64,000 nucleotides of DNA, from the IMG/VR virus record IMGVR_UViG_3300009181_007093; one strand, given 5' to 3'. Under the pieces are notes generated by a model. It had not been told where the DNA came from. It was given only the letters and a program-made list of their open reading frames with translations, and ran no database searches. The number at the start of each line of letters is the position of its first letter. Position 1 is the stretch's first letter. Below are positions 1-64,000 of the stretch, piece after piece. This stretch comes from a virus. The translations under genes and the position numbers were made by a program.

Positions 1-228
1 CCTTTGTTTAGTAGTCCAATTAAAAGAATTCCAACACAGAAACTTAAAGTATCAGACAAAAAGTCAGTTGCTACCGTTAACTCCGAAATCCCTATTTTGT
101 AGTGCCCTTGCTTCTATAGCTATGAATCAATGGTTTTTTGATTCTAAACTTAGCAGGAGTTATACGGGTCGGTGCAACTATCTCCGGCGATCCTAACATG
201 CACTTAAAAAAGTGAAAAAAATACTTAA

Positions 229-831
229 TCATTTTGGATCGATTATATTAGAAAAGAGTGAGGATATAAATAGTAATATTGACTTATTCTTTTCTTCAAT
301 AGTCATGGATGCGTTCTCAATAATCAAATCAAAATTAGACCAGTCATATGATGATTTGTCTAAAGAGCTTTCGCTGGTAGATTTCGAGTTAAATGGGTCT
401 AAATCTAACCTTATATTATATCCACCACACTTTTTGATCGCCTCTACCTCATTTGGGAATCTACAATCAGAAATAATAGCTAAGTCTAGATTTTCTTTTT
501 TAATCTTATTAATTGTGGCGTCCACCCACACATTGTTTTTTAATGCTCTAAATACTTTTGTTCCAATAATCTCCATAGATTCTCGAGCAGTTAATTGTAC
601 TCCATCCCAACAAATATCCGTCATTGTATTTTTATCATCGTCGGTACCATAACATTGGTCATAAGATAACCCCAATATATTGATACAAATATCCTGTTTT
701 AAAGGATCTGCAAAACTGTACACTTTGCAAGAAAAATTAAAACTATTTTTCTCCATAAAAGACATAATATAATCGGCAGACGAGCTTTTGCCAGATTGCT
801 TGCGTCCAGAAAGTCCTATGATTACAGTCAT
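229..831 (-). CDS. deoxynucleoside monophosphate kinase (T4 gp1-like)
   Basis: N-terminal P-loop GLSGRKQSGKS, SFADPLK, W..ATI and ISDCRFPNE motifs typical of phage dNMP kinases. Confidence 0.9.
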   Translation of the reverse strand: MTVIIGLSGRKQSGKSSSADYIMSFMEKNSFNFSCKVYSFADPLKQDICINILGLSYDQCYGTDDDKNTMTDICWDGVQLTARESMEIIGTKVFRALKNNVWVDATINKIKKENLDLAIISDCRFPNEVEAIKKCGGYNIRLDLDPFNSKSTSESSLDKSSYDWSNFDLIIENASMTIEEKNKSILLFISSLFSNIIDPK

Positions 832-981
832 GTATCTGTCTATTTCTGTAGAAAAATTTATTCCTCAAGTTATTGAGGTTTCGTTTAATCCAGTGAAGCA
901 CACTCTACTATTTTAGCACAATATTTTCAAAAGCATAGCAAAAACAAAAAATCATGTCAATACTGTAAATAGAAAGATAAC

Positions 982-1257
982 ATGTCTAAAAAAATAGAAC
1001 CTATATGCAAAAATTGCTTGTTATATGACGGCAATAAAAAACAATGTAAAGTTGCTATTTTGGTAGAAGGTACCGAGTACCATTTGCCTGTTAGTCCCAA
1101 TGATAAATGCCACATGGAAGAACTTGGAATAGAAGTCGAGCAAGTACGTTGGTGGGTAGAAGACTCTGAAGGAAAGCCAACGAATAAAAAAGGAATTGTA
1201 AAAATTGAATATCCAAAAAATTTCTTTGGTTATGGAAAGAATATAAATGTCATGTGA
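982..1257 (+). CDS. hypothetical protein with CxxC (possible Zn binding)
   Basis: 91-aa ORF with CKNC, preceded by TAAATA motif; overlaps start of next gene. Confidence 0.7.
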   Translation: MSKKIEPICKNCLLYDGNKKQCKVAILVEGTEYHLPVSPNDKCHMEELGIEVEQVRWWVEDSEGKPTNKKGIVKIEYPKNFFGYGKNINVM

Positions 1258-4024
1258 GCCACCATATGATTGTCCGGCTGCTACAGGATCAGGAACCTGG
1301 TGTGATATTCCTTGCTGCCACTGCTGCCCACCTTGTCCATGTCACACCAGTGCCACATTCACATATGCTGCTGGCTCATTGCGATCAGATCAGTTGAATA
1401 CTGGTGCCTGCTGTATAACCTCCCAAGATTATGGTCCATGCTACCATATTGTAGCAATGAGTGGGCATGGCTTATCACAGTGGGCTAACGGTGCGGCTCC
1501 CGCCTCATTAGGAGGATACGCATCCGTTCCGGGATGGTATGGTAACTATTACAAGTTAATTGCAGGCACCACTTCAGGCAGTTGCATGGGCTCGCAACCA
1601 ACTATGGATACTACCGATACTGATGCACAGATGAACTCGATGTTTCAGGATGCTATTGTCATTAATGGGTCGGCCTACGGCACGACATCTCCGTATGGCA
1701 TGACTAACCCCCCTGATCAGTCGTATTTACATTGCTTTGAATTCGTTGATAATTTTGGAGTGGATGTTTGCGGGGGAGCACCATATGATCCAGTGTATGT
1801 CACAAGCTGTAGCACTGATTACTCTGAGGGCGAATGTGCCGCTGCAAGTGGGACTTACACACCAAATGCAAGCTGCTTCTCCACAGAACAAGCAGGAGAA
1901 GACGAAGATACAGGATGTGTATGCTTGCCACAACGAACACCTATTGTTGTCGACTGCAATAATCCTTCTCCTGAAGGAAATGTTGGCGTTGAATTTACTG
2001 GTTCTGGAAGTGCCGATGATCTTGCTAATTGGGCAGATAAAAATGGTTCACCAGCAGTATATTTACCAGGACAAGGAGATTCAATAACAATTTCTGGCTC
2101 TATGACAACCGTTTCTGGACTACACATGCTAAGTGTAAAGACTTTTTCTACTGTTATTGTAACCGCCACCGGTAATATGGGAATTGACATGAAGTGCTCG
2201 GATAAAGCAACTATTTGGGGCACAATAAGTGGGAATCTTGATGTTTACACACTCTGTACTTTCAAGGTAACAGGACACATCAGTTCAACTGGCGTCTTAA
2301 CAACACAGAACGCTCGCTTTTATAATGATAGCTATAATGATGGAAAAATATTCGGTAAGCATGGTGGTGGAAGCTTTGATACAGTATTTTATGATAGCAG
2401 TCAAAATAATGGAGATATTGTTGGAAATTGGTACAGTCCCATAATTAATCCTTCGAAAGGCAATGTATCATTCAGTACGACGAGCACTTCAGACATGAGC
2501 CTTTCTAAGGGTAAAAATGGTCCAACTGGAAGGATATGGCTACCATGTACATTCTATGGCAACGCTAAAAATGAAGGAATTATAGTCAACAGAGGTGACG
2601 GCATAAATACTGTACCTGTAACTACATTCAAGCAATATGCAAAAAATACCGGAACAATTTGGGGCGGCGAAGTCGAAAACGCTTTTCCTGGTACTGTATT
2701 CGACGGATCTCGACGAGTAGCGACTCCTAATCGTTCAATAAACAAAGGAACAATTTACGGATCTGTTGAATTCTTAGGTGGAGAGGGAAATGGAGATACA
2801 GGAACGGTTTTTGGAAAAGCTAGGTTCTATACTGGATCAAGCAATTCTGGAGTTGTAAAAGGGTATAATTATAATTACTTGCACCTCAATGAATTTCCAT
2901 TACCGAACTTAGTTGCAATCGATCCAGATGGACAGTATACCCATGACGCGAATACCAAATACTCATCGACCTTCTATGCAGGATCACTAGCTCAAGGCAC
3001 TACTTTCGGGCTCAGACGAGGCGGAGAATATAGACAATTCGCACCAGCCTTTTCGGTGGGCAATCCCGAGGGCGTTAGTTCAGAAACCGTTTATACGACC
3101 GAACCTTCTGATGCACTTTCAGAGCCAACTCCTCCTGTTCCTCCTGAGCCTCCGGAAGGAATATTTGATATGCGTTTTTTACCATATCCAAAAGAAATAA
3201 ATCATACACAACAAAACAAACCTTTAATACATTTTTCTACTTGCGTTGAAGGAGGCTGTTCAGGATGGGTAGCATCAAATGGAAAATGCATTAAAACAGA
3301 ATCTTCTGTTGCTGGCACCCTTGTTTATAGGGATGTTACAAGTTGTTTATGCAATTCATACCAAGATGTATATGCTTGCAAAGAAATGGCAAAGAAAAAC
3401 TTATATCCAAGTTTATCATCAGAATTTCCAAAGTTTAATTATGATCTTTCAAAAGACTTTACACTAAATGTAGACGATAACGCATATAAAGACGATGAAG
3501 GAAATACCATGAGCGTTTTAACTTATTCCTGTTCTGTGCCCTGTGAAGAAGTTGTTGTAACTTTAGAATTTACTGGTTGTTGTATGGCAAATCTTGAAAT
3601 ACTAGGTTCTACAACTGCAGATTGGTCAGAAGGACGCCCAGTGTTTGCACGTGAAGTTCATTTTATTGCAATAGGAGATGGTACGGTTTCAGTAGAAAAT
3701 GATGAAGATGGTCCATGCAAGACCATATGCAATGGTTGGGTATTTTTAATAAGTATAAATGGTGCTGCTTCGGTACATACAAATTCAGCGGCTGTAGTAA
3801 ATTGTGATTCTGTGGTGGTGTCATGGATTCCACCAGCTCCAGTTTCTTGTTGTCTTCACTGTTTAGTTGATTATTCATTTACTAGTTTACCTGCTTGCGA
3901 AAATGTTGTTTCTGTAGCTGGTATACGTCGTAAAAATAAAAAAACTATAAGCAAAAAGAAACTAATCAAAAAAATAAAAGATCAAACGAACAAAAATAGA
4001 GTCAAAAAGAAGCGGAATCTTTAA
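1247..4024 (+). CDS. Cys-rich, beta-helix-containing probable virion/fibre protein
   Basis: 925 aa; Cys-rich N- and C-terminal regions; central N/G-rich repeats (F.dsS.N.G.i.G) like the ORF at the window end; Lys-rich tail. Confidence 0.6.
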   Translation: MSCEPPYDCPAATGSGTWCDIPCCHCCPPCPCHTSATFTYAAGSLRSDQLNTGACCITSQDYGPCYHIVAMSGHGLSQWANGAAPASLGGYASVPGWYGNYYKLIAGTTSGSCMGSQPTMDTTDTDAQMNSMFQDAIVINGSAYGTTSPYGMTNPPDQSYLHCFEFVDNFGVDVCGGAPYDPVYVTSCSTDYSEGECAAASGTYTPNASCFSTEQAGEDEDTGCVCLPQRTPIVVDCNNPSPEGNVGVEFTGSGSADDLANWADKNGSPAVYLPGQGDSITISGSMTTVSGLHMLSVKTFSTVIVTATGNMGIDMKCSDKATIWGTISGNLDVYTLCTFKVTGHISSTGVLTTQNARFYNDSYNDGKIFGKHGGGSFDTVFYDSSQNNGDIVGNWYSPIINPSKGNVSFSTTSTSDMSLSKGKNGPTGRIWLPCTFYGNAKNEGIIVNRGDGINTVPVTTFKQYAKNTGTIWGGEVENAFPGTVFDGSRRVATPNRSINKGTIYGSVEFLGGEGNGDTGTVFGKARFYTGSSNSGVVKGYNYNYLHLNEFPLPNLVAIDPDGQYTHDANTKYSSTFYAGSLAQGTTFGLRRGGEYRQFAPAFSVGNPEGVSSETVYTTEPSDALSEPTPPVPPEPPEGIFDMRFLPYPKEINHTQQNKPLIHFSTCVEGGCSGWVASNGKCIKTESSVAGTLVYRDVTSCLCNSYQDVYACKEMAKKNLYPSLSSEFPKFNYDLSKDFTLNVDDNAYKDDEGNTMSVLTYSCSVPCEEVVVTLEFTGCCMANLEILGSTTADWSEGRPVFAREVHFIAIGDGTVSVENDEDGPCKTICNGWVFLISINGAASVHTNSAAVVNCDSVVVSWIPPAPVSCCLHCLVDYSFTSLPACENVVSVAGIRRKNKKTISKKKLIKKIKDQTNKNRVKKKRNL

Positions 4025-6929
4025 TTGCTTGTTCAACTAGTTCCATTTTCATATTTAAAAGTTTTTTTAGTTTATCTTTATCGCATAAAGAAAATGATTT
4101 TGCATCTTTAATTCCAGCTTCATATAATTTTGTTGCTCTTACTTTGCCTATATTTGGTATGCTACATAAATTTATTAGGTGCACTGGAACACCATATACA
4201 ATTTTTCCTTCTATTTCTTTCATCCATGATATTTTTCCCCATTTACCTCCAAATGTATCCAACGATTGAATTACTTGTGAAACACGATTAAACTCAAGTT
4301 GTATATTTCTTTGGAAAGAAGCGAACACAGGATTATTTCTCCCCTGCATAAGGTTGAAATAACAAAATCCAACTTTACAAGATCCTTCTGTAATAAACTT
4401 ATTCGTTTTATTTCTTAACACTTTCGTTCTATAAGCACTCATTGCATCTTTTTCTGCTCTAGAAACGATATTGTTTCTAGCGGAATCTGTGTTCGCTAAA
4501 GCCATAGAAACAAAATAATCATCATCTTGCTTTTGATTGTCAAAGATAAACTTCAAATTAAAAAATAAATCGGACGCATCAAATGGTGAATAATAAAACA
4601 TACTTGCCACTTTACCTATTGCTCTTGCATACCACACATCATTTTCTGAGCCTATAGCCCCACATTTAGTAAGGGATGTCAAAGTATCGTCTATAGACTT
4701 TTCATTTAATTGATTGCTTTGAAAATACGCCAAAGATCTTTTATACCACCGATAAATGTCTTCTGTATTTTTCACATATCCATGATGTATTTCGCTCACT
4801 AGGTGGAACGCTAAATTTTTATAATATGGTCCTGTTTTATTTAAAAGTTGCGATTCTATTTTAGATGGTTTTTGAAGTTCGGCTTTACACTCTAGCTGTT
4901 CACTTTCTGGTATAAGAACGTATGCATCTCCCATTGGATCTATTCCAAGCCTGCCAGATCTTCCTACCATTTGAGATATATCATATGATGCAATCTTTTC
5001 ATTTGCTCTATTAACGCCTAAAACAATCACTCGTCTTGCCGGTAAATTACAGTTGTGAGATATTGCTCCACATCCTACATAGGCATGTGGACTATCAACC
5101 TCAATCTCCTTGAAAAGACCGCCGGAACACTTCCTAACCTCCTTTATCCTCGACCAGAAATATGGTTTGCCGACCAGATATTTAGGATTATCCGATGGAT
5201 TTGACAACAAGTACGAGTAAACCCTTGCACACTTTTCGGGACAATTGAATCCCACCCGACTCATAAAAAGATCAAGATTCTTCGATCCAAAAATGCGTAG
5301 CCTGTAAATATACTTTCTCGCTGGCATTAGAATCTTGCCACTGAGCGTAGACGGCATCATTCTTTTGCGTGCGTAAGAAGACATTATGCCGAAACCAAGA
5401 AGAGCGGTACGGACAGACTGAATCATCTTCTCGCTTATGTTACAAATACCGACAGAAACTTTTCCGTTAGAATGGTCTTTGGATCCGCCATTAGCATCGA
5501 AAAGCCCCCTCAAGAAGCTTCTCATAATGAGCTGTTTGTCGTAAATCTCATGAGGAATATCGTCACATCCATTTTTTCTTTCAATGCAACCGTCTCCGAA
5601 AGCGAAACCTGCCAAATACCAGAATCGGTCAACGTCTGAAATCTCTTTTGTCCACAAGCCAAAATCGGATGGCACAGCAATAAAATCGCCTTTAGAAAGA
5701 GATGACACTTCATTCCAATCTGGAGCCTTCCTTCCTTCCGCCGCCAAAAAGACATGATCTTCAGACACAGTCATCGTGTCACCGCACTCGAGTTTAACAA
5801 AATATCCACGTTCAGACTCAAAAGTCTCCTGCCTGATAACTTTCCTAGGTTCGAAGCCGTTGTTGACTGGACAAAGCAGTTCGTCGCCAACCGAAATATC
5901 GGCAACGTCCATCATCGATCCGTTAGGAAGAACCACACGACTGCCGTGCTTATAACAACCCCATGCAAGTGTGCTGGTAGCGACTATGACTCTAGGTTCT
6001 TTATCGTTTTTAAACCTATTCTCTAAGCTAATTCTTGCACTTTTGGCAAGATCAGCACTATGAAACTCTGCTTTTATTCCTGATTTTATCAGGGTGTTTT
6101 TCATTAATTCGCCAGTTTTTTTAGTATGTGAGAATATTAAAAACTTGTCTTCTGTATAATATTCTACTATTTCGAGAGCATTATTAACTTTTTCTTTTTC
6201 AATAATATCATAGCTTTTTACTTTATCTGAATATATTTCATAATGTGTTGTTAGCGGTACTGGTCTAAAGGTAGAATTTAAAACAAACGTTTTTCTTTTG
6301 GTAAGACCATAAGAAATCCAACTGGCAATTTCTTCTACGTTTGGCATAGTAGCAGAAAGAAGAATGATTCTTGCTTTGCTGTTGATTTCTGTAAACTTCA
6401 TCAATCCAACTTCAAGATGATCGCCACGGCCTGGAACAGTGAGCAAATGAGCTTCGTCAACAATCAATGTGCCAATTTCTCTTAAGAATGCATTTTGATC
6501 AGACGTATAGTTTCTGCTTCTATGTGACAACATTTCGCTTGTCATAATTATCAAATTTGATTCATTTAATTCTTTTGTTCTATCTTTGGTAATTCTGTAG
6601 TCACCTGTACATATAGAAACATTTAGATCTTTAAAATGATAATTAGGATCTGTCCATTGGTCTATTTTTTCTTGTGCTAATGCCCTCATTGGCACAAGAT
6701 ACATTCCCTTGCCGCCTCTTTTTCTTATCTCATAACTTAAAAACTGCTCTGCCACAACGGTTTTTCCGCTACTGGTAGATGCTGCGATCAATCCGTTGAC
6801 CTCTTTATCGTAAAAATCCATCATGCTGCTTTGAACACAATTAAATTTCTCAAATTTCCAATTTGCATATGGATATTCGCTTGTGTTAATTAGTTCGGTC
6901 TTATCTACAGCTTTAATAAGCGGAGGCAT
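4002..6929 (-). CDS. Ski2/Hel308-like SF2 helicase containing an intein
   Basis: ASTSSGKT (motif I), DEAH (II), LSAT (III), ATSTLAWG/CNLPA (V, interrupted), QMVGRSGR (VI), C-terminal HhH IPNIGKVRA. Confidence 0.9.
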   Translation of the reverse strand: MPPLIKAVDKTELINTSEYPYANWKFEKFNCVQSSMMDFYDKEVNGLIAASTSSGKTVVAEQFLSYEIRKRGGKGMYLVPMRALAQEKIDQWTDPNYHFKDLNVSICTGDYRITKDRTKELNESNLIIMTSEMLSHRSRNYTSDQNAFLREIGTLIVDEAHLLTVPGRGDHLEVGLMKFTEINSKARIILLSATMPNVEEIASWISYGLTKRKTFVLNSTFRPVPLTTHYEIYSDKVKSYDIIEKEKVNNALEIVEYYTEDKFLIFSHTKKTGELMKNTLIKSGIKAEFHSADLAKSARISLENRFKNDKEPRVIVATSTLAWGCYKHGSRVVLPNGSMMDVADISVGDELLCPVNNGFEPRKVIRQETFESERGYFVKLECGDTMTVSEDHVFLAAEGRKAPDWNEVSSLSKGDFIAVPSDFGLWTKEISDVDRFWYLAGFAFGDGCIERKNGCDDIPHEIYDKQLIMRSFLRGLFDANGGSKDHSNGKVSVGICNISEKMIQSVRTALLGFGIMSSYARKRMMPSTLSGKILMPARKYIYRLRIFGSKNLDLFMSRVGFNCPEKCARVYSYLLSNPSDNPKYLVGKPYFWSRIKEVRKCSGGLFKEIEVDSPHAYVGCGAISHNCNLPARRVIVLGVNRANEKIASYDISQMVGRSGRLGIDPMGDAYVLIPESEQLECKAELQKPSKIESQLLNKTGPYYKNLAFHLVSEIHHGYVKNTEDIYRWYKRSLAYFQSNQLNEKSIDDTLTSLTKCGAIGSENDVWYARAIGKVASMFYYSPFDASDLFFNLKFIFDNQKQDDDYFVSMALANTDSARNNIVSRAEKDAMSAYRTKVLRNKTNKFITEGSCKVGFCYFNLMQGRNNPVFASFQRNIQLEFNRVSQVIQSLDTFGGKWGKISWMKEIEGKIVYGVPVHLINLCSIPNIGKVRATKLYEAGIKDAKSFSLCDKDKLKKLLNMKMELVEQAIKDSASF
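5052..5957 (-). mobile_element. cis intein (302 aa) with degenerate LAGLIDADG endonuclease in helicase motif V
   Basis: Starts CYKHGSRV; block B TVSEDH; LAGFAFGDG and FLRGLFDANG; ends ISHN followed by Cys; visibly GC-richer than flanks. Confidence 0.9.
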
Positions 6930-6992
6930 ATTTACCTGTACCGGCAGAGGGCAATTGCTTAGTTTATGAAACTAGCAGACAAAGAATTTTCT

Positions 6993-7250
6993 TCAAGCGG
7001 CAGACTGTCTAGCTGTTATTTCTTTTTCAATAGAAAAATGAACAGAATCTAGCATATCATAAAACTCTTTGGAAGACGATGCCGAAGACAACCATTTATC
7101 TATCTCCTTCGTTTCTCCTAAAAAAATTAAAGCGTCATCTATGTCCCCTTGAAATTTTTGTGAAAACCTTTGGGAAATGAACTTAAATTGGTCTTCCGAA
7201 AGACGCTTGCAGTAATCTCTTAAATATAGATCAATTGTTTTTTTAGCCAT
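6993..7250 (-). CDS. hypothetical protein
   Basis: 85-aa ORF with AAGGA RBS upstream. Confidence 0.7.
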   Translation of the reverse strand: MAKKTIDLYLRDYCKRLSEDQFKFISQRFSQKFQGDIDDALIFLGETKEIDKWLSSASSSKEFYDMLDSVHFSIEKEITARQSAA

Positions 7251-7420
7251 TATTTAATCCTTGAATATAGTATGAACTAAAGCGAATAACAGGTCGTTCC
7301 GACCTTTCTTAATATTAATATAGCGTACAAGATAAAATTTTAAAAGAAAAATAATTTTCAAATAACTAAAAACTTTTCAAAGATAACTAAATAATATTAC
7401 TACTCCTTCAATGAGGAAAA

Positions 7421-7891
7421 ATGTTAAGAAAAGAACCAAAACTTAATGACGTTATTTCAAATATGAAGTCTTTAGGAAAAATGTTAATTCCTTATAATTA
7501 TCCGCAAACGCCTTTTTCAGAGGATGATAGATTAGATATTTTTAAAGAAAGAGAAATAGTAGTTGATGGATATTCTATTATTGTGAACTATCAACAATCG
7601 GACTACAACACATATTTACTTAAAACTTTACAGATATACAACAGGGTAGGATATTTACTTCCATTTAATTTTATTATAAAAGTAGTAAAAAAGTTTTTGG
7701 GTGCTGATCACTTGGTTTTAGTAGAAATTACTAAAGAAGATGTACAAATTTATTGCTGGTCTTTGGCATGCGACTACGAAAACAAAGCTATTAAAATGCC
7801 ATATTGTGAGGATTGTGATGATTGTGATGAACGGATTTTTGAAGGCACTCATTACATGCATATAAATGCATCGAATGTTTTTTTCTATTGA
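7421..7891 (+). CDS. hypothetical protein
   Basis: 156-aa ORF; GAGG RBS; TAAATA motif upstream. Confidence 0.7.
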   Translation: MLRKEPKLNDVISNMKSLGKMLIPYNYPQTPFSEDDRLDIFKEREIVVDGYSIIVNYQQSDYNTYLLKTLQIYNRVGYLLPFNFIIKVVKKFLGADHLVLVEITKEDVQIYCWSLACDYENKAIKMPYCEDCDDCDERIFEGTHYMHINASNVFFY

Positions 7892-7947
7892 ACAACTATA
7901 TATGTTAAGGTCATAGTGACCGATACTTTTGCAAAAGGAGATTTAGT

Positions 7948-8187
7948 ATGGCAACATTTACAGTAGGTCTTGTGCCTGGTGATGTTAATGCGTACACAGA
8001 GAGTGGACTTGATACATCCGTTGTAAACGGACTTTCAAAGCAAAGAACTGTTAATATGATGATGACAAGTCTTGCCGGTGTTATGAAAATGACCGTGGCT
8101 CGAGTTGACGGCGGAACATTTACAGAGGCTGCTGATGGATCTACTCAGTACGGTAACGTAACCGGCTTAACCGGCGTGTCTGCGTAA
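7948..8187 (+). CDS. small protein, paralog 1 (possible virion/decoration protein)
   Basis: Strong AGGAG RBS; shares ESGLDTSVVxGxSKQRTVNMMMT with 8675..8902. Confidence 0.8.
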   Translation: MATFTVGLVPGDVNAYTESGLDTSVVNGLSKQRTVNMMMTSLAGVMKMTVARVDGGTFTEAADGSTQYGNVTGLTGVSA

Positions 8188-8211
8188 TTATAATTAATTC
8201 TATTATTAAGT

Positions 8212-8249
8212 AAAAAAGAATCGTCCTGTTAAAAGTTCGATTCTTTTTT
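8212..8249 (+). terminator. Rho-independent terminator
   Basis: aaaaaagaatcg-loop-cgattctttttt hairpin followed by T-run. Confidence 0.75.
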
Positions 8250-8302
8250 ATTTTTTTTTTAATATATATTGTGTTCCATTCCTTCTATAAAAGGAGCTTC
8301 AA

Positions 8303-8605
8303 ATGTCTTCTAAAGGCAAAATACAACATCTTCTTGTTGGGTATCTTCTTAAGTACGGTCAAATCGAATTGGCTCTTCCAGACGGTTTAATTTTAGAAAT
8401 CGGCGTTACACAAGAAGACGAAAAAGGCGGCTTCATTGTGAGAGAAGATTATTGTTGGGTTATTGCGACTCATAAAAATAGATCAGCATCATTAGACGCA
8501 TACAATCTTGGTGTAAGGTTTTCTGGTCCGGATAACAACTTAGTTTTAGAAGATAAATTCATTGATCAGTATGGAATAGAGGTCACGAGACTAGATGTTG
8601 TTTAA
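8303..8605 (+). CDS. hypothetical protein
   Basis: 100-aa ORF with AGGAG RBS. Confidence 0.75.
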   Translation: MSSKGKIQHLLVGYLLKYGQIELALPDGLILEIGVTQEDEKGGFIVREDYCWVIATHKNRSASLDAYNLGVRFSGPDNNLVLEDKFIDQYGIEVTRLDVV

Positions 8606-8674
8606 AATGTCAAAAAAGATACAATAAACACTATATACAATTAGTAGAATTCTACTTTTGCAAAGGAGATTTAA

Positions 8675-8902
8675 ATGGCAACTGTCACATATACACTTCA
8701 ATTGGTACCAAATTTGTTAAATTTTGCATCAGAAAGTGGTCTTGATACATCAGTTGTAGGCGGTGTTTCTAAACAAAGAACCGTCAACATGATGATGACA
8801 AAAAACGATACTGGCAATTACAAAATGACAGCATCGGTTGTAGATGCCGGTACTTTTACCGACACTCCACAAACATTCGCAGATGTAACAGGTATTAGTT
8901 GA
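8675..8902 (+). CDS. small protein, paralog 2
   Basis: AGGAG RBS; paralog of 7948..8187. Confidence 0.8.
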   Translation: MATVTYTLQLVPNLLNFASESGLDTSVVGGVSKQRTVNMMMTKNDTGNYKMTASVVDAGTFTDTPQTFADVTGIS

Positions 8903-8921
8903 TTAAACTTGTAAATCGGTG

Positions 8922-8965
8922 AAAAAAAAGAATCGATCTGTAAAAAGATCGATTCTTTTATTTTT
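8922..8965. terminator. bidirectional Rho-independent terminator
   Basis: 14-bp perfect stem aaaagaatcgatct/agatcgattctttt with A- and T-runs, between convergent genes. Confidence 0.8.
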
Positions 8966-8990
8966 AAATCGAGATAATACTCAGTTAATT

Positions 8991-10217
8991 CTACGAATCC
9001 TCAGATTCTTCTTCTTCAACATCATCAACATCAAATTCGCCTATTGTATTCATTTCTACATCTTCCATCTGTTCTGGATGAAAATTAACCGCAGCCATGA
9101 ATGGTTCTAAATATTTTATCACTTCCTCTTCATTTTCTGCATCTATTAATGCTGGGCATTTTAAAAGAATATCAAGCGGAACATTATTAATAACTTGACT
9201 AGCTTTAAATTTTACTTCCTGCCCATTGCTCCAGTTTGGTTTTACAGCAAAGTTGCCTTTACTGCTTACTACGACTCTTTCAGCATCCATCAAACAAGAC
9301 AATAAACCACTTATTGGATTTACACCCAAATCAAAAAGAAGGCTTATATTTTCAGATTCAATAAATGGTCTGTGCGTCTTATTCTTAACATTTTTCATTT
9401 TTATGTTTATGCCTAAAATCTTTTTCTTTGTTTCAGTTATTTTTTTATCAATTTTCGTCTTTGCTGCTGTTTCAATTCTACAAGACGCATAAAAAGGCAA
9501 GGCTTGTCCACCACCCGCTGTGACCTTCGTTGGATGGAAAGTTCCAATCTTATCACGTGTCTGGTTAAGAATAATTACTGTAACATTATTCTTTTCCATA
9601 ACAGTATTTAACTTCCTAAACTCTCTAGAGCATATTTTTGCTCTTTCGCCTGGCTGTTCCCTTCCTCCTACTATAGCTTTAAACTGAGCAACAGAAAATT
9701 TTTCTGGAAGCTTTACCTCTTTGAGTTCTCTCGCTGATGGCGATACTCCGATAGAGTCATAGACGATAACAATGGGCTTATCTGCCCCGTACCTTTGACG
9801 AGACACATCTACAATTTTATATATTTTAGAAAAAACTTCTTCTAAAGATTCTGGTCTCAAGGTAACAAGTCTATTAAGATTGCAATGAGATGCCTTTTCT
9901 ACAAACTCTTGGTTTACAGAATTTTCGCAATCCATTAAGACTCCGATGCCATTCATTCTTTGGCAACCGAACAGAATATTGGAACCAATTAAACTCTTTG
10001 ATGAAGAGTTTGGTCCATATATCTCTGTTAGCTTTCCGCCTGGAACGCCGCCGCCAATAAATCGACCAGAGCAAATGTAGTTCAATGCTAAAGAGCCTGT
10101 GTCTACAAAATACTTAATGCTATCAACATTACTTAGAACATCCCCGCCAGTTTTATCAGCTAAATCCTTAAAGAAACTGTCGAAAGAATCATCGCCTTCA
10201 CATTTTTTCTTAGCCAT
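8991..10217 (-). CDS. uvsX: RecA/UvsX-like recombinase
   Basis: DTGSLALNY, GVPGGKLTEIYGPNSSSKS (variant Walker A), IVYDSI, ILNQTR, GGGQALPFYAS. Confidence 0.92.
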   Translation of the reverse strand: MAKKKCEGDDSFDSFFKDLADKTGGDVLSNVDSIKYFVDTGSLALNYICSGRFIGGGVPGGKLTEIYGPNSSSKSLIGSNILFGCQRMNGIGVLMDCENSVNQEFVEKASHCNLNRLVTLRPESLEEVFSKIYKIVDVSRQRYGADKPIVIVYDSIGVSPSARELKEVKLPEKFSVAQFKAIVGGREQPGERAKICSREFRKLNTVMEKNNVTVIILNQTRDKIGTFHPTKVTAGGGQALPFYASCRIETAAKTKIDKKITETKKKILGINIKMKNVKNKTHRPFIESENISLLFDLGVNPISGLLSCLMDAERVVVSSKGNFAVKPNWSNGQEVKFKASQVINNVPLDILLKCPALIDAENEEEVIKYLEPFMAAVNFHPEQMEDVEMNTIGEFDVDDVEEEESEDS

Positions 10218-10290
10218 TTTAACCTTTTAAGATGTAGAAACAGATCTTTTTTTAAGCCAGTTAGCCAAAACTAGGTTGCCTAATACTGAG

Positions 10291-11277
10291 CTACATTGAA
10301 CCAAGTTCTTTCATAAACTCATCGTCTGCCATAAGGTCTGCATCTTCAGATGTTTCTTCTGATTTTGACACTTTAACTTCATCTTTTACTTTTGAAGATG
10401 ACATAGATACCGATACTGACGTAGAGCTTCCAACATTCCTAAACTCTTCTAAATCATTGTTATCAGGATCATTTCCGCTCTTAATCATTCCAAGATGAAT
10501 TCTAAGTCCATCCTTTATCTCATCTTGAGATTTAACAGATCTTAACGACTGAAGATCGTTGGATTTTTCCATCCACATGGCAATTTCATCCTTCGTTCCA
10601 AGTGGCGATTGGTCTTCAAACTTGGAATTATCATAGTTTGGATATTCCATTCCACCACCACCTTTGACGACCTTTTTCACGACTTTAAAGTCTCGCCCCG
10701 TTAGTGGGTGCGTAATGTCGCCAAGACCTTTTTCTCCAGCAACTGGATCGCCATAAATGGCACGAATAATCTTCGCATGTTGAACTTTACCGCAACTGTA
10801 GATCTTTGGTCCAACATTGGTCTCTATAACGCCATCTTTGTTTTTAGCAGAACGAACAATTACATTGTAGTAATATCGCTCTACAGGTTTAATACTTCTA
10901 GCTTGTGCTTGAAGATCTTCCTGTGCTTTTCCAGATAGGCTCTCAGACTTCTGCCAAAGGTCGGAGTAGTACTTACAAATAATACAATCTCCTACCCATC
11001 TTTCGCCTCTGCCTGAGTTTACAAGCTCTCTGGGGCAATGATATGTCAGCTTTCTTCGGTTGCTAGGGTCGAATAAGGTATGAACTCTTGTCACACACCA
11101 TAGCTTTTGACCTTTTTTAATAGGCAGGAATCTCATCATAACAAATCCATCTCTTTCAGGTAGTCGCACATACTTTGAAAGATAATCATCTGTACTGGCT
11201 CCTGTTTCTACTGTCATCCTTGCTAGCTCTGACTCCATCTGGGACATGTCCAGTGGTTCATATTCGTTTTTTGACAT
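10291..11277 (-). CDS. single-stranded DNA-binding protein (T4 gp32-like)
   Basis: RFLP, H..CP..CIIC Zn motif, RYYYNVIV, GRDFKV, YPNYDNSKF, acidic C-tail; adjacent to uvsX. Confidence 0.85.
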   Translation of the reverse strand: MSKNEYEPLDMSQMESELARMTVETGASTDDYLSKYVRLPERDGFVMMRFLPIKKGQKLWCVTRVHTLFDPSNRRKLTYHCPRELVNSGRGERWVGDCIICKYYSDLWQKSESLSGKAQEDLQAQARSIKPVERYYYNVIVRSAKNKDGVIETNVGPKIYSCGKVQHAKIIRAIYGDPVAGEKGLGDITHPLTGRDFKVVKKVVKGGGGMEYPNYDNSKFEDQSPLGTKDEIAMWMEKSNDLQSLRSVKSQDEIKDGLRIHLGMIKSGNDPDNNDLEEFRNVGSSTSVSVSMSSSKVKDEVKVSKSEETSEDADLMADDEFMKELGSM

Positions 11278-11342
11278 ATCATATCTCCTTGTTTAATTTT
11301 CTAATTCTCGAAACGTCATCATACCAAAAATAAATGGTTCTG

Positions 11343-11867
11343 TCAAGAAGAAATTTCATTTTCTTGAGAATTATCAATTGTTGGGGTTTCCTCTAAAATA
11401 ATTTCTTCTTTTGAACTTTCGTCCAAAACTATTTTGTTTATATCTAAATCATCTACCCCTTCTTTTCTCGCATTTTCTTCCAATGCTTTTAAATGTAAGG
11501 CATCCATTTTTTCTTTTATTGTTTTGTAGCCTTCTTGCTCTAATTTTTCATTTATTTCTTGCCTTTTTGAATGCTCTTGATCATATTCTTGTTCTAATGC
11601 TTCCAGAATTTTAAAGTTACGATTTATTTTTTCTTTAATTTCATCCATTTTTTTAGCTTTTTCATCTGGCTCAAGCTCTTTTATTGAGTTGTTTTTCAAA
11701 AAAGGCTGCTCTTTACCATAAACAGCGTCCTCTACACTCTTTTGTTTTTTCTGTTCCATTATTGCTTCCTTTTTTTGTTTTCTCAAAGTAAGTCTCTTTC
11801 CCAAAACTCTTTTATGAGCAATTTTCTCTCGATTTTTCTTTTTTCTTTCTTTTTGTTTTTTAGACAT
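11343..11867 (-). CDS. hypothetical coiled-coil protein
   Basis: 174-aa K/E-rich ORF in operon. Confidence 0.7.
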   Translation of the reverse strand: MSKKQKERKKKNREKIAHKRVLGKRLTLRKQKKEAIMEQKKQKSVEDAVYGKEQPFLKNNSIKELEPDEKAKKMDEIKEKINRNFKILEALEQEYDQEHSKRQEINEKLEQEGYKTIKEKMDALHLKALEENARKEGVDDLDINKIVLDESSKEEIILEETPTIDNSQENEISS

Positions 11868-11872
11868 ATAAT

Positions 11873-12571
11873 TTACCTTTTACGAAGATTTGGCATACCG
11901 GATTCGACTGAAGCACCTTCCCACAAAAGATCGCTTTTGTCTTTACTTTTATTAGAGAACCCAAGCTCTCTATCTCCATACAAGTTTATTTGACCTGGAA
12001 TAAAATTGCTGTCTGCAACCTGTACATCTTTATTTTCATCATCCACTACCGTATAAATTTCACCTATATTTGAAGCTGTTTTCTTATAAACAGAATATTT
12101 TTTATCTGGGGTAAGCTTCAACCCTTTTCTTTTTGCTTGTTCTAGTTGCTGTGGTTCTGGCGAGAAAATAACTACTTCCAAAACCTTTCTGGTTAATGTA
12201 GCGTTCGATTGCGAAGCGTCTGCTACGGGTGTGGTCTTTATTGGCAAAGATTTTTGTGGGACCTCTTCTTCAACTTCTATTTCTACAACCATATCCCCTT
12301 CAATTGTATCGAATAGGAACTTTTTGTTTTTAATGACTATACCGCCTTTTGTTTCTTTAAAGGCTACTTTTTTCTTTGAAAGTTCATAAACATCTAACGC
12401 AATAATCCAAATGTCTCTTCTTGCTAATTGCGATATAATCGAACTTGCTAATTTTTCTAAAGAGATTTCATCAAATGGATCTCCAACGTTCTTTTTAAAG
12501 GTTTTAACCTCTTCTTTGTTGTATTCACCATTTATTCTATCGTGAAATGAGTAACAAACTTCAAATCCCAT
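11873..12571 (-). CDS. hypothetical protein
   Basis: 232-aa ORF with AGGA RBS. Confidence 0.75.
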   Translation of the reverse strand: MGFEVCYSFHDRINGEYNKEEVKTFKKNVGDPFDEISLEKLASSIISQLARRDIWIIALDVYELSKKKVAFKETKGGIVIKNKKFLFDTIEGDMVVEIEVEEEVPQKSLPIKTTPVADASQSNATLTRKVLEVVIFSPEPQQLEQAKRKGLKLTPDKKYSVYKKTASNIGEIYTVVDDENKDVQVADSNFIPGQINLYGDRELGFSNKSKDKSDLLWEGASVESGMPNLRKR

Positions 12572-12611
12572 ACATTTTCCTAAATTAAAGAAATTATAAC
12601 TCTATTATAGT

Positions 12612-13247
12612 ATGGAAAAATCAGACTTGGATCAAATAAAAAATAAAATAAATTTTGATTTAGATTCTCAGAAAATAAGTGGCAGAACGCTTCTTGACAG
12701 ATTGTGTGTCATAGAAGAAAGCTCAAGAAAAACTGCTGCTTACCTAGATAATAAATACGCTCCTTTCTATTATTATATTGGAAGATATTTAAAGGCAAAA
12801 TCTTTATTAGAAATAGGTTTTAATATAGGTCTTTTAAGCTCTTGCTTTCTTCTTTCCTGTACCGGTGTCGAAACTTTTTTTGGATTTAAAGAAAACACCA
12901 ATAACGAGTTCATACCAATAAGAATAGGCAAAGCCAACATAAAAAAAACATTTAAAAAAAATAAAAATTTTTATATTGGTAAATTATATGATAAAAACTT
13001 CATAGAAATGTGCAATCAAATTAAATGGGATGTTGTAATCATCAATGAAGAACAATCTTATGATAAGCATCTTCAATATCTGGAAACAGTTTGGGGGCAA
13101 CTTAGTGAAAATGGAATTGTAATAGTCGATTACATTAAAAGTCATAAGCCATCAAAAACAGCATTTGACATATTCTGTCAAGAAAAATCGATAACTCCAT
13201 ATTTGTTTGAAACAAGATATGGAACAGGAATAATTGTCAAAAATTAA
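12612..13247 (+). CDS. class I SAM-dependent methyltransferase-like protein (Methyltransf_24-like)
   Basis: LLEIGFNIGLLS motif I; LSENGIVIVD motif. Confidence 0.65.
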   Translation: MEKSDLDQIKNKINFDLDSQKISGRTLLDRLCVIEESSRKTAAYLDNKYAPFYYYIGRYLKAKSLLEIGFNIGLLSSCFLLSCTGVETFFGFKENTNNEFIPIRIGKANIKKTFKKNKNFYIGKLYDKNFIEMCNQIKWDVVIINEEQSYDKHLQYLETVWGQLSENGIVIVDYIKSHKPSKTAFDIFCQEKSITPYLFETRYGTGIIVKN

Positions 13248-14125
13248 TTTGGCTTTAATACAAAATCCACAAAAGAAATAGACATATTATTTTGTGCTTC
13301 CATATCATTTTTGTACCAAAACTCCATAATTCTTTTTTGTATTATTTTGTCCTCAATAAATATTTTGTCTACTTCCGTTTTTATAATATCTTGTTCTAAT
13401 ATTGTGAAATACTTTTTCAATAATCCTAAATATATGGAGATAGGATCTAATATTGCTCTGTAGTTTACTTCTGCTTTAAGACCCAATGAAGCTAACTCAT
13501 TACAATCAAAAATCAACTGAATGAACGCCTTATTAAGTTGATTGTAAAAGTGCCCTCCATGTCGGCTACAAAATGGATGACACCTCATGTATACCAACCC
13601 ACAAGAAACATCAGATATGTTTTTTAATGCATCATCCCAAGATACGCTTAAATGATCGAAAACGTCATATAAAATTATTATATCATACTTGCCATTTATC
13701 TCTACATCTCTTTTTACTTTATCCCAATTTGAAGTAAAAAAAGTTTTTTTATCGTTAAAAGCATTAATGGCATCATAATTTGTGAATACACTTAAAGATG
13801 TATCATAACAGGCACAAGATTCTGCACCTTTTTCTTTTGCTTTAATTAAGAGGTGTCCTTCTCCACATCCAAAATCAAGAACTCTTTTTCCAGAAAGATC
13901 ATGAAGCCCAAAAAGGTTCAAAATGTTTTCTGCTCTTTGTAGCTTTTCAGTTTCAATGCTAAAATTACAAATTTGATGTGACTCTGCCGCCGGTGGCCAT
14001 TTTTCACTTTTTAAAAGATTCTTCAAATACTCTAACTCTGTAGGCTCTATCGGAGCTATCTTGTTAATTATTTTTTCAACATCACTTTTAAAAAGGAATT
14101 TATAGTTTTTTTTGTTCAGCAACAT
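13244..14125 (-). CDS. class I SAM-dependent methyltransferase
   Basis: VLDFGCGEG motif I; YDIIILYDVFDH. Confidence 0.85.
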   Translation of the reverse strand: MLLNKKNYKFLFKSDVEKIINKIAPIEPTELEYLKNLLKSEKWPPAAESHQICNFSIETEKLQRAENILNLFGLHDLSGKRVLDFGCGEGHLLIKAKEKGAESCACYDTSLSVFTNYDAINAFNDKKTFFTSNWDKVKRDVEINGKYDIIILYDVFDHLSVSWDDALKNISDVSCGLVYMRCHPFCSRHGGHFYNQLNKAFIQLIFDCNELASLGLKAEVNYRAILDPISIYLGLLKKYFTILEQDIIKTEVDKIFIEDKIIQKRIMEFWYKNDMEAQNNMSISFVDFVLKPN

Positions 14126-14128
14126 AAT

Positions 14129-15094
14129 TTAATATTTTTCAAGATGTAGATTATTCTTCAAAGACAAAATAGCGTCCATTATATCAGATGGATCAATTTC
14201 TGTCAAACATGGCTTTTGTTTTAATACTTTTTCTTTTGGACATGCATGACAGTTAAAACATGGTCCACAATCCCAATCTCCGTTGTCTCTATGCTTTTGT
14301 ACCAATAAAAATTTGTAGTACTTTCCATATACCTTACCATCAGTGAAAGAAAAAATGCCAACGAGTGGTTTCTTAAGACCGCCAGCTATATGAAACGTTG
14401 CAGTGTCAATTGAGACAATAATATCAGAACAAGCAACTAAGGCTATCCATGTTTGTGGATGCAAAGAAACAAACTGCTTGACATTTAACCTATTGTAAAC
14501 ATCTTGATGATTTTTATGTACTGTTATAGGAATCATGTCATTCTCTATAATAGAACTCACAAGTTTTTCTATTTGTGTTTCTGTCAATGATTTTGCAATT
14601 GCAAAATCATTATCGACTGAGCGTGTAGCCAGTAAGACTACCGTTTTTCCGTTTGGGTTTATTTCTTTTATTAAACGCTTGCAGTTTTCGATTTGTTCTA
14701 TCTCAGGATATAAATGCATTTCATGCTTTGTCAGTTCGACACCGCAATGGTTCGCCCATATATCGCTTCTGTGCCTTTTATTATTCGATAGCTCTTTTGA
14801 TTCTGTTATCGCACAGATTGTTGTTATGTCATATATTACCCCATAGTCTATTAAAGAAACTTTGTTTATTTCTTTTATGTTTTTTAAAAAAGGGTGGTTT
14901 AGCGACATTTCCATAAATTCATGCGGGCAAGCATAATGTATTTCTACATCTATTTTGGAAAAATCTTCAAACATCATTCTTTGCATAAGAATGTCGCCAA
15001 AACCACCAAGAGTACGCCTTATAAGAACTTTATTTCTTCTGTTATAAAAATCACGTATTGAAAGATTATGTTTTCTTTTAATTAGTTTTAGCAT
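14129..15094 (-). CDS. glycosyltransferase family 9 (heptosyltransferase-like)
   Basis: GGFGDILM; IVSIDTATFHIAGGLKKPLVGIF; C-terminal CxPC..C..C. Confidence 0.85.
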   Translation of the reverse strand: MLKLIKRKHNLSIRDFYNRRNKVLIRRTLGGFGDILMQRMMFEDFSKIDVEIHYACPHEFMEMSLNHPFLKNIKEINKVSLIDYGVIYDITTICAITESKELSNNKRHRSDIWANHCGVELTKHEMHLYPEIEQIENCKRLIKEINPNGKTVVLLATRSVDNDFAIAKSLTETQIEKLVSSIIENDMIPITVHKNHQDVYNRLNVKQFVSLHPQTWIALVACSDIIVSIDTATFHIAGGLKKPLVGIFSFTDGKVYGKYYKFLLVQKHRDNGDWDCGPCFNCHACPKEKVLKQKPCLTEIDPSDIMDAILSLKNNLHLEKY

Positions 15095-15109
15095 AACAGT
15101 TGGATCCGA

Positions 15110-15556
15110 CTATCGATGATAAAGATCAAGAGTGACGCCCGCCTCTTTATACATCATTGCACTGAGTTCAAAACCATTTTTCCATCTAGGATTTTCTAAA
15201 TCATTATCAAAAGAAACAACTCTTTTTATTCCAGAATTAATTATCGCACCTGCACAATTCGAACAAGGTGGAAAAGGGGTTGTATAAATTATACAATCTT
15301 CTAGGTTTCTTTCTGCGAAAATTATTGAATTCATCTCAGCATGAATTATCAATAGGTACTTTAAGTTCCTATCGCTATACCGCTCATCTATATCTTTTAT
15401 GCCTTTTGGAAATCCATTATATCCACTTGAAATGAGCCTGTGGTTTCGGTCGGTTATTACAGATCCAACAACCGTAGAAGGATCTTTACTAAAAGTACTG
15501 ATCTGTTGTGCAAGACCTAAAAACCGTAGGTCCCATTTTTCTTCATCATTGGTCAT
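15110..15556 (-). CDS. dCMP deaminase
   Basis: SKDPST.VG, GYNGFP, HAEMN and PCSNC Zn motifs; start placed at MTNDEEKW. Confidence 0.92.
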   Translation of the reverse strand: MTNDEEKWDLRFLGLAQQISTFSKDPSTVVGSVITDRNHRLISSGYNGFPKGIKDIDERYSDRNLKYLLIIHAEMNSIIFAERNLEDCIIYTTPFPPCSNCAGAIINSGIKRVVSFDNDLENPRWKNGFELSAMMYKEAGVTLDLYHR

Positions 15557-16157
15557 TGTTGTTTTTTTCGTATTTTTGGAAAACTTCGTACATAAAGCTG
15601 TATCCGTCGTGACTGTCTCCAAAAGCATTTCTTAAAACATTTTTACCCAAAAATCCCATCTTGCTAAGAAAAATATGAAGTCCTGTGTTTCTTTCGCTAG
15701 CAACAAGATAAAGAAAAAATGGTCTTGTGCTTTTATTGCTCAAGTCAATTAAACCAGAAAACTTATCAATAACAAATTTAAATAAAGATCTTCCTACTCC
15801 GTTTATGCGAAAATATGGATCTACACAAAAGTTAACCAAAAATCCGCACATAACAGGAGTGCTTGTTTCTTTTGATAAAAAGTCTCTCATCTTTTCTGTA
15901 CACATTATACTTTTGCTGCTGGCAGCAAAAACTTTATATATGATATAACCAACTACCCTTTTTTCTATTTCGCAAACATATCCTATAAAAGCACCATCTT
16001 TTGAATACGTGTCAAAAGAGTCAGAAGAAAACTTTTTAGAACGAATCATTGCTGATAAGTTTTCTTTATTCCATTTTTCGCCTTGCTCCATATATTTCTG
16101 TATGTCCAATACAGACTTTATATCTTTTTGCAGCATCCAACGTATTTTTGTTTCCAT
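15546..16157 (-). CDS. GNAT acetyltransferase (RimI-like)
   Basis: IRWM N-terminus, VVGYIIY, VDPYFRINGVG acetyl-CoA motif, ERN..H.FL..MGF; start placed at METKIRWM. Confidence 0.8.
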   Translation of the reverse strand: METKIRWMLQKDIKSVLDIQKYMEQGEKWNKENLSAMIRSKKFSSDSFDTYSKDGAFIGYVCEIEKRVVGYIIYKVFAASSKSIMCTEKMRDFLSKETSTPVMCGFLVNFCVDPYFRINGVGRSLFKFVIDKFSGLIDLSNKSTRPFFLYLVASERNTGLHIFLSKMGFLGKNVLRNAFGDSHDGYSFMYEVFQKYEKNNNDQ

Positions 16158-16220
16158 ATTAGCTTTATTTGAATTTATACAGTTAATTTTACTAAAGCTA
16201 TTTATCATTATGGAAACTAA

Positions 16221-16697
16221 TTATTGCTTACCAAGAATATCTTCTATGGATTGTTCGGCATATATATCTCGGCTCAAAACTTTCATTTCAGCTCTAAGAC
16301 TGTGTCCTCTATTTTGAACATTTTCATGATTTTTATCCCAAGCTCTTAAATGTGCCTTCAAATGTCCTACTGTTTCTTTTGCTTCCACAGCTTTTTTTCT
16401 TGCATCTACAACTTCATCATGACTGCTTGCAAAAGCTTTTGAATAGTTATCTGTGCCTCCTGCGTCCTTGGATTCCAAAAACTTTTTGCTGTACAGCGTT
16501 TCGGCGTCTATTTCCAACAAAAAAACTTCTTTTTGTGCAAACTCAAGCTGTTTACCAAGATAGTCATACCAGCCATACTCTTTGTTCATGTATTCGCCAA
16601 TATTGTTTTCACTAAATCTCATATTTTCAGGATCTAAAACAATCTCTACGCCAACAACTTTTATTTTAACTTTTTCTATAGGAGCTTCATTTGCCAT
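16221..16697 (-). CDS. UvsY-like recombination mediator
   Basis: Helical ~160-aa protein ending ..N.QNRGHSLRAEMK; in replication cluster; RBS AAAGGA before MANEAP. Confidence 0.55.
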   Translation of the reverse strand: MANEAPIEKVKIKVVGVEIVLDPENMRFSENNIGEYMNKEYGWYDYLGKQLEFAQKEVFLLEIDAETLYSKKFLESKDAGGTDNYSKAFASSHDEVVDARKKAVEAKETVGHLKAHLRAWDKNHENVQNRGHSLRAEMKVLSRDIYAEQSIEDILGKQ

Positions 16698-16775
16698 AAT
16701 TTTTCCTTTTTTTAAATACATTTACTGGGAGTGTTTTAGCCTACCAAAAACATGATCTACTGTCAATGTTTTGAA

Positions 16776-18314
16776 TCATCCTTCATAATCTTCTATAGGG
16801 TTGATAATTCCGTCCAAATCTTCTTGTCCTTTTCCTGGCGACCATTTCTTCTTAGGTTTTCCATCAATTTTTATCACTTCATTTGTTTTTTTCGTTGCCA
16901 TTAAATTCATATTCGTTCCATATGCTTGATCTGAGATCTCAAACATATCTAAAGTTCCTAAAGAAAAATCAAAACCAATTCTAAAAGGAAATCTTGATCG
17001 TCCATTTCTATGTTTAATCACAAATCCTCGACCTACCTCAGCATCTTTTTCGTTTGTTTGTTGATTAATTGACCAGAATGCGTCCAATGGTTTAAACTGA
17101 TCAAAAGATGTTCCAATATTGGACTCATCAATATACTGTCCAATTTCTAATTTTGAAGCACTTGAATTCGGCTGAACACAAGTGAATGTGCAATGTTTTT
17201 TCTCAACACCAAACCCTCTTAGGTCTCTAAGAATACGATATGCGGATTCATACTTTTTGACACTTGGATCATCTCTCATTTCTCCAACGTAATCCACAAT
17301 CAACAAATTAGGTTTCCATCCTCTGAACTCTAATTGTGCCATAAAAGCACGTATTCCATTAACGTCCATTACTCCACCTGGAAATTGCTTTATATGAAGT
17401 AAGTTTGGATCTTCCCAGCCATTTTTAAAATCTTCCATAATTTTATACACTTCATCTTTAACCCCAATCAAATTATTAATATCCAGTTTAGCCAATTGTG
17501 ATGTAAATCTTTGAGCAATTCCTAGCTCATCCATTTCCATCGTTAAATATAATACTTTGTGTCCTAGCAAAACGTTGCTTACGGCAGCTTTTGTGAGAGC
17601 AAGACTTTTGCCGCTGCCTGGCAGACCTATCCAGCTTGCTATCTGTCCCGCATACAAACCGCCACCAGTTAAAGCACAGTCAATAGAATTAAAACCACTT
17701 GTAAATCTATCCTTTCCATCAAATGCATTGTTCATCCTGTTATACATTTCGTCTAGTTGTAAAAAATACTCCAGACCAGGTTCATAAGACCTGTCAATCA
17801 ACATAGACTCTCTCATTTTTTCATATATAAAGTTCCACGTACCCTCATCCTCTGGGGCTTCCTGCATCTTCTCTAAAGATGTGTGAAACGCAATTTTAAT
17901 TGCTTGGACTTTTGCAAAATAAGTAATTTTATCAATTAAATATTCTCTTGTGTCTAGTCCTGGCACATAATAGTCATATACACAATTGAGTTCTGCTTGG
18001 TAGTGCAATTGAACGCTTTTATCAGAATCTTTTAAAGAATTTTTAATCTCTTGATCTATTATGAATTTTTCAGGAACAGATTTTTTTTCTGCAAAATATT
18101 TTAACAATACGTTGCAGATTAAAACATGTGCCTCGTTAGAAAAGTACTCAGGCTTTACTTTGTCCATAGCCTGAACGAGCATATATGGATCAACCAAAAG
18201 CATTCCCAACAATTTTCTTTGAAACGTGTCATCCCAAGAAAACTTTGGTTTTATAATATCTGGGTCTGTTAGCCCTTCTAGTTGTGCTTGTTCTTCTGGA
18301 GTCAATTCTCGCAT
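16776..18314 (-). CDS. replicative DNA helicase (DnaB/T4 gp41-like)
   Basis: FTSGFNSID..L.GG, GLPGSGKS, YLTMEM, LIVDY, KHRNG. Confidence 0.92.
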   Translation of the reverse strand: MRELTPEEQAQLEGLTDPDIIKPKFSWDDTFQRKLLGMLLVDPYMLVQAMDKVKPEYFSNEAHVLICNVLLKYFAEKKSVPEKFIIDQEIKNSLKDSDKSVQLHYQAELNCVYDYYVPGLDTREYLIDKITYFAKVQAIKIAFHTSLEKMQEAPEDEGTWNFIYEKMRESMLIDRSYEPGLEYFLQLDEMYNRMNNAFDGKDRFTSGFNSIDCALTGGGLYAGQIASWIGLPGSGKSLALTKAAVSNVLLGHKVLYLTMEMDELGIAQRFTSQLAKLDINNLIGVKDEVYKIMEDFKNGWEDPNLLHIKQFPGGVMDVNGIRAFMAQLEFRGWKPNLLIVDYVGEMRDDPSVKKYESAYRILRDLRGFGVEKKHCTFTCVQPNSSASKLEIGQYIDESNIGTSFDQFKPLDAFWSINQQTNEKDAEVGRGFVIKHRNGRSRFPFRIGFDFSLGTLDMFEISDQAYGTNMNLMATKKTNEVIKIDGKPKKKWSPGKGQEDLDGIINPIEDYEG

Positions 18315-18447
18315 TTTTGTGGGCTTTCCGGCAGTCTTTCAATTAAGAAGGCATTTACAATCATATCTATTTACAGTATAGTTTTTGGCAGTAAAAACCT
18401 ATTCGATCTTACCACAAATGAAACGTTTTGTCTAGCCAGCACATGCT

Positions 18448-19005
18448 TCACATGCTTCCTAAATAGTTGAATTCAGACAGACTAACCTGACCTGAACGAA
18501 TGCCTTTCTCCCTTGTTATTTTTTTCCCCATGCTTTTTTGACCATTCCAAACTATAGCTTTGCAATAAACAGAGAATTTTGTATCTATTGTTAGGTTTTC
18601 TTTTTTATTTGGTCGCTCTTGCTTAGGAACAACTTTCCTAATAATTTTATCAAGAAGTTTTTCTTGATAAGCTCCAAATTTCTGTCTGCTCGCTCCGTGT
18701 CTTGTTCTATTTTCCCATAGTTCATTTAAATCTATAATTTCTTTCTTAACAAATTTATCTTTAGCATACTTTTTTGCTAGATTCAAAGATTTCTCTATGT
18801 AAATTTGTCTTTTATAATAACTTCCTGCCCGCAGCATGCTCATTTGAAGCTCTTGCTTAATGTCTTCTGCTTCATCCGTAAAGTTGTTGTGAATGTTTTT
18901 TCTTTTAAGTTCATGAGCAGCGTGCCAACAAAGTTTCCCAAACTTCTTTTCCAATTCATTAAATTCTTTTTCATTAATTCTAAAATTATTACAAATATCC
19001 AGCAT
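18448..19005 (-). CDS. putative sigma-factor-like protein (region 2 only)
   Basis: EDIKQELQMSMLRA and KFSVYCKAIVWN resemble sigma70 regions 2.2/2.3; no region 4. Confidence 0.45.
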   Translation of the reverse strand: MLDICNNFRINEKEFNELEKKFGKLCWHAAHELKRKNIHNNFTDEAEDIKQELQMSMLRAGSYYKRQIYIEKSLNLAKKYAKDKFVKKEIIDLNELWENRTRHGASRQKFGAYQEKLLDKIIRKVVPKQERPNKKENLTIDTKFSVYCKAIVWNGQKSMGKKITREKGIRSGQVSLSEFNYLGSM

Positions 19006-19013
19006 AGAATCTC

Positions 19014-20324
19014 CTATTTTTTATTTAAAGCTTTTAAGTCGTTAAGATTTCTTCCGGCACGGCACGTAACCTTTAAATGCAATCCCGGACAAAATTCACT
19101 CTCATCAGATAAAACATTCTTGGCAATTTGAAATATTTCTTTCCAATTGTCTTTCTTAGCATAAACGGCATATCCGTCATGAATTGTATAAGCAATGTCT
19201 GTTTTTTCTTTTAATGCAAAATGAAGTTTGTTTAATTTCTCTAAGCATACAACTGCGGCGGGCGATTGTATACAAAAATTTCTAACTAAGTATTCTTTAC
19301 CCTCATCAAAAGTTCGGTATTTGCTAAATATATTTTTAGCATATCCAAGTGATTTAAATTGCTGTTGTTGGGTGTTTATCCATTCTAAAGATATTGGGAA
19401 TAAAGAATTAATACGATCTACAATTGAATCTGCCTCATCTTTTGGGATGTTGCATCGTTGTCCTAACATGTAGGACGACTGACCATATATAACCGGCAAG
19501 AACGTTTTTTTTACAAAATCTCTATCATTTTTTTTATTTGGCTCTTTTCCCGTCAATTTCTCATACAAAGCATAATAAACATCAGGATGTTTACAGAGTG
19601 CTTGTAGAACTGGGTCTTTTGACAACCATGCAAGCATATGAACTTCCATAGCTCTAAAATCAAAAACCATGAATAATTCATCGAGAAAACGTGGTTTTAA
19701 GTTATCTCGCACATAAGGTTTCATGGCATGAGGTACAAACCCCTGCTTAAACGCTTGAAAACTCCTTAGGCGACCATTCTCCTGCCCGTCTATCTCATAG
19801 AAGGCGTGAACCCTTGTGCCTGTTAGAAGGTCATTAATGCCCGCACACTCTAAATGAGGTATTACAACTGTTGCAAGCGGCAAATGAAGATTTCTATAAA
19901 TCAAATCCACTTCTTTCCAGTGTCCACTTACAACCAAATCCTTTAACCGTGTTATTGCTTCTTTTATGTTTTTTGGTGGATTTAATTTTTTACCAACATA
20001 AGATTCAATAATTTTTAAATCAATAATTGCGGCATCGACTGCGTAGTCCTTTTTTGTGTTTGCAAGAACATACGTTGCGATTACCTTCCAATCCCAAACT
20101 ATTATTTTCATTCCATCCGAAAACAATGAAATCTTCAAAATAGACATTATAAAAGATAAATTATTCTCATTTAAATTAATATCAATTATTCTGCCATCTT
20201 GAAGACATATCTTAATTTCATTCTGAGCTTCTTTATCAGTAAAATCAAATATAGCAGGATTAAAAACAATATAAACAGTTTGATTGTTTATAGAAGAAAG
20301 CAGAGAGATTATTTCAGGAGACAT
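19014..20324 (-). CDS. polA: short family A DNA polymerase
   Basis: NGRLRS, motif A DFRAMEVHMLA, motif B RDFVKKTFLPVIYG, NFCIQSPAA, motif C TIHDG; 436 aa, no 5'-3' exonuclease. Confidence 0.85.
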   Translation of the reverse strand: MSPEIISLLSSINNQTVYIVFNPAIFDFTDKEAQNEIKICLQDGRIIDINLNENNLSFIMSILKISLFSDGMKIIVWDWKVIATYVLANTKKDYAVDAAIIDLKIIESYVGKKLNPPKNIKEAITRLKDLVVSGHWKEVDLIYRNLHLPLATVVIPHLECAGINDLLTGTRVHAFYEIDGQENGRLRSFQAFKQGFVPHAMKPYVRDNLKPRFLDELFMVFDFRAMEVHMLAWLSKDPVLQALCKHPDVYYALYEKLTGKEPNKKNDRDFVKKTFLPVIYGQSSYMLGQRCNIPKDEADSIVDRINSLFPISLEWINTQQQQFKSLGYAKNIFSKYRTFDEGKEYLVRNFCIQSPAAVVCLEKLNKLHFALKEKTDIAYTIHDGYAVYAKKDNWKEIFQIAKNVLSDESEFCPGLHLKVTCRAGRNLNDLKALNKK

Positions 20325-20409
20325 TATTTGTTTAGCATAACAAAAACGAATCAGTTATTCAAGAGATCAAAGACGATTGATTGAACAACTTAGATGTATT
20401 TTTAATCAG

Positions 20410-20465
20410 TATGATTGCACAATCATATCCGTTAGAATCATTAAAAGTATGATTGTGAAATCATA
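20410..20465. promoter_or_regulatory. two related 18-bp palindromes (TATGATT-N4-AATCATA)
   Basis: tatgattgcacaatcata at 20410-20427 and tatgattgtgaaatcata at 20448-20465. Confidence 0.5.
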
Positions 20466-20469
20466 ATCT

Positions 20470-20895
20470 TTAGAGTACTAAACCAAGATTCAAGGTTCTA
20501 TATGCTCTATTAAGTTTATCTGAGTAAGTTACCCATTACCTTAATATCCGATGAATGATGATTCACCATTCACTCAGACAAACATCAGAACCAATACACC
20601 ACTGTTCATTATGCTTATTCAACCTCTTAATCCAGGACGCTCTATTCCCTCATGAAGAATAGACACCAATCATTTTACGTTCCGAGTATAACTTCAGTTG
20701 ATTTGGAAATACGAATGCCTCTTGTGTTAGCATTATTTAAGGTTCTATCTGTGCCACAGACTTTCCAAAGTTCTTTTCTCTTAAAGCAAAGAAAGGGAGC
20801 ATAGCCAATCGTTGCTTTAACGGGTGAGAGAGCACCCAACTCAGTTGTAATAATAGTATATGAGTCGTTGCTCACCTTTTAGGTGAACACTTCCA
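20470..20895 (-). ncRNA. candidate large structured non-coding RNA (unknown family)
   Basis: At least 9 stems, some nested, whose mismatches read as G-U wobbles on the minus strand; no convincing CDS; ends approximate. Confidence 0.55.
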
Positions 20896-20918
20896 ATATA
20901 GTCTATCAGCGTAATTAA

Positions 20919-21078
20919 TTCAAGTTGGAATAAAATAAATAGATTCAAGTTTAACCCATTCATGAATTATTCTTCTAAAACAAATGAATTCAAGTTAAAA
21001 ATAAATGGATTCAAATTAAAAATAAATAGATTCAAATTAAAAATAAATAGATTCAAGTTTAAAAATTTAAAGTTCAAA
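20919..21078. repeat. 21-bp AT-rich tandem repeat array (iteron/origin-like)
   Basis: ttcaaRttaaaaataaatRga x3 plus one degenerate copy from 20989, and a further copy near 20930-20952. Confidence 0.85.
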
Positions 21079-21288
21079 TGCAATACCGTCTTCTATTTGC
21101 TGTTTAATTTGTTTTAAAACCATAAAAGGATCATTGTTAGCTTGTTTTTTCCATTTTTTATGGTACATTGCATCTGTCACATATGTGTGCCTTTTACCAT
21201 CTACATAAACGACAATTCTACCATCATTTGCAAATAATGCTATTGATATTTTGGTTTCTTCAAAAAGTATCCATTCAAAGAAGTTCAT
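21067..21288 (-). CDS. small protein with capsid-targeting-like N-terminus
   Basis: MNFFEWILFEE; TATATA upstream. Confidence 0.65.
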   Translation of the reverse strand: MNFFEWILFEETKISIALFANDGRIVVYVDGKRHTYVTDAMYHKKWKKQANNDPFMVLKQIKQQIEDGIAFEL

Positions 21289-21331
21289 GATAAAATATAT
21301 AGTAAGTAATTAGTTAATTAATAGGTGCAAT

Positions 21332-22027
21332 TTGAGTCAAAAAAAATCCGTTATTGAAAAATATGAATTAAAATCTGATGAAATCGCTGCTTTTAATCTT
21401 GCCAAAATATGGATTGAACTTTGCAACTCCTATTTCCCCGATTACCAACATACTCGACTAAAATCAGGTGATCCTAGAAAATCTTTGATTTTTAAGATAT
21501 GCTATAAGCTACAAAGAGAAACGGAAGAAATATTGGAAGAAAAAGATTATAATCTTTATGTGAGAGCACAATTAGAAGTTCTTAAATTTCAATCAATTAA
21601 AAATAAATTGGTTTTAATCGATCCTATGTGCTTGGTAGGAGAAAAAGCATGGAAACGATGGAAATTATGGCAAAGTAGGTATAAACAAAAACTTAAAGCA
21701 CCATCGGTGAATAACTCTTTGAAATATAATCAACTTGGAGTTATAAAAGCAATCAACGGCATTTCTAAAACAAAACTGTTTATTGAAAAAAGTATTGGAA
21801 AAACCCCCACACTAAAAGAATATGAAGATTTAAAAAGTAGCTTGCTACTGTGGGTTAATTTTGGTAATATTAGTCCGTATTACGTAACTTTATCTCCGTA
21901 TATGAAGAAGTTATTTGATGCTAAAGATTTTAAAAATTTTGATATCAAGGTTTATAGTGAATGTATAACTTTTGAAGTAGAAAAACTATTTAAAAAATTA
22001 TTCTACTATGAGAATGACACAAAATGA
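21332..22027 (+). CDS. hypothetical protein
   Basis: 231-aa ORF, TTG start with AGGTG RBS, in operon with uvsW. Confidence 0.7.
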   Translation: MSQKKSVIEKYELKSDEIAAFNLAKIWIELCNSYFPDYQHTRLKSGDPRKSLIFKICYKLQRETEEILEEKDYNLYVRAQLEVLKFQSIKNKLVLIDPMCLVGEKAWKRWKLWQSRYKQKLKAPSVNNSLKYNQLGVIKAINGISKTKLFIEKSIGKTPTLKEYEDLKSSLLLWVNFGNISPYYVTLSPYMKKLFDAKDFKNFDIKVYSECITFEVEKLFKKLFYYENDTK

Positions 22028-22218
22028 GAAAGTTCATGTTTGAGGACTTGGTTAAATTTGGTCAATATCACAACTATAAAGTTACTAAAAATGAAAAAAA
22101 TATCTACTGGCGTCTCAATAACACTAAATATGATGTTTGTGGAGTTTGTGGGACAGTGGAAGAAGCCTTTAAAGAAATATCCTCCGATATAAATACAAAA
22201 AAAAATAAAAATGAATAA
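22024..22218 (+). CDS. hypothetical protein
   Basis: 64-aa ORF overlapping both neighbours. Confidence 0.55.
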   Translation: MRKFMFEDLVKFGQYHNYKVTKNEKNIYWRLNNTKYDVCGVCGTVEEAFKEISSDINTKKNKNE

Positions 22219-23626
22219 ATATTTACTAAAAATTGCTAATGATTATTCCTATCTCATATCTGACGATGATATTATTAAAAATGATATGTGGACTCGTCTT
22301 AGGTTTAGAGAAAAAAATTATTTCCACAACCGTGCCTATAAAATGAAAAAATGGGATGGATACATCAACTTTTTTTCTATTGAAAATGGAAAGTTTTTAA
22401 CAGGTCTGCTACCAGAGGTAAGTGCTGTTTTAAGACATAATAAGATTGAATATGAAGTTGAAGATACAAGAGAACAAACAAAATTTAAAGAAAAAAATAT
22501 AGATGAGAACTTTTTTAAAAATGATAATTGTGAAATTATCTTAAGAGATTATCAAGTTGAACTTATAAATCAAGTTATTAAGCACAAAAGGGGTATAATT
22601 TTCGCACCTACCTCTGCCGGTAAATCTGCTGTTATGATGGGAATAATTAAAACGTTACCAAAGGGTACTCCAACGCTTGTTTTACAAAATAGATTGTCTT
22701 TGGCACAGCAAAACTATGATGAAATGATAAAAATGGGTTTTGAGAATGTTGGTAATGCGTGGGGCGGATCAATTAAACCAAACATAATAACGGTAGCAAC
22801 CGTGCAGTCAGTAAGTAAAATTGAAAAATTACTTCCAAAAATTAAAGTTTTAATTGTTGATGAAATCCACGATATGATGAGCAGGCTTCCAAAAGCAGTA
22901 TATAGAAGATTAAAAGCATGTGATGTACGTGTTGCCGTAAGTGCTACTCCATTTAAATTTGGCGGTAAAGATGATGTACAAAAGTTTAATGTGCGGGGGT
23001 ACTTCGGACCAGTACTCAAAGTGAAAAGTGCGGCAACAGGGGTATTAACCACTGCTGAGCTTCAAGGAAGAGGTATTCTTTCTGACTCTAATTGCATTTT
23101 CTATCCGATCAGAGAACCAATGATTCCTCACGATATCTATATTGATGCCGTAACGAGAGGCATTGCTGAAAGTTATCACTTCCATAAAATTGTTACCCGA
23201 TTGGCGAAAAAGCAGACGGGCAGAACTTTGATCTTGGTGGATCGAATAGCTCATGGTGATGCACTTCATGAGCTATTGCCAGATAGTTTATGGGTTCAAG
23301 GAAAAGATGATTCTAAAACTAGAAAAAATGTTGTGAAACAACTTCAAAAAAATGAACATTGTTTAGCAATAGCAACACAACAAATTTTCAATACGGGAAT
23401 CAATTGTCACATTCACAATCTTATCAACTGTGCAGGTGGTGTTGCTGAACATATGATTATACAAAGAATGGGTAGAGGACTACGAACTGCTGACGACAAA
23501 GAAGGACTAGACTATTATGATTTCTTATTTGAAATAAACGATTACCTTAAAAGTCACAGTGAAAGTCGCATCAAGATATTAAAGAAAGAAGGTCATGAAG
23601 TCACAATAAAAGAAATTGATTTCTGA
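22211..23626 (+). CDS. uvsW: UvsW-like SF2 DNA helicase
   Basis: WDGYINFF, LRDYQ, APTSAGKS, DEIH, SAT, IQRMGRGLR. Confidence 0.9.
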   Translation: MNKYLLKIANDYSYLISDDDIIKNDMWTRLRFREKNYFHNRAYKMKKWDGYINFFSIENGKFLTGLLPEVSAVLRHNKIEYEVEDTREQTKFKEKNIDENFFKNDNCEIILRDYQVELINQVIKHKRGIIFAPTSAGKSAVMMGIIKTLPKGTPTLVLQNRLSLAQQNYDEMIKMGFENVGNAWGGSIKPNIITVATVQSVSKIEKLLPKIKVLIVDEIHDMMSRLPKAVYRRLKACDVRVAVSATPFKFGGKDDVQKFNVRGYFGPVLKVKSAATGVLTTAELQGRGILSDSNCIFYPIREPMIPHDIYIDAVTRGIAESYHFHKIVTRLAKKQTGRTLILVDRIAHGDALHELLPDSLWVQGKDDSKTRKNVVKQLQKNEHCLAIATQQIFNTGINCHIHNLINCAGGVAEHMIIQRMGRGLRTADDKEGLDYYDFLFEINDYLKSHSESRIKILKKEGHEVTIKEIDF

Positions 23627-23637
23627 TTACCTAAGCA

Positions 23638-23643
23638 TAAATA
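23638..23643 (+). promoter_or_regulatory. T4-like late promoter (TAAATA-N4-ATG, leaderless)
   Basis: Motif recurs with identical spacing before several genes. Confidence 0.55.
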
Positions 23644-23647
23644 AGAT

Positions 23648-24328
23648 ATGGAAAATCAAAAAATTCACAATTTAAAGAAAGTCTGTGTACAATGTGGAAA
23701 AGAATTCCATGTTCGAGGGCCAAGTGAGCTTGAAATAAGGATAAATTGCTCTAAAAAATGTCAAATAGAGGCTACTCGCAAAAATAAAACAAAATTAAAA
23801 TGTTTAATTTGCGACAAAGAAATCTACGTTTTGCCATGCTTGATAGAAAAAACAAAATATTGCTCTCGAAAATGTAAAGGAATAGATAAACGCAAAATAA
23901 AAGAAGAAGGAATAAGACAGTGTAACAAATGCAAAGAAATACTTTCACTGTCTAATTTTGGAAGCAAAGAATACATTTGCAGAGTTTGTAGATCTTTGAT
24001 GGCAAAAATGAGATGTAGAACAGAAAAAGGAAGATTCGCCTGTGCTGGTAACATAGCAAATAGGCGCAATATGGAATGGACAATTACAAAAGATCAATAC
24101 AAATTGTTGATGTCGCAAAAATGTAATTATTGCAATTGTGATCTAAACCCTACAGGAACAGGATTAGATAGAATGAACAACAAAAAAGGATACACAATAG
24201 ATAATGTTGTTCCTTGTTGCTCTGCTTGTAATGTAACTAGATCGGATAATTATTCGTATGAAGAAATGCTACTTTTGGCTGAAACAATTAAGAAAATTAA
24301 ATTTAGTAGGATAACTAATGGATATTAA
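23648..24328 (+). CDS. HNH endonuclease with Zn-finger repeats (free-standing homing endonuclease-like)
   Basis: Repeated CxxC..CSxxC; CNYC..GLDRMNNKKGYTIDNVVPCCSACN. Confidence 0.85.
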   Translation: MENQKIHNLKKVCVQCGKEFHVRGPSELEIRINCSKKCQIEATRKNKTKLKCLICDKEIYVLPCLIEKTKYCSRKCKGIDKRKIKEEGIRQCNKCKEILSLSNFGSKEYICRVCRSLMAKMRCRTEKGRFACAGNIANRRNMEWTITKDQYKLLMSQKCNYCNCDLNPTGTGLDRMNNKKGYTIDNVVPCCSACNVTRSDNYSYEEMLLLAETIKKIKFSRITNGY

Positions 24329-24472
24329 TGATCAGCCAGATTTTTTTAAGAAACAAATCAATATGATTAATAAAAATACTTAAGCAACAAGGGCATACAA
24401 TAGAAATAAAAGATTATTTGGGATTTTAATATATATAAAATATAAATAAAACATTATTTGGTAGGTTTAATA

Positions 24473-25095
24473 ATGAACATTAATATCGAACCATTTTATT
24501 GTAACATAAAAAAATAACATCTTTTTGCATATGAAAGTAATTTTGAAGAATATGAATTAGTAATCGTATTTGTAGTAAGAAGTGTTGCAAATAGAGCGTT
24601 ATTATTTCATTGTATGACAGAATCTGGAATGCAAAGAGCAAATGTTCCTATTTCTGCATTGGTTCATAAACTTGATGCTCCAAAAATAGATTTAGATTAT
24701 CTTCAACTTTGGAACTGTTTCGGAAATGAAATTACTGTTTGCAAATTTGATTATCTTGTAAATTGGAGATGTCAAATCGCCATGAAAGATAAGTCTAAAC
24801 ATTGGGCAACTTATTTGATTGGGAAAATAACAATTTTAGCTTAACTCCCAATGATTACAAGAATGCACATTTATTAAAATTAGATAATGGGTGTTTTGCA
24901 TTACAGCCAAATAATAGAATATTTTGGAAAGATTCAAATTTTATAACAAAGCCACTCGATCAGAAATCTATTCCAAAATATAAAGTTGATAAAGAAATTT
25001 TTGTATGTGAAAAAAGTGATCGATGGACAAGCGAAGATACAGATTGTTTTTATTATGAAATTATAAAAGTAGATGATAATTTTACAACTACTTAA
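24473..25095 (+). pseudogene. disrupted conserved phage protein (LQPNNRI.W family)
   Basis: ATG 24473 in frame with ORF 24614 but TAA at 24515; frameshift near 24810-24820 joins ORF 24614..24844 to 24802..25095. Confidence 0.7.
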
Positions 25096-25477
25096 GCCAC
25101 AATAAAAAATTTGATTTTGTTTTATATCCTTTGTCTCTTTTTAATATATTTTCTTTACTGTCCATAATCATGTAGTCTGGTATGGATTTTACTGAAAATT
25201 TTTCAACAAGACCAGTCTCAATATCTTTATCCAGCTTTAAAACAATGAATTTGTCAAGTCTCTCAGATACATCTTTTTCATAAAACAAGTTGTTCATTTT
25301 CGTGCAATATACACACCATTCTGCACCAAAATATAAAAATATTTTTTTCCCACTAGACTTAGACAATATTACTGCATCATCAAAATTACGCACTTCTTCT
25401 GCAAAACAATCCATCGAAAAAATCATAAAACAATACAATACAATACAAAAAAATGTTTTCATTATACATACCTCCAT
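25088..25477 (-). CDS. thioredoxin-family protein with signal peptide
   Basis: FGAEWCVYC, cis-Pro SIP, hydrophobic N-terminus ending CFA-EE. Confidence 0.85.
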   Translation of the reverse strand: MEVCIMKTFFCIVLYCFMIFSMDCFAEEVRNFDDAVILSKSSGKKIFLYFGAEWCVYCTKMNNLFYEKDVSERLDKFIVLKLDKDIETGLVEKFSVKSIPDYMIMDSKENILKRDKGYKTKSNFLLWLK

Positions 25478-25531
25478 GTTTAACTGACATAATATATATG
25501 CAATACGATAATAATTTAATCAAAGCAACGT

Positions 25532-25537
25532 TATATA
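25532..25537 (+). promoter_or_regulatory. late promoter (TATATA-N4-ATG)
   Basis: Recurrent motif and spacing. Confidence 0.5.
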
Positions 25538-25541
25538 GACT

Positions 25542-26339
25542 ATGAGCAAAAGCATGAGATTTTCAAAATGGTTATTGGAATACGCCGATTATGGATTCGG
25601 AAAAGAATCCATGAAAAATTCAAATGATCTATATGATGGTAAAGACAAACCTTGGTCTTTATTTAAAACAGAAGAATTTTTTAATGAACTAAGAAGTTTA
25701 ATCCTGTCGGAAGATAAACAAATAACAAAAGACTGGCAGACTTATATTGATTGGATACAAAATAATAATAATATGTCTGTTGTTATAAACCCATTTGGAA
25801 GTTTACGAATAACAACAAGAAAAACAATAAAAGACCTTAATGGAGATTCTGTGCAAGTTTGTAAGCATGTTTTCGATATTGATGATCATCATGTAGATCA
25901 AGAAAAAAATATAGCAAACCACATATATGATCTTGCCGTAGAATCTAGCAAAGACGATTCAGATTATGCATCTGGTAAATACAATGGTACTAAAAAACTA
26001 GCAAGAGAATTATTTAATGCAACGCAGAGCAAACATCCAAAATATATCATGTTTCCTGTAAAGTTTTTAGAAATGAATTCAGATTACTACAAAATTGTTT
26101 TTGAGTTTAAAGGTTCTGGTGCTGGAACTCCAAATCAATCTACTGCCTTACAATTTGATATTGATATAATTTTTGATAAAGAAAAAGGACTTATACGTTG
26201 CTGGGGATATAATATTGATAGTCCTTCTAATAAAAAACAATTCAACATACAGCCAAGCGAATGGGATGAATATTTTTCTCCACAAGAGTCAAACTCTAAG
26301 ATAATCTCAGTAATAACGACTACTTTTATGACATACTAG
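25542..26339 (+). CDS. hypothetical protein with capsid-targeting-like N-terminus
   Basis: MRFSKWLLE near N-terminus; 265 aa. Confidence 0.75.
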   Translation: MSKSMRFSKWLLEYADYGFGKESMKNSNDLYDGKDKPWSLFKTEEFFNELRSLILSEDKQITKDWQTYIDWIQNNNNMSVVINPFGSLRITTRKTIKDLNGDSVQVCKHVFDIDDHHVDQEKNIANHIYDLAVESSKDDSDYASGKYNGTKKLARELFNATQSKHPKYIMFPVKFLEMNSDYYKIVFEFKGSGAGTPNQSTALQFDIDIIFDKEKGLIRCWGYNIDSPSNKKQFNIQPSEWDEYFSPQESNSKIISVITTTFMTY

Positions 26340-26346
26340 GAGTTAT

Positions 26347-26718
26347 TTGACACGTTATAATTTAAATATACTTTTTTTTTATGAAGATAGCTTTCAAAAA
26401 GAACAGGCTGATAAATATAAAAGAGAATTAATTAATTTTAAGGTTGAAATTTGTTCTTTTATACATTTTAGAGAATTTGATTATTTTGATTATGATGTTA
26501 TCTGTTATTTAAATGAAGAAAAAACACTCGGTACATATAAACACAAAAAAATTCTTATAGAAACAAAACCAATTGAGCAAGACATTGAAAGTTTGTATTT
26601 AAATTATGATGTTATAATTTTGAAAAATAAAACGCAAGCTATGAACGTAGAGAAAAACAATAGATTGTTTTTCATCGATCAATTAGGTTTGAATGAAATA
26701 TTTCATGAACTATTTTAG
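26347..26718 (+). CDS. hypothetical protein
   Basis: TTG start with GGGAG RBS. Confidence 0.55.
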   Translation: MTRYNLNILFFYEDSFQKEQADKYKRELINFKVEICSFIHFREFDYFDYDVICYLNEEKTLGTYKHKKILIETKPIEQDIESLYLNYDVIILKNKTQAMNVEKNNRLFFIDQLGLNEIFHELF

Positions 26719-27057
26719 ATAAAACATATTGCCACCGTTGCTTTTTGGCAATGATTCAATATACTTTTCAACTTTTTTTGTGCTTCCAATTATAGATGCA
26801 ATTTTTATTGTTGTATTTTTATTTACGAATTGTTTCCATACTTTTCTATTCTTTATTTTAAAAGAATTTTCTTCTTTTATTATTGTTTCAAAGCCACACA
26901 TAAAACACCATACCCAATACATATTATTATCAAGCTTACTAACGACTTCGTTATAATATTTGTTCCATGAAAAATTTCTTTTTTTAAACATTAAACTATA
27001 TCGCTGTGACATTAAATCTATTTGATGCTCATAAAAATCTTTATCTAAATTGTTCAT
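26710..27057 (-). CDS. hypothetical protein
   Basis: 115-aa ORF in minus-strand operon. Confidence 0.6.
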   Translation of the reverse strand: MNNLDKDFYEHQIDLMSQRYSLMFKKRNFSWNKYYNEVVSKLDNNMYWVWCFMCGFETIIKEENSFKIKNRKVWKQFVNKNTTIKIASIIGSTKKVEKYIESLPKSNGGNMFYLK

Positions 27058-27069
27058 GAATTTATGGTA

Positions 27070-27825
27070 CTATTCCGTAGTTATATAGCTTATGTTATCA
27101 CTAAGAAATAATCCTTTTTCAAAGTGTATATTAAATAAATCTTTTTGCACAATACAAAAAGATTTATTTATTCTAATAGCTTGTGCCAATGAATGTGCTC
27201 CTGACAACAAACAAAAGAATACATCACATGAAAATATATAATCACAATATTCAAAAATAGAATCTACATAAATTGTTTTTTGATCATTAATTGAATTTTT
27301 TTCTTCTGAGTATGATAATTTTTTACTTTTTATGAAATTGATAGTATGCTCAGGGAATTTATTTTTTATAATTTCTAGTAGAGCTTCTTTTTTATTTGAA
27401 TATTCGTGGTTTGTGGATGCATTACAATCAAAGATCAACCTTTTTTCAACTTTATATATTTTATTTGGCTTGTAGTGAATTTCTGGTTTTGAAAATGGTA
27501 CTCGATCAAACCCATGGGCAGCTTCAATATTTGATATGCTATTTGATGTTTTTTGCCAAATCCTAATAGCTTTTTTTTGAACGGCAGAACATTCCATACC
27601 GATATTGGGGGTCATATCAGAGAACCCTGAAACATATGGATTACGTTCCCAAACTAGTTCTTTTATTTCTTCATTACTAAAATTACACTTTGTGCTTATA
27701 AAAACCTTTTTGTTAATTGAGCTAAAAAGCCTAGGAAGTGTACTATGCTGTAAGTGGTCTCCCAGACCCCCGAACGGATGATAAAGACACACTGTGTCTG
27801 CTACTGGTTTAATAAACTTAAGCAT
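27070..27825 (-). CDS. glycosyltransferase-like protein (GT-B/GT9-like)
   Basis: GGLGDHL, NPYV, C..FFCLLSGAHSLA motifs. Confidence 0.55.
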   Translation of the reverse strand: MLKFIKPVADTVCLYHPFGGLGDHLQHSTLPRLFSSINKKVFISTKCNFSNEEIKELVWERNPYVSGFSDMTPNIGMECSAVQKKAIRIWQKTSNSISNIEAAHGFDRVPFSKPEIHYKPNKIYKVEKRLIFDCNASTNHEYSNKKEALLEIIKNKFPEHTINFIKSKKLSYSEEKNSINDQKTIYVDSIFEYCDYIFSCDVFFCLLSGAHSLAQAIRINKSFCIVQKDLFNIHFEKGLFLSDNISYITTE

Positions 27826-28178
27826 GGGAAACGACTTATATTTGTGATTAACATTGTTTTCTTATCAGACATTAAATCAAATATTGAAACGTAGAACTTT
27901 TCTTTTTTCTTATTATATAGTATTTTTATGTTGCAATAGTCTTTGCTTTTGTATTCTACGAACATGTATTTTTCATTGTTCTGTTTCCACTTCTTAAGTG
28001 GGTTAACAATTATGTTGTAATGGCACATGTTTCTAATAGAAAACTCTATCATAGGCTTTTTTTCTATAATAATTTTTTCATATCCATTTGCTATTTTCAA
28101 ATATCCTTTTGTGTAAAAAAGAAAACTATTATTTCCTATTTTTGGGATTAGGATTCGATCTGTGTATTTTCTTTTCAT
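27801..28178 (-). CDS. hypothetical protein
   Basis: 125-aa ORF; TATATA-N5-ATG. Confidence 0.6.
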   Translation of the reverse strand: MKRKYTDRILIPKIGNNSFLFYTKGYLKIANGYEKIIIEKKPMIEFSIRNMCHYNIIVNPLKKWKQNNEKYMFVEYKSKDYCNIKILYNKKKEKFYVSIFDLMSDKKTMLITNISRFPCLSLLNQ

Positions 28179-28227
28179 AATGATATATAATGTTATTACT
28201 TTTCATGAAAAAAATCAAGGCTAGAAT

Positions 28228-28929
28228 ATGTACTCAAAAAGAGCTTGCCAAAACACAAACAATATTAGCAAAGCTTCTTTTCTTGCAATGCTTCCAAGCG
28301 TGCCAGACGCAAGATACATTACTGTCGTAGAAACTGGGGATGTTGTAAGAATAGATCGTTTAAACTCTAGCCCGATACAGAAATTAGTTTTAAATTCATC
28401 TGGTTCTGGATACTCTAGTGCACCAACAATAGAGTTCAGACCTAAAATTGGCGGATTGAATAGTTTTAGATTCGATGAAGAATGGCAAAAGCTTCCTAGG
28501 CGTGATGCTAACGGAAACATCATTGCTGGTGAACTAGCAGGACTTGGTCCACTATATTATCTACATCCAGATTTTTCTCATTCTCAAAGGGACGCAGAAG
28601 CAGAGGCAATTGTTGTAAATGGTGCGGTGACGGAAATTAATATAGTAAATGCCGGATATGGGTACACAAAAGCTCCTAACATTTTTTTTATAGGTGGTGG
28701 TGGTAATGGAGCGAGTGCCACAGCTTATTTGAAAGATTTTTATAAAAATATAAAGAATGGAGTTTATAAGAACAAATATAAACCAATAGAAACAGCATAC
28801 CCAAGAAAAATTTTAGTAGATAATCCAAATTGGACAATTAATAGTTTTAATCCAAGAACTAGAGAAATTTGTATATCAATTGGATCTAAAGTTTTAAGTT
28901 ATACTGTGCCTAGTCAAAAGAGCCTTTAA
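28228..28929 (+). CDS. probable virion structural protein
   Basis: Two GSGY..AP.I / GYGY..AP.I..GGGG.GA.A.A repeats typical of T4-like baseplate/tail proteins. Confidence 0.6.
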   Translation: MYSKRACQNTNNISKASFLAMLPSVPDARYITVVETGDVVRIDRLNSSPIQKLVLNSSGSGYSSAPTIEFRPKIGGLNSFRFDEEWQKLPRRDANGNIIAGELAGLGPLYYLHPDFSHSQRDAEAEAIVVNGAVTEINIVNAGYGYTKAPNIFFIGGGGNGASATAYLKDFYKNIKNGVYKNKYKPIETAYPRKILVDNPNWTINSFNPRTREICISIGSKVLSYTVPSQKSL

Positions 28930-30193
28930 TATAGCCAATAAACTCATCTGCGTTATCTTTACTAAAAATTAAATTTGGTCGTAGTCTTATAGATTTTTCT
29001 CCACATGGTAGTATAGATGCGTTTTTACTTAAACGTTTTAATACAGTATCTCTTTTTTCAGAAGATACAAGATCAAAAGCTATCATAAGACCGATACCTC
29101 TAATGTTTTCTATATTTGATACCTTTTTTAATTCTGATAGAAAATATGCCCCAACATTTTTTGCATTATCAACAAGATTATCTTCTTGTATTACGTCTAT
29201 AATTTTATTAAATCTACACATATCCATAATGTTGCCGCCCCAAGTTGAACTAATCCTGCTGGATTCATGGAACACATTATCTTTTACCTCATCAATCCTA
29301 GTAGTAGAAGCAAAGCCACAAACTTGTGTTTTTTTTCCAAACGCAATCATATCGGGTATTATTCCGAAATGCTCATAAGCCCACATTTTTCCAGTAAGTC
29401 CAACACCGGACTGTACTTCGTCTAATATCAATAGTGTTTCGTATTGATCGGCTAGTTTACGCAAGGATTTAAAAAATTCTGGTCTAAAGTGATTCTCACC
29501 TCCTTCACCTTGGATGGTCTCCAGAATTATAGCTGCTACATTTTTCGATTGAAGAGCTTTTTCTGCTTGTAGCAAACTCAACTCTTCATCTATTATAGCT
29601 TTGCTTTCTACTATAGGAAAGTTCAACTTTGGGTTGCTTATTCTAGTCCAATTAAACTTTGGGAATAACGCAACTTTATTTTGTATTGTATTTGTAAGAG
29701 ATAAGCAATACCCACTTCTTCCGTGAAATGCTTGCTTAAGATGTATGATATCAAATTTATTGATTATTGAATCGCAAGCTTTATTGGTTAACCCTAGTTT
29801 TTTAGCTTTCCAGTCAAACGCTGCTTTTATTGCATTTTCTACTCCTAAAGTTCCTCCTTCTATAAAAAAAAGATATTTAAAGTCTGGTGTAATTTTAGAA
29901 AACTTTTGTACGAATTCTGCATAAACAGATGTGTAAAAATCACAATTTGCAATTTTGTGTAGTGCACAAAATTCAAAGCTTTTCATGTCATTTTTGAAAT
30001 GCTCTTTTAATTTTGGGTTATTCCAACCCAATGCCATGCTCGCATACTGACCAGAACAATCAAGATATTTATTGTGGTTAAGAGCATCAACTAAATGAAC
30101 TCCTTCACTACGTTCAAAATCTATGACTATTTTCTCCCCATCACCAATTGTGTGGTTACATATTATTTCGTGAACGTTTTCTGGATTTATCAT
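28910..30193 (-). CDS. lat: L-lysine 6-transaminase (class III PLP aminotransferase)
   Basis: FFIEGGTLGVENAIKAAFDWK, AFHGRSGY, ETIQGEGG.NHFRPEF, DEVQSGVG, FGKKTQVCG, SRISSTWGGN; start placed at MINPENVH. Confidence 0.9.
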   Translation of the reverse strand: MINPENVHEIICNHTIGDGEKIVIDFERSEGVHLVDALNHNKYLDCSGQYASMALGWNNPKLKEHFKNDMKSFEFCALHKIANCDFYTSVYAEFVQKFSKITPDFKYLFFIEGGTLGVENAIKAAFDWKAKKLGLTNKACDSIINKFDIIHLKQAFHGRSGYCLSLTNTIQNKVALFPKFNWTRISNPKLNFPIVESKAIIDEELSLLQAEKALQSKNVAAIILETIQGEGGENHFRPEFFKSLRKLADQYETLLILDEVQSGVGLTGKMWAYEHFGIIPDMIAFGKKTQVCGFASTTRIDEVKDNVFHESSRISSTWGGNIMDMCRFNKIIDVIQEDNLVDNAKNVGAYFLSELKKVSNIENIRGIGLMIAFDLVSSEKRDTVLKRLSKNASILPCGEKSIRLRPNLIFSKDNADEFIGYIKGSFD

Positions 30194-30194
30194 A

Positions 30195-30512
30195 TCAAAT
30201 ATAACCAATTTTGATTGCTTTTTTTATATCTTCTGCTGTTACTTTTCTTCCAATAAAGTCTGATACGCTTTCTGTAAAATGCTTTTCTATATCCTTTTGT
30301 ACGGCACGCATGAATTTTGGACCCATTTTTGTAGCTTCCATTAAAGAGTCTATATCAACTTGCCAATCCAATAGCTCTCCTCCTATGAAAATCGCCTTTT
30401 CAATTCCACCACCCGGAGTTGGTCTCATCTTTACTTCAAAAGTTTTTTTATCGAACTCTGCCAAAATTTCATTTTGTTTTACTATGTCTTCTGATTCTTC
30501 TGATTCTTCCAT
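30195..30512 (-). CDS. hypothetical protein
   Basis: 105-aa ORF with GAAGGG RBS, coupled to lat. Confidence 0.7.
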   Translation of the reverse strand: MEESEESEDIVKQNEILAEFDKKTFEVKMRPTPGGGIEKAIFIGGELLDWQVDIDSLMEATKMGPKFMRAVQKDIEKHFTESVSDFIGRKVTAEDIKKAIKIGYI

Positions 30513-30612
30513 TATTACCCTTCTTTTAATATGGTGGTTCGCTATTAAATAAAGTAGTACAAATTAAATCAAAATCGTATTTAAATTTTTAAATTTTATC
30601 TGTATTGAAAGA

Positions 30613-30618
30613 TAAATA
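30613..30618 (+). promoter_or_regulatory. late promoter (TAAATA-N4-ATG)
   Basis: Recurrent motif and spacing. Confidence 0.55.
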
Positions 30619-30622
30619 GTAT

Positions 30623-31147
30623 ATGAGATTTAAACAATTTTTATTAGAGGGAAGCATACAAGAATTGTATGTTAGTACTGTTAAGGCATTCCCTGAAACT
30701 ACTAAAAGACAAAACTCAATTGATACAATTAGAATAGTTAAATTAGAATGGATTCCATATCTAGATTTTAAAACATTGTATATCAAGGGTCTGGCACAGA
30801 ATATAGAAAATTCTAAAGAATATATGCCAATAATTGTTTTTAAAAATATAAAATATATGGATGAAAAATCTAAAAATACCGTACAAATAGTTGATAAAAA
30901 CAACAAAAAGTATATTATAGAAAAAATAGATCACAACAATAAAGTACTAGTAAGATGCAATTGTAAAGATTTCTTTTGGAGAGGAAACTATCCAAATCAT
31001 TTAGATAAATCTTTATATGGCAGAAAAAGAAAGCCATATTCAGCAGTTGGAACAGGCAAGGCAGCGAATCCAAAAAACGATCCGATGTTGTGTAAACATA
31101 TTATTAAATTACACAAAGTTTTAGAACAGTCAGGAATAACATACTAA
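30623..31147 (+). CDS. SWIM-type zinc finger protein
   Basis: VRCNCKDF..LCKHI; N-terminal MRFKQFLLE. Confidence 0.75.
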   Translation: MRFKQFLLEGSIQELYVSTVKAFPETTKRQNSIDTIRIVKLEWIPYLDFKTLYIKGLAQNIENSKEYMPIIVFKNIKYMDEKSKNTVQIVDKNNKKYIIEKIDHNNKVLVRCNCKDFFWRGNYPNHLDKSLYGRKRKPYSAVGTGKAANPKNDPMLCKHIIKLHKVLEQSGITY

Positions 31148-31160
31148 TCAAGGAGGAACA

Positions 31161-31685
31161 ATGAGTTTTGAAGATTTTATTGATACCTTTAAGGACATAG
31201 AAGGTATAAGAGTTGTTAGCTTTAATAAAAATACAAATTCTGTTTATTATGAGTTGCTAGAAGAAAAAACTCAAAAAGAAATTGTTTTTATAGTTGAAAA
31301 CTTACACAGCATGCATGGCTGTGATGTGTTTTTAAGAAATCCAGAAAAAATGTTTTATAAATTAATTATTGGAGCACTTAACATAGATCACACATTAACC
31401 TTATTTTCAAATCAGGTAAAATCTATAGTGGAATTACAAAAGAATACAAAAACTACTCAACTTAAAGAACTTGGTCTTCCTGATCTTTCTTTGGTTACAA
31501 TATATCAAATGACGAATGAACTTAAAAGTCGCAAAAACTTAGTTTTTTCTTTAGTTTGGGTAGAAAGTAATGAACACGATAATATTGCTATAGAAGGATC
31601 TGGAAATCCCAACCAAATAATAGGATTACTAGCAAGAGGAACACATATGGCAATCGAATGGGCAGAGAAATATAATGGAAAATGA
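31161..31685 (+). CDS. hypothetical protein
   Basis: 174-aa ORF with AGGAGG RBS. Confidence 0.75.
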   Translation: MSFEDFIDTFKDIEGIRVVSFNKNTNSVYYELLEEKTQKEIVFIVENLHSMHGCDVFLRNPEKMFYKLIIGALNIDHTLTLFSNQVKSIVELQKNTKTTQLKELGLPDLSLVTIYQMTNELKSRKNLVFSLVWVESNEHDNIAIEGSGNPNQIIGLLARGTHMAIEWAEKYNGK

Positions 31686-31686
31686 A

Positions 31687-32853
31687 CTAGGGGTTGGTAG
31701 CAGGATATTGGTTTTCACCAGGACATTCACGTTTACCATCTTGTCCTGGACCGATCTCTTCACCGTGGTCGAGCGATTCCACCGATGGAGACTCTGATAA
31801 CATGCCGGTAGGAGGAGGGCAAGGAGGGAACTGTTCTGGATCATTAGGATCGCAATATACATATATACCATCTTTGAGTGTCTTCTCGCATTCAACAAAT
31901 GAAAACTCAACGCCTTTTACTTGATTCTGATTCATGTCTTTTGACTCGATGACAACCTGACCAGCCGCAGCACCACATGGCTCTAATCCACACGGAATTG
32001 GTACCAATTCTCCACACGGACACCCACACGTACGCAACTGAAAACCATTAACAAAGTAATTGGTTCCACTAACTCCAGCAAAAGTTACTTCTTGTTCACA
32101 TGGCGGACCACAAGACTTAGGCGTTTTAAATGTTCCTACTTGATGCTGTCCTAATCCTCCTCCTCCTCCGCTATTATTTAATGTTCCGCCACCAACTGTT
32201 GTAAAACAACCACCTGGAGCCATTCCGCTAGAATTATTGGTCCACCATTGAAAAAGATAAAGTGTGTCAGGAGATAAATTTTTTAAAGTTAATGTATGGC
32301 TACCTATACCAGAAACAGCGGTGGATAATAATCTCTTGTATTGAACTGTTTGATGCTGAAATGGATCCGGTAAATCTTCTACATCTTGTTGATCTCCATA
32401 ACGGTTGTCGGTAGTTCCTGCTATATCTTGAGTATCGCTACATGGAAACTCCTGTGTGTTATCAATTTTATATCTTGGATGTAATGTAACTTGATTCAGA
32501 TTTAGTTTCGCCTCTAGAGTTTCTGTTAAATTTTCTGGCTCATTTCTTCTTATTCTATATTTAGCAGCGGCAGCGGGAGCATCAGGATTGTTATCATCTC
32601 TTCCCTCATTCCAACCGCATACCTGTTCCCCCATTACAACTGCATCCATTTCCGATACTATGTTTTTTGGTGGGCACCAGTACCAAGTAGCGACTGATGC
32701 TAGAGATTTAACATATTGCGTATATTCTTCAGGAAATTCTGATGCTTTATTCCAAGAAACACTGTTATTAATTTCTACTTTATTTTCCATATAAAGTATA
32801 TAGTCCGTATTATTGTGGAAAAATTTGTTTGTATCCTCCAAATGTCCGCACAT
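31687..32853 (-). CDS. Cys/Pro/Gly-rich probable structural protein
   Basis: 388 aa; beta-sandwich-like LKNLSPDTLYLFQWW..VNGFQLR segment; alternative start at 32790 (TATATA-N6-ATG). Confidence 0.6.
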   Translation of the reverse strand: MCGHLEDTNKFFHNNTDYILYMENKVEINNSVSWNKASEFPEEYTQYVKSLASVATWYWCPPKNIVSEMDAVVMGEQVCGWNEGRDDNNPDAPAAAAKYRIRRNEPENLTETLEAKLNLNQVTLHPRYKIDNTQEFPCSDTQDIAGTTDNRYGDQQDVEDLPDPFQHQTVQYKRLLSTAVSGIGSHTLTLKNLSPDTLYLFQWWTNNSSGMAPGGCFTTVGGGTLNNSGGGGGLGQHQVGTFKTPKSCGPPCEQEVTFAGVSGTNYFVNGFQLRTCGCPCGELVPIPCGLEPCGAAAGQVVIESKDMNQNQVKGVEFSFVECEKTLKDGIYVYCDPNDPEQFPPCPPPTGMLSESPSVESLDHGEEIGPGQDGKRECPGENQYPATNP

Positions 32854-32875
32854 GTAATAACTGTTGTCAAATTAC

Positions 32876-32881
32876 TAAATA
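32876..32881 (+). promoter_or_regulatory. late promoter (TAAATA-N4-ATG)
   Basis: Recurrent motif and spacing. Confidence 0.55.
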
Positions 32882-32885
32882 GTTC

Positions 32886-33455
32886 ATGACATATCAAATT
32901 GGACCAATAATTACAGATGCACAGAAGCAAATACTTTATGGTACAATATTAGGAGGATCTTCTATTATTAGACCAAATAATGGTAAAAATTATTATTTGG
33001 CGATGAGAGGGAGCAACAAGATTTGGCTAAATTATAAAATAGAAGAACTTAAATGTTTTTTTAAGATAGATGAAAATACTATAAAGAAAGATAAAAATAC
33101 ATACCGATGTTATAGCATTGCCTATCCTGTATTTCATGAAGTTCAAAAGCTTTTTTATAAAAATAATAGCAAAATTATTCAAAAGGAAACACTAGAAATA
33201 CTAACAGAAAATGCATGGATGGTTTGGTTTGTAGACGCAGGAAGAAAAGATAGAAAAAAATGCTATTTAAGAACACATAAATTTGGAGAAGAAGGAAGCA
33301 AAATTATTGCAAATTATTTCACTTCATTGGATTGTGATTGCAAAAATCAAAAAAATAGAGGAAGAAATGAGATCGTTTTTAGCGAAAAAGGCTCAGTTGA
33401 ATTATTGAATATAATAAAGGATTGTTTGCCTGATTTTATAAATATAAAGATATAA
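32886..33455 (+). CDS. free-standing LAGLIDADG homing endonuclease-like protein (probably inactive)
   Basis: ILYGTILGGSSI and MVWFVDAG motifs, LRTHKF. Confidence 0.75.
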   Translation: MTYQIGPIITDAQKQILYGTILGGSSIIRPNNGKNYYLAMRGSNKIWLNYKIEELKCFFKIDENTIKKDKNTYRCYSIAYPVFHEVQKLFYKNNSKIIQKETLEILTENAWMVWFVDAGRKDRKKCYLRTHKFGEEGSKIIANYFTSLDCDCKNQKNRGRNEIVFSEKGSVELLNIIKDCLPDFINIKI

Positions 33456-33492
33456 AAGCATATATTTTTTATATTCTGGTTTCTAAAATCAC

Positions 33493-36400
33493 TTACGCAG
33501 TACCCGCGAGACGAAAGCTAATACCGTTGCCTGCTGTCGATGTACTATTCGTACCACGAAACGAGGATGAAATGTTAAAACTGTTACTCGCCCAACCGCC
33601 GCCCCGGACCCCGCGAGACGAGCCAACTGTGCCATCCAGATCGTTCCACTGAAACACGTTGCCACTCTGATCAAACGTGCCGTAGAAGCTAGCGCTGTTG
33701 TTAAAGAAGCCTACGCCCGTTGAGTTGCCGAAGACATTATTGTAGTTGGCCTGATTTGGGCTACTGTGGTAAAAGGGATCGTTGCCCGGAGCAGTGTCAC
33801 TCTGCGTGGCGTAAGTCCAGTAACCCGCATTCGTGCTGCCGCCTTTGTAATATGCCGCCTTGTACCATTCGTTCTCAAGCGGTATCCGGTACGTCGGAGC
33901 TAAACCCGTATTCGGATTGGCGGCGTTAACAACCACAGCATTGCCAGAAGTTGCACCGTTCAAATTGTACGTACCGTTTTCTGTCGTCGTGCTGGTCTGG
34001 GCTCCGCTGGGCTGATCGTTGCTCATCCAGTTAGCAAACCTCGCACAGTCAAACCAGTTAATATGTGCTATCGGAAGATCTCCCGTGCTTTCCATAACGG
34101 CATACGTGTAACTTCCAGATGTGCCCGCACGACTGATTTTAGCAACGCCCTGCGACTGGTTCATAGAATCGTTGTAGAGAGAGTAGGAGTCGGTCGAGCC
34201 TACGGCATTTAAGAACGCAGTGTACTGCGAGCCCGTTACATGGTACTTCCCGATCTTGTATGAGTATGCCACGGCGCCGTAGCCAGGATTACTACTGCCT
34301 GCGTCAGCAGCGTTGCCAGGATTCCCAACCGTCACCATGATCATGGCAATACCACTCGATGTCTGCGTGACTGTTGCCAAGCCACCGAAATACCCAGTCC
34401 GTGTCGTAGTGATAGTCGCTGTTGAACTCGTTCCAAATGCCACGCCGGTTACTGTGACCAAACCAGTGCCGCTGATGGCTACCGAGCCTGATGCTGTTGC
34501 CGTACCAGCCCATGTGTAGCTGCCACTGTAGTTGCTGATTTGTACAGTGAAACCACCATTCGTTGCTGTTGGGGTTCCAAATGTTGGATTCAACGCAGCA
34601 CCCACCACAGACGTGGCCATGACGTTTGCCGTGCCACCGGCATACCCAGTCCGTGTCGTCGTGATTGTGGCGGTTGAACTCGTTCCAGGAGCGACTCCGG
34701 TTACGGTGACCAATCCAGTACCGCTGACGGCTACCGATCCTGACGCTGTTGCCGTACCAGCCCATGTGTACAAAGCGTCGTAGTTACTGATCTGCACAGT
34801 AAAGCCATCAGCCGTTGCTGTCGTGCTTCCAAATGTTGGAGTCCGCTCAGCAAGCAGTGAGATCTCCGTGACACTTGCCGAGCCACCGACATATCCAGAC
34901 CTCGTCGTAGTAATTGTAGCCGTTGAACTCGTCGCAGCAGCCACGCCGGTTACTGTGATTAATCCCGTGCCGCTTACATATACTGATCCCGATGCTGTTG
35001 CCGTACCAGCCCATGTGTACAAGCCGTTGTAGTTGCTGATCTGCACGGTAAAACCATGTGCATTTTTCGTTGGGGCTCCAAACGTCGGAGTTAGTGGAGC
35101 AAGCAGCGAGGTCTCCGTGACGTCTGCTGTGCCACCGACATATCCAGCTCTCGTCGTCGTAATCGTCGCTGTTGAACTCGTTCCAGGTGCCACGCCGGTT
35201 ACGGTGACCAAACCCGTGCCGCTGACTACTACTGATCCCGATGCTGTCGCCGTACCAGCCCACATGTAGGCATCATCGTAGTTGCTTATCTGCACTGTAA
35301 ACCCATCAGCCGTTCTTGTCGGGCTTCCAAATGTTGGAGTCTTCGCAGCAAACAGGGAGGTTGCCGTGACTCGCCCTATACCATCTGCGTATCCCGTTCT
35401 TTTAGTAACAATCGTAGCTGTTGAAGGCGTGTGCGGAGCCACTCCGGTTACTGTAACAAGACCGCTACCATTAATTGTTGCTGTTCCTGCTGCGGATGCC
35501 GTACCCGCCCATGTGTAGGCAGCGTCGTAGTTGCTAGTTTGTACGGTGAAGCCATCTGCCGTTGGTGTCGGGCTTCCAAATGTTGGTGTTAAAGCTGCAA
35601 TTGGAAGCGATCTTGAGAACACAGTGATTTTTCCTATAGCGTGTCCGATTTTTGTTGTTGTTATTGTTGCGGCTACATACGTGTCTGGAGCCACGCCGGT
35701 TACCGTAATCAAGCCCTCCCCTATTAAAAATCCTGTGAATCCTGTAATTCCTACTGCTCCAGAAGTTGCATCTCCAGACCACGTATAGCTTGAGTCATAG
35801 TTCGTAATTGGTATTGTAAAACCGTCTACAGTTCTTACTATTGAATTGTTCGCACTAACTTCGGGCGTCAATGCAGCAAGCAGTGATGTTGCCATGACTT
35901 GTGCGTTACTACTAACAGATCCCTGTGCAATCGAGCCACATGATAAGCATACAGTGGTAATTGTTGCTGTTGAACTGGTATTGGCAGCGACTCCTGTTAT
36001 TGTAACCAAACCTCCTCCGTCAATCGCAACAGAACCAGATGTTGCCGTTCCAGACCAGTAATAACTATTATTATAGTTCGTGATTTGTACATGGAAACCA
36101 TCTGCCGTTGGTGTGGTACTCCCAAACGTTGGAGTCAATCCAGCAGCCAGTGATACGCCAGTGACTGTTGATCCGCCGACAATACTGTTTTTTGTGGCGG
36201 TTATCGTAGCCGTGGAAGGTGTGTCCGCAGCCAAGCCGGTTACGGTGACCAGACCAGTGCCGTTAATGGCTACCGAACCTGATGCTGTGCCAGCCCATGA
36301 GTAACTCGAGTCATAGTTACTGATCTGCACCGTGAAACCACCATTCGTTGATGTTGGGCTTCCAAATGTTGGAATCAAGGCAGATGTTGATGTTACTGTT

Positions 36401-39400
36401 GCCGAGCCACTTGCATACCCCAATCTCGTAGTTGTGATTGTGGCTGTTGAGCTTGTGTCGGCAGCCAATCCTGTAACAGTAGCCAAGCCAGTGCCACTAA
36501 TTGATACTGATCCCGATGCGGTTGCAGTACCTGCCCATGTGTAGGCGGCATCATAGTTACTGATCATGACAGTGAAACCATCAGCCTTTGGTGTTATGGT
36601 ACCAAACGCTGGTGTTAGAGCTGCGTATAAAGATGTTTCTGTGGTTTGACTCCAACCTTCGACATACCCAGTCCTCGTCGTCGTGATCGTCACCGATGAA
36701 CTCACTCCAGTAGCTACGCCGGTTACGGCAACCAAACCACTGCCACTAATAGATGCGGCACCATAACCGGCAGCATTCCATGTGTAGGCAGCATCGTAGT
36801 TGCTGATCTGCACAGTGAAACCATCAGCCGTTGCTGTCTTGGTGCCAAAAGTTGGATTCAATGCTGCAAGCAGCGATGTTGCCGTGACTTCTGCAGTGCC
36901 GCCTGCATACCCATCTCTCACAGTTGTAATCGTAGCCGTCGAACTTGTCCCAACAGCCACTCCGGTTACAGTGACCAAACCTGTGCCGCTGACGGTTACC
37001 GTGCCTGCTGTTGCCGTGCCAGCCCAGTAATAACTGTAGTCATAGTTGCTGATCTGCACCTTGAACCCATCAGCGGTTGATGTCGGGCTTCCAAACGTTG
37101 GTGTCAGAGCCGAATCTAAAGATGTTTCTGTGACCGTAGCGGTTCCATTACTATGCCCAGTTTTTACTGTAGTGATCGTTGCTGTTGAGATCGTTAAAGT
37201 AGCCACGCTGTTCACAGTGACTAAACCGCTCCCACTGATGGTTACCGAACCTGATGCGGTTGCTGAACCGGACCATGTATAACTGGAATCATAGTTGCTG
37301 ATCTGCACAGTGAACCCATCAGCGGTTGATGTCGGCGTTCCAAACGCTGGCGTTAGGGCATCAGTAGGAAATGCTGTAATCTGTGCAGTTCCACCGACAT
37401 AACCAACTCTCGTAGTCGTGATCGTTGCCGTTGAACTTGTCGCAGCAGCCACGCCGGTAACCGTGACCAAACCACTCCCGCTGACGGCTACCGTGCCCGA
37501 TGCTGTTGCTGTGCCAGCCCATGAGTAGCTGCCACTGTAGTTACTGATCTGTACAGTGAAGCCACCAGCGGTTACTGTCGGCGTTCCAAACGCTGGCGTT
37601 AGGGCTGAGTTTAAAGATGTCTCTGTGACGGTTGCAGAGCCATTGTTAAATCCAGTTTTTGCTGTCGTGATCGTCGCTGTTGAACTCGTTCCAGTAGCCA
37701 CGCCGGTTACTGTAATCAAACCACCTCCACTAATGGATACCGAACCCGATGCTGTTGCCGTGCCGCCCCATGAGTAGGTTGAGTTGTAGTTACCTATGTA
37801 GACAGTGAAACCAGTAGCCGTTGGTGTCGGAGATCCAAACGTTGGCGTTAAAGCCGCTCCTAAGGATGTTGTCCAAACTTGTGCGGACCCATTGAGTGCA
37901 TTTGGCTTTGTAGTCGTGATCGTTGCCGTTGAACTCGTCGCCGCAGCAACACCGGTTACCGTGACCAATCCACTACCACTGACGTCTACCGAACCTGATG
38001 CTGTTGCCTCTCCACTCCATGAGAAACTGCCATCGTAGTTACTGATTTGCACAGTGAAGCCATCAGCCGTTGGAGTTATGCTCTCAAAATCTGGTATTAA
38101 CGCAGGGAGTAGTGGCACTAATCCTGTAATATAATTTCCGCCAGGAACCGAGTCCTCTTTGGTTGTTGTTATTGTTGCTGTCGAAACGGCTGCGGCAGGA
38201 ACACCGGTTACTGTTACTAAACCATAGCCATCAATAGTTGCAGAACCAAGGGACGCAGTACTACCCCATGTGTAGGTGGCATCATAATTTGTTACTTGTA
38301 CATAGAATCCATCAGCCGTTGCTGTCGGACTTCCAAATTGTGGAATCAACGCAGCATGCAGGGAAACCTCGGTAATCATATCGGAACCTTGCGGATAGAC
38401 TACGCATGGGAAGGGGGGATCTGGACACACAGTCCTATCCGTTTTTATTGTTAACACGGATGATGTGAATGGAGCTACTCCTGTTACGGTTACAAAGCCA
38501 TTGCCGTTAATAGTTGCTGTTCCTTGTGCTGTTGCTTCACCTGTCCATGTATAATTAGCGTTATAATTCGTGATTTGCACTGTAAAGCCGTCCGCAGTTT
38601 TTGTTGTAGCTCCAAATGTTGGAGTTAATGCGGCAAGTGAGGTTGCTGTGGTTTGGGCGTTTCCTTCATCTGAGTTATCTTTTTGAGTCGTTATTGTCGC
38701 CGTTGAAGCTGTGTTGTTAGCCACGCCGGTCACCGTGATGAAGCCAAGGCCTTCAACACCACCGCTGGAAATCGCTACAATGCCCGATGTTGCAGTACCA
38801 GTCCACGTGTAGCTGTCGTCATAGTTCGTAATTAATGTTATAAAACCATCAGCCGTTGATACTGTATCTCCAAATGTTGGAATTAACGCAGGAGCCAGCG
38901 ACTTATCTCCGATATCTGCCGTGCCAGGAGCACTGCCTGCTTTTTCCGTTGTGATCGTTGCCGTTGAATCCGTTTCAGCAGACACACCGGTTACCGTAAC
39001 CAAGCCCTCGCCGTCAACAGACGCTGAAATATTTCCAGTTAGAATTCGAAATGGTGCATCCGCTACCGCTGTACCAGCCCAAGTGTAACTGGAGTCATAA
39101 TTTGTTATTTGCACATAGAATCCATCATTTGTAGGATATGGCTCAGCAAATTCTGGAGTTAGTGCTTCCTCCAAAGAAATAGCCGTGATGTCAGCATTGA
39201 CGTCTCTAACAAAAACACCTCCTCCAGGTGCCACCCTTCCAGTGATAACGGAGTAATAAGGAGTTGTATCAACCGTATCATGTATTTTTATTGTTGCTGT
39301 GGAACTCACACCATCAGCAACGTTCGTTACTGTTACAACGCCGGTTTCATCGTCAATTGACACTGAACCACTTGCAGTAGCTACTCCTGACAAAGCGAAT

Positions 39401-41427
39401 GTGATGGTATCACTTTCGATAACTTGAATTTTAATATCATCAATGTTTGTAATGGATACAGTGAATCCGTCTGTGGTTGATGTTGTCTCGCCAAATTCTG
39501 GTGCAATACCAGAATCACATAAAGAAATATAATGAACTGCTGCTGGTATTGTTTCCTCTCCTCCACAAAACCATCCAGAAGTGTTAGGTCCTGAAGATGC
39601 CGCCTCATGTCCTGAATAAAGTATGCCGTAGTTGCACTGTGCTGCTGAACAGACAGTAGCACTGTATGCGATTCCATCCTCAGGGTCACATGGAGCCTGA
39701 CAAAGGCATCGCTCAGAAGGATTAGCAATCCACATCCAATCGGGATGGCTCGGCGGACCAGTTTCTAAATCGTGACATGAGCCGCTAACGAAACTGGATG
39801 TTCCAAATATTAGTGAATTTTGTCCAAGTGGATATCCCTCGCTAGGGACAAAATCTGGAGCAGCACAACAATATCCACAATCATCACAGCAGTCACCAGG
39901 ACAATCATCCGATAGCAACTCACTCTCACCAACCGGGGGAAAGCCAGTATGCAGAGAGCTTCCCATCGGGTTGGACTTCCCACCATAGCCAACTAATCCG
40001 CATGGTGGTGGGGCTGATTTTTCTTCACAGCCACCAGAAGTACAATCCCATTGAAGTTCTATGTCACAATAATAATATTCATAACACATGCTGTCACAAG
40101 CATTTGACGTTGTGTGTATAAAGCCTGCGTGAGCCCAGTAATCTCTGATCCACTCACCTTCACCACATCCTGTACTTGAATAACATACGTACCGAAACTG
40201 GCAAGAAGGTGCGGCACAGGAATTTGTTTCCCATAATGCTGGGGAACCTGTTCGGCAACAATGATAAGACTGTATGTCTGGATCTTCGCTGTCATCACGG
40301 ACACAGCCGGTATAAGTTTGTCCCGGTGGCTCAAGAGTCGGAGACACATCAGAACATTTATAATTAAGCGAATTATTAAAACATATTTCCACCTCCATCC
40401 CATTAACGAGCGTTTGAAAACTGAAAGCTGGTGCCGGGTCGTATTGCCCTGCGGGTGCAAAAAAATCATGATAATGCGAAGATGGCGTTACAAGGTTGGT
40501 AGCGGAGTATAAACTTATATGAACATTACCAGATGCGTCTACTAAACAGCCATCTGGTATTATTCCACTGAGCAGACCACCACTGTCGGTTGTTTTTGTT
40601 ATACAGTCACACAAACAATTCATATCGGTGGAGTCACATGTTGAATCTTCGCTCCATCTTCCTTCCAATCCTTTACCACGACCTATTGCGGTCGCAATAA
40701 CTTTGACTCCAGGCACATCGTCCGCCATAGGCGTTGTACATTCTATTTCTGTAACATCATCAACACAATGTGCGTATCCGATATATCCACTACGAGGTGC
40801 TATCGGATTCGAGGCTGCTAAAGTATCTAAATCATCGGAATCGGAATCTCTTAAAAAGCAGCAAGAGCCTAAGGGAGGACAGCCAGGCGGATCTCCATCG
40901 GGATTACAAGCGTAGACCGTGCCCGAACCCATTGTCCAGCCTGAATCTTGAGGGTTTCCGGCGGGTTCGAGGTCTTCGGCATGGTAACAGTCATATTGTG
41001 ATACAGGAGTACCTCCGACTGTAACGGGATCGCATATCCCATTATAACAACAAGCACCAGGACACGGACTATACCCAGCGTTCCCGTCACCATCAGTCTC
41101 GCAATCCGATCCGATAGCACCAGATGTTCCGCCATTGGCAGAGCATACTGTTATTGACACAAAAACACATACTCCTACATATGTTGATGTACAACCACAA
41201 CACGATCTATTGCATATGTCACAGTCGAAATCTTCTCCTTCTGCTTCATCAGCATAGGAATGCCATTCACCGCCACAGCAGTCGGCTTCTGTACTATCTT
41301 CAACGCATTCGATTATTGATGAAACACGTACTGCACCACAACACACCCCTGTTGGTGGAGGAGGTTTGCTTAGACTAAAAAGTATGTTTTGACTAACGTT
41401 TAGAGTTCCAGTTTCTCCGAGTTTCAT
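33493..41427 (-). CDS. giant tail fibre/adhesin: Cys-rich N-terminus, 20 Ig-like repeats, C-terminal FGE-sulfatase (C-type lectin fold) domain
   Basis: 2644 aa; repeat ALTPTFG..T.TADGFTVQISNYD..YTW.GTA..GLVTVTGVA..TSSTATITT; tip MVTVGNPGN..YKIGKYHVT..ENEWYKAAYY..DQSGNVFQW..RGG.W..FRLA. Confidence 0.8.
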   Translation of the reverse strand: MKLGETGTLNVSQNILFSLSKPPPPTGVCCGAVRVSSIIECVEDSTEADCCGGEWHSYADEAEGEDFDCDICNRSCCGCTSTYVGVCVFVSITVCSANGGTSGAIGSDCETDGDGNAGYSPCPGACCYNGICDPVTVGGTPVSQYDCYHAEDLEPAGNPQDSGWTMGSGTVYACNPDGDPPGCPPLGSCCFLRDSDSDDLDTLAASNPIAPRSGYIGYAHCVDDVTEIECTTPMADDVPGVKVIATAIGRGKGLEGRWSEDSTCDSTDMNCLCDCITKTTDSGGLLSGIIPDGCLVDASGNVHISLYSATNLVTPSSHYHDFFAPAGQYDPAPAFSFQTLVNGMEVEICFNNSLNYKCSDVSPTLEPPGQTYTGCVRDDSEDPDIQSYHCCRTGSPALWETNSCAAPSCQFRYVCYSSTGCGEGEWIRDYWAHAGFIHTTSNACDSMCYEYYYCDIELQWDCTSGGCEEKSAPPPCGLVGYGGKSNPMGSSLHTGFPPVGESELLSDDCPGDCCDDCGYCCAAPDFVPSEGYPLGQNSLIFGTSSFVSGSCHDLETGPPSHPDWMWIANPSERCLCQAPCDPEDGIAYSATVCSAAQCNYGILYSGHEAASSGPNTSGWFCGGEETIPAAVHYISLCDSGIAPEFGETTSTTDGFTVSITNIDDIKIQVIESDTITFALSGVATASGSVSIDDETGVVTVTNVADGVSSTATIKIHDTVDTTPYYSVITGRVAPGGGVFVRDVNADITAISLEEALTPEFAEPYPTNDGFYVQITNYDSSYTWAGTAVADAPFRILTGNISASVDGEGLVTVTGVSAETDSTATITTEKAGSAPGTADIGDKSLAPALIPTFGDTVSTADGFITLITNYDDSYTWTGTATSGIVAISSGGVEGLGFITVTGVANNTASTATITTQKDNSDEGNAQTTATSLAALTPTFGATTKTADGFTVQITNYNANYTWTGEATAQGTATINGNGFVTVTGVAPFTSSVLTIKTDRTVCPDPPFPCVVYPQGSDMITEVSLHAALIPQFGSPTATADGFYVQVTNYDATYTWGSTASLGSATIDGYGLVTVTGVPAAAVSTATITTTKEDSVPGGNYITGLVPLLPALIPDFESITPTADGFTVQISNYDGSFSWSGEATASGSVDVSGSGLVTVTGVAAATSSTATITTTKPNALNGSAQVWTTSLGAALTPTFGSPTPTATGFTVYIGNYNSTYSWGGTATASGSVSISGGGLITVTGVATGTSSTATITTAKTGFNNGSATVTETSLNSALTPAFGTPTVTAGGFTVQISNYSGSYSWAGTATASGTVAVSGSGLVTVTGVAAATSSTATITTTRVGYVGGTAQITAFPTDALTPAFGTPTSTADGFTVQISNYDSSYTWSGSATASGSVTISGSGLVTVNSVATLTISTATITTVKTGHSNGTATVTETSLDSALTPTFGSPTSTADGFKVQISNYDYSYYWAGTATAGTVTVSGTGLVTVTGVAVGTSSTATITTVRDGYAGGTAEVTATSLLAALNPTFGTKTATADGFTVQISNYDAAYTWNAAGYGAASISGSGLVAVTGVATGVSSSVTITTTRTGYVEGWSQTTETSLYAALTPAFGTITPKADGFTVMISNYDAAYTWAGTATASGSVSISGTGLATVTGLAADTSSTATITTTRLGYASGSATVTSTSALIPTFGSPTSTNGGFTVQISNYDSSYSWAGTASGSVAINGTGLVTVTGLAADTPSTATITATKNSIVGGSTVTGVSLAAGLTPTFGSTTPTADGFHVQITNYNNSYYWSGTATSGSVAIDGGGLVTITGVAANTSSTATITTVCLSCGSIAQGSVSSNAQVMATSLLAALTPEVSANNSIVRTVDGFTIPITNYDSSYTWSGDATSGAVGITGFTGFLIGEGLITVTGVAPDTYVAATITTTKIGHAIGKITVFSRSLPIAALTPTFGSPTPTADGFTVQTSNYDAAYTWAGTASAAGTATINGSGLVTVTGVAPHTPSTATIVTKRTGYADGIGRVTATSLFAAKTPTFGSPTRTADGFTVQISNYDDAYMWAGTATASGSVVVSGTGLVTVTGVAPGTSSTATITTTRAGYVGGTADVTETSLLAPLTPTFGAPTKNAHGFTVQISNYNGLYTWAGTATASGSVYVSGTGLITVTGVAAATSSTATITTTRSGYVGGSASVTEISLLAERTPTFGSTTATADGFTVQISNYDALYTWAGTATASGSVAVSGTGLVTVTGVAPGTSSTATITTTRTGYAGGTANVMATSVVGAALNPTFGTPTATNGGFTVQISNYSGSYTWAGTATASGSVAISGTGLVTVTGVAFGTSSTATITTTRTGYFGGLATVTQTSSGIAMIMVTVGNPGNAADAGSSNPGYGAVAYSYKIGKYHVTGSQYTAFLNAVGSTDSYSLYNDSMNQSQGVAKISRAGTSGSYTYAVMESTGDLPIAHINWFDCARFANWMSNDQPSGAQTSTTTENGTYNLNGATSGNAVVVNAANPNTGLAPTYRIPLENEWYKAAYYKGGSTNAGYWTYATQSDTAPGNDPFYHSSPNQANYNNVFGNSTGVGFFNNSASFYGTFDQSGNVFQWNDLDGTVGSSRGVRGGGWASNSFNISSSFRGTNSTSTAGNGISFRLAGTA
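34360..39505 (-). repeat. 20 tandem ~250-bp (~83-aa) coding repeats
   Basis: 20 copies counted by the P.F(G)..DGF.V.I.NY motif; the antisense ORF series in the track mirrors the period. Confidence 0.9.
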
Positions 41428-41433
41428 TTTTTC

Positions 41434-42681
41434 TCATTCTACTATAAATCTAAGATCTATATCTTTAAACTTAGGTTGACTTTTAAATTTATTTCTTATT
41501 TTTATTTTATTAGTATCACTTATACTTTTTTGTGAGATAATATCTATAAATTCAGATGAGCATCTTACTTGTTTTATTTCTTCTATACTTAGTGATTCAA
41601 GTTCTAATTTTATTTCATTAAACATCATACCTTTGATTAAAAATGGTCTACTTTGTAGCAGTTCAAAGTCTCTATATAATCTGCCACAATCACATCTCTT
41701 ATATTGGCTGTTTATTATGCATAAATCCCCATTCCAGTAGCCGATAAATGGGCTTGGAAAAGAAAAGTAATCTGTGCTAATGAGCTTATTATTTTCACCT
41801 TGCTCACACCAACATATATTATCTAGCAAATGATAGTTTTTATGTTTACAACTGAAAAATGAAGCTCCTCCATCCCAACATCTCATATGATCGCATATAT
41901 TTTTTACATATTTTTTTTCAAGTAAAAAGTTTATATCTTTAGATAATATTTTTTCATTTGTATTGCTTAACAAGTCACATACTTTACGTTTATAGTTAAA
42001 CTTTTTTATATAGTGGCATAAAGAATTTGTAGAAGATCCCGGCATCAACATTACATTAATTTTATTTTTGGAAAGGTATTTTAGAAGATATAAAAAGAAT
42101 TTTTTTGGATTGTCCGTTCTCATTTTAAAGTTTGCATAATGTATTTCGGCGTTTCTTTTTATTCCATGGTTATACATAAAGTTATTTGTGTACTTTTTTA
42201 CGGTAATTATTTTTTTATTATCATATTCTTTATTATCAAATAAATACATTATTTTTGGTGTATTGTTTATTTTAAATTCATCTAATATGAGATCATAGTG
42301 ATTTTCACATTCTATAAAGCTAAAAAAATTATTCCATCTTAGATATGGGAATGGTTTTCCGGTCATGCTTCCATTCGTTTGCATAGGGGCAGATTGATGC
42401 AGCATAGATTGCACATACCAATCTTTTTTATGCATCAAATCTTTTTTGCTAATTTCGCCATAAAGATTTTTATATACATTGCTTTCTTTTTTTGCCCAAT
42501 CCGTTATATTACTTTTAAGTATTTCAATGACTTTTAAAACTAGTTCTTCATCTTCATACAAAAGGTTTGTACATATTTTCTTATATTCATATAAAATATG
42601 TTTATGGTTATAATCTTTTTCTTTAATCCATACGTTTTCATATAGGTACAAGAAGTTTTTTACTGCCTTTGTGTTCCGCAT
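41434..42681 (-). CDS. phenylacetate-CoA ligase/CapK-like adenylate-forming protein (divergent)
   Basis: QTNGSMTGKP (P-loop TSGSTG-like), STDY...PFI.Y.NGD, CDCGR motifs. Confidence 0.65.
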   Translation of the reverse strand: MRNTKAVKNFLYLYENVWIKEKDYNHKHILYEYKKICTNLLYEDEELVLKVIEILKSNITDWAKKESNVYKNLYGEISKKDLMHKKDWYVQSMLHQSAPMQTNGSMTGKPFPYLRWNNFFSFIECENHYDLILDEFKINNTPKIMYLFDNKEYDNKKIITVKKYTNNFMYNHGIKRNAEIHYANFKMRTDNPKKFFLYLLKYLSKNKINVMLMPGSSTNSLCHYIKKFNYKRKVCDLLSNTNEKILSKDINFLLEKKYVKNICDHMRCWDGGASFFSCKHKNYHLLDNICWCEQGENNKLISTDYFSFPSPFIGYWNGDLCIINSQYKRCDCGRLYRDFELLQSRPFLIKGMMFNEIKLELESLSIEEIKQVRCSSEFIDIISQKSISDTNKIKIRNKFKSQPKFKDIDLRFIVE

Positions 42682-43325
42682 CCTTCTCTCACGAAAAAGT
42701 TTAAAGTGATTTTTTTAGTATGTGCCCATTTTATATTAGGAATCCATCTCGAGACGAGATCCCAGTCTGCTCCTTTTTTTACACATCTCCATCCTCCATA
42801 TTTATTTATTAACCATCTTTTGTGTAGCATTTCCGATGTATCAATATATCCTTCTTTTGGAATAAAAGGATGAATTCTTGTTAATAGCAATTGGTTTTTA
42901 GTTGATAATAGTCTTGTTCCTGTATACGCAAGATCAGAGTCGTTTTCTTGTATTTTTTTATATAAGCATTCGAGATGATCAGGTTCATACCAATTGTCAT
43001 CATCTAGATATGCTATTAAGTTATTGGAGCTATTCATAATAGCAAAATTTCTTGGACCCCATCCTGATCCGCCGCAATTTGAAGGCAGATTAAAATATTT
43101 AAATCTACTGTCTTTTTTGATAACTGATTTCACAATTGATTCTATTTCTATACAATTTTCGCATTCCAAACATGTTTGTGTAGTTTTAGAGCAAGAGTCT
43201 TTTACAATAAAGCAATTAAAATGCGGGTATGTTTGATTTTGTACAGATTTAATTGCTCGTAATATCCAAGACGGGTCAGCATGAAAAGTTGGCATGCATA
43301 CTAGAATTTCTTCATGTGATATCAT
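42660..43325 (-). CDS. glycosyltransferase family 2
   Basis: MPTF..RAIKSVQNQTY, RNFAI, IAYLDDDN.Y.PDHLE, DW. Confidence 0.88.
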   Translation of the reverse strand: MISHEEILVCMPTFHADPSWILRAIKSVQNQTYPHFNCFIVKDSCSKTTQTCLECENCIEIESIVKSVIKKDSRFKYFNLPSNCGGSGWGPRNFAIMNSSNNLIAYLDDDNWYEPDHLECLYKKIQENDSDLAYTGTRLLSTKNQLLLTRIHPFIPKEGYIDTSEMLHKRWLINKYGGWRCVKKGADWDLVSRWIPNIKWAHTKKITLNFFVREGCGTQRQ

Positions 43326-43386
43326 TTGATTGACAAATTTGTTATTTTTGTTAAATTAAAATCATACATAATAATAAAGTAGTAAA

Positions 43387-44541
43387 ATGGATCAAAAAAA
43401 GATAGATTTTTGGATAAAAAACAACAAGAATGTGTTGTTTATTGGCAAGCATGGAGTTGGCAAGAGTAGTATAATTTTTGATTCTTTTGAGAGAAACCAA
43501 ATTAATTATAAATACTTTTCAGCTAGCACAATGGACCCTTGGGTTGATTTCGTAGGAGTTCCAAAAGAAATAATAGACAAAAAAATACCTGAGCAATTTT
43601 TAGTTTTAAAAGAATTAGCTGCTTTTGATATTGAATTAGCGAATGAATGGGTAACATCTAATTGGAATGTATCAATAGAATCTGCAAAAAAAATTGTTTT
43701 ATATGTTTTAGAAAGAGAACAAGGTACTTCATACTTGGATTTTGTTCGTCCTCATGAATTCGCAACAGGTGAAATAGAAGCATTGTTTTTTGATGAATTC
43801 AATAGAAGCCCTAAAAAAGTCCGTAACGCCGTAATGGAATTGCTTCAATTTAAGTCTATAAATGGTCACAAGTTTCCTAAGCTAAGGATGGTATGGGCGG
43901 CAATCAATCCAGATGATGACAATATTTATGATGTAGAAAAGTTAGATCCCGCCCAAAAGGATAGGTTTCATATTTGCGTTAATTTGCCATATAAGCCGAA
44001 TGTTGAATGGTTTAGAGACAAATACGGTAAAAGAATAGCAGACTCTGCGATTCAATGGTGGGAAGAGCTATCCGAAGAAGAAAAAAACAAAATATCTCCT
44101 AGAAGGATGCAATATGCTTTGGACATATATATTCAAAAAGGAGACATGAGAGATGTTCTACCTGTGTCTAGTAATGTATCAAAACTACATTCAGCCATTC
44201 ATAGTGGTCCTACATTAGAGCGTTTGGAGAGTTTAATATCTTCTAAGGACAACAAAGAATCTTTAGTTTTTTTAAGCAATGAAAATAATTATGAGTCTGC
44301 AATTAAGTATATTTTAAAATCTAGTGAACTACAAAAATATTTTTTGCCGCTTATACCAAAAGAAAAGATCGCATTGCTTCTTTCAGAAAACGATAAGGCT
44401 GCAACTTATATTATAGATAATTTTAAAAACGTTGAAATTTTTAAACAAGTGTGCGAGAGTATTATTAAGGCAAACACAAACAAGAAGTTGGTTAAGAAAA
44501 TAAGAACACAATTAACTGAAGCCGAAATAGAAAATACCTAA
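43387..44541 (+). CDS. MoxR-like AAA+ ATPase
   Basis: GKHGVGKS, DFVGVP, LFFDEFNR, AAINP, LDPAQKDRF, SPRR. Confidence 0.85.
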   Translation: MDQKKIDFWIKNNKNVLFIGKHGVGKSSIIFDSFERNQINYKYFSASTMDPWVDFVGVPKEIIDKKIPEQFLVLKELAAFDIELANEWVTSNWNVSIESAKKIVLYVLEREQGTSYLDFVRPHEFATGEIEALFFDEFNRSPKKVRNAVMELLQFKSINGHKFPKLRMVWAAINPDDDNIYDVEKLDPAQKDRFHICVNLPYKPNVEWFRDKYGKRIADSAIQWWEELSEEEKNKISPRRMQYALDIYIQKGDMRDVLPVSSNVSKLHSAIHSGPTLERLESLISSKDNKESLVFLSNENNYESAIKYILKSSELQKYFLPLIPKEKIALLLSENDKAATYIIDNFKNVEIFKQVCESIIKANTNKKLVKKIRTQLTEAEIENT

Positions 44542-44545
44542 TCAG

Positions 44546-45775
44546 TTATTCAAATTTTTCTAATTCAAAAAAGTTACATTTTTTTGAAATGAACCTTTTT
44601 GTAGAATTTTCAGTTAAAAACCAATACCAGTTACTCGCTTTTTTTGGATTTATTATATCTCCATATCCATCTGTTATAACAAATACACCTTGTGGATAAT
44701 CTTCCCCGTCAGAAACTTTTTTTTGAATGAACTCTTCAAGAATTGAAAACTTTGTGTTTCCACCACCAAAAACCTTTCTGCTTTTTAATGATGTTTCCAC
44801 TACTTTGGTATCAAAGCAAAAAAGCCGCACGCTGAATCTTTCTTCTGGTAAAGATAATGCAGCCGAAAAGAATCTATCTTTTAAACCCCAACAGGACCCA
44901 GATGTGTCCATAAAAAAATAAACATTTAATTTGTCTTCTTTTTTCTCTATTGTTTCTATTTCTGCTGTAGATGGAAGAAACACATTTGAAGAGAATGCAC
45001 TCAACCGCCGATTCAGTCGGCACCATTGCTCCACATCTTTTTCAGATCTGTTCGCCGTAAAAGAAGACCAATTAGATATTACTGTTTCCCATTTATTCTT
45101 TTTTTTAATGGGTCTAATTTCTAAAATTTCCACATCTGGGATTGCATCGTTTTTTTTCATAACATCAAGTATCGGATCTTTTTCTTCTTCAGAAAGATCA
45201 TTAAGACATGTTTTTAATAATTTATTAGAATCAACTTCCATAAAATTGTGGTCATCAACTGTTCCGATATTTCCTGTGCCTGGCCCACCGTCACCGTATG
45301 TTTTTTCAAAAAGGTTATAATAAAACTCATACGTTTCATTTGTGTCGACTGTCTTATGTGGGAAAATATTGTCTACCCAACAATAGCTTTCATGATTTTT
45401 TATTTTTTCTTTTTCAAAGCCAAATTTTTCTATTAAAAGATGATTTACAACCAAATCTAAAGAGAGATTGCACGCCAGTCTGTTGAAACGAGTTGAATCT
45501 TTTATTCTTACACCATGATTAAGCGTAACGTGCAAACATTCATGACAAATAATAAATAACTTGTTATAAAGATCTAAACTATTCCAAAATATAGGATTAA
45601 AAATAAAAACAAAAAATTCACCTTCTTTGTCAAACTGAATTGCTGCTGTTTCTATTTCTTCTGTAAATGTTGGTTTTCCTATTTGCCAAAGTTTATAGAA
45701 TATGGCGTGATGCGATTCTAAAGAAGAGCTTATTTCAAACCAAAAATCACTTGAAATTTTTACGGTATTTTTCAA
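44546..45775 (-). CDS. metallopeptidase + VWA domain protein (DUF2201-like)
   Basis: HECLH, D..VN, DDH, DTSGS MIDAS, GGGNT, ITDGY. Confidence 0.85.
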   Translation of the reverse strand: MKNTVKISSDFWFEISSSLESHHAIFYKLWQIGKPTFTEEIETAAIQFDKEGEFFVFIFNPIFWNSLDLYNKLFIICHECLHVTLNHGVRIKDSTRFNRLACNLSLDLVVNHLLIEKFGFEKEKIKNHESYCWVDNIFPHKTVDTNETYEFYYNLFEKTYGDGGPGTGNIGTVDDHNFMEVDSNKLLKTCLNDLSEEEKDPILDVMKKNDAIPDVEILEIRPIKKKNKWETVISNWSSFTANRSEKDVEQWCRLNRRLSAFSSNVFLPSTAEIETIEKKEDKLNVYFFMDTSGSCWGLKDRFFSAALSLPEERFSVRLFCFDTKVVETSLKSRKVFGGGNTKFSILEEFIQKKVSDGEDYPQGVFVITDGYGDIINPKKASNWYWFLTENSTKRFISKKCNFFELEKFE

Positions 45776-45869
45776 TTAATTGCCCTTTTTTGCGATTATA
45801 TTCAATATTATTTAGCAGAAAAAATTAAAAAAAGCAATAATAACTTCTTTTAATTTGCTATATATTTGC

Positions 45870-46409
45870 ATGAATTACGAATTTGAAGATTTAAACGATT
45901 TCATTACGGATGATGATTTACTGAGTCGGAAAAAAGGCAAAAAAGTCAATGGAAAGAAAAAAGGCAATAGAAAAGAATTAGAGTTGACTAAGATTCTTAA
46001 CAAAAGATTCGGCACAGGGTTTAGCAGAACTGTTGGCTCTGGTAACAGGTGGTCACAGACAAATCACTTGCCAAAACACGCACAAGACATGTTTACTGGA
46101 GATCTTATCACACCAGTAAACTTTAAGTTTGTACTAGAAAGTAAAGGAGGATATGAAGACATAGACCTCAATGCAATTTTTCTACATGGAAACAAAGAAT
46201 TAGAAGAATTTTTAAATCAAGTTTCTAGAGATGCAAAACGATGCGATAAGAAACCAATGTTATGTTGGAAAAAGAATAGAAAACCGTGGTTAGTTGCCAT
46301 ACTAAGCAAAGATGTTCCAAAAGAATTTGAATATGAATTAAAGTATTGTAAATGGTCTATTATTGCTTTAGAAGAAATTTTGAAACTAGAAGATACATTT
46401 TTTTTCTAG
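45870..46409 (+). CDS. Holliday junction resolvase-like PD-(D/E)xK nuclease
   Basis: KKKGNRKELE, R..GSG, GDL, LESK; start placed at ATG 45870 after TATATA-N5. Confidence 0.75.
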   Translation: MNYEFEDLNDFITDDDLLSRKKGKKVNGKKKGNRKELELTKILNKRFGTGFSRTVGSGNRWSQTNHLPKHAQDMFTGDLITPVNFKFVLESKGGYEDIDLNAIFLHGNKELEEFLNQVSRDAKRCDKKPMLCWKKNRKPWLVAILSKDVPKEFEYELKYCKWSIIALEEILKLEDTFFF

Positions 46410-47146
46410 TTTTCAAAGAAAAATTTATACGCTGTTAAATCTTCTATTTCATTAAAATTGTTTGCATCGAATGTTTTCAGTTTACTTAGTTTCTCTCGTT
46501 CAGAGGATTCTTTTACGCCAGTTGCTTTTCCTCTTGCCGCTTTTTCAGTGAATTCTTCTATTGTTTTACAATAGTAATGATTTATTTGTGCGACGTCATC
46601 GAGTACGGTTTCACTAAATGCACCATACATTGGTTCGTGATTTGTATTTACTATGAAACAATCTGGATGATGAACAAACATCGTTTTGCAAGATTTTATT
46701 TTTATAATTGATTTTATTAGTTTATTTGGTTTTATCTGTCTTTTAGTGAATCTTTTAACCAAGCTATAATCTTTTATTGCGACTCCTGATTGGTCGTTGT
46801 CTCCAAAAAGAACCCAGTTTATTCCTACCCCGCTATGTTTTTCATATTGACTCACAAAGTCTTTAACGAATTTATGCTTTTTTAATACTAAAAACTCATC
46901 TATATCAAAAAAAGCTGCCCAATCGTATGTCTTGCCATAATTCTTTATAAAATGAGCATAACTTTTTTGTTGTTGTTGTGACTTTTCATCAAAACTTATT
47001 GTTTCAACAATTGGGTCTATTATTCCACTTCTCCAATTATTTTCATAGATAAATATTTTATCAAAACCTAATTTTTTATTATATTCACACCATTCTTTTA
47101 TGTAATGATCTTCGTTTTTTGCAATACAAACGAGGGCAATATTCAT
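46406..47146 (-). CDS. glycosyltransferase (GT92/GT2-like)
   Basis: CIAKNE..YIKEW..Y..LGFD, WAAFFDIDEFL, KSI, INHYY. Confidence 0.85.
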   Translation of the reverse strand: MNIALVCIAKNEDHYIKEWCEYNKKLGFDKIFIYENNWRSGIIDPIVETISFDEKSQQQQKSYAHFIKNYGKTYDWAAFFDIDEFLVLKKHKFVKDFVSQYEKHSGVGINWVLFGDNDQSGVAIKDYSLVKRFTKRQIKPNKLIKSIIKIKSCKTMFVHHPDCFIVNTNHEPMYGAFSETVLDDVAQINHYYCKTIEEFTEKAARGKATGVKESSEREKLSKLKTFDANNFNEIEDLTAYKFFFEN

Positions 47147-48156
47147 TTTTTAATTACAAAAGTTGTGCATTTTGATGCATTTTTTAAATCATCTGTACCA
47201 ACGTACGAGCAGAAGCTTCGTAATCCGCCCATTATCTGGAAAGCAACATCTTTGACATTTCCTTTATATGGAACCATGGAGCATTTACCTTCACTTGCTT
47301 TGTAATCAGCCATTCCACCATAATGCTTATCCATCGCTTCTTTGCTGCTCATTCCATAAACTTTTAAAGCAGTTTTTTCTCCTTTTTCTCCAATTTCCCA
47401 GTCTCCTTCACATTCCTCACAACCGCACAGGTAGCCTCCTAGCATAACAAAGTCGGCACAGGCACCTATTGCCTTACAAATGTCTCCAGAAGTCACGCAG
47501 CCCCCATCAGCAACGATATGCCCTCCTAGTCCATGAGCCACATCAGCACATTCTATTATCGCACTGAGCTGTGGAACTCCTACCCCTGTAACGTTTCTTG
47601 TTATGCAATGAGAACCTGGTCCTATTCCTATTTTGCATATATCTGCTTTTCCATTAATTAAAATTTCTTGAACCATTTCATCGGTAGCCACATTACCAGC
47701 CATTATTATTGCTTTTGGAAAAAGTTCTCTTATATGAGCAATTTTATCAATAAAATATTTGGAATAACCAGAAGCAGCATCTATACAGATTCTTTCAATT
47801 GAAGCCTTTTCTGAAACATATTTTAATTTTTCAACATCTTTATCTGTGATTCCAAGCGTATAAAAGGCATAATTACTTGATTGCTTTTTTGTAAAAAAGT
47901 TGATTAATTCATTTGGTGCATAAAACTTATGAAGGCATGTAAACATTTCAAATTTGGATAGACTTTCACACATGGCAAAAGTGCCGGTGGTATCCAAGTT
48001 TGCAGCTATTATCGGAACACCTTTAATAGTTATCTTGGAGTTTAAAGTTTTAAAAGTTCTTGAAAGATTAACGTCACATCTACTTCCAACATCACTTCTT
48101 TTTGGCTTTATAAGTACATCTTTAAAATCAAGCTTTATATCTTGTTCTATTCTCAT
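47143..48156 (-). CDS. guaC: GMP reductase
   Basis: KLDFKDVLIKPKRS, AANLDTTGTF, GIGPGSHCITR, ADGGC, YGMSS, ASEGK. Confidence 0.93.
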   Translation of the reverse strand: MRIEQDIKLDFKDVLIKPKRSDVGSRCDVNLSRTFKTLNSKITIKGVPIIAANLDTTGTFAMCESLSKFEMFTCLHKFYAPNELINFFTKKQSSNYAFYTLGITDKDVEKLKYVSEKASIERICIDAASGYSKYFIDKIAHIRELFPKAIIMAGNVATDEMVQEILINGKADICKIGIGPGSHCITRNVTGVGVPQLSAIIECADVAHGLGGHIVADGGCVTSGDICKAIGACADFVMLGGYLCGCEECEGDWEIGEKGEKTALKVYGMSSKEAMDKHYGGMADYKASEGKCSMVPYKGNVKDVAFQIMGGLRSFCSYVGTDDLKNASKCTTFVIKK

Positions 48157-48305
48157 TTTTTTTCTTTTTCTAATGGGTTTGAAAAATATATTGTAGAAGG
48201 AAGGGGTTGTGCTGTGGAAAAAGTAATAGAATGCTTTTTAGGATAGAAAAAGCTAATAACAGATATGAATTTATTTTTTATGAAATTAAGTAGCATTGAT
48301 AATTA

Positions 48306-48848
48306 TTAGAATGCACTAAGCTGTCCAGAGCTTCCACCTAAAGGTTGAGAGCTTTGTGCGTTTGGATCTGAACTTATTGGGTTAGAAATGTCTGGTGTTT
48401 TTTCTATAACAGTTGGAGTCACCGGTGCAGCATACTGATCTTTTACGTTTTTTTCAACTCCAGTTGCATTTAATTCTTTTTCCTGAGCGGGTTTATTGGC
48501 GTCAGTACCAATTCTATTTACAGGTGATCCCATGTCTCCAATAAGCTTTTCAAGATTTGCTGTAACACCTGATATTGTTCCTTCCAAATCGCCTTTTTCT
48601 TTTATTGCTTTTATTAGCGATACGCCTATTTTTTGTAAAATCTTTAGGTACTTCTGATTTTCTTTTGGCCAATAGCTATGAAGTATGGTTCTAATTTGAT
48701 TTACTATACGTTCTGAAAATCTTGCCAAATCTCTTGTTCCCATATGTTTGACGTCAGAAAGTAATTCTTGTGCAGAAGTAAGTATATCTCCTATTTTTTC
48801 ACTTAAAAAAACTTTTTGTTCAACCAATACAAATTCTTTAAATTTCAT
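48306..48848 (-). CDS. hypothetical protein with capsid-targeting-like N-terminus
   Basis: MKFKEFVLVE; abuts RNR C-terminal gene. Confidence 0.7.
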   Translation of the reverse strand: MKFKEFVLVEQKVFLSEKIGDILTSAQELLSDVKHMGTRDLARFSERIVNQIRTILHSYWPKENQKYLKILQKIGVSLIKAIKEKGDLEGTISGVTANLEKLIGDMGSPVNRIGTDANKPAQEKELNATGVEKNVKDQYAAPVTPTVIEKTPDISNPISSDPNAQSSQPLGGSSGQLSAF

Positions 48849-49565
48849 TTATTTTTCTTTCTTAAAGTCTATTGGACAAGCACCGCCAGAGCATTCAACA
48901 TGTGCTTTGTCAACATCTTCTTTTAACAAAGAGGTTATATGTCGGACAAAATTCTCATATTCAGCTTTTGTAACGGATTCCTCTGGTAGGTATTCATAGC
49001 TGCTACGATCTTCTTGGGGCATTACAGAACAACATTTAACAAGACTTTGTTTTTCTCTCAATGTGTCTGAAAATGTTTTAAAATCAATATTATTTGGATT
49101 ATATTTCAAAGTATAGCTAATTTGGTTTCCAGTGTCTTTTTCTAGTAAGTTTCCTTTTTCATCAACACCATGAATCCAGTATTTTTCACCTAATTGAAGC
49201 CATGTGTACTGTTCTTCAGGAGTTGCTTCAGCAGCGGTTACTAATTTATCTTCCATTCCGAGTTCTGTAATAACCGGTGTTGTTGGAAATCCTATAATTA
49301 CAGTGTTCTGATAACTTTTTAGTTCTTTGTTTGGATATCCTGATTTCTCATACTTTTTAATAAGTGGATCAGATTTGCTAAATTGCACCCATCTCATATA
49401 CCATCTCATTGAAGGTAAGTGCCATCCTTCTGTAAGTCCAAAAAGTTTTGAGGTCGTATTATGAACAACTGATCCATTTGACATTTGATATGTATGAGTA
49501 TCTTCTACTTCTATATCAACAGTTATTTCTTTTTGGTCGCATTTTTTGATTGATTTTATTTTCAC
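48849..49565 (-). CDS. nrdJ: class II ribonucleotide reductase C-terminal fragment fused to split intein C-half
   Basis: 36-aa IntC ending VVHN then TTSKLFGLTEGWH; PEE, C-terminal CSGGACP. Confidence 0.88.
   Translation of the reverse strand: MKIKSIKKCDQKEITVDIEVEDTHTYQMSNGSVVHNTTSKLFGLTEGWHLPSMRWYMRWVQFSKSDPLIKKYEKSGYPNKELKSYQNTVIIGFPTTPVITELGMEDKLVTAAEATPEEQYTWLQLGEKYWIHGVDEKGNLLEKDTGNQISYTLKYNPNNIDFKTFSDTLREKQSLVKCCSVMPQEDRSSYEYLPEESVTKAEYENFVRHITSLLKEDVDKAHVECSGGACPIDFKKEK
49458..49565 (-). mobile_element. split intein C-fragment (36 aa, +1 Thr)
   Basis: MKIKSIKK..TVDIEVEDTHTY..NGSVVHN|T (blocks F and G). Confidence 0.9.
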
Positions 49566-49566
49566 T

Positions 49567-50802
49567 TTAATTTCCTTTTTCTATTTGAACTAATAATTTT
49601 TTAAAAGATAATTCTTTGTTTGCTTTCCATTCCGATTCCCAGACAATAAACACTTTATATCCTTTGGATAAAAAATATTCTTCTCTTAGCTTATCATAAT
49701 TTCTTATTTCTAATGATGTTTTGTCTAGCCATGGATTAGGTTTATCTAAGTCATCAAACTTATTTGGATTGGCATGGAATATATCTCCATAAAATTCAAC
49801 AATTACTTTATCTTCTAAAACAACAATATCTGGCTTGAAACACCTAACGCCCAAAATTTTCGAATCATCTATATTCAAACCAATTATAAAGTTATTCTCT
49901 CCATATTTAACATTTTTATTTTTAAAATGATTAACTATCATTTCTGCTAATTCAATTTCTGGACCGGATGCTTTAGATCGAATACTCTCAGTTCTTTTTA
50001 TTACCATTTCATGGTATAGTTTTGAACCTAAATCCCCATATAATTCTATGAATTTTTGCTCACTTAAAGTTTTTAGTTTACATATTTTTTCGTATTGTTC
50101 AGTGCCTTCTTTTACGCCTAATTTTTTAACATAATAATCCAAAGAACCCATTCCCATTCTGTTTTCTTTCCATAAATCATAAACAATTTTACCTTGTTCT
50201 TTTCCGAATCGAATTATACAATTTTCTACACCATGTCCTTTTGACTTGCAGTATTTTTCATAGTTAATAAGCCCTTTGTCTTCTCCGTATTTTTTAACAA
50301 AAAAGGATAAATTTCTAGATTGAATTAAAGATATAGCCTCTTTTGCTGATTCTTTTGAAAGTCCTTGAGCTAGCCAATATTCTAAACATTTAGAATTACT
50401 TTTTTTGTTTTTATTGATATATTCTTCGTACTTTTGAAGTCCCTCTTTTTTGCCATGCCTTGCAATAAAATTATCCAATGAGTTAATTGACTTAGAAGAA
50501 TGTTGTTTTTTAATTTGTAGAGCCATTTCAGTTCCAAATCTTGATTCTAAATTTCTAAATCCTACACTTAACTTGGAGTTCTTTTCTTTATATTTTATAG
50601 GACCATCAATATTACCGTATTTTTTAACATAATGCTCTAAATTTCCTTTTCCTTTAATATTTTGCATTCTATTTTCATATTTAATTTTACCTTCTTCTTC
50701 TCCATGTTTCCAAATATAACTCTCTAATGAGCCGCCTTTAAGCCAACGAGTAATTCCTTTTTCTTCTCCATAAACATCAACATATTCTTTTCTAGTTTTC
50801 AT
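49567..50802 (-). CDS. Vsr/DUF559-like homing endonuclease with KYG.E.G repeats, separating the split intein halves
   Basis: Repeated (K/R)(Y/F/H)G...G helices; ASGPE, PDIV, IVEFYGDIFHANP, KGYKVFIVWESEW. Confidence 0.82.
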   Translation of the reverse strand: MKTRKEYVDVYGEEKGITRWLKGGSLESYIWKHGEEEGKIKYENRMQNIKGKGNLEHYVKKYGNIDGPIKYKEKNSKLSVGFRNLESRFGTEMALQIKKQHSSKSINSLDNFIARHGKKEGLQKYEEYINKNKKSNSKCLEYWLAQGLSKESAKEAISLIQSRNLSFFVKKYGEDKGLINYEKYCKSKGHGVENCIIRFGKEQGKIVYDLWKENRMGMGSLDYYVKKLGVKEGTEQYEKICKLKTLSEQKFIELYGDLGSKLYHEMVIKRTESIRSKASGPEIELAEMIVNHFKNKNVKYGENNFIIGLNIDDSKILGVRCFKPDIVVLEDKVIVEFYGDIFHANPNKFDDLDKPNPWLDKTSLEIRNYDKLREEYFLSKGYKVFIVWESEWKANKELSFKKLLVQIEKGN

Positions 50803-50870
50803 TCATTTACTTTCATATACAAGGCATTCAACGCTTTATATTATATACACTATTAAACCTAAAAATTGGC

Positions 50871-51203
50871 TTAATAGTCAAAAGAGATAATATCGTCAGA
50901 TTCTAATAATTCATCAACTCTAACCCAATCTCTATTGGATGTCAATAATTGATGGTTACCAGTAAATTTATACACGTTGCCATCCTCAAATTCTATTTCA
51001 AATACTTCTTTAACTCCATTGCAATACAATTTGGTTATCAATTTTTCTTCATTATTTTTGTCTTTAATTTTTATTTCTTTATCAACTTCAAACCATGAAT
51101 TTTCGACCATATTTTCAACGTCTATACTAAAAATATCATTAAATAGATATTTGAAAGAAATGATGCCTAAATTAGTTTTAATTTCATTGTTTAAAGAATT
51201 ACA
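50871..51203 (-). mobile_element. split intein N-fragment (110 aa)
   Basis: Begins CNSLNNEIKT after KPAG; NG.KEVFEI.FEDG..KFTGNHQLLT..W..V.EL...D.I then stop. Confidence 0.9.
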
Positions 51204-53756
51204 TCCAGCAGGCTTAATTGTGGTATCAGAATGAGGAACATTTACACCAATTTTCTTTGAGTATTCTCTGGCTTCCTCTTGCACAGCTCTTTTGAATCGT
51301 GCCATCGTCATCCAGAAATCTTTTGATTTTTCTTCATCTATAAGATCTTTAAATCCAAGCTTAAAAAACTTCCATGCAAATTCATGAATTCCAGTTATTC
51401 CAACGCCGATTCTATTGGTTCTTTTAACTTCTTTTTTATAAACACTATCCATTGTGTTTACTCTAATCAAAGCTCTTGTGACACATCTAAATGCATCTTC
51501 AGCTTCTTCCAAAGTTTCAGCATGATAAGGCACTACATCGGCAATAGTGCAAAAAGCACCCCATATGGCAATTGAAATTTCACCACAATTATGTGCAAGG
51601 ATTCCGTTTGCATCAAAACAATGAACTTCGTCAACAATACAATCGTAAACTGGTTCTACTGTCAATTTTTCTATAGACGCAATTCGGGCAGTAAACCTTT
51701 CCTTATGTGGATTTCTCTTAGAAGATCGTATGCACTCTTCTAGTATTTTCATTTTCTTTACTTCTGAAAATCCAATTTTTCCAAAAAATAATTCAATATT
51801 ATTTTTTGAAATCACTAAATCATGTATCGCTAAACATTTGTATTTTTTCTCTCCATTTGGCATCTTTTTTATGCAAGATTCTTTTCTGCTCTTGTATATT
51901 GTAGAAACTATTCCTAAACGAGATAGCATTCTTTGTACGACGTGCAGCCTATCTAGATTAACTTGTGATAATCTTACACTTATTCCTTTGTCTATTTTAG
52001 AACAGACAGCACCATCTGCATCAAAAATTCCCCTAATAAATCCTCTGTAAAATTCACTACTAGTTTTTTCTAATCTATCAGTCAAGTTCTTACTTACAGG
52101 TTCAATTCTCCCTTCTTCGAGCCACCCGTGAGAAAATGTACCTTCACCTTCCCAAGAATTGTTTTCTTGATTTGTAAGTACAATTTTTTCTCCAACCTTA
52201 ATATCTTTTAGTTCTTTCCATTCTTTTTCTATTTTGTAATCACCATTGAGCTTTCTTTTTCTTGAGTTTTCTACCATCAATTTATGGTTGTCTGTTATCT
52301 TAATTTTATAACCCCGATCAGTAGTTACTTCATAGACAACTTTGTCCCCAGTTTTAAAGAACCCAGTTGAAAGGTAGGATTTACCATTAACAGTTGCATA
52401 AAAAGGTTTATTTATAAGTTCTTCAACTTGTCTTGGACCTTCTTTTGTTGTAATCCATGTATCTTTTGAAACACATGGGTTAGTTATCATAAAGTTTTGT
52501 TTTTTTATGGCTTTTTTCAACAATCTGTTTATGTAGAGTGCTGTGTCTTCTTGAAGTGCATACTTTTTACTTCCAACTAAATCGTCACTTTCCTTAATTA
52601 GTTTTTCTGTTCCGATCCTGTCCTGGTTTAGTTTATCAACGTTTATAAATCCTGGTTCTCCGGTTCCGTCGCCATACGAAGCGGAAGCAGTAAGCTTGTA
52701 TACGTTTCTGGCGTGTTTCGTAATGTCTTCATTATATTCTTCAGATCCTTTTTTTACATTAAGCAATCTCCAGAATTCACTATCAACAGCTATGCTGTTA
52801 TTTGATGACCATAAAAACCCCATTGGGCTTATATTCTTTCTTAATTCAGTTATTTCATCGACACTTTTACCTGTAAATTCTATTGGTCTTTTTATTGTGA
52901 TAAATTCTAATATTGTTTTATCGCGCCAATTTTTTGTTGACATTCTTGCTGCTCTTCTTGCACCTCCGACAAGAACGCATTCTGCAAAATAGTGATCGAT
53001 ATATATTGTCTGCATCCAACGAGGCAAACCAGTTGCCTTCATTGTTGCGGACTTATTAAAGGCATTCATTAATGGCACAGGACCGCTTGCTGGTCTACGT
53101 TGCATTCCATTAATAGGAGATCCTTTTGCTCTTACATTTGAAAAATCTAGTATGAACAATTTGTCTTTGTGTATTTTTTCAAAAGCTGCGTTTTCCCATA
53201 TTTCTAGTGCTTTTGCCCAGCCTTCTCTTGTATCTTCTACAGTGTGCCACAGCACATCTTTTCCATTGCCGTATTTATGCTGTGCATCACGAACAGACTC
53301 ATGGGCGGAAAAATCAAAATTGGAATGTTCTTCACTTAAAACGCAACGCAGAGCAGGTGCATTATCCCAATCTACGAGCATCATGTCATCATCATACGCC
53401 CGTCCTACCCCAGATCCATTCATTAAAAGGTAAAACAGCATAAAACTCGTACTAGAAGTTGCACAATTTGTGTAAATTTCTAAATTTCTAGTAGGTTGAG
53501 TTTCGTCTCCATGCTGTAAGTGCCTACCACTCATTAGTGTTGTCGCACTCAAAAGATGTTTGTGTAGTGCTTTATATTCTTCTTCTTGTTCCTCTTTACT
53601 GCGACATAGCATCGAGTTTCCAAGTGCAACTCGATGAGCAACATCTGCCCAGTTTTCCCATTTTCCATCAGGTTTTTTTCTTAATATAGTTCTTTCCGCG
53701 ACTGCCTGTCCCATTCCTGCATGGAAGTTTTTCTGCTTGCTGTGTTGCTTTGACAT
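50871..53756 (-). CDS. nrdJ: class II ribonucleotide reductase N-terminal fragment with cis intein and split intein N-half
   Basis: SGRHL, NC, GSGVG, ASGP, GGARRAA, GEPGF, TNP|intein|CGEI, RIGVGITG, TTIKPAG|IntN. Confidence 0.9.
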   Translation of the reverse strand: MSKQHSKQKNFHAGMGQAVAERTILRKKPDGKWENWADVAHRVALGNSMLCRSKEEQEEEYKALHKHLLSATTLMSGRHLQHGDETQPTRNLEIYTNCATSSTSFMLFYLLMNGSGVGRAYDDDMMLVDWDNAPALRCVLSEEHSNFDFSAHESVRDAQHKYGNGKDVLWHTVEDTREGWAKALEIWENAAFEKIHKDKLFILDFSNVRAKGSPINGMQRRPASGPVPLMNAFNKSATMKATGLPRWMQTIYIDHYFAECVLVGGARRAARMSTKNWRDKTILEFITIKRPIEFTGKSVDEITELRKNISPMGFLWSSNNSIAVDSEFWRLLNVKKGSEEYNEDITKHARNVYKLTASASYGDGTGEPGFINVDKLNQDRIGTEKLIKESDDLVGSKKYALQEDTALYINRLLKKAIKKQNFMITNPCVSKDTWITTKEGPRQVEELINKPFYATVNGKSYLSTGFFKTGDKVVYEVTTDRGYKIKITDNHKLMVENSRKRKLNGDYKIEKEWKELKDIKVGEKIVLTNQENNSWEGEGTFSHGWLEEGRIEPVSKNLTDRLEKTSSEFYRGFIRGIFDADGAVCSKIDKGISVRLSQVNLDRLHVVQRMLSRLGIVSTIYKSRKESCIKKMPNGEKKYKCLAIHDLVISKNNIELFFGKIGFSEVKKMKILEECIRSSKRNPHKERFTARIASIEKLTVEPVYDCIVDEVHCFDANGILAHNCGEISIAIWGAFCTIADVVPYHAETLEEAEDAFRCVTRALIRVNTMDSVYKKEVKRTNRIGVGITGIHEFAWKFFKLGFKDLIDEEKSKDFWMTMARFKRAVQEEAREYSKKIGVNVPHSDTTIKPAGCNSLNNEIKTNLGIISFKYLFNDIFSIDVENMVENSWFEVDKEIKIKDKNNEEKLITKLYCNGVKEVFEIEFEDGNVYKFTGNHQLLTSNRDWVRVDELLESDDIISFDY
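51588..52475 (-). mobile_element. cis intein (296 aa) at the RNR NP|CGE thiyl-radical site, with truncated LAGLIDADG
   Basis: CVSKDTWITT, ITDNH, FIRGIFDADG, VYD..ANGILAHN|C. Confidence 0.92.
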
Positions 53757-53846
53757 TTTTGCCTTCTGGGTTGTTGTATGTGTGTGAAGTTCTATCTAAT
53801 GCTATGGGCTTCAAAAATTATTTAATTTATTTTTCATGTAGTTATT

Positions 53847-55883
53847 CTAGGTTTTTTTTGTAAATCCATTTTCATGAATTAAATTTATTCTAGAAGCTCC
53901 TGTTAGCATTTGTATTAGATTTTGGTCGTGCGTTGTAATGAAAATTTGTTTATTTTCTGATAATTCTCTAATCATATTATATATTCCTTGTACACCGAGC
54001 TGATCGACATTTGTAGTCACTTCATCTAAAAAAATCAAGCTAGGAATAGCATCTGAACTTATTTCCGTTATGTATGCAAAAGAGTGTCCTACTGCCAAGT
54101 TTAATCTTCTTCTTTGTCCTGTGCTCATTGCATAATAAATATATGGATCTCCATCTGCTGGATTTCTTTCAATTTTTTCTTGTAATTCATTATTGAACGA
54201 CAACGTTATCATATTATCGATCAGAAAATGTAGCCAGTAGTTTATTCTTTTGTTAAGATCTGGAATGATTCCATCTATTATCCATTTTCTTATACCTTGC
54301 TCACCAAATCCTGAAATCCAATAATCAAAGTATGGAATTTCTTTTTCTAGATTTTTTATACTTTTTTCTTTTAGTTTAACAATTCCATTTATTTTATTAA
54401 GTTCTTCCTGATCATTTTTTATAATTTCTTCAAAAGGAGACGCAGATTTCTGTTCTTCTTTTTTTGAATTGAGTTGATTTTTTAAATTTTCTATTTTTTG
54501 TTGTATTAAAAGTTCGTCACTTTCTGCTTTTGGCTCTTTTATTTGACTTAATTGCGTAAAATTTATTCTTAGTTTATTAGAGCCAGAGTCTAAATCCTTT
54601 ATTTTTGTTTCTAGCTGTGTGCGTATTTTTTTTAGTTTTTCTTGTTTGTCTTTCAGACCAGAAGATTCTAAATCAAAACCTTTTTTTGCTATTAAGTCAA
54701 CTTTTATAAGTTCATTAATGCTTTCTATTTCTTTTTGTATTTTTTTTACATATTCATCAATATTTTTAGATTCCACTACGCTTTTACATTGGTTGCATAC
54801 AGTTCCTTCTACTTCTTTTTCTAAATCTTCTACTTCTTTTTGTTTTTTATTTTTTTCTTCTATTCTGTACTTTGCTTCTCTTGAAAAATCTCTAAATCTT
54901 TCGGTAAAAGACTGGGAACTTTCTTTTTGCAATGATTCTTTTTCTTCAACCAAAGCCAGTTTGCTAAGATATTCTTTCTTGTCTTTTTCTATTTTGGGTA
55001 TTTTTTCGTTTATATCTTTTATACAGTCTTGTGCCTCTTGATACAAAACAAGAGCTTCGCCGGAATTAGACGTTTTAAGATGTATTTTATTTGCTTCTAT
55101 TTTTTCTTCTATTTCTTTTTGTTCTTTTTTCTTTTGTTCTATCCAAAGCTGTTTTTTATTTTCTGTTAAAAGCAATCTTTTTTCTGCATCTTCTTTATTA
55201 ACATAAAGTATGGAATATTCTTTTGTTTGAAGATCTAGTTTATTTTTTGTTTCTTTTTTTAAAGTTTTAGCATTTTCAAACCATTCTCTGTATACACCGA
55301 GAGACATTAAGTTTTCTACAATTTCTCTTTTGGTGTTTTTATCGCACTCCAAGAAGCAGGATCTTTGGTCATCGGTAAAAATACATATATTGATAAATCC
55401 TTCATATGAGAGACCAACTATTTCATCTATTTTTTTTTGTGTGGCAGACATACTTCCTAATGTAATTTCTGTTGTGTCATCCCACTTTCCTTCTTCGCTT
55501 TCCCACAGCCTTAAGCTGTTTTTATTTTTTTTGCCTCCTTCTACTCTCGTTCTTACAACTTTGTATTTGTCAAACTCCAGAACACATTTGCAGTCTTTTC
55601 CTATTTTGTTGTGTACTACATCATCTACATTAATTTTTTCTGGTCTTTTGATAGTTTTTCCGTATAAAGAAAAAACTATTATTTCTTGAATGCTGCTTTT
55701 TCCTGTGCCATTGCTGCTTACCTTGGAATCGCTTGGCATTAAATCGTCTGTTGGCTTAGCGTCTTTGTTTACGCCTTCTATAAGAACAATATTCCCATAG
55801 TCCTTGAAGTTTATTTCTATTCCTTCTGGACCAAACGGCAAAAAGTTCCAAGCACTTGCTGACTTGAAAACCAAATTACGCAT
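53847..55883 (-). CDS. sbcC: SbcC/Rad50/T4 gp46-like ATPase
   Basis: NFL.FG, NGTGKSS, coiled coil with CNQC hook, MSTGQRRR signature, FLDE, ITTH. Confidence 0.92.
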   Translation of the reverse strand: MRNLVFKSASAWNFLPFGPEGIEINFKDYGNIVLIEGVNKDAKPTDDLMPSDSKVSSNGTGKSSIQEIIVFSLYGKTIKRPEKINVDDVVHNKIGKDCKCVLEFDKYKVVRTRVEGGKKNKNSLRLWESEEGKWDDTTEITLGSMSATQKKIDEIVGLSYEGFINICIFTDDQRSCFLECDKNTKREIVENLMSLGVYREWFENAKTLKKETKNKLDLQTKEYSILYVNKEDAEKRLLLTENKKQLWIEQKKKEQKEIEEKIEANKIHLKTSNSGEALVLYQEAQDCIKDINEKIPKIEKDKKEYLSKLALVEEKESLQKESSQSFTERFRDFSREAKYRIEEKNKKQKEVEDLEKEVEGTVCNQCKSVVESKNIDEYVKKIQKEIESINELIKVDLIAKKGFDLESSGLKDKQEKLKKIRTQLETKIKDLDSGSNKLRINFTQLSQIKEPKAESDELLIQQKIENLKNQLNSKKEEQKSASPFEEIIKNDQEELNKINGIVKLKEKSIKNLEKEIPYFDYWISGFGEQGIRKWIIDGIIPDLNKRINYWLHFLIDNMITLSFNNELQEKIERNPADGDPYIYYAMSTGQRRRLNLAVGHSFAYITEISSDAIPSLIFLDEVTTNVDQLGVQGIYNMIRELSENKQIFITTHDQNLIQMLTGASRINLIHENGFTKKT

Positions 55884-56632
55884 TAATTTCTCTTTTTATT
55901 CTTGTTTTTGCTTTTTTTGTTTGAAACTAATCTTCGTGATGATATTGTCTGTTTTTCTATAAAGTCTACATATTCTGCTTTATATTTTTCGTCAAATAAG
56001 ATGTTTTTATTCTTAAGAATATCTTTTAAAGGACCAGATGGATGAATAACTTTTTGGATAACACCGTTAACTTCAATAGACTTTTTTATATTAAGAACTT
56101 TGTGGATTTCTGTAAAGTTCCACGTATTGTCCACAAGTGTTACTAAGTTAGAAAAATCCAATAGCAATGAATTGAATATTGAGTAATGACTTACAACATC
56201 GTGCCCTAATCGAATAAAATTCTCTATATCTTTTATGAAACTCCATTGGTAAAAAGGAGCTGCTAAAAAGCCGTGGTTGTGATTATTAGATATGATAAAT
56301 TTATCTGAAATTATTTCAAATATTTCATCTATGCTTTCTTGGAAATACACATCAGCATCCCAGTATACGTAATTTCCACTATAATCTTTTGCATAGTTTG
56401 CTATTGCATCTATTGTTTTGGTTCTAACGTCAGGAAGTTCGGGATTTGAATTTAGGAAAAATACATTTTTTGAGATAAGTTTGTTTTTTGTAAAATCCGA
56501 TAAACCACAATCTACAACGAAAACATTTCCTTCATACTTTGCTTTTTCTCGCAAGGAAAGTATCCATGATGAACCCCATCTTGGCCAATAGGACTCATCG
56601 AATCCAGTTATGATAAAATTTTCTTTACTCAT
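55883..56632 (-). CDS. GT-A fold glycosyltransferase-like protein
   Basis: ITGFDESY, VVDCGLS, YWDADVYFQ (DxD), WN, IH. Confidence 0.6.
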   Translation of the reverse strand: MSKENFIITGFDESYWPRWGSSWILSLREKAKYEGNVFVVDCGLSDFTKNKLISKNVFFLNSNPELPDVRTKTIDAIANYAKDYSGNYVYWDADVYFQESIDEIFEIISDKFIISNNHNHGFLAAPFYQWSFIKDIENFIRLGHDVVSHYSIFNSLLLDFSNLVTLVDNTWNFTEIHKVLNIKKSIEVNGVIQKVIHPSGPLKDILKNKNILFDEKYKAEYVDFIEKQTISSRRLVSNKKSKNKNKKRN

Positions 56633-57683
56633 TGGTTTCTGCTCCTTTGCATATTTTTTTGCCTATGCTTATTAAAGTATCTCTTTCTAAATTATTAAGA
56701 CCAACTTCATCAACATATTTCGACAACATTTCTTCTCCATTCAAAAGTATTGCTTTTGCATCGTTAATGATATGTTCTTTAATGTCTGGCTTTTGTTGTT
56801 TGATTTCTAAGCTTCCTAGCTTATTCTTTTGAAGCATATCGTTTTTAAGGGTAACTAAGTCTGTGCTTCCTATGTCTTTAACTTTTATTTGTATAAAGTT
56901 TCCTTCTAAATCATATTTTTCACATTCTTTTTCATTGATAATCAAGTGTTTAGGAGAAAAATTATTTTCTATGTAAGTTTTTTTATTTTTTGTGCCGTCA
57001 AACATTATTATATGTTTTTTTTGAAAAGCTTCTCCAAAACTAAGCTGCAAAGGAGATCCAATATATTCTACTTTTTTTGTTACTTTTTGTTCTGCATGAT
57101 AATGACCTAAAAATGTATGTTTGTAATCTTCAAACAGGGCAGCATTTACCGTAACCATATCGCCATCATGCTCTATGCATACATCGGAATATTGATCCAT
57201 ATGAAGTTTTGCTCCATCAATAGCCAAATGACCTAAAGCATACTCTTGAATGCCTTCTTGCCCTTTTAATTGATTTAAAGAGTTTATTGGATTGTGCGTA
57301 AATGGAATAAAATCCCAATAACTATCTTCTATTTTTATTCTTTCTGGCTTTGCAATAACACGAAGTCCAGGCAAGGAAGACAAAGGAAATACACTGCTAA
57401 TACTTGTGTTGTCATTAAACCATATGTCATGATTTCCAAGTAATAAAAATAAATTAATTCCGGAATCTGTGAGATTTTCTCGTAGTACTTCAAACGTTTT
57501 TTGATATGTGTAGACTTCTATTTTTTGTCGATCATGGTAAAAATCGCCACCAAAAAGTATGTTTTTAATTCCCTCGTCTCGAGCAGTTTTAAAAACCCAT
57601 CTCAATACTTCCAAACAATCTTCTAGACGTTCGTTTTTACGCTTATGTGGGAAAATATGAAGATCAGAAAAAAGTAATATCAT
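56625..57683 (-). CDS. sbcD: SbcD/Mre11/T4 gp47-like nuclease
   Basis: FSDLH, GGDFYH, GNHD, LGHYH, YIGSP. Confidence 0.92.
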   Translation of the reverse strand: MILLFSDLHIFPHKRKNERLEDCLEVLRWVFKTARDEGIKNILFGGDFYHDRQKIEVYTYQKTFEVLRENLTDSGINLFLLLGNHDIWFNDNTSISSVFPLSSLPGLRVIAKPERIKIEDSYWDFIPFTHNPINSLNQLKGQEGIQEYALGHLAIDGAKLHMDQYSDVCIEHDGDMVTVNAALFEDYKHTFLGHYHAEQKVTKKVEYIGSPLQLSFGEAFQKKHIIMFDGTKNKKTYIENNFSPKHLIINEKECEKYDLEGNFIQIKVKDIGSTDLVTLKNDMLQKNKLGSLEIKQQKPDIKEHIINDAKAILLNGEEMLSKYVDEVGLNNLERDTLISIGKKICKGAETNE

Positions 57684-57835
57684 CAGTTTTGTTCTTGTTT
57701 AAATTTAATTTTTTTCATTAAATACGAAACCGGAGCGTATGTGGCAGAAAAAGAAACGAATAAATCTAAAAGGTCAAAATGAGAATGACTACAAAAACAA
57801 AACCCAAAAAAATGTAAAATAAAATTGTATATCAT
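57683..57835 (-). CDS. small hypothetical protein (50 aa), not in ORF track
   Basis: MIYNFILHFFGFCFCSHSHFDLLD..; TGATG overlap with sbcD start. Confidence 0.45.
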   Translation of the reverse strand: MIYNFILHFFGFCFCSHSHFDLLDLFVSFSATYAPVSYLMKKIKFKQEQN

Positions 57836-57890
57836 GCTTTTTCTCTTTTATATTTTTAACAAAAGAATCATGTTTGCACAATATCAAATT

Positions 57891-57916
57891 AAAAAAAAAG
57901 CAGGCTTAAAGCCTGC
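57891..57916 (-). terminator. Rho-independent terminator
   Basis: gcaggct-tta-agcctgc followed by T9 on minus strand. Confidence 0.8.
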
Positions 57917-58140
57917 CTCTGATTCATTCTGCTCGTGATTGCTTTTTTTGGAATTGAAACCTTTGGTTTAATAAATTACAAAAAATTACATCATTCGCTG
58001 TTTCGGCTACTAATTACACAAATTCGATCAAAAGCAACCTAAACCTACCAAATTATTTTGGGATCAGACTTACAACATCCTTGATGTAAAAAAGGTGCTT
58101 TTCTTTTGAGAATCCATCTCTTTTCAACTCTTTTTCTTTC
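57891..58140 (-). ncRNA. candidate small RNA
   Basis: TATATA promoter near 58146-58151, internal stems, terminator at 57891-57916, no sizeable ORF. Confidence 0.4.
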
Positions 58141-58203
58141 AATAATATATATTCAATTGAAAAAAAATTAAATTGTAAATCGCAAAAAACAAACATTAAA
58201 AGA

Positions 58204-58209
58204 TAGATA
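58204..58209 (+). promoter_or_regulatory. late promoter variant (TAGATA-N4-ATG)
   Basis: Recurrent spacing. Confidence 0.45.
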
Positions 58210-58213
58210 TGAC

Positions 58214-58564
58214 ATGGAATTTAAAACATGGCTTGGTGCCAAAAAAAAATCTGACGTTTGGAAAATAAAAAAAGACGCATTACTTGAACTATGGAGAAGT
58301 CAGAGTCCAGAATCGCCCATTGTTGTGAATCCTGTCCTAAAAGATCATATTGGATCAACATATGGAGAAGACACTATAAGGATCACAGGAAAGCCAGAAT
58401 TTATATCCTCAATTCTAGGAAGGATTAAATTTTTATTGGAATATGAATCAGAAGAAAATAGGTTAGTAGCCTCCTATAGAGAAACTCAATCGCCTAGCCA
58501 AGTAGAATTGGGAAATATTAAAAAATCTTACGTTTTTTATGCCTATATAAAGCAAAGAAAGTAA
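58214..58564 (+). CDS. hypothetical protein
   Basis: MEFKTWL N-terminus; 116 aa. Confidence 0.75.
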   Translation: MEFKTWLGAKKKSDVWKIKKDALLELWRSQSPESPIVVNPVLKDHIGSTYGEDTIRITGKPEFISSILGRIKFLLEYESEENRLVASYRETQSPSQVELGNIKKSYVFYAYIKQRK

Positions 58565-58571
58565 TGCCAAT

Positions 58572-58862
58572 ATGCAAACATTTAAAACATTTATAGAAGC
58601 AGCACCACCAATGCCGCCAGGTGGACCAGCAGATGCCCCAGCATCGAAGGGTTCTGCTCCTATGGGTGCTATGGGTGCTCCTCCTTCAATGGGACCTCCG
58701 CCATCTATGGGTCCTCCACCATCTATGGGAGGAGGACTACCTCCACCATCACTATCTGGAATGGGACCGACAGGAGGAGGAGGAGGAGCAACTGATAAGT
58801 CTTCGCCTTTAAAATTAAACGCTTATAATGTATGGGATGTTTTAGACGCAATATTGAGCTAG
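58572..58862 (+). CDS. Pro/Gly/Met-rich small protein with capsid-targeting-like N-terminus
   Basis: MQTFKTFIEA; MG(A/P)PPS x3. Confidence 0.7.
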   Translation: MQTFKTFIEAAPPMPPGGPADAPASKGSAPMGAMGAPPSMGPPPSMGPPPSMGGGLPPPSLSGMGPTGGGGGATDKSSPLKLNAYNVWDVLDAILS

Positions 58863-58863
58863 T

Positions 58864-59565
58864 TCATCCTACTTTACCGGGAGAATTATAAGTTTGTTCA
58901 TATTCTTGCTTAGCAACACGATAATATTTACCTTCAGCTTCTTTTACTAAATAATCACCTGGTTTTAATACCATATTCTCACCCCAAGGAGCAGCAAAAT
59001 TAACTTGCTCTTTTCCATTGTAAACAGCAACATTTCTAGGACTCTGTTCAGAATGGATTGGACCACCGATTTGACCCTGATACAACTTTGGAAATTTAGC
59101 TGATTTTATTACGTACTGCTCACGGTTAGGACCACTCATAACAACATCATTAAGCTCAGCAACATTCTGTGTTTCCTTGCCATCAGCAGTCATAGTAACA
59201 ACCGGCATTTGCTGCTGTGCTACAGCATAACTCATGGCAGGCATGCTTTCTGTAGATTGTATAAATTGATACATTAATTTCTTCTTACTAGTCGGCTGAA
59301 ATTGCAACTGAGAAGCAACTTGATTTATATCAACTTGTTGTGGCTGTTGTGGCTGCTGAGCCTGTGGAGCTTGAGCGTTTGGAGCTTCAGGAGCATTTTG
59401 AACTTGCTGCTCAGCTTCTTCATAAGCTTCTTCATTTATTAGCCCCGATAAAAACAAGTTATAGTTTTTTGACTCTGCAAAAGTTTGAACAGGTTTTTGC
59501 TCTTCTTTTTTACCCAACATTCTATTTAAAGAATCAAAAAAATCAATTGAACTTTGTTTTTTCAT
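58864..59565 (-). CDS. PGDYG-like domain protein
   Basis: T.DG.ET, GP..EQY, APWGE.M..KPGDYLV..YYRVA..EYE.TY; Q/A/P-rich linker. Confidence 0.6.
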   Translation of the reverse strand: MKKQSSIDFFDSLNRMLGKKEEQKPVQTFAESKNYNLFLSGLINEEAYEEAEQQVQNAPEAPNAQAPQAQQPQQPQQVDINQVASQLQFQPTSKKKLMYQFIQSTESMPAMSYAVAQQQMPVVTMTADGKETQNVAELNDVVMSGPNREQYVIKSAKFPKLYQGQIGGPIHSEQSPRNVAVYNGKEQVNFAAPWGENMVLKPGDYLVKEAEGKYYRVAKQEYEQTYNSPGKVG

Positions 59566-59627
59566 TTCTGCCCCTTATGAAGTAATGTGATTATATATGA
59601 AAGTAAATGCAGAAACAGTCTCTAGAA

Positions 59628-60359
59628 TCAAGACAAACCAACGGTTAAGTCTGTGGCTTCTCCCCAAATTATATTCTTATTAGCAACATATTCATTCGTG
59701 CTATCAATTTCATATAATCTTTCAATACTTAAATTTTGTGTTTTTTCTATATCTTGGCAAGGAAAGTTACATGTTCTAATATTATTATTATGAGAAATGA
59801 CAAGATTAAACTTAATGTCGCCAGATCTTGCCGAAAGATTATTGTGCTTTTGTGCTCTATATCTAAAGTTAACGTCGTCCCATCCCCATCCTAAATATTG
59901 ACTTTCATCATAGCCGTTTACGGAAAAAAAATGTTCTTTTTTCATGGCTATTTTTCCACAACACCCATGATTGTGAAATACATCTTCACTTCCACTTTGG
60001 AAAAAAATAGACTCCTCTTGAAATATACTTTCTAAATATTCACAAAATCCTTCTACAATAAAATTGTCAGCATCTAAATTGCAAAGAATATCCCCAGTAG
60101 CATTTTTATAAGCAATATTTTTAGCATGAGCAACATGAAAATACTCAGGAATTTGAGTGCGGCAGTATTTAACTAAACCCCAATCTTCCCATTTTCTAAG
60201 ATGTTTTTTAGACCAAGAATGAAGACCATCTGTACTGTTATAATCCATTATAACAAACTCTCTATTTTTATAAGAAGAAGAAGCATGAAGGTTTGATGGA
60301 AGCGTTTGTTCAAGATGATACAATCTGTTCTTGCATGTGGTGCAAAAAGATATTTTCAT
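59628..60359 (-). CDS. glycosyltransferase (GT2/GT7 galactosyltransferase-like)
   Basis: CTTCKNR, NLDAD, VNGYDE, GWGWDD. Confidence 0.85.
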   Translation of the reverse strand: MKISFCTTCKNRLYHLEQTLPSNLHASSSYKNREFVIMDYNSTDGLHSWSKKHLRKWEDWGLVKYCRTQIPEYFHVAHAKNIAYKNATGDILCNLDADNFIVEGFCEYLESIFQEESIFFQSGSEDVFHNHGCCGKIAMKKEHFFSVNGYDESQYLGWGWDDVNFRYRAQKHNNLSARSGDIKFNLVISHNNNIRTCNFPCQDIEKTQNLSIERLYEIDSTNEYVANKNIIWGEATDLTVGLS

Positions 60360-61099
60360 TTTGAAATTTCTTCTATTAAGTCCTGAACCTGCCTAGCAAA
60401 ATCTATTTGTTTTCCTATTAATGTTATTTCTCCCCGCCAATAGGAACCAGCTATCGGATACCACATATAGTGGTAATGATAAATTTCTGCATCAGGAAAT
60501 TTATCCCTTAGATTTTTGTCAATAGCAATTTCTATTGGTAAACTAGAAGAAACTATTTGCTCTGGAGAGCTTTCTGTTTCTATATCTAGGCATTTTTCTA
60601 AGAAGCTTCTTTTCCAAAAAGCAGCTTGTTGGCTAAACATCCATGGGCTGTTTCTTTTATATTTAAAAATCATTTCATTTTCAAAGAAATAATTCGTTTT
60701 TTCTAATTCATAGTATGCTGGCATATGGCTAGCCACTCTCAAAGAATCCCAATTATTTTTTTTCATTATTTCAAATAAACTTAAAAACATGTTTTTTGTC
60801 ATTCTGTCGGTCGGCCAGAAATCTTCTAACATGTAAAAAATGTATTCATAATCACATAGTTCTTTTTTAATTATTTTTCGCATCATTTCTATATGCGACA
60901 TTTTACCTGTTTTAATTTGTTTATATCTACCAGTAAGGTCTAAATCTATTGTTTCGTTGCAAAAATAAATCGTACAAGGAATATCTTGATCCCAATATTT
61001 TTTCATGGACCAAAATAAATTATTCCACGCTTCTCGGTATTTGTCGCAACTCTGTATCACAACACAGCATGAATGGTTTTCCACGGTATTTTGACTCAT
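60356..61099 (-). CDS. glycosyltransferase-like hypothetical protein
   Basis: SCDKY..W, YMLEDFW, Q.A.W.R.FL motifs; overlaps adjacent GT gene. Confidence 0.55.
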   Translation of the reverse strand: MSQNTVENHSCCVVIQSCDKYREAWNNLFWSMKKYWDQDIPCTIYFCNETIDLDLTGRYKQIKTGKMSHIEMMRKIIKKELCDYEYIFYMLEDFWPTDRMTKNMFLSLFEIMKKNNWDSLRVASHMPAYYELEKTNYFFENEMIFKYKRNSPWMFSQQAAFWKRSFLEKCLDIETESSPEQIVSSSLPIEIAIDKNLRDKFPDAEIYHYHYMWYPIAGSYWRGEITLIGKQIDFARQVQDLIEEISK

Positions 61100-61263
61100 T
61101 GCCGATGACTACCTGTTTTTGGAAACATAACATATATAAATAATATTGTCAATTTCCAATAATCGAATCAATCTAATTTTCATGAATTAAATTAATCAAA
61201 TCAGACTATCTTAGAAAGTTAAAATACACTATACTTAAAAAACAACTCAACAAAAGGAATAAA

Positions 61264-61710
61264 ATGAAAAAACAAAAATGGTATGAAATAGAAGATATGG
61301 ATGAATTCGTTTCTAGAATAAGAAAAATAGTTCTAGATGACTTTTTTGCAAATGAAGATAAAGAACAAAAAACAGATTTTACAGAATTATTTCATGAAAA
61401 TTATAACAATCTAGAAAACAAATTAACAATAGGAGAAGCTCATAATATAATAAAATCAATGGTGGAAAGCAAACAAACTGAAATTGGAACATACCAATTA
61501 ATTATATCTGCTAAAAACTTTGTAAAAATAATAGATTATTTAAATAGAAGGATTATTAGCAATATGCTAATGGAACTTGTTTCCACCGACAAAATAGAAA
61601 GTGCTTTTGACGATAAGCAAAATGAATTTGTTTTCTGGCGGAATGACAAATTAAAAACAAAAAAAACTATAAAAAAGATGTCAAAAAAGTCTCAGCCGCC
61701 ACCAATATGA
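61264..61710 (+). CDS. hypothetical protein
   Basis: 148-aa ORF with AAGGA RBS. Confidence 0.7.
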   Translation: MKKQKWYEIEDMDEFVSRIRKIVLDDFFANEDKEQKTDFTELFHENYNNLENKLTIGEAHNIIKSMVESKQTEIGTYQLIISAKNFVKIIDYLNRRIISNMLMELVSTDKIESAFDDKQNEFVFWRNDKLKTKKTIKKMSKKSQPPPI

Positions 61711-61815
61711 ATTGCCTGCACCCAAATTAAATCTTTCGTCTGGCTTCGTGTACGATCATAGGATAATTTCTCGTCACCATCTTAGCCAGTGGGCTTGAAA
61801 AAGCAGCCAAAAACA

Positions 61816-62913
61816 ATGCCAATTTATTTAACAGATGAACAAAAAGATGTAATAAGAGGCATTGTTAAGGATTTAAATAACGAACAAATAATTTGTCTCG
61901 GAGGTCATGCAGGCACAGGTAAAACCACAACAACTAAGGTTTTAACCGAAGCTCTTAAAAGAAAAGGATTAAATTTCAGTGCATGTGCTTTTACTGGTAA
62001 AGCCACGAACGTTTTAAGAAAAAAAGGAATAGATGCCGATACAATTCATGGCATTATCTATAAACCTTATAAAAATGAAGAAGGTGAAACAATATGGCAT
62101 TTAACCCATAAGTCTGATATTTTATCAAGGGGAATAGATGGGTTTATTGTCGATGAAGCATCAATGGTTAGCAAAGAAATCCATGATGATTTAGCATCAT
62201 TTGGATTGCCAATAATTTACGTTGGCGATCACGGTCAACTTGAACCAATTGGAACTAAATGCAACTTAATGAAAGATCCACGCCATAGATTAGAAAAAGT
62301 TCATAGAAATGCTGGAGAAATTGCTTTCTTCGCAGAACATTTAAGAAAAGGAAATCCAGCCATAACTTTCAATGATGCTAAAAAGGTGCAAATTGTCAAA
62401 GAATCTCTTATTGAAAATATACATCTATCAACAGTTGATCAAGTAATTTGTGCATTTAATAAAACACGTTCAAAATTAAATGAACGAGTTAGAATTCATA
62501 AAAATATACAAAATACTTATCTTACAAAAGGAGAAAAGGTAATATGTTTAAAAAATAATAAGCAATTAGGTCTGTTCAATGGAATGCAAGGGATTGTTAC
62601 AAAGATCCACAAAAAAGAAAGATTTGATTTTACATCAGATAATAAATTATTTGAAAATATTCACTTTGATGAAGATCAATTTGGAAAAGAGACAAATCAA
62701 TTTGTTTTTTCGCAAACATCAAATCCTTTTGATTATGCGTATGCAATTACAGCACATAAGTCACAGGGAGATGAATTTGGATCTGTTATTGCATTTGAGC
62801 AAAGATGCGATAAATGGGATCACATCCGTTGGTCATACACGGTAGCTTCCAGAGCTAAAACTTCATTAATTTGGGTTTATTACGAAACATTTTTGCCAAG
62901 TTATTTAAAATAA
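61816..62913 (+). CDS. Dda/RecD-like SF1B helicase
   Basis: LTDEQ, GHAGTGKT, FTGKA, TIH, VDEASMV, GDHGQLEP, YAITAHKSQG, YTVASRA. Confidence 0.92.
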   Translation: MPIYLTDEQKDVIRGIVKDLNNEQIICLGGHAGTGKTTTTKVLTEALKRKGLNFSACAFTGKATNVLRKKGIDADTIHGIIYKPYKNEEGETIWHLTHKSDILSRGIDGFIVDEASMVSKEIHDDLASFGLPIIYVGDHGQLEPIGTKCNLMKDPRHRLEKVHRNAGEIAFFAEHLRKGNPAITFNDAKKVQIVKESLIENIHLSTVDQVICAFNKTRSKLNERVRIHKNIQNTYLTKGEKVICLKNNKQLGLFNGMQGIVTKIHKKERFDFTSDNKLFENIHFDEDQFGKETNQFVFSQTSNPFDYAYAITAHKSQGDEFGSVIAFEQRCDKWDHIRWSYTVASRAKTSLIWVYYETFLPSYLK

Positions 62914-62920
62914 TGTCGGA

Positions 62921-63235
62921 TTATGATTTCTTGGAACGAACTGGAGGAGAAAATAGCTTAATAAGACCAGATGCTATATCTGAACCCAACAATTCTAAAA
63001 CCCTAACTTCCACAGAAGCTTGGGTATAATCACCAGCGGACACATAATCTTCTTTTTCCCATAGAATAAGAGGATAAGGACATGGTCTAATTTGTGCGAC
63101 AACGCTTTGACGTTTATTATCATCAACTATAATGACATTAAGTTCTGAAAGCGTTATGGGTTTTTGAACTCGCACTTCACCATTTGCTCTCGTAATAGTG
63201 GGTGGGGTAAAAGTTACGGGCTGGGCTAAAATCAT
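62921..63235 (-). CDS. hypothetical protein (possible fibre-associated)
   Basis: AAGGAG RBS; directly downstream of beta-helix gene. Confidence 0.7.
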   Translation of the reverse strand: MILAQPVTFTPPTITRANGEVRVQKPITLSELNVIIVDDNKRQSVVAQIRPCPYPLILWEKEDYVSAGDYTQASVEVRVLELLGSDIASGLIKLFSPPVRSKKS

Positions 63236-63256
63236 AAAAATCTCCTTTTGATTAAA

Positions 63257-64000
63257 TTAAAACATACCGAGAATATTGCTACCATTGATGCCGCTGCCAT
63301 GTGCTATTACTATAGTATTAGGAGCAGAAGGAGCATTATCTCCTATACCATATAGATTCTGTGAGTTTCCTCTAAATGTAATAGAATTAACATCTATAGA
63401 TCCCAGTAGTTGGGCGTTCTGATTAAAAAATAAATTCGTTCCAACATTGAAAGATGCAGAGTTAGCGGAATAAGAATTATGGTTAAATGTTGCATCTCCA
63501 TTTATAGCACCGGCGTTGTATGCACTATCATTGAATGTAGCGTCGTTAGACACCGTGCTGTAGAGTCCGTTGTATGAACTGTCGTTAAAAGTAGCGTTGT
63601 TAGACACTGTGCCTTCGTTGTGTGAAGTGACGTTAAAGGTTGCATCGTTGGTTACTGTACTGTTGGTGTTGTTGTATGAGATGCCATTGAAGATAGCATT
63701 GTAAACTGTTCCGTAGTCGGTATTAAATGAACTTTCATTAAAAGTAGCTTCGTTAGACACTGTTCCGTTGTTGGTTGAACTGCTGTTGAACGTAGCGTCG
63801 TGGGACACTGTGCTGCCGCTGTTGTTGTATGAGTTGTTGTTAAAAGTAGCGTCTCCATTCAAGATGTTGTTGTTATATGAACTGTTGTTGAATACCCAGT
63901 TTTGACCAGGCGTAGTAGTGAATGTCCATGCTGAGGAATCGTAAGTCCAACTGCTCCAGCCAGTATTTGAGTCGAGCGTGAAAGTTACAGCAGTATTTGA
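63257..64000 (-). CDS. beta-helix repeat protein (fibre/spike-like), 5' end beyond window
   Basis: Frame is open up to 64000; about 8 copies of DATFN.SS.N.GTVS; C-terminal GINGSNILG. Confidence 0.75.
   Translation of the reverse strand, partial: SNTAVTFTLDSNTGWSSWTYDSSAWTFTTTPGQNWVFNNSSYNNNILNGDATFNNNSYNNSGSTVSHDATFNSSSTNNGTVSNEATFNESSFNTDYGTVYNAIFNGISYNNTNSTVTNDATFNVTSHNEGTVSNNATFNDSSYNGLYSTVSNDATFNDSAYNAGAINGDATFNHNSYSANSASFNVGTNLFFNQNAQLLGSIDVNSITFRGNSQNLYGIGDNAPSAPNTIVIAHGSGINGSNILGMF

Follow-up and report, generated by a model that had tools for sequence, protein, structure and literature searches.

A conserved, pseudoknotted RNA upstream of a minimal DNA polymerase gene in uncultured phages

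Results

A gene-free gap lies upstream of a small polA

The DNA analyzed here, which we refer to as the window, is a 64,000-nucleotide stretch from IMG/VR virus record IMGVR_UViG_3300009181_007093. The window has a G+C content of ~31% and resembles part of a giant phage genome, and it has no DNA similarity to deposited phage genomes. On its minus strand, polA (19014-20324) encodes a small family-A DNA polymerase of 436 amino acids (Pfam DNA_pol_A, E 6e-25). Alignment with solved family-A enzymes is confined to residues 170-420, which cover the fingers and palm, and no exonuclease or thumb match was recognized in the first 169 residues. Relatives of this polymerase are found on contigs of up to 513 kb; a 381-kb contig among them has an estimated completeness of 79%.

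On the minus strand, polA is followed by a gene for a conserved protein of 185 amino acids (18448-19005) and then by one for a DnaB-like helicase. An initial annotation made from the window's letters without database searches (the sequence-only reading) had placed a sigma factor in this operon. The 185-aa protein has no sequence family match. In structural comparisons, however, region 2 of many sigma factors came up repeatedly as a match to its predicted fold (pLDDT 83; Z 5.4-7.1), which lends the assignment modest support. The protein is possibly a factor like gp55 of phage T4.

The genes across the gap point in the opposite direction and encode an all-helical protein of 231 amino acids (21332-22027, plus strand), followed by a UvsW-like helicase. 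The 231-aa gene always diverges from the unit formed by polA and the RNA described below. Its product has no Pfam, PHROG or NCBIfam match, and fold searches gave no clear match (best Z 5.7), with only faint hints of helicase loaders. The neighboring proteins (family-A polymerase, sigma-region-2-like protein, DnaB helicase and helical 231-aa protein) include no reverse transcriptase domain. A layout resembling msr/msd is also missing, and the loose analogy with retrons that had been drawn for this locus is unsupported.

The gap itself spans 742 bp (20325-21066), between polA and an open reading frame of 73 codons. It contains no long open reading frame under genetic code table 11, table 4 (TGA=W) or a code with TAG=Q, and is thus gene-free, as had been supposed. 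The 73-aa open reading frame (21067-21288, minus strand) lies between an array of 21-bp repeats and the divergent genes, and has weak homologues (36-38% identity) only in two related loci, L060 and L005.

The gap encodes a conserved structured RNA read toward polA

We compared the window with 97 loci encoding relatives of the polymerase, for a total of 98 polA loci. Iterative nhmmer searches found a conserved stretch of DNA, ~280 nt long, upstream of polA in 65 of the 97 loci, and this stretch is kept even where the polymerases share only 39% identity. An alignment made with MAFFT only, and thus free of any structural model, contains compensatory changes in five helices. A covariance model (R1), with its consensus structure set on the closest clade, was rebuilt from 18 diverse matches to give a second model, R2. 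R2 has exactly one match per locus in 68 of the 98 polA loci; all 68 matches are directly upstream of polA and in its orientation. Excluding matches truncated at a contig end, the distance to polA is 170-390 nt. The match in the window runs from 20892 to 20597 on the minus strand (222.6 bits, E 7.8e-53).

The proposed helices are kept as sequences change. Among 39 distinct sequences, standard pairs occupy 93.1% of the paired cells, compared to 61% in shuffled alignments and 37-46% (~41%) when the pairing partners are slid. All of the pairs (47 of 47) change on both sides, and the covariation score is 0.754, compared to 0.229 for shuffles. The 39-sequence alignment was fitted to the model, so that these figures lean toward the structure, and the model-free MAFFT alignment agrees with them. 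The folding energy of the minus strand is also better than that of dinucleotide shuffles (z -3.82 for 20400-20900, and -2.16 for 20470-20892); the z score for the plus strand of 20400-20900 is -2.61.

The sequence-only reading had predicted a large phage RNA outside Rfam, with a fold selected in the strand that is transcribed toward polA. Both parts are borne out. The paired columns contain 130 G-U cells and only 24 A-C cells, and this excess of G-U over A-C indicates that selection acts on the polA-sense strand. At gathering thresholds, neither the 64-kb window nor any of 18 related loci matched an Rfam 15 family, and with E values up to 10 there were only chance matches to snoRNAs and miRNAs, outside the conserved core, in 20300-21100. 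ARAGORN found no tRNA or tmRNA in the window or in 14 loci. These searches agree with the earlier failure to recognize a tRNA, tmRNA, RNase P or group I or II intron by eye.

There is almost no chance that the gap holds a short protein gene, or DNA binding sites, and no RNA. An open reading frame of 66 codons does exist (20675-20875), and there are palindromes and repeats nearby. However, the fractions of variable columns at its codon positions 1, 2 and 3 are 0.65, 0.64 and 0.64, and stop codons interrupt every frame of this region, even in the closest relatives. The absence of codon periodicity, the strand-specific excess of G-U, and the maintenance of helices through sequence change already contradict this reading; codon-level conservation of the 66-aa frame had been named beforehand as one observation that would count against an RNA. 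Two others named with it, a lack of covariation among homologues and folding no stronger than in shuffles, were likewise not borne out. Taken together, the comparative evidence confirms that the minus strand of the gap, which is the polA-sense strand, encodes a conserved structured RNA.

Dozens of diverse sequences belong to what appears to be a new RNA family. The large surveys of candidate RNAs that we consulted contain no mention of such an element near polA. A catalogue of structured RNAs from IMG/VR lists 10,006 unnamed candidates (PMC10690425), which may include pieces of the polA-upstream RNA.

The core has eight helices and two crossing pseudoknots

A candidate sigma-70-like promoter for the RNA was found by a consensus scan of the minus strand (20923-20895). 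It has a -35 region TTGAAT (20923-20918), a 17-nt spacer and a -10 region TATATT (20900-20895), and it ends a few bases before the first hairpin, P0. In the close clade, sites of the form TTGAyn-16/17-TAnnAT end 2-3 nt before the start of the model, and similar sites occur in several other clades. Overall, a promoter-like site precedes the RNA in many lineages.

The conserved core (20892-20597, minus strand) is supported by the R2 match and by pair counts, and consists of eight covarying helices, P0 and P2 through P8. From 5' to 3' the order is P0 (20889-20882/20876-20869), the 5' strand of a pseudoknot (PKA), a near-invariant ACUGAG (20845-20840), P2 (20837-20833/20826-20822), P3 (20818-20812/20789-20783), a three-way junction in which P4 (20769-20763/20708-20702) encloses P5 (20760-20757/20751-20748) and P6 (20734-20729/20719-20714), and finally P7 (20686-20681/20637-20632) stacked on P8 (20663-20657/20647-20641). 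Seven of the eight core stems listed in the sequence-only reading correspond to covarying helices: 20871-20887 is P0, 20822-20837 is P2, 20781-20789/20812-20820 is P3, 20702-20709/20762-20769 is P4, 20747-20761 is P5, 20714-20734 is P6 and 20641-20663 is P8. The eighth, a hairpin at 20838-20866, is not conserved, and its 5' arm forms PKA instead. P7 and the pseudoknots were absent from that list.

Two long-range pairings cross each other in the core. In PKA (20864-20649), CUCAU (20864-20860) pairs with AUGAG in the loop of P8 (20653-20649). About ten compensated variants of PKA occur across lineages, e.g., ATCGC/GCGAT, CTTGTC/GACAAG, CTCGTC/GACGAG and CTTGCA/TGCAAG. In PKB (20803-20610), UAUGCU in the loop of P3 (20803-20798) pairs with AGCAUA (20615-20610), which follows P7. 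PKB also has compensated variants (GTATC/GATAC, CGTACT/AGTACG, AAGTGCT/AGCACTT, GCGCT/AGCGC and GTACC/GGTAC), and cognate partners score 5.5, compared to 4.3 for non-cognate partners. Two other candidate contacts were rejected. Kissing between the pyrimidine-rich loop of P2 and the purine-rich loop of P6 is unsupported (3.59 for cognate and 3.64 for non-cognate partners), and pairing of ACUGAG with the CYCGGU of a conserved block downstream of the core is contradicted by changes that, by eye, are uncompensated in lineages L042, L040 and L086.

A compact, doubly pseudoknotted core with near-invariant unpaired nucleotides (ACUGAG, an ACGAGAG loop, and GAUUUAGGA) would be in keeping with a new ribozyme that processes itself, cutting or rearranging the transcript before polA. 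We consider such an activity very improbable, since no Rfam ribozyme family was matched, there are no flanking exons, and no cleavage site is apparent in the sequence.

A 3' domain and a conserved block extend the RNA toward polA

Downstream of the core, the window contains a 3' domain (20596-20476, minus strand) with a P9-like stem (20592-20587/20499-20494), a P10-like stem that encloses hairpins (20583-20572/20525-20514), and a conserved block. Both stems had been noticed in the sequence-only reading and are present in the energy-minimum fold of the window. Their positions are those of P9 and P10, the covariation of which is seen in other clades: a four-helix 3' domain (P9-P12) occurs in most clades, and in a large clade its helices keep pairing as sequences change.

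The block, AGAACC..CUUGGUUUAGUA (20499-20476, minus strand), is kept both in the close clade and family-wide, where its consensus is AGUCrGC..CyCGGU. It is the last conserved pairing partner and lies at a fairly constant distance, 92-177 nt, from the ATG of polA. Its own partner in other clades is J7/8, the internal loop that separates P7 from P8. This pairing, PKC, is the third long-range pairing and is found in most clades, with compensated duplexes of 6-11 bp (GATGCTGACTT/GGGTCAGCATC, GCCGACTT/AAGTCGGC and TTGCTGATT/AGTCAGCAA). In those phages, PKC indicates that the RNA reaches to ~100-110 nt before polA and has a total length of ~500 nt. Across the phage group the size ranges from 420 to 500 nt. 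For the window phage, ~420-450 nt is a fair estimate. We also considered that the block could be a general promoter word, and rejected this because there is a single copy in the 64-kb window and a single copy in a 173-kb contig.

The DNA between the RNA and polA has features of its own. Two perfect 18-bp palindromes, TATGATTnnnnAATCATA (20410-20427 and 20448-20465), are 38 bp apart and are the only perfect copies in the 64 kb. The close clade keeps one copy, with arms conserved in sequence, which suggests that the palindromes are candidate operators for a dimeric DNA-binding protein. A weak candidate promoter, TTGAAT-17-TATGCU (20362-20334, minus strand), was seen by eye before polA and was missed by the consensus scan. 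No consistent terminator was found between the RNA and polA across the relatives. In some relatives the 3' domain contains, or is followed by, AT-rich hairpins with U-runs.

Linkage to polA does not depend on how the RNA is found

Searching beside polA could bias the apparent linkage of the RNA to this gene. To avoid this bias, we scanned IMG/VR with two patterns based on the RNA only. There were 30 matches, 13 of them on contigs that had not been found via the polymerase, and in all of the informative loci (29 of 29) polA was directly downstream of the RNA and the 231-aa gene diverged on the other side. Where the module has gained extra genes, they lie at other positions, and none separates the RNA from polA. 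There is one copy of the RNA per contig of 173-381 kb. A narrow motif pattern had no match among 185,579 genomes of bacteria and archaea.

R2, run unfiltered, gave no significant match at six divergent polA loci. The polA clades that lack R2 matches (L003, L028, L031, L036, L051 and L097) have other long regions, 500-700 nt upstream of polA, that are free of open reading frames and look structured. Some of these regions carry strong promoters and terminators, and they share the short motifs ACTGAG, GACAAG and GGTACTCCC and a block, GGACTCGGTnTGCGCA, before polA. In divergent clades a strong terminator closes the RNA-like region and precedes the shared block. These regions may constitute a second, related type of RNA.

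Discussion

The RNA as a proposed leader of the replication operon

We favor the view that the RNA is a cis-acting leader of the operon containing polA, the gene for the sigma-like 185-aa protein and dnaB, and we put the probability of this at roughly 45%. Host RNA polymerase would start at the sigma-70-like promoter (at ~20890) early in infection and would read through the RNA into polA, the sigma-region-2-like gene and dnaB, which would make the RNA a long 5' leader for the replication operon. Binding of a small molecule or of a phage protein, for instance the polymerase, could then let the fold act in cis and set the amount of transcript or protein made from the operon. The mode of action would resemble that of large riboswitches, of the autoregulatory leaders of T4 genes 32 and 43, or of antitermination RNAs. 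We favor a leader because the position and orientation of the RNA are invariant, the structure is near the gene, a conserved candidate promoter precedes the RNA, and no consistent terminator follows it. As in riboswitches and other leaders, a covarying structured domain is upstream of, and co-oriented with, the gene that it might control.

Several observations fit less well with a leader. The structured part ends ~100-170 nt before the ATG, and there is no visible sequestering of the ribosome-binding site. The promoter-like hexamers (seen by eye) and the operator-like palindromes between the RNA and polA indicate that polA may have its own promoter. In addition, most cis-regulators are smaller and less knotted than this RNA, and the strong terminator that ends the upstream RNA-like region in divergent clades fits a separate RNA gene.

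The operators of T4 genes 32 and 43 span tens of nucleotides and overlap the translation start. The polA-upstream RNA likewise has its structure shortly before a phage replication gene, in the same orientation, and could bind the product of that gene; in contrast to these operators, it is 420-500 nt long and ends ~100-170 nt before the ATG. The gene 32 autoregulatory leader is mentioned in the study that presents the IMG/VR RNA catalogue (PMC10690425). If the RNA is a leader, it would also be comparable to large riboswitches, T-box leaders and the put/EAR antitermination RNAs, including put of phage HK022: these are folded leaders that act in cis to control read-through into the genes that follow, and they commonly have long-range tertiary pairings. 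However, the polA-upstream RNA is two to three times larger than these RNAs and has neither a recognizable aptamer family nor a clear terminator-antiterminator pair.

A possible stand-alone RNA or partner of the replisome

The RNA could instead be a large, stand-alone RNA that acts in trans, in the manner of GOLLD, ROOL and OLE, or a partner of a replication protein, and could be next to polA only through conservation of the order of the module. We consider this somewhat unlikely, and nevertheless a serious rival, because the fold is large, does not reach the translation start, and is separated from polA by the palindromes and a promoter-like site, and because of the terminators in divergent clades. 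An RNA gene of this kind would account for the RNA having its own candidate promoter, for a size and complexity of fold that are typical of large ornate RNAs, for there being one copy per 173-381 kb contig, and for the AT-rich, U-run hairpins in or after the 3' domain of some relatives, as well as for the strong terminators that follow the upstream RNA-like region in the divergent clades. It would not readily account for the fixed placement and orientation beside polA, which persist even where genes are inserted nearby, for the extension of the third long-range pairing to ~110 nt before the ATG, or for the lack of a consistent terminator. A role as an RNA partner would be in keeping with the truncation of the polymerase to a protein that matches only fingers and palm, although no protein partner is evident.

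GOLLD, ROOL and OLE are RNAs of several hundred nucleotides with many helices and pseudoknots and with functions that are not known; GOLLD and ROOL are often borne by phages and are found in lake and rumen metagenomes (PMC12286853). The polA-upstream RNA is similar in size, in its many helices and in its pseudoknots. It differs in having no Rfam match and in always being located before polA, and it gives no sign of multimeric assembly.

A possible role of the RNA in initiating replication

The position of the RNA at the point from which replication genes diverge (toward the UvsW-like helicase gene in one direction and toward polA and dnaB in the other) raises the idea of an origin transcript. 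The RNA might form a persistent hybrid with downstream DNA and be extended by the phage family-A polymerase, as with RNA II of ColE1, or an R-loop, as at oriF and oriG of T4. An RNA of ~500 nt with a sigma-70-like promoter, encoded beside the gene for PolA, is consistent with this idea, as is the turn in cumulative GC skew near 21 kb. Furthermore, the window phage has a tandem array of AT-rich 21-bp units (20918-21078; 4 to 6 copies, each with TTGAAT on the minus strand) that adjoins the RNA just upstream of its promoter. However, the array is specific to the window phage. Repeat arrays are absent from beside the RNA in 25 related lineages, and the origin idea thereby loses its main local support. 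The turn in skew coincides with the switch in gene orientation, and no G-rich segment suited to forming a hybrid was seen. The conserved long-range contacts are compensated pairings of RNA with RNA, and a primer would need no such fold. We therefore think it distinctly improbable that the RNA is an origin transcript.

RNA II of ColE1 is a primer that is extended by DNA polymerase I. The polA-upstream RNA resembles it in being a structured transcript of ~500 nt, with a sigma-70-type promoter, from a replication region, and a functional tie to the family-A polymerase is conceivable. The polA-upstream RNA shows no sign of an antisense RNA I, of an RNA-DNA hybrid or of an RNase H site, and to our knowledge RNA II does not have a network of crossing pseudoknots.

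More broadly, the RNA could be a working part of the replication machinery, either as an RNA that specifies or primes the origin or as a subunit that functions with the truncated family-A polymerase, or it could be the founder of a new class of riboswitch or ribozyme that couples expression of replication genes to a cellular signal. We regard this set of possibilities as unlikely.

Implications for giant uncultured phages

Large, highly knotted RNAs are rare in bacteria and phages, and several of the known ones are ribozymes, riboswitches or RNA-only assemblies. In the family described here, three long-range pairings covary, and the RNA is invariably tied to genes for a minimal DNA polymerase, a sigma-like factor and a helicase. 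These features define a clear target for solving the structure and for reporter and binding experiments, and they provide a concrete starting point for learning how replication is begun or regulated in giant uncultured phages.

What the first reader, a model, noticed from the sequence alone, without database searches (positions are those of the whole stretch)
48849..53756. Fractured class II RNR: naturally split intein (+1 Thr) interrupted by a Vsr-like endonuclease gene
Seen: the N-gene ends TTIKPAG|C + 110-aa acidic IntN. The C-gene starts with a 36-aa IntC with a Lys-rich start, ending HN|TTSKLFG. Ligation restores the conserved RNR motif KPAGTTS. A 411-aa endonuclease ORF sits between the halves. 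Known: this 'fractured gene' layout has been described in phage metagenomes (gp41-1, NrdJ-1, IMPDH-1 split inteins). Inference: this one uses the KPxG|T site with a Thr nucleophile, so it may be a new orthogonal split intein of biotechnological value.
Basis: partly seen in the sequence, partly recalled or inferred. Interest (0 to 1): 0.8.

Follow-up and report, generated by a model that had tools for sequence, protein, structure and literature searches.

The report
Phage RNR gene fractured by split intein
A large uncultured phage encodes its vitamin-B12-dependent ribonucleotide reductase in two pieces that a naturally split intein must stitch together, with a selfish homing-endonuclease gene between the pieces; this layout is known, but the insertion site has not been described in the papers I could search, and the cassette is still present or absent among near-identical phages.

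Summary
The N gene (50871-53756, minus strand) ends ...TTIKPAG followed by a 110-aa acidic IntN. A 411-aa endonuclease gene follows (49567-50802). The C gene (48849-49565, GTG start) opens with a 36-aa IntC ending HN, then TTSKLFG.

Removing the inteins gives a 757-aa reductase that aligns without gaps to an intein-free relative.

The enzyme therefore needs both cis- and trans-splicing.

The endonuclease belongs to the known Vsr-like 'EDxHD' homing family.

The element is not unique:
- 78 of the 120 best C-gene relatives start with this IntC, and 76 of those have Thr at +1.
- Relatives carry an HNH endonuclease gene instead, a decayed one, or a contiguous mini-intein.
- The same intein family sits at the homologous loop of other RNR types.

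Alleles 99% identical to this gene lack the whole cassette and read KPAGTTS directly, so the cassette is recently mobile.

Verdict: a real, probably functional fractured gene, and a new member of the kind described by Dassa et al. 2009. Its site differs from the NrdJ-1 site. Splicing and orthogonality are untested. Earlier notes of this scan cover the same stretch only, not other DNA.

The parts
50871..53756 (-). nrdJ-N precursor gene (961 aa + stop): N-extein, cis intein, extein segment 2, IntN
   Evidence: ORF. Pfam hits RNR_Alpha, RNR-II_ins_dom, Ribonuc_red_lgC, Intein_splicing and LAGLIDADG_3. Matches L. leichmannii RTPR 1L1L at E=1e-13.
52476..53756 (-). Extein segment 1 (aa 1-427), ends ...FMITNP
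   Evidence: 86% identical to the intein-free L002.
51588..52475 (-). Contiguous 296-aa LAGLIDADG intein (CVSKDTW...ILAHN), followed by +1 Cys of the NPCGEI thiyl-radical motif
   Evidence: Pfam Intein_splicing 1.4e-20 and LAGLIDADG_3 2.2e-17. Boundaries come from L002, which reads ITNPCGEISIA. Allelic inteins are in L004, L014, L029, L038 and L039.
51204..51587 (-). Extein segment 2 (aa 724-851), CGEISIA...TTIKPAG
   Evidence: 96% aa identity to L002. Third-codon-position identity is 0.71 here against 0.48 in the flanking exteins.
50874..51203 (-). IntN, 110 aa: Cys1, block B TGNH at residues 81-84, net charge -11
   Evidence: phmmer hits DnaE/DnaB inteins at E=8e-5 and NrdJ-1 at E=5e-3. 41-55% identical IntN sequences sit at the same site in other loci.
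50817..50878 (-). Two RNA hairpins in the 68-nt spacer upstream of the endonuclease gene; the first (11 bp) overlaps the IntN stop codon
   Evidence: strand folding gives MFE -19.8 kcal/mol, z = -3.8, and 0 of 200 shuffles as stable. Dassa 2009 reports hairpins in 15 of 16 endonuclease 5' UTRs.
49567..50802 (-). Free-standing homing endonuclease gene (411 aa): about 9 helix-pair repeats (aa 1-275) plus an EDxHD/Vsr-like nuclease (aa ~280-411)
   Evidence: - Profile A1 hits Vsr 1CW0 at E=1e-4 over the catalytic residues.
- Invariant D325, E336, H343 and D370.
- Model pLDDT 88.
- Foldseek finds 1cw0 (prob 1.0) and I-Bth0305I 3r3p (TMt 0.61).
- Relatives are annotated as VSR endonuclease in Aes123/Aes508 and PTm1.
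49458..49565 (-). IntC, 36 aa (GTG start; MKIKSIKK...TVDIEVEDTHTYQMSNGSVVHN)
   Evidence: It aligns residue for residue with the 36-aa Npu DnaE IntC in the family profile. 78 of the 120 best homologue clusters start with this IntC.
48849..49457 (-). C-extein (202 aa + stop), TTSKLFG...ECSGGACPIDFKKEK, with the C-terminal redox Cys pair
   Evidence: 84% identical to L002. The 1L1L alignment covers KPSGTVAKL and the CxGGACPI tail.

Best explanation
This is a functional fractured nrdJ gene of a large uncultured phage.

Three co-oriented genes are probably transcribed together:
- nrdJ-N: extein, LAGLIDADG intein, extein, IntN.
- A free-standing EDxHD (Vsr-like) homing endonuclease gene.
- nrdJ-C: IntC, extein.

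Proposed steps after translation:
1. The LAGLIDADG intein splices in cis and restores NP-CGEI around the thiyl-radical cysteine.
2. The acidic IntN and the Lys-rich start of IntC associate into a HINT fold.
3. They carry out class-1 trans-splicing: N-S acyl shift at Cys1, trans-esterification to the Thr+1 hydroxyl, cyclisation of Asn36 of IntC, then an O-N shift.
4. The product is a 757-aa monomeric B12-dependent reductase with its KPAG-TTS loop intact.

The endonuclease most likely cuts nrdJ alleles that lack the cassette during co-infection. Repair then copies IntN-endonuclease-IntC into them.

Shown here: the anatomy, the exact junctions, the catalytic residues, family membership of every part, purifying selection on the exteins, and cassette presence/absence among 99%-identical alleles.

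Inferred: splicing itself, co-transcription, endonuclease activity and its target.
For: Junctions and exteins
- The spliced exteins total 757 aa and align without gaps to the intein-free L002 ORF. Identity is 87%, pN 0.09 and pS 0.75.
- L002 matches RTPR 1L1L at E=6e-38 across TNPCGEIS, KPSGT and the C-terminal CxGGACP.

Intein features
- Cys1, TGNH, the block F Asp, and HN followed by Thr+1 are all present.
- The profile of the contiguous alleles hits Npu DnaE intein at E=2e-10, and the split point matches that of DnaE.
- A contiguous allele folds as a HINT domain: pLDDT 92, TM 0.7-0.84 to many solved inteins.
- Terminal HN is kept in 78 of 78 IntC-bearing clusters, and +1 is Thr in 76 of 78.

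Endonuclease
- The EDxHD residues are invariant. There is a Vsr profile hit and a structural match to the I-Bth0305I fold.

Mobility
- 1053-aa alleles (P0285, P0288, P0291) are 99.1-99.7% identical. They keep the cis intein but read TTIKPAGTTSKLFG with no cassette.
- The same split intein occurs with an HNH endonuclease gene (L003, L036, L038, L039, L057, L104, L125), with a decayed one (L086), and as a contiguous mini-intein (L040, L051, L124).

Not an assembly artefact
- The same gene ends are seen on dozens of contigs from ENA, JGI and Logan.
Against: - No experiment shows splicing, reductase activity or endonuclease cleavage.
- The window's own IntN/IntC pair could not be folded as a complex, so the HINT fold is shown only for a 41%-identical contiguous allele.
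- The endonuclease stop and the IntC start do not overlap (1-nt gap). Most loci of Dassa 2009 overlap by 6-69 bp.
- No convincing promoter or terminator signal was found: 25 promoter-like sites against 25.5 expected.
- No host and no second RNR could be checked, because no whole genome is held.
Confidence: 0.8

Rival explanations
1. The halves are made but never covalently joined. Either the intein remnants serve only as non-covalent docking domains, as in the Aeromonas phage Aeh1 NrdA split by mobE, or the gene is a decaying relic and the phage relies on the host RNR.
For: A fragmented phage RNR assembled without splicing is documented (PMC3045599, listed). Dwivedi et al. 2013 describe apparently degenerating split nrdA genes in Campylobacter phages. 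Splicing was not tested here.
Against: - All splicing residues are kept in the window and across diverged relatives, including HN in 78 of 78.
- The exteins have no frameshift or stop and are under strong purifying selection.
- The cassette-bearing allele is the commoner one among 99%-identical genomes: about 18 contigs against 3.
Confidence: 0.12
2. Assembly artefact: a contiguous intein with a nested endonuclease was mis-joined or frameshifted, creating false stop and start codons.
For: The window comes from uncultured material.
Against: - The identical N-gene end (...ISFDY, stop) and the identical C-gene start recur on dozens of independently assembled contigs from three sources.
- The same split point is found in 41-55%-identical relatives that carry a different endonuclease gene.
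- The endonuclease is on its own reading frame, with its own start after a 68-nt spacer.
Confidence: 0.02
3. The cassette is fixed and immobile: the endonuclease is inactive or domesticated, and the cassette-free alleles arose by rare precise deletion rather than being homing targets.
For: L086 shows that the endonuclease gene can decay while the split persists. Dassa's gp41-7 locus has no endonuclease.
Against: - The endonuclease is full length relative to its 58%-identical homologue P0129, and every catalytic residue is intact.
- It is identical or near-identical on about 30 contigs.
- A tract of unusually low synonymous divergence from L002 ends at the two intein sites. This fits recombination at these sites.
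Confidence: 0.15

Closest known systems
Fractured genes NrdJ-1 / NrdJ-2 (and gp41-1, IMPDH-1, NrdA-2) of Dassa et al. 2009, NAR 37:2560 (PMC2677866)
   Same: Same architecture: a phage DNA-metabolism gene in two co-oriented ORFs, IntN at the end of the first, IntC at the start of the second, a free-standing homing endonuclease gene between them, and a hairpin in the endonuclease 5' UTR. Same host enzyme class (NrdJ). Cys1, class-1 chemistry.
   Different: - Site: NrdJ-1/2 sit one residue after the thiyl-radical Cys site. This one sits about 128 residues downstream, in the KPAG|TTS loop.
- The +1 residue is Thr, not Ser.
- Sizes are 110 and 36 aa, against 110 and 46 aa tabulated for NrdJ-1.
- Sequence similarity to NrdJ-1 is marginal: E=5e-3 over 31 residues, and 18% identity in the structural alignment.
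- The same gene also carries a cis-splicing LAGLIDADG intein.
I-Bth0305I and the EDxHD (Vsr-like) homing endonuclease family (Taylor et al. 2011, PMC3239194)
   Same: C-terminal Vsr-fold nuclease with the conserved Asp/Glu/His/Asp set, including the family-specific Glu at the position of Vsr Phe62. N-terminal DNA-binding region.
   Different: The N-terminal region is an array of about 9 helix-pair repeats (KYGxExGxxxY, period ~28 aa), rather than the two NUMOD-2-like motifs described for I-Bth0305I. It is free-standing inside a split intein rather than encoded in an intron. phmmer does not connect it to 3R3P by sequence.
Npu/Ssp DnaE naturally split inteins
   Same: Closest solved relatives by profile (E=2e-10). 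Same split position. The 36-aa IntC aligns end to end. The IntN is acidic and the start of IntC is basic.
   Different: About 23% identity. Thr+1 instead of Cys+1. The halves are adjacent with an endonuclease gene between them, not at distant loci. Phage, not cyanobacterial.
Aes123 PolB1 / Tenacibaculum phage PTm1 split DNA polymerase with 'VSR endonuclease'
   Same: Cultured-phage examples of the same layout, with endonucleases detectably related to this one (24-33% identity).
   Different: The host gene is DNA polymerase. The Aes123 intein is cysteine-less (PMC11923092). No cultured phage in the INPHARED copy carries the RNR-loop split intein.
Multi-intein genes of Trichodesmium erythraeum (four inteins in one RNR gene; split dnaE with further inteins; Liu et al. 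2003, as cited in PMC2874743)
   Same: Precedent for several inteins in one RNR gene. By its title, the dnaE paper is also a precedent for cis plus trans inteins in one gene.
   Different: These are cellular genes with no endonuclease gene between the halves. I could not read those papers, so the site comparison is not made.

Membership tests
Class 1 intein (HINT splicing domain) | Block A nucleophile (Cys/Ser) as first intein residue | tested here: met
   Cys follows TTIKPAG. It is invariant in the allelic inteins.
Class 1 intein (HINT splicing domain) | Block B TxxH | tested here: met
   TGNH at IntN residues 81-84. It aligns to block B of DnaE/DnaB inteins.
Class 1 intein (HINT splicing domain) | Blocks F/G: conserved Asp, penultimate His, terminal Asn, and a +1 Cys/Ser/Thr | tested here: met
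   IntC reads ...TVDIEVEDTHTYQMSNGSVVHN followed by T. HN is kept in 78 of 78 relatives and Thr+1 in 76 of 78.
Class 1 intein (HINT splicing domain) | HINT fold | tested here: inconclusive
   Met for the 41%-identical contiguous allele L040: pLDDT 92, TM 0.7-0.84 to solved inteins. The window's two halves could not be folded together with these tools.
Class 1 intein (HINT splicing domain) | Protein (trans-)splicing activity | not testable with these tools
   Needs co-expression and mass spectrometry.
Fractured gene (Dassa et al. 2009) | Host gene in two co-oriented ORFs that end and start with the intein halves | tested here: met
Fractured gene (Dassa et al. 2009) | Free-standing homing endonuclease gene between the halves | tested here: met
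   411-aa EDxHD ORF at 49567-50802.
Fractured gene (Dassa et al. 2009) | Hairpin in the endonuclease 5' UTR | tested here: met
   z = -3.8. There is no exact TATAAATA late-promoter box in the spacer.
Fractured gene (Dassa et al. 2009) | Overlap of the endonuclease 3' end with the IntC 5' end (seen in 15 of their loci; not obligatory) | tested here: not met
   1-nt gap, TAA-A-GTG. Relatives with an HNH gene overlap by 4 nt.
EDxHD / Vsr-like homing endonucleases | Conserved Asp (Vsr D51), family-specific Glu (at Vsr F62), His (Vsr H69), Asp (Vsr D97) | tested here: met
   D325, E336, H343 and D370 are invariant in 25 sequences. They align to these Vsr positions.
EDxHD / Vsr-like homing endonucleases | Vsr-type nuclease fold | tested here: met
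   Foldseek finds 1cw0 (prob 1.00) and 3r3p (TMt 0.61, prob 0.94). E-values are weak because the 411-aa query is mostly repeats.
EDxHD / Vsr-like homing endonucleases | Site-specific cleavage of the uninterrupted allele | not testable with these tools
   The candidate target is the empty-site allele (P0285, P0288, P0291).
Monomeric class II RNR (RTPR type, L. leichmannii) | NPCGEI thiyl loop, KPxGT loop, C-terminal CxGGACP pair, full-length similarity to 1L1L | tested here: met
   (E=6e-38 for the intein-free orthologue). All motifs are present in the window's exteins.

The most novel reading that the evidence does not exclude
The window's element may represent an abundant, so far undescribed split-intein family. 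It targets the conserved (K/A)P(A/S/T)G|(T/S) loop of class I and class II RNRs in uncultured phages.

A complete natural series exists:
- empty site;
- contiguous mini-intein;
- split with an HNH gene;
- split with an EDxHD gene;
- split with a decayed gene.

Empty and filled alleles also exist at 99% identity. That would make the origin of gene fracturing, and homing driven by a free-standing endonuclease, directly testable. It would also offer a DnaE-like 110/36 Cys1/Thr+1 split intein that could be orthogonal to current tools.
Probability: 0.45. Interest if true: 0.55.

Novelty: new member of a known kind. Interest (0 to 1): 0.42.

Why it matters
Split inteins from fractured phage genes (gp41-1, NrdJ-1, IMPDH-1) are among the fastest protein-ligation tools.
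- A further family with at most about 23% identity to any solved intein adds a candidate. It has the compact 110/36 DnaE-type split and a Thr+1 junction.
- Near-identical genomes differ only by the cassette, and related loci hold contiguous, HNH-bearing, EDxHD-bearing and endonuclease-decayed forms. This gives a rare natural series for testing how a free-standing endonuclease breaks a gene and how the cassette spreads.
- For phage biology, an essential dNTP-supply enzyme here depends on two independent splicing events.

None of this overturns current understanding.

Tried and rejected
I could not fetch the DNA of the 99%-identical empty-site alleles, or of P0129, the closest endonuclease relative.
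- No whole genome is held for the window. Other RNRs, other copies of the endonuclease and the host could not be checked.
- A genome-contig scan with the intein profile found no relative among 158 pattern matches. The family was therefore not seen in cellular reference genomes, but only two peptide patterns were used.
- The degenerate junction pattern in metagenome contigs gave 104 stretches. Only about a dozen of those examined held the RNR C-extein; the rest were chance matches.
- A scan for close relatives of the endonuclease in IMG/VR found none.
- An apparent IntC match in Tunturiibacter phage Tunturi_5 was a spurious alignment extension. That RNR is uninterrupted at both sites and has a ~220-aa N-terminal extension.
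- The RNR of Rhizobium phage L338C is annotated in several overlapping ORFs, but with no intein or endonuclease between them. I did not pursue it.
- Sigma-70 promoter and terminator scans were at background level.
- Literature searches found no description of a split intein at this RNR loop. InBase and subscription papers are outside the library, so prior description cannot be excluded.
Full report
**Anatomy.** Three co-oriented genes lie on the minus strand.

- The first gene (50871-53756, 961 aa) carries class II RNR domains plus Intein_splicing and LAGLIDADG_3.
  - Its last 110 residues follow ...TTIKPAG. They begin with Cys, contain TGNH at positions 81-84, and have net charge -11 and pI 4.4.
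- After a 68-nt spacer comes a 411-aa ORF (49567-50802).
- One base after its TAA stop, a GTG opens a 238-aa ORF (48849-49565). An AAGGA Shine-Dalgarno-like sequence lies 7 nt upstream of the GTG.
  - Its first 36 residues end ...SVVHN and are followed by TTSKLFG.
  - The frame has a TAG six codons upstream of the GTG, and homologues start at the same residue (MKIKSIKK).

Residues 428-723 of the N gene (window 52475-51588) are a contiguous 296-aa LAGLIDADG intein between ITNP and CGEI. It sits directly before the thiyl-radical cysteine. Dassa et al. 2009 call this the most frequent intein site in RNRs. The enzyme therefore needs one cis- and one trans-splicing event.

**The exteins are one gene.**
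- L002 is an IMG/VR contig of 381 kb. It encodes an uninterrupted 757-aa orthologue that reads ITNPCGEISIA and TTIKPAGTTSKLFG.
- The window's three extein segments also add up to 757 aa and align to it without a gap. Identity is 87%, with pN 0.09 against a saturated pS of 0.75.
- The orthologue matches the monomeric L. leichmannii ribonucleoside-triphosphate reductase 1L1L at E=6e-38. The match covers the NPCGEIS loop, KPSGTVAKL and the C-terminal CxGGACPI.

**The intein.**
- IntN alone hits DnaE and DnaB mini-inteins at E about 1e-4, and NrdJ-1 only at E=5e-3.
- Contiguous alleles of the same intein exist at the same site (L040 = P0124, L051, L124).
  - Their profile hits Npu DnaE intein at E=2e-10.
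  - The C-terminal 36 residues align end to end with the DnaE IntC, so the split is at the canonical position.
  - The L040 allele folds as a HINT domain: pLDDT 92, TM 0.7-0.84 to many solved inteins, and at most 23% identity to any.

**The endonuclease.**
- The 50%-identity library holds 2980 representatives at E<=1e-3.
- In an alignment of 25 members, D325, E336, H343 and D370 are invariant.
- The profile hits E. coli Vsr at E=1e-4. Those residues align to Vsr D51, F62, H69 and D97. The Glu at F62 is the feature Dassa et al. singled out for their Vsr-like family.
- The AlphaFold model (pLDDT 88) has about nine helix-pair repeats followed by a nuclease domain. That domain matches Vsr (prob 1.0) and the I-Bth0305I catalytic domain 3R3P (TMt 0.61).
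- Cultured-phage relatives annotated 'VSR endonuclease' split DNA polymerase genes in Aes123/Aes508, CP21 and PTm1.
- The spacer upstream folds into two hairpins (z = -3.8). This is typical of these loci.

**How common it is.**
- Of the 120 best C-gene homologue clusters, 78 begin with a 35-39-aa IntC. All 78 end in HN, and 76 have Thr at +1.
- In fetched loci the same split intein carries an HNH endonuclease gene (L003/L037, L036, L038, L039, L057, L104, L125). L086 keeps only a remnant of it.
- L038 and L039 also carry the cis intein.
- Among the 80 best EDxHD loci in IMG/VR, 11 sit between IntN and IntC of this intein family at the homologous loop of other RNR types. The N-exteins there end VKPSG, VAPTG or TAPAG. 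L145 adds an RNR-type IntC/C-extein junction with no detected IntN.
- P0128 shows the intein in a class I enzyme with an ATP cone.
- No record in the INPHARED phage collection has it.

**Mobility.**
- The 90% cluster of the N gene contains 1053-aa members (P0285, P0288, P0291).
  - They are 99.1-99.7% identical to the window's gene with the cis intein kept.
  - They read TTIKPAGTTSKLFG with no cassette.
- Cassette-bearing genes are on about 18 contigs (N) and about 40 contigs (C). The empty allele is on 3.
- Against L002, third-codon-position identity is 0.71 in the extein segment between the two intein sites and 0.48 outside it (Fisher p = 1.6e-6). Nine other pairs show no such rise. This fits a recombination tract bounded by the two mobile elements.

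**Comparison with the literature.**
- The layout is that of Dassa et al. 2009. The site differs from their NrdJ-1/2 and NrdA sites.
- The endonuclease belongs to the EDxHD family of Taylor et al. 2011.
- Cys1/Thr+1 pairs make up about 12% of Cys1 inteins, according to a 2025 review.
- I found no paper describing this site. InBase was not available.

**Verdict.** This is a real, very probably functional fractured gene, and a new member of a known kind. Its extra value lies in the natural allelic series and in a possible new ligation tool. Both need bench tests.

Noticed in passing
window 4002-6929 (-): A 975-aa DEAD/DEAH-box helicase ORF carries a LAGLIDADG_3 domain at aa 469-560. It is probably a third intein in this window. 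Its boundaries were not mapped.
   Followed up: no
window 51204-51587 (-) versus L002: The extein segment between the two intein sites has third-codon identity 0.71 to the intein-free L002, against 0.48 in the flanking exteins (p = 1.6e-6). Nine other pairs show no such rise. The recombination tract appears to be bounded by the two mobile elements.
   Followed up: partly
window 49978-50802 (-): The N-terminal 275 aa of the endonuclease form about nine helix-pair repeats (period ~28 aa, motif KYGxExGxxxY). They have no Pfam match and only weak PPR/TPR-like structural hits. This may be a modular DNA-binding array. It is shared by thousands of relatives.
   Followed up: partly
window 55883-56632 (-): A 249-aa ORF without a Pfam hit sits between the SbcD-like (56625-57683) and SbcC-like (53847-55883) genes, overlapping both ends.
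   Followed up: no
L086:1478-2049: A relative in which the HNH endonuclease gene has shrunk to a ~40-codon remnant, while IntN and IntC remain separate ORFs. It is a natural 'endonuclease-lost' stage of a fractured gene.
   Followed up: partly
L035 (Rhizobium phage vB_RleS_L338C, NC_023502.1 62379-64433): The class II RNR is annotated as three overlapping ORFs with no intein or endonuclease between them. This may reflect frameshifts or sequencing errors.
   Followed up: no
window 33493-41427 (-): A 2644-aa ORF with about 50% G+C lies in a genome of about 30-35% G+C. Other notes of this scan already cover it.
   Followed up: no
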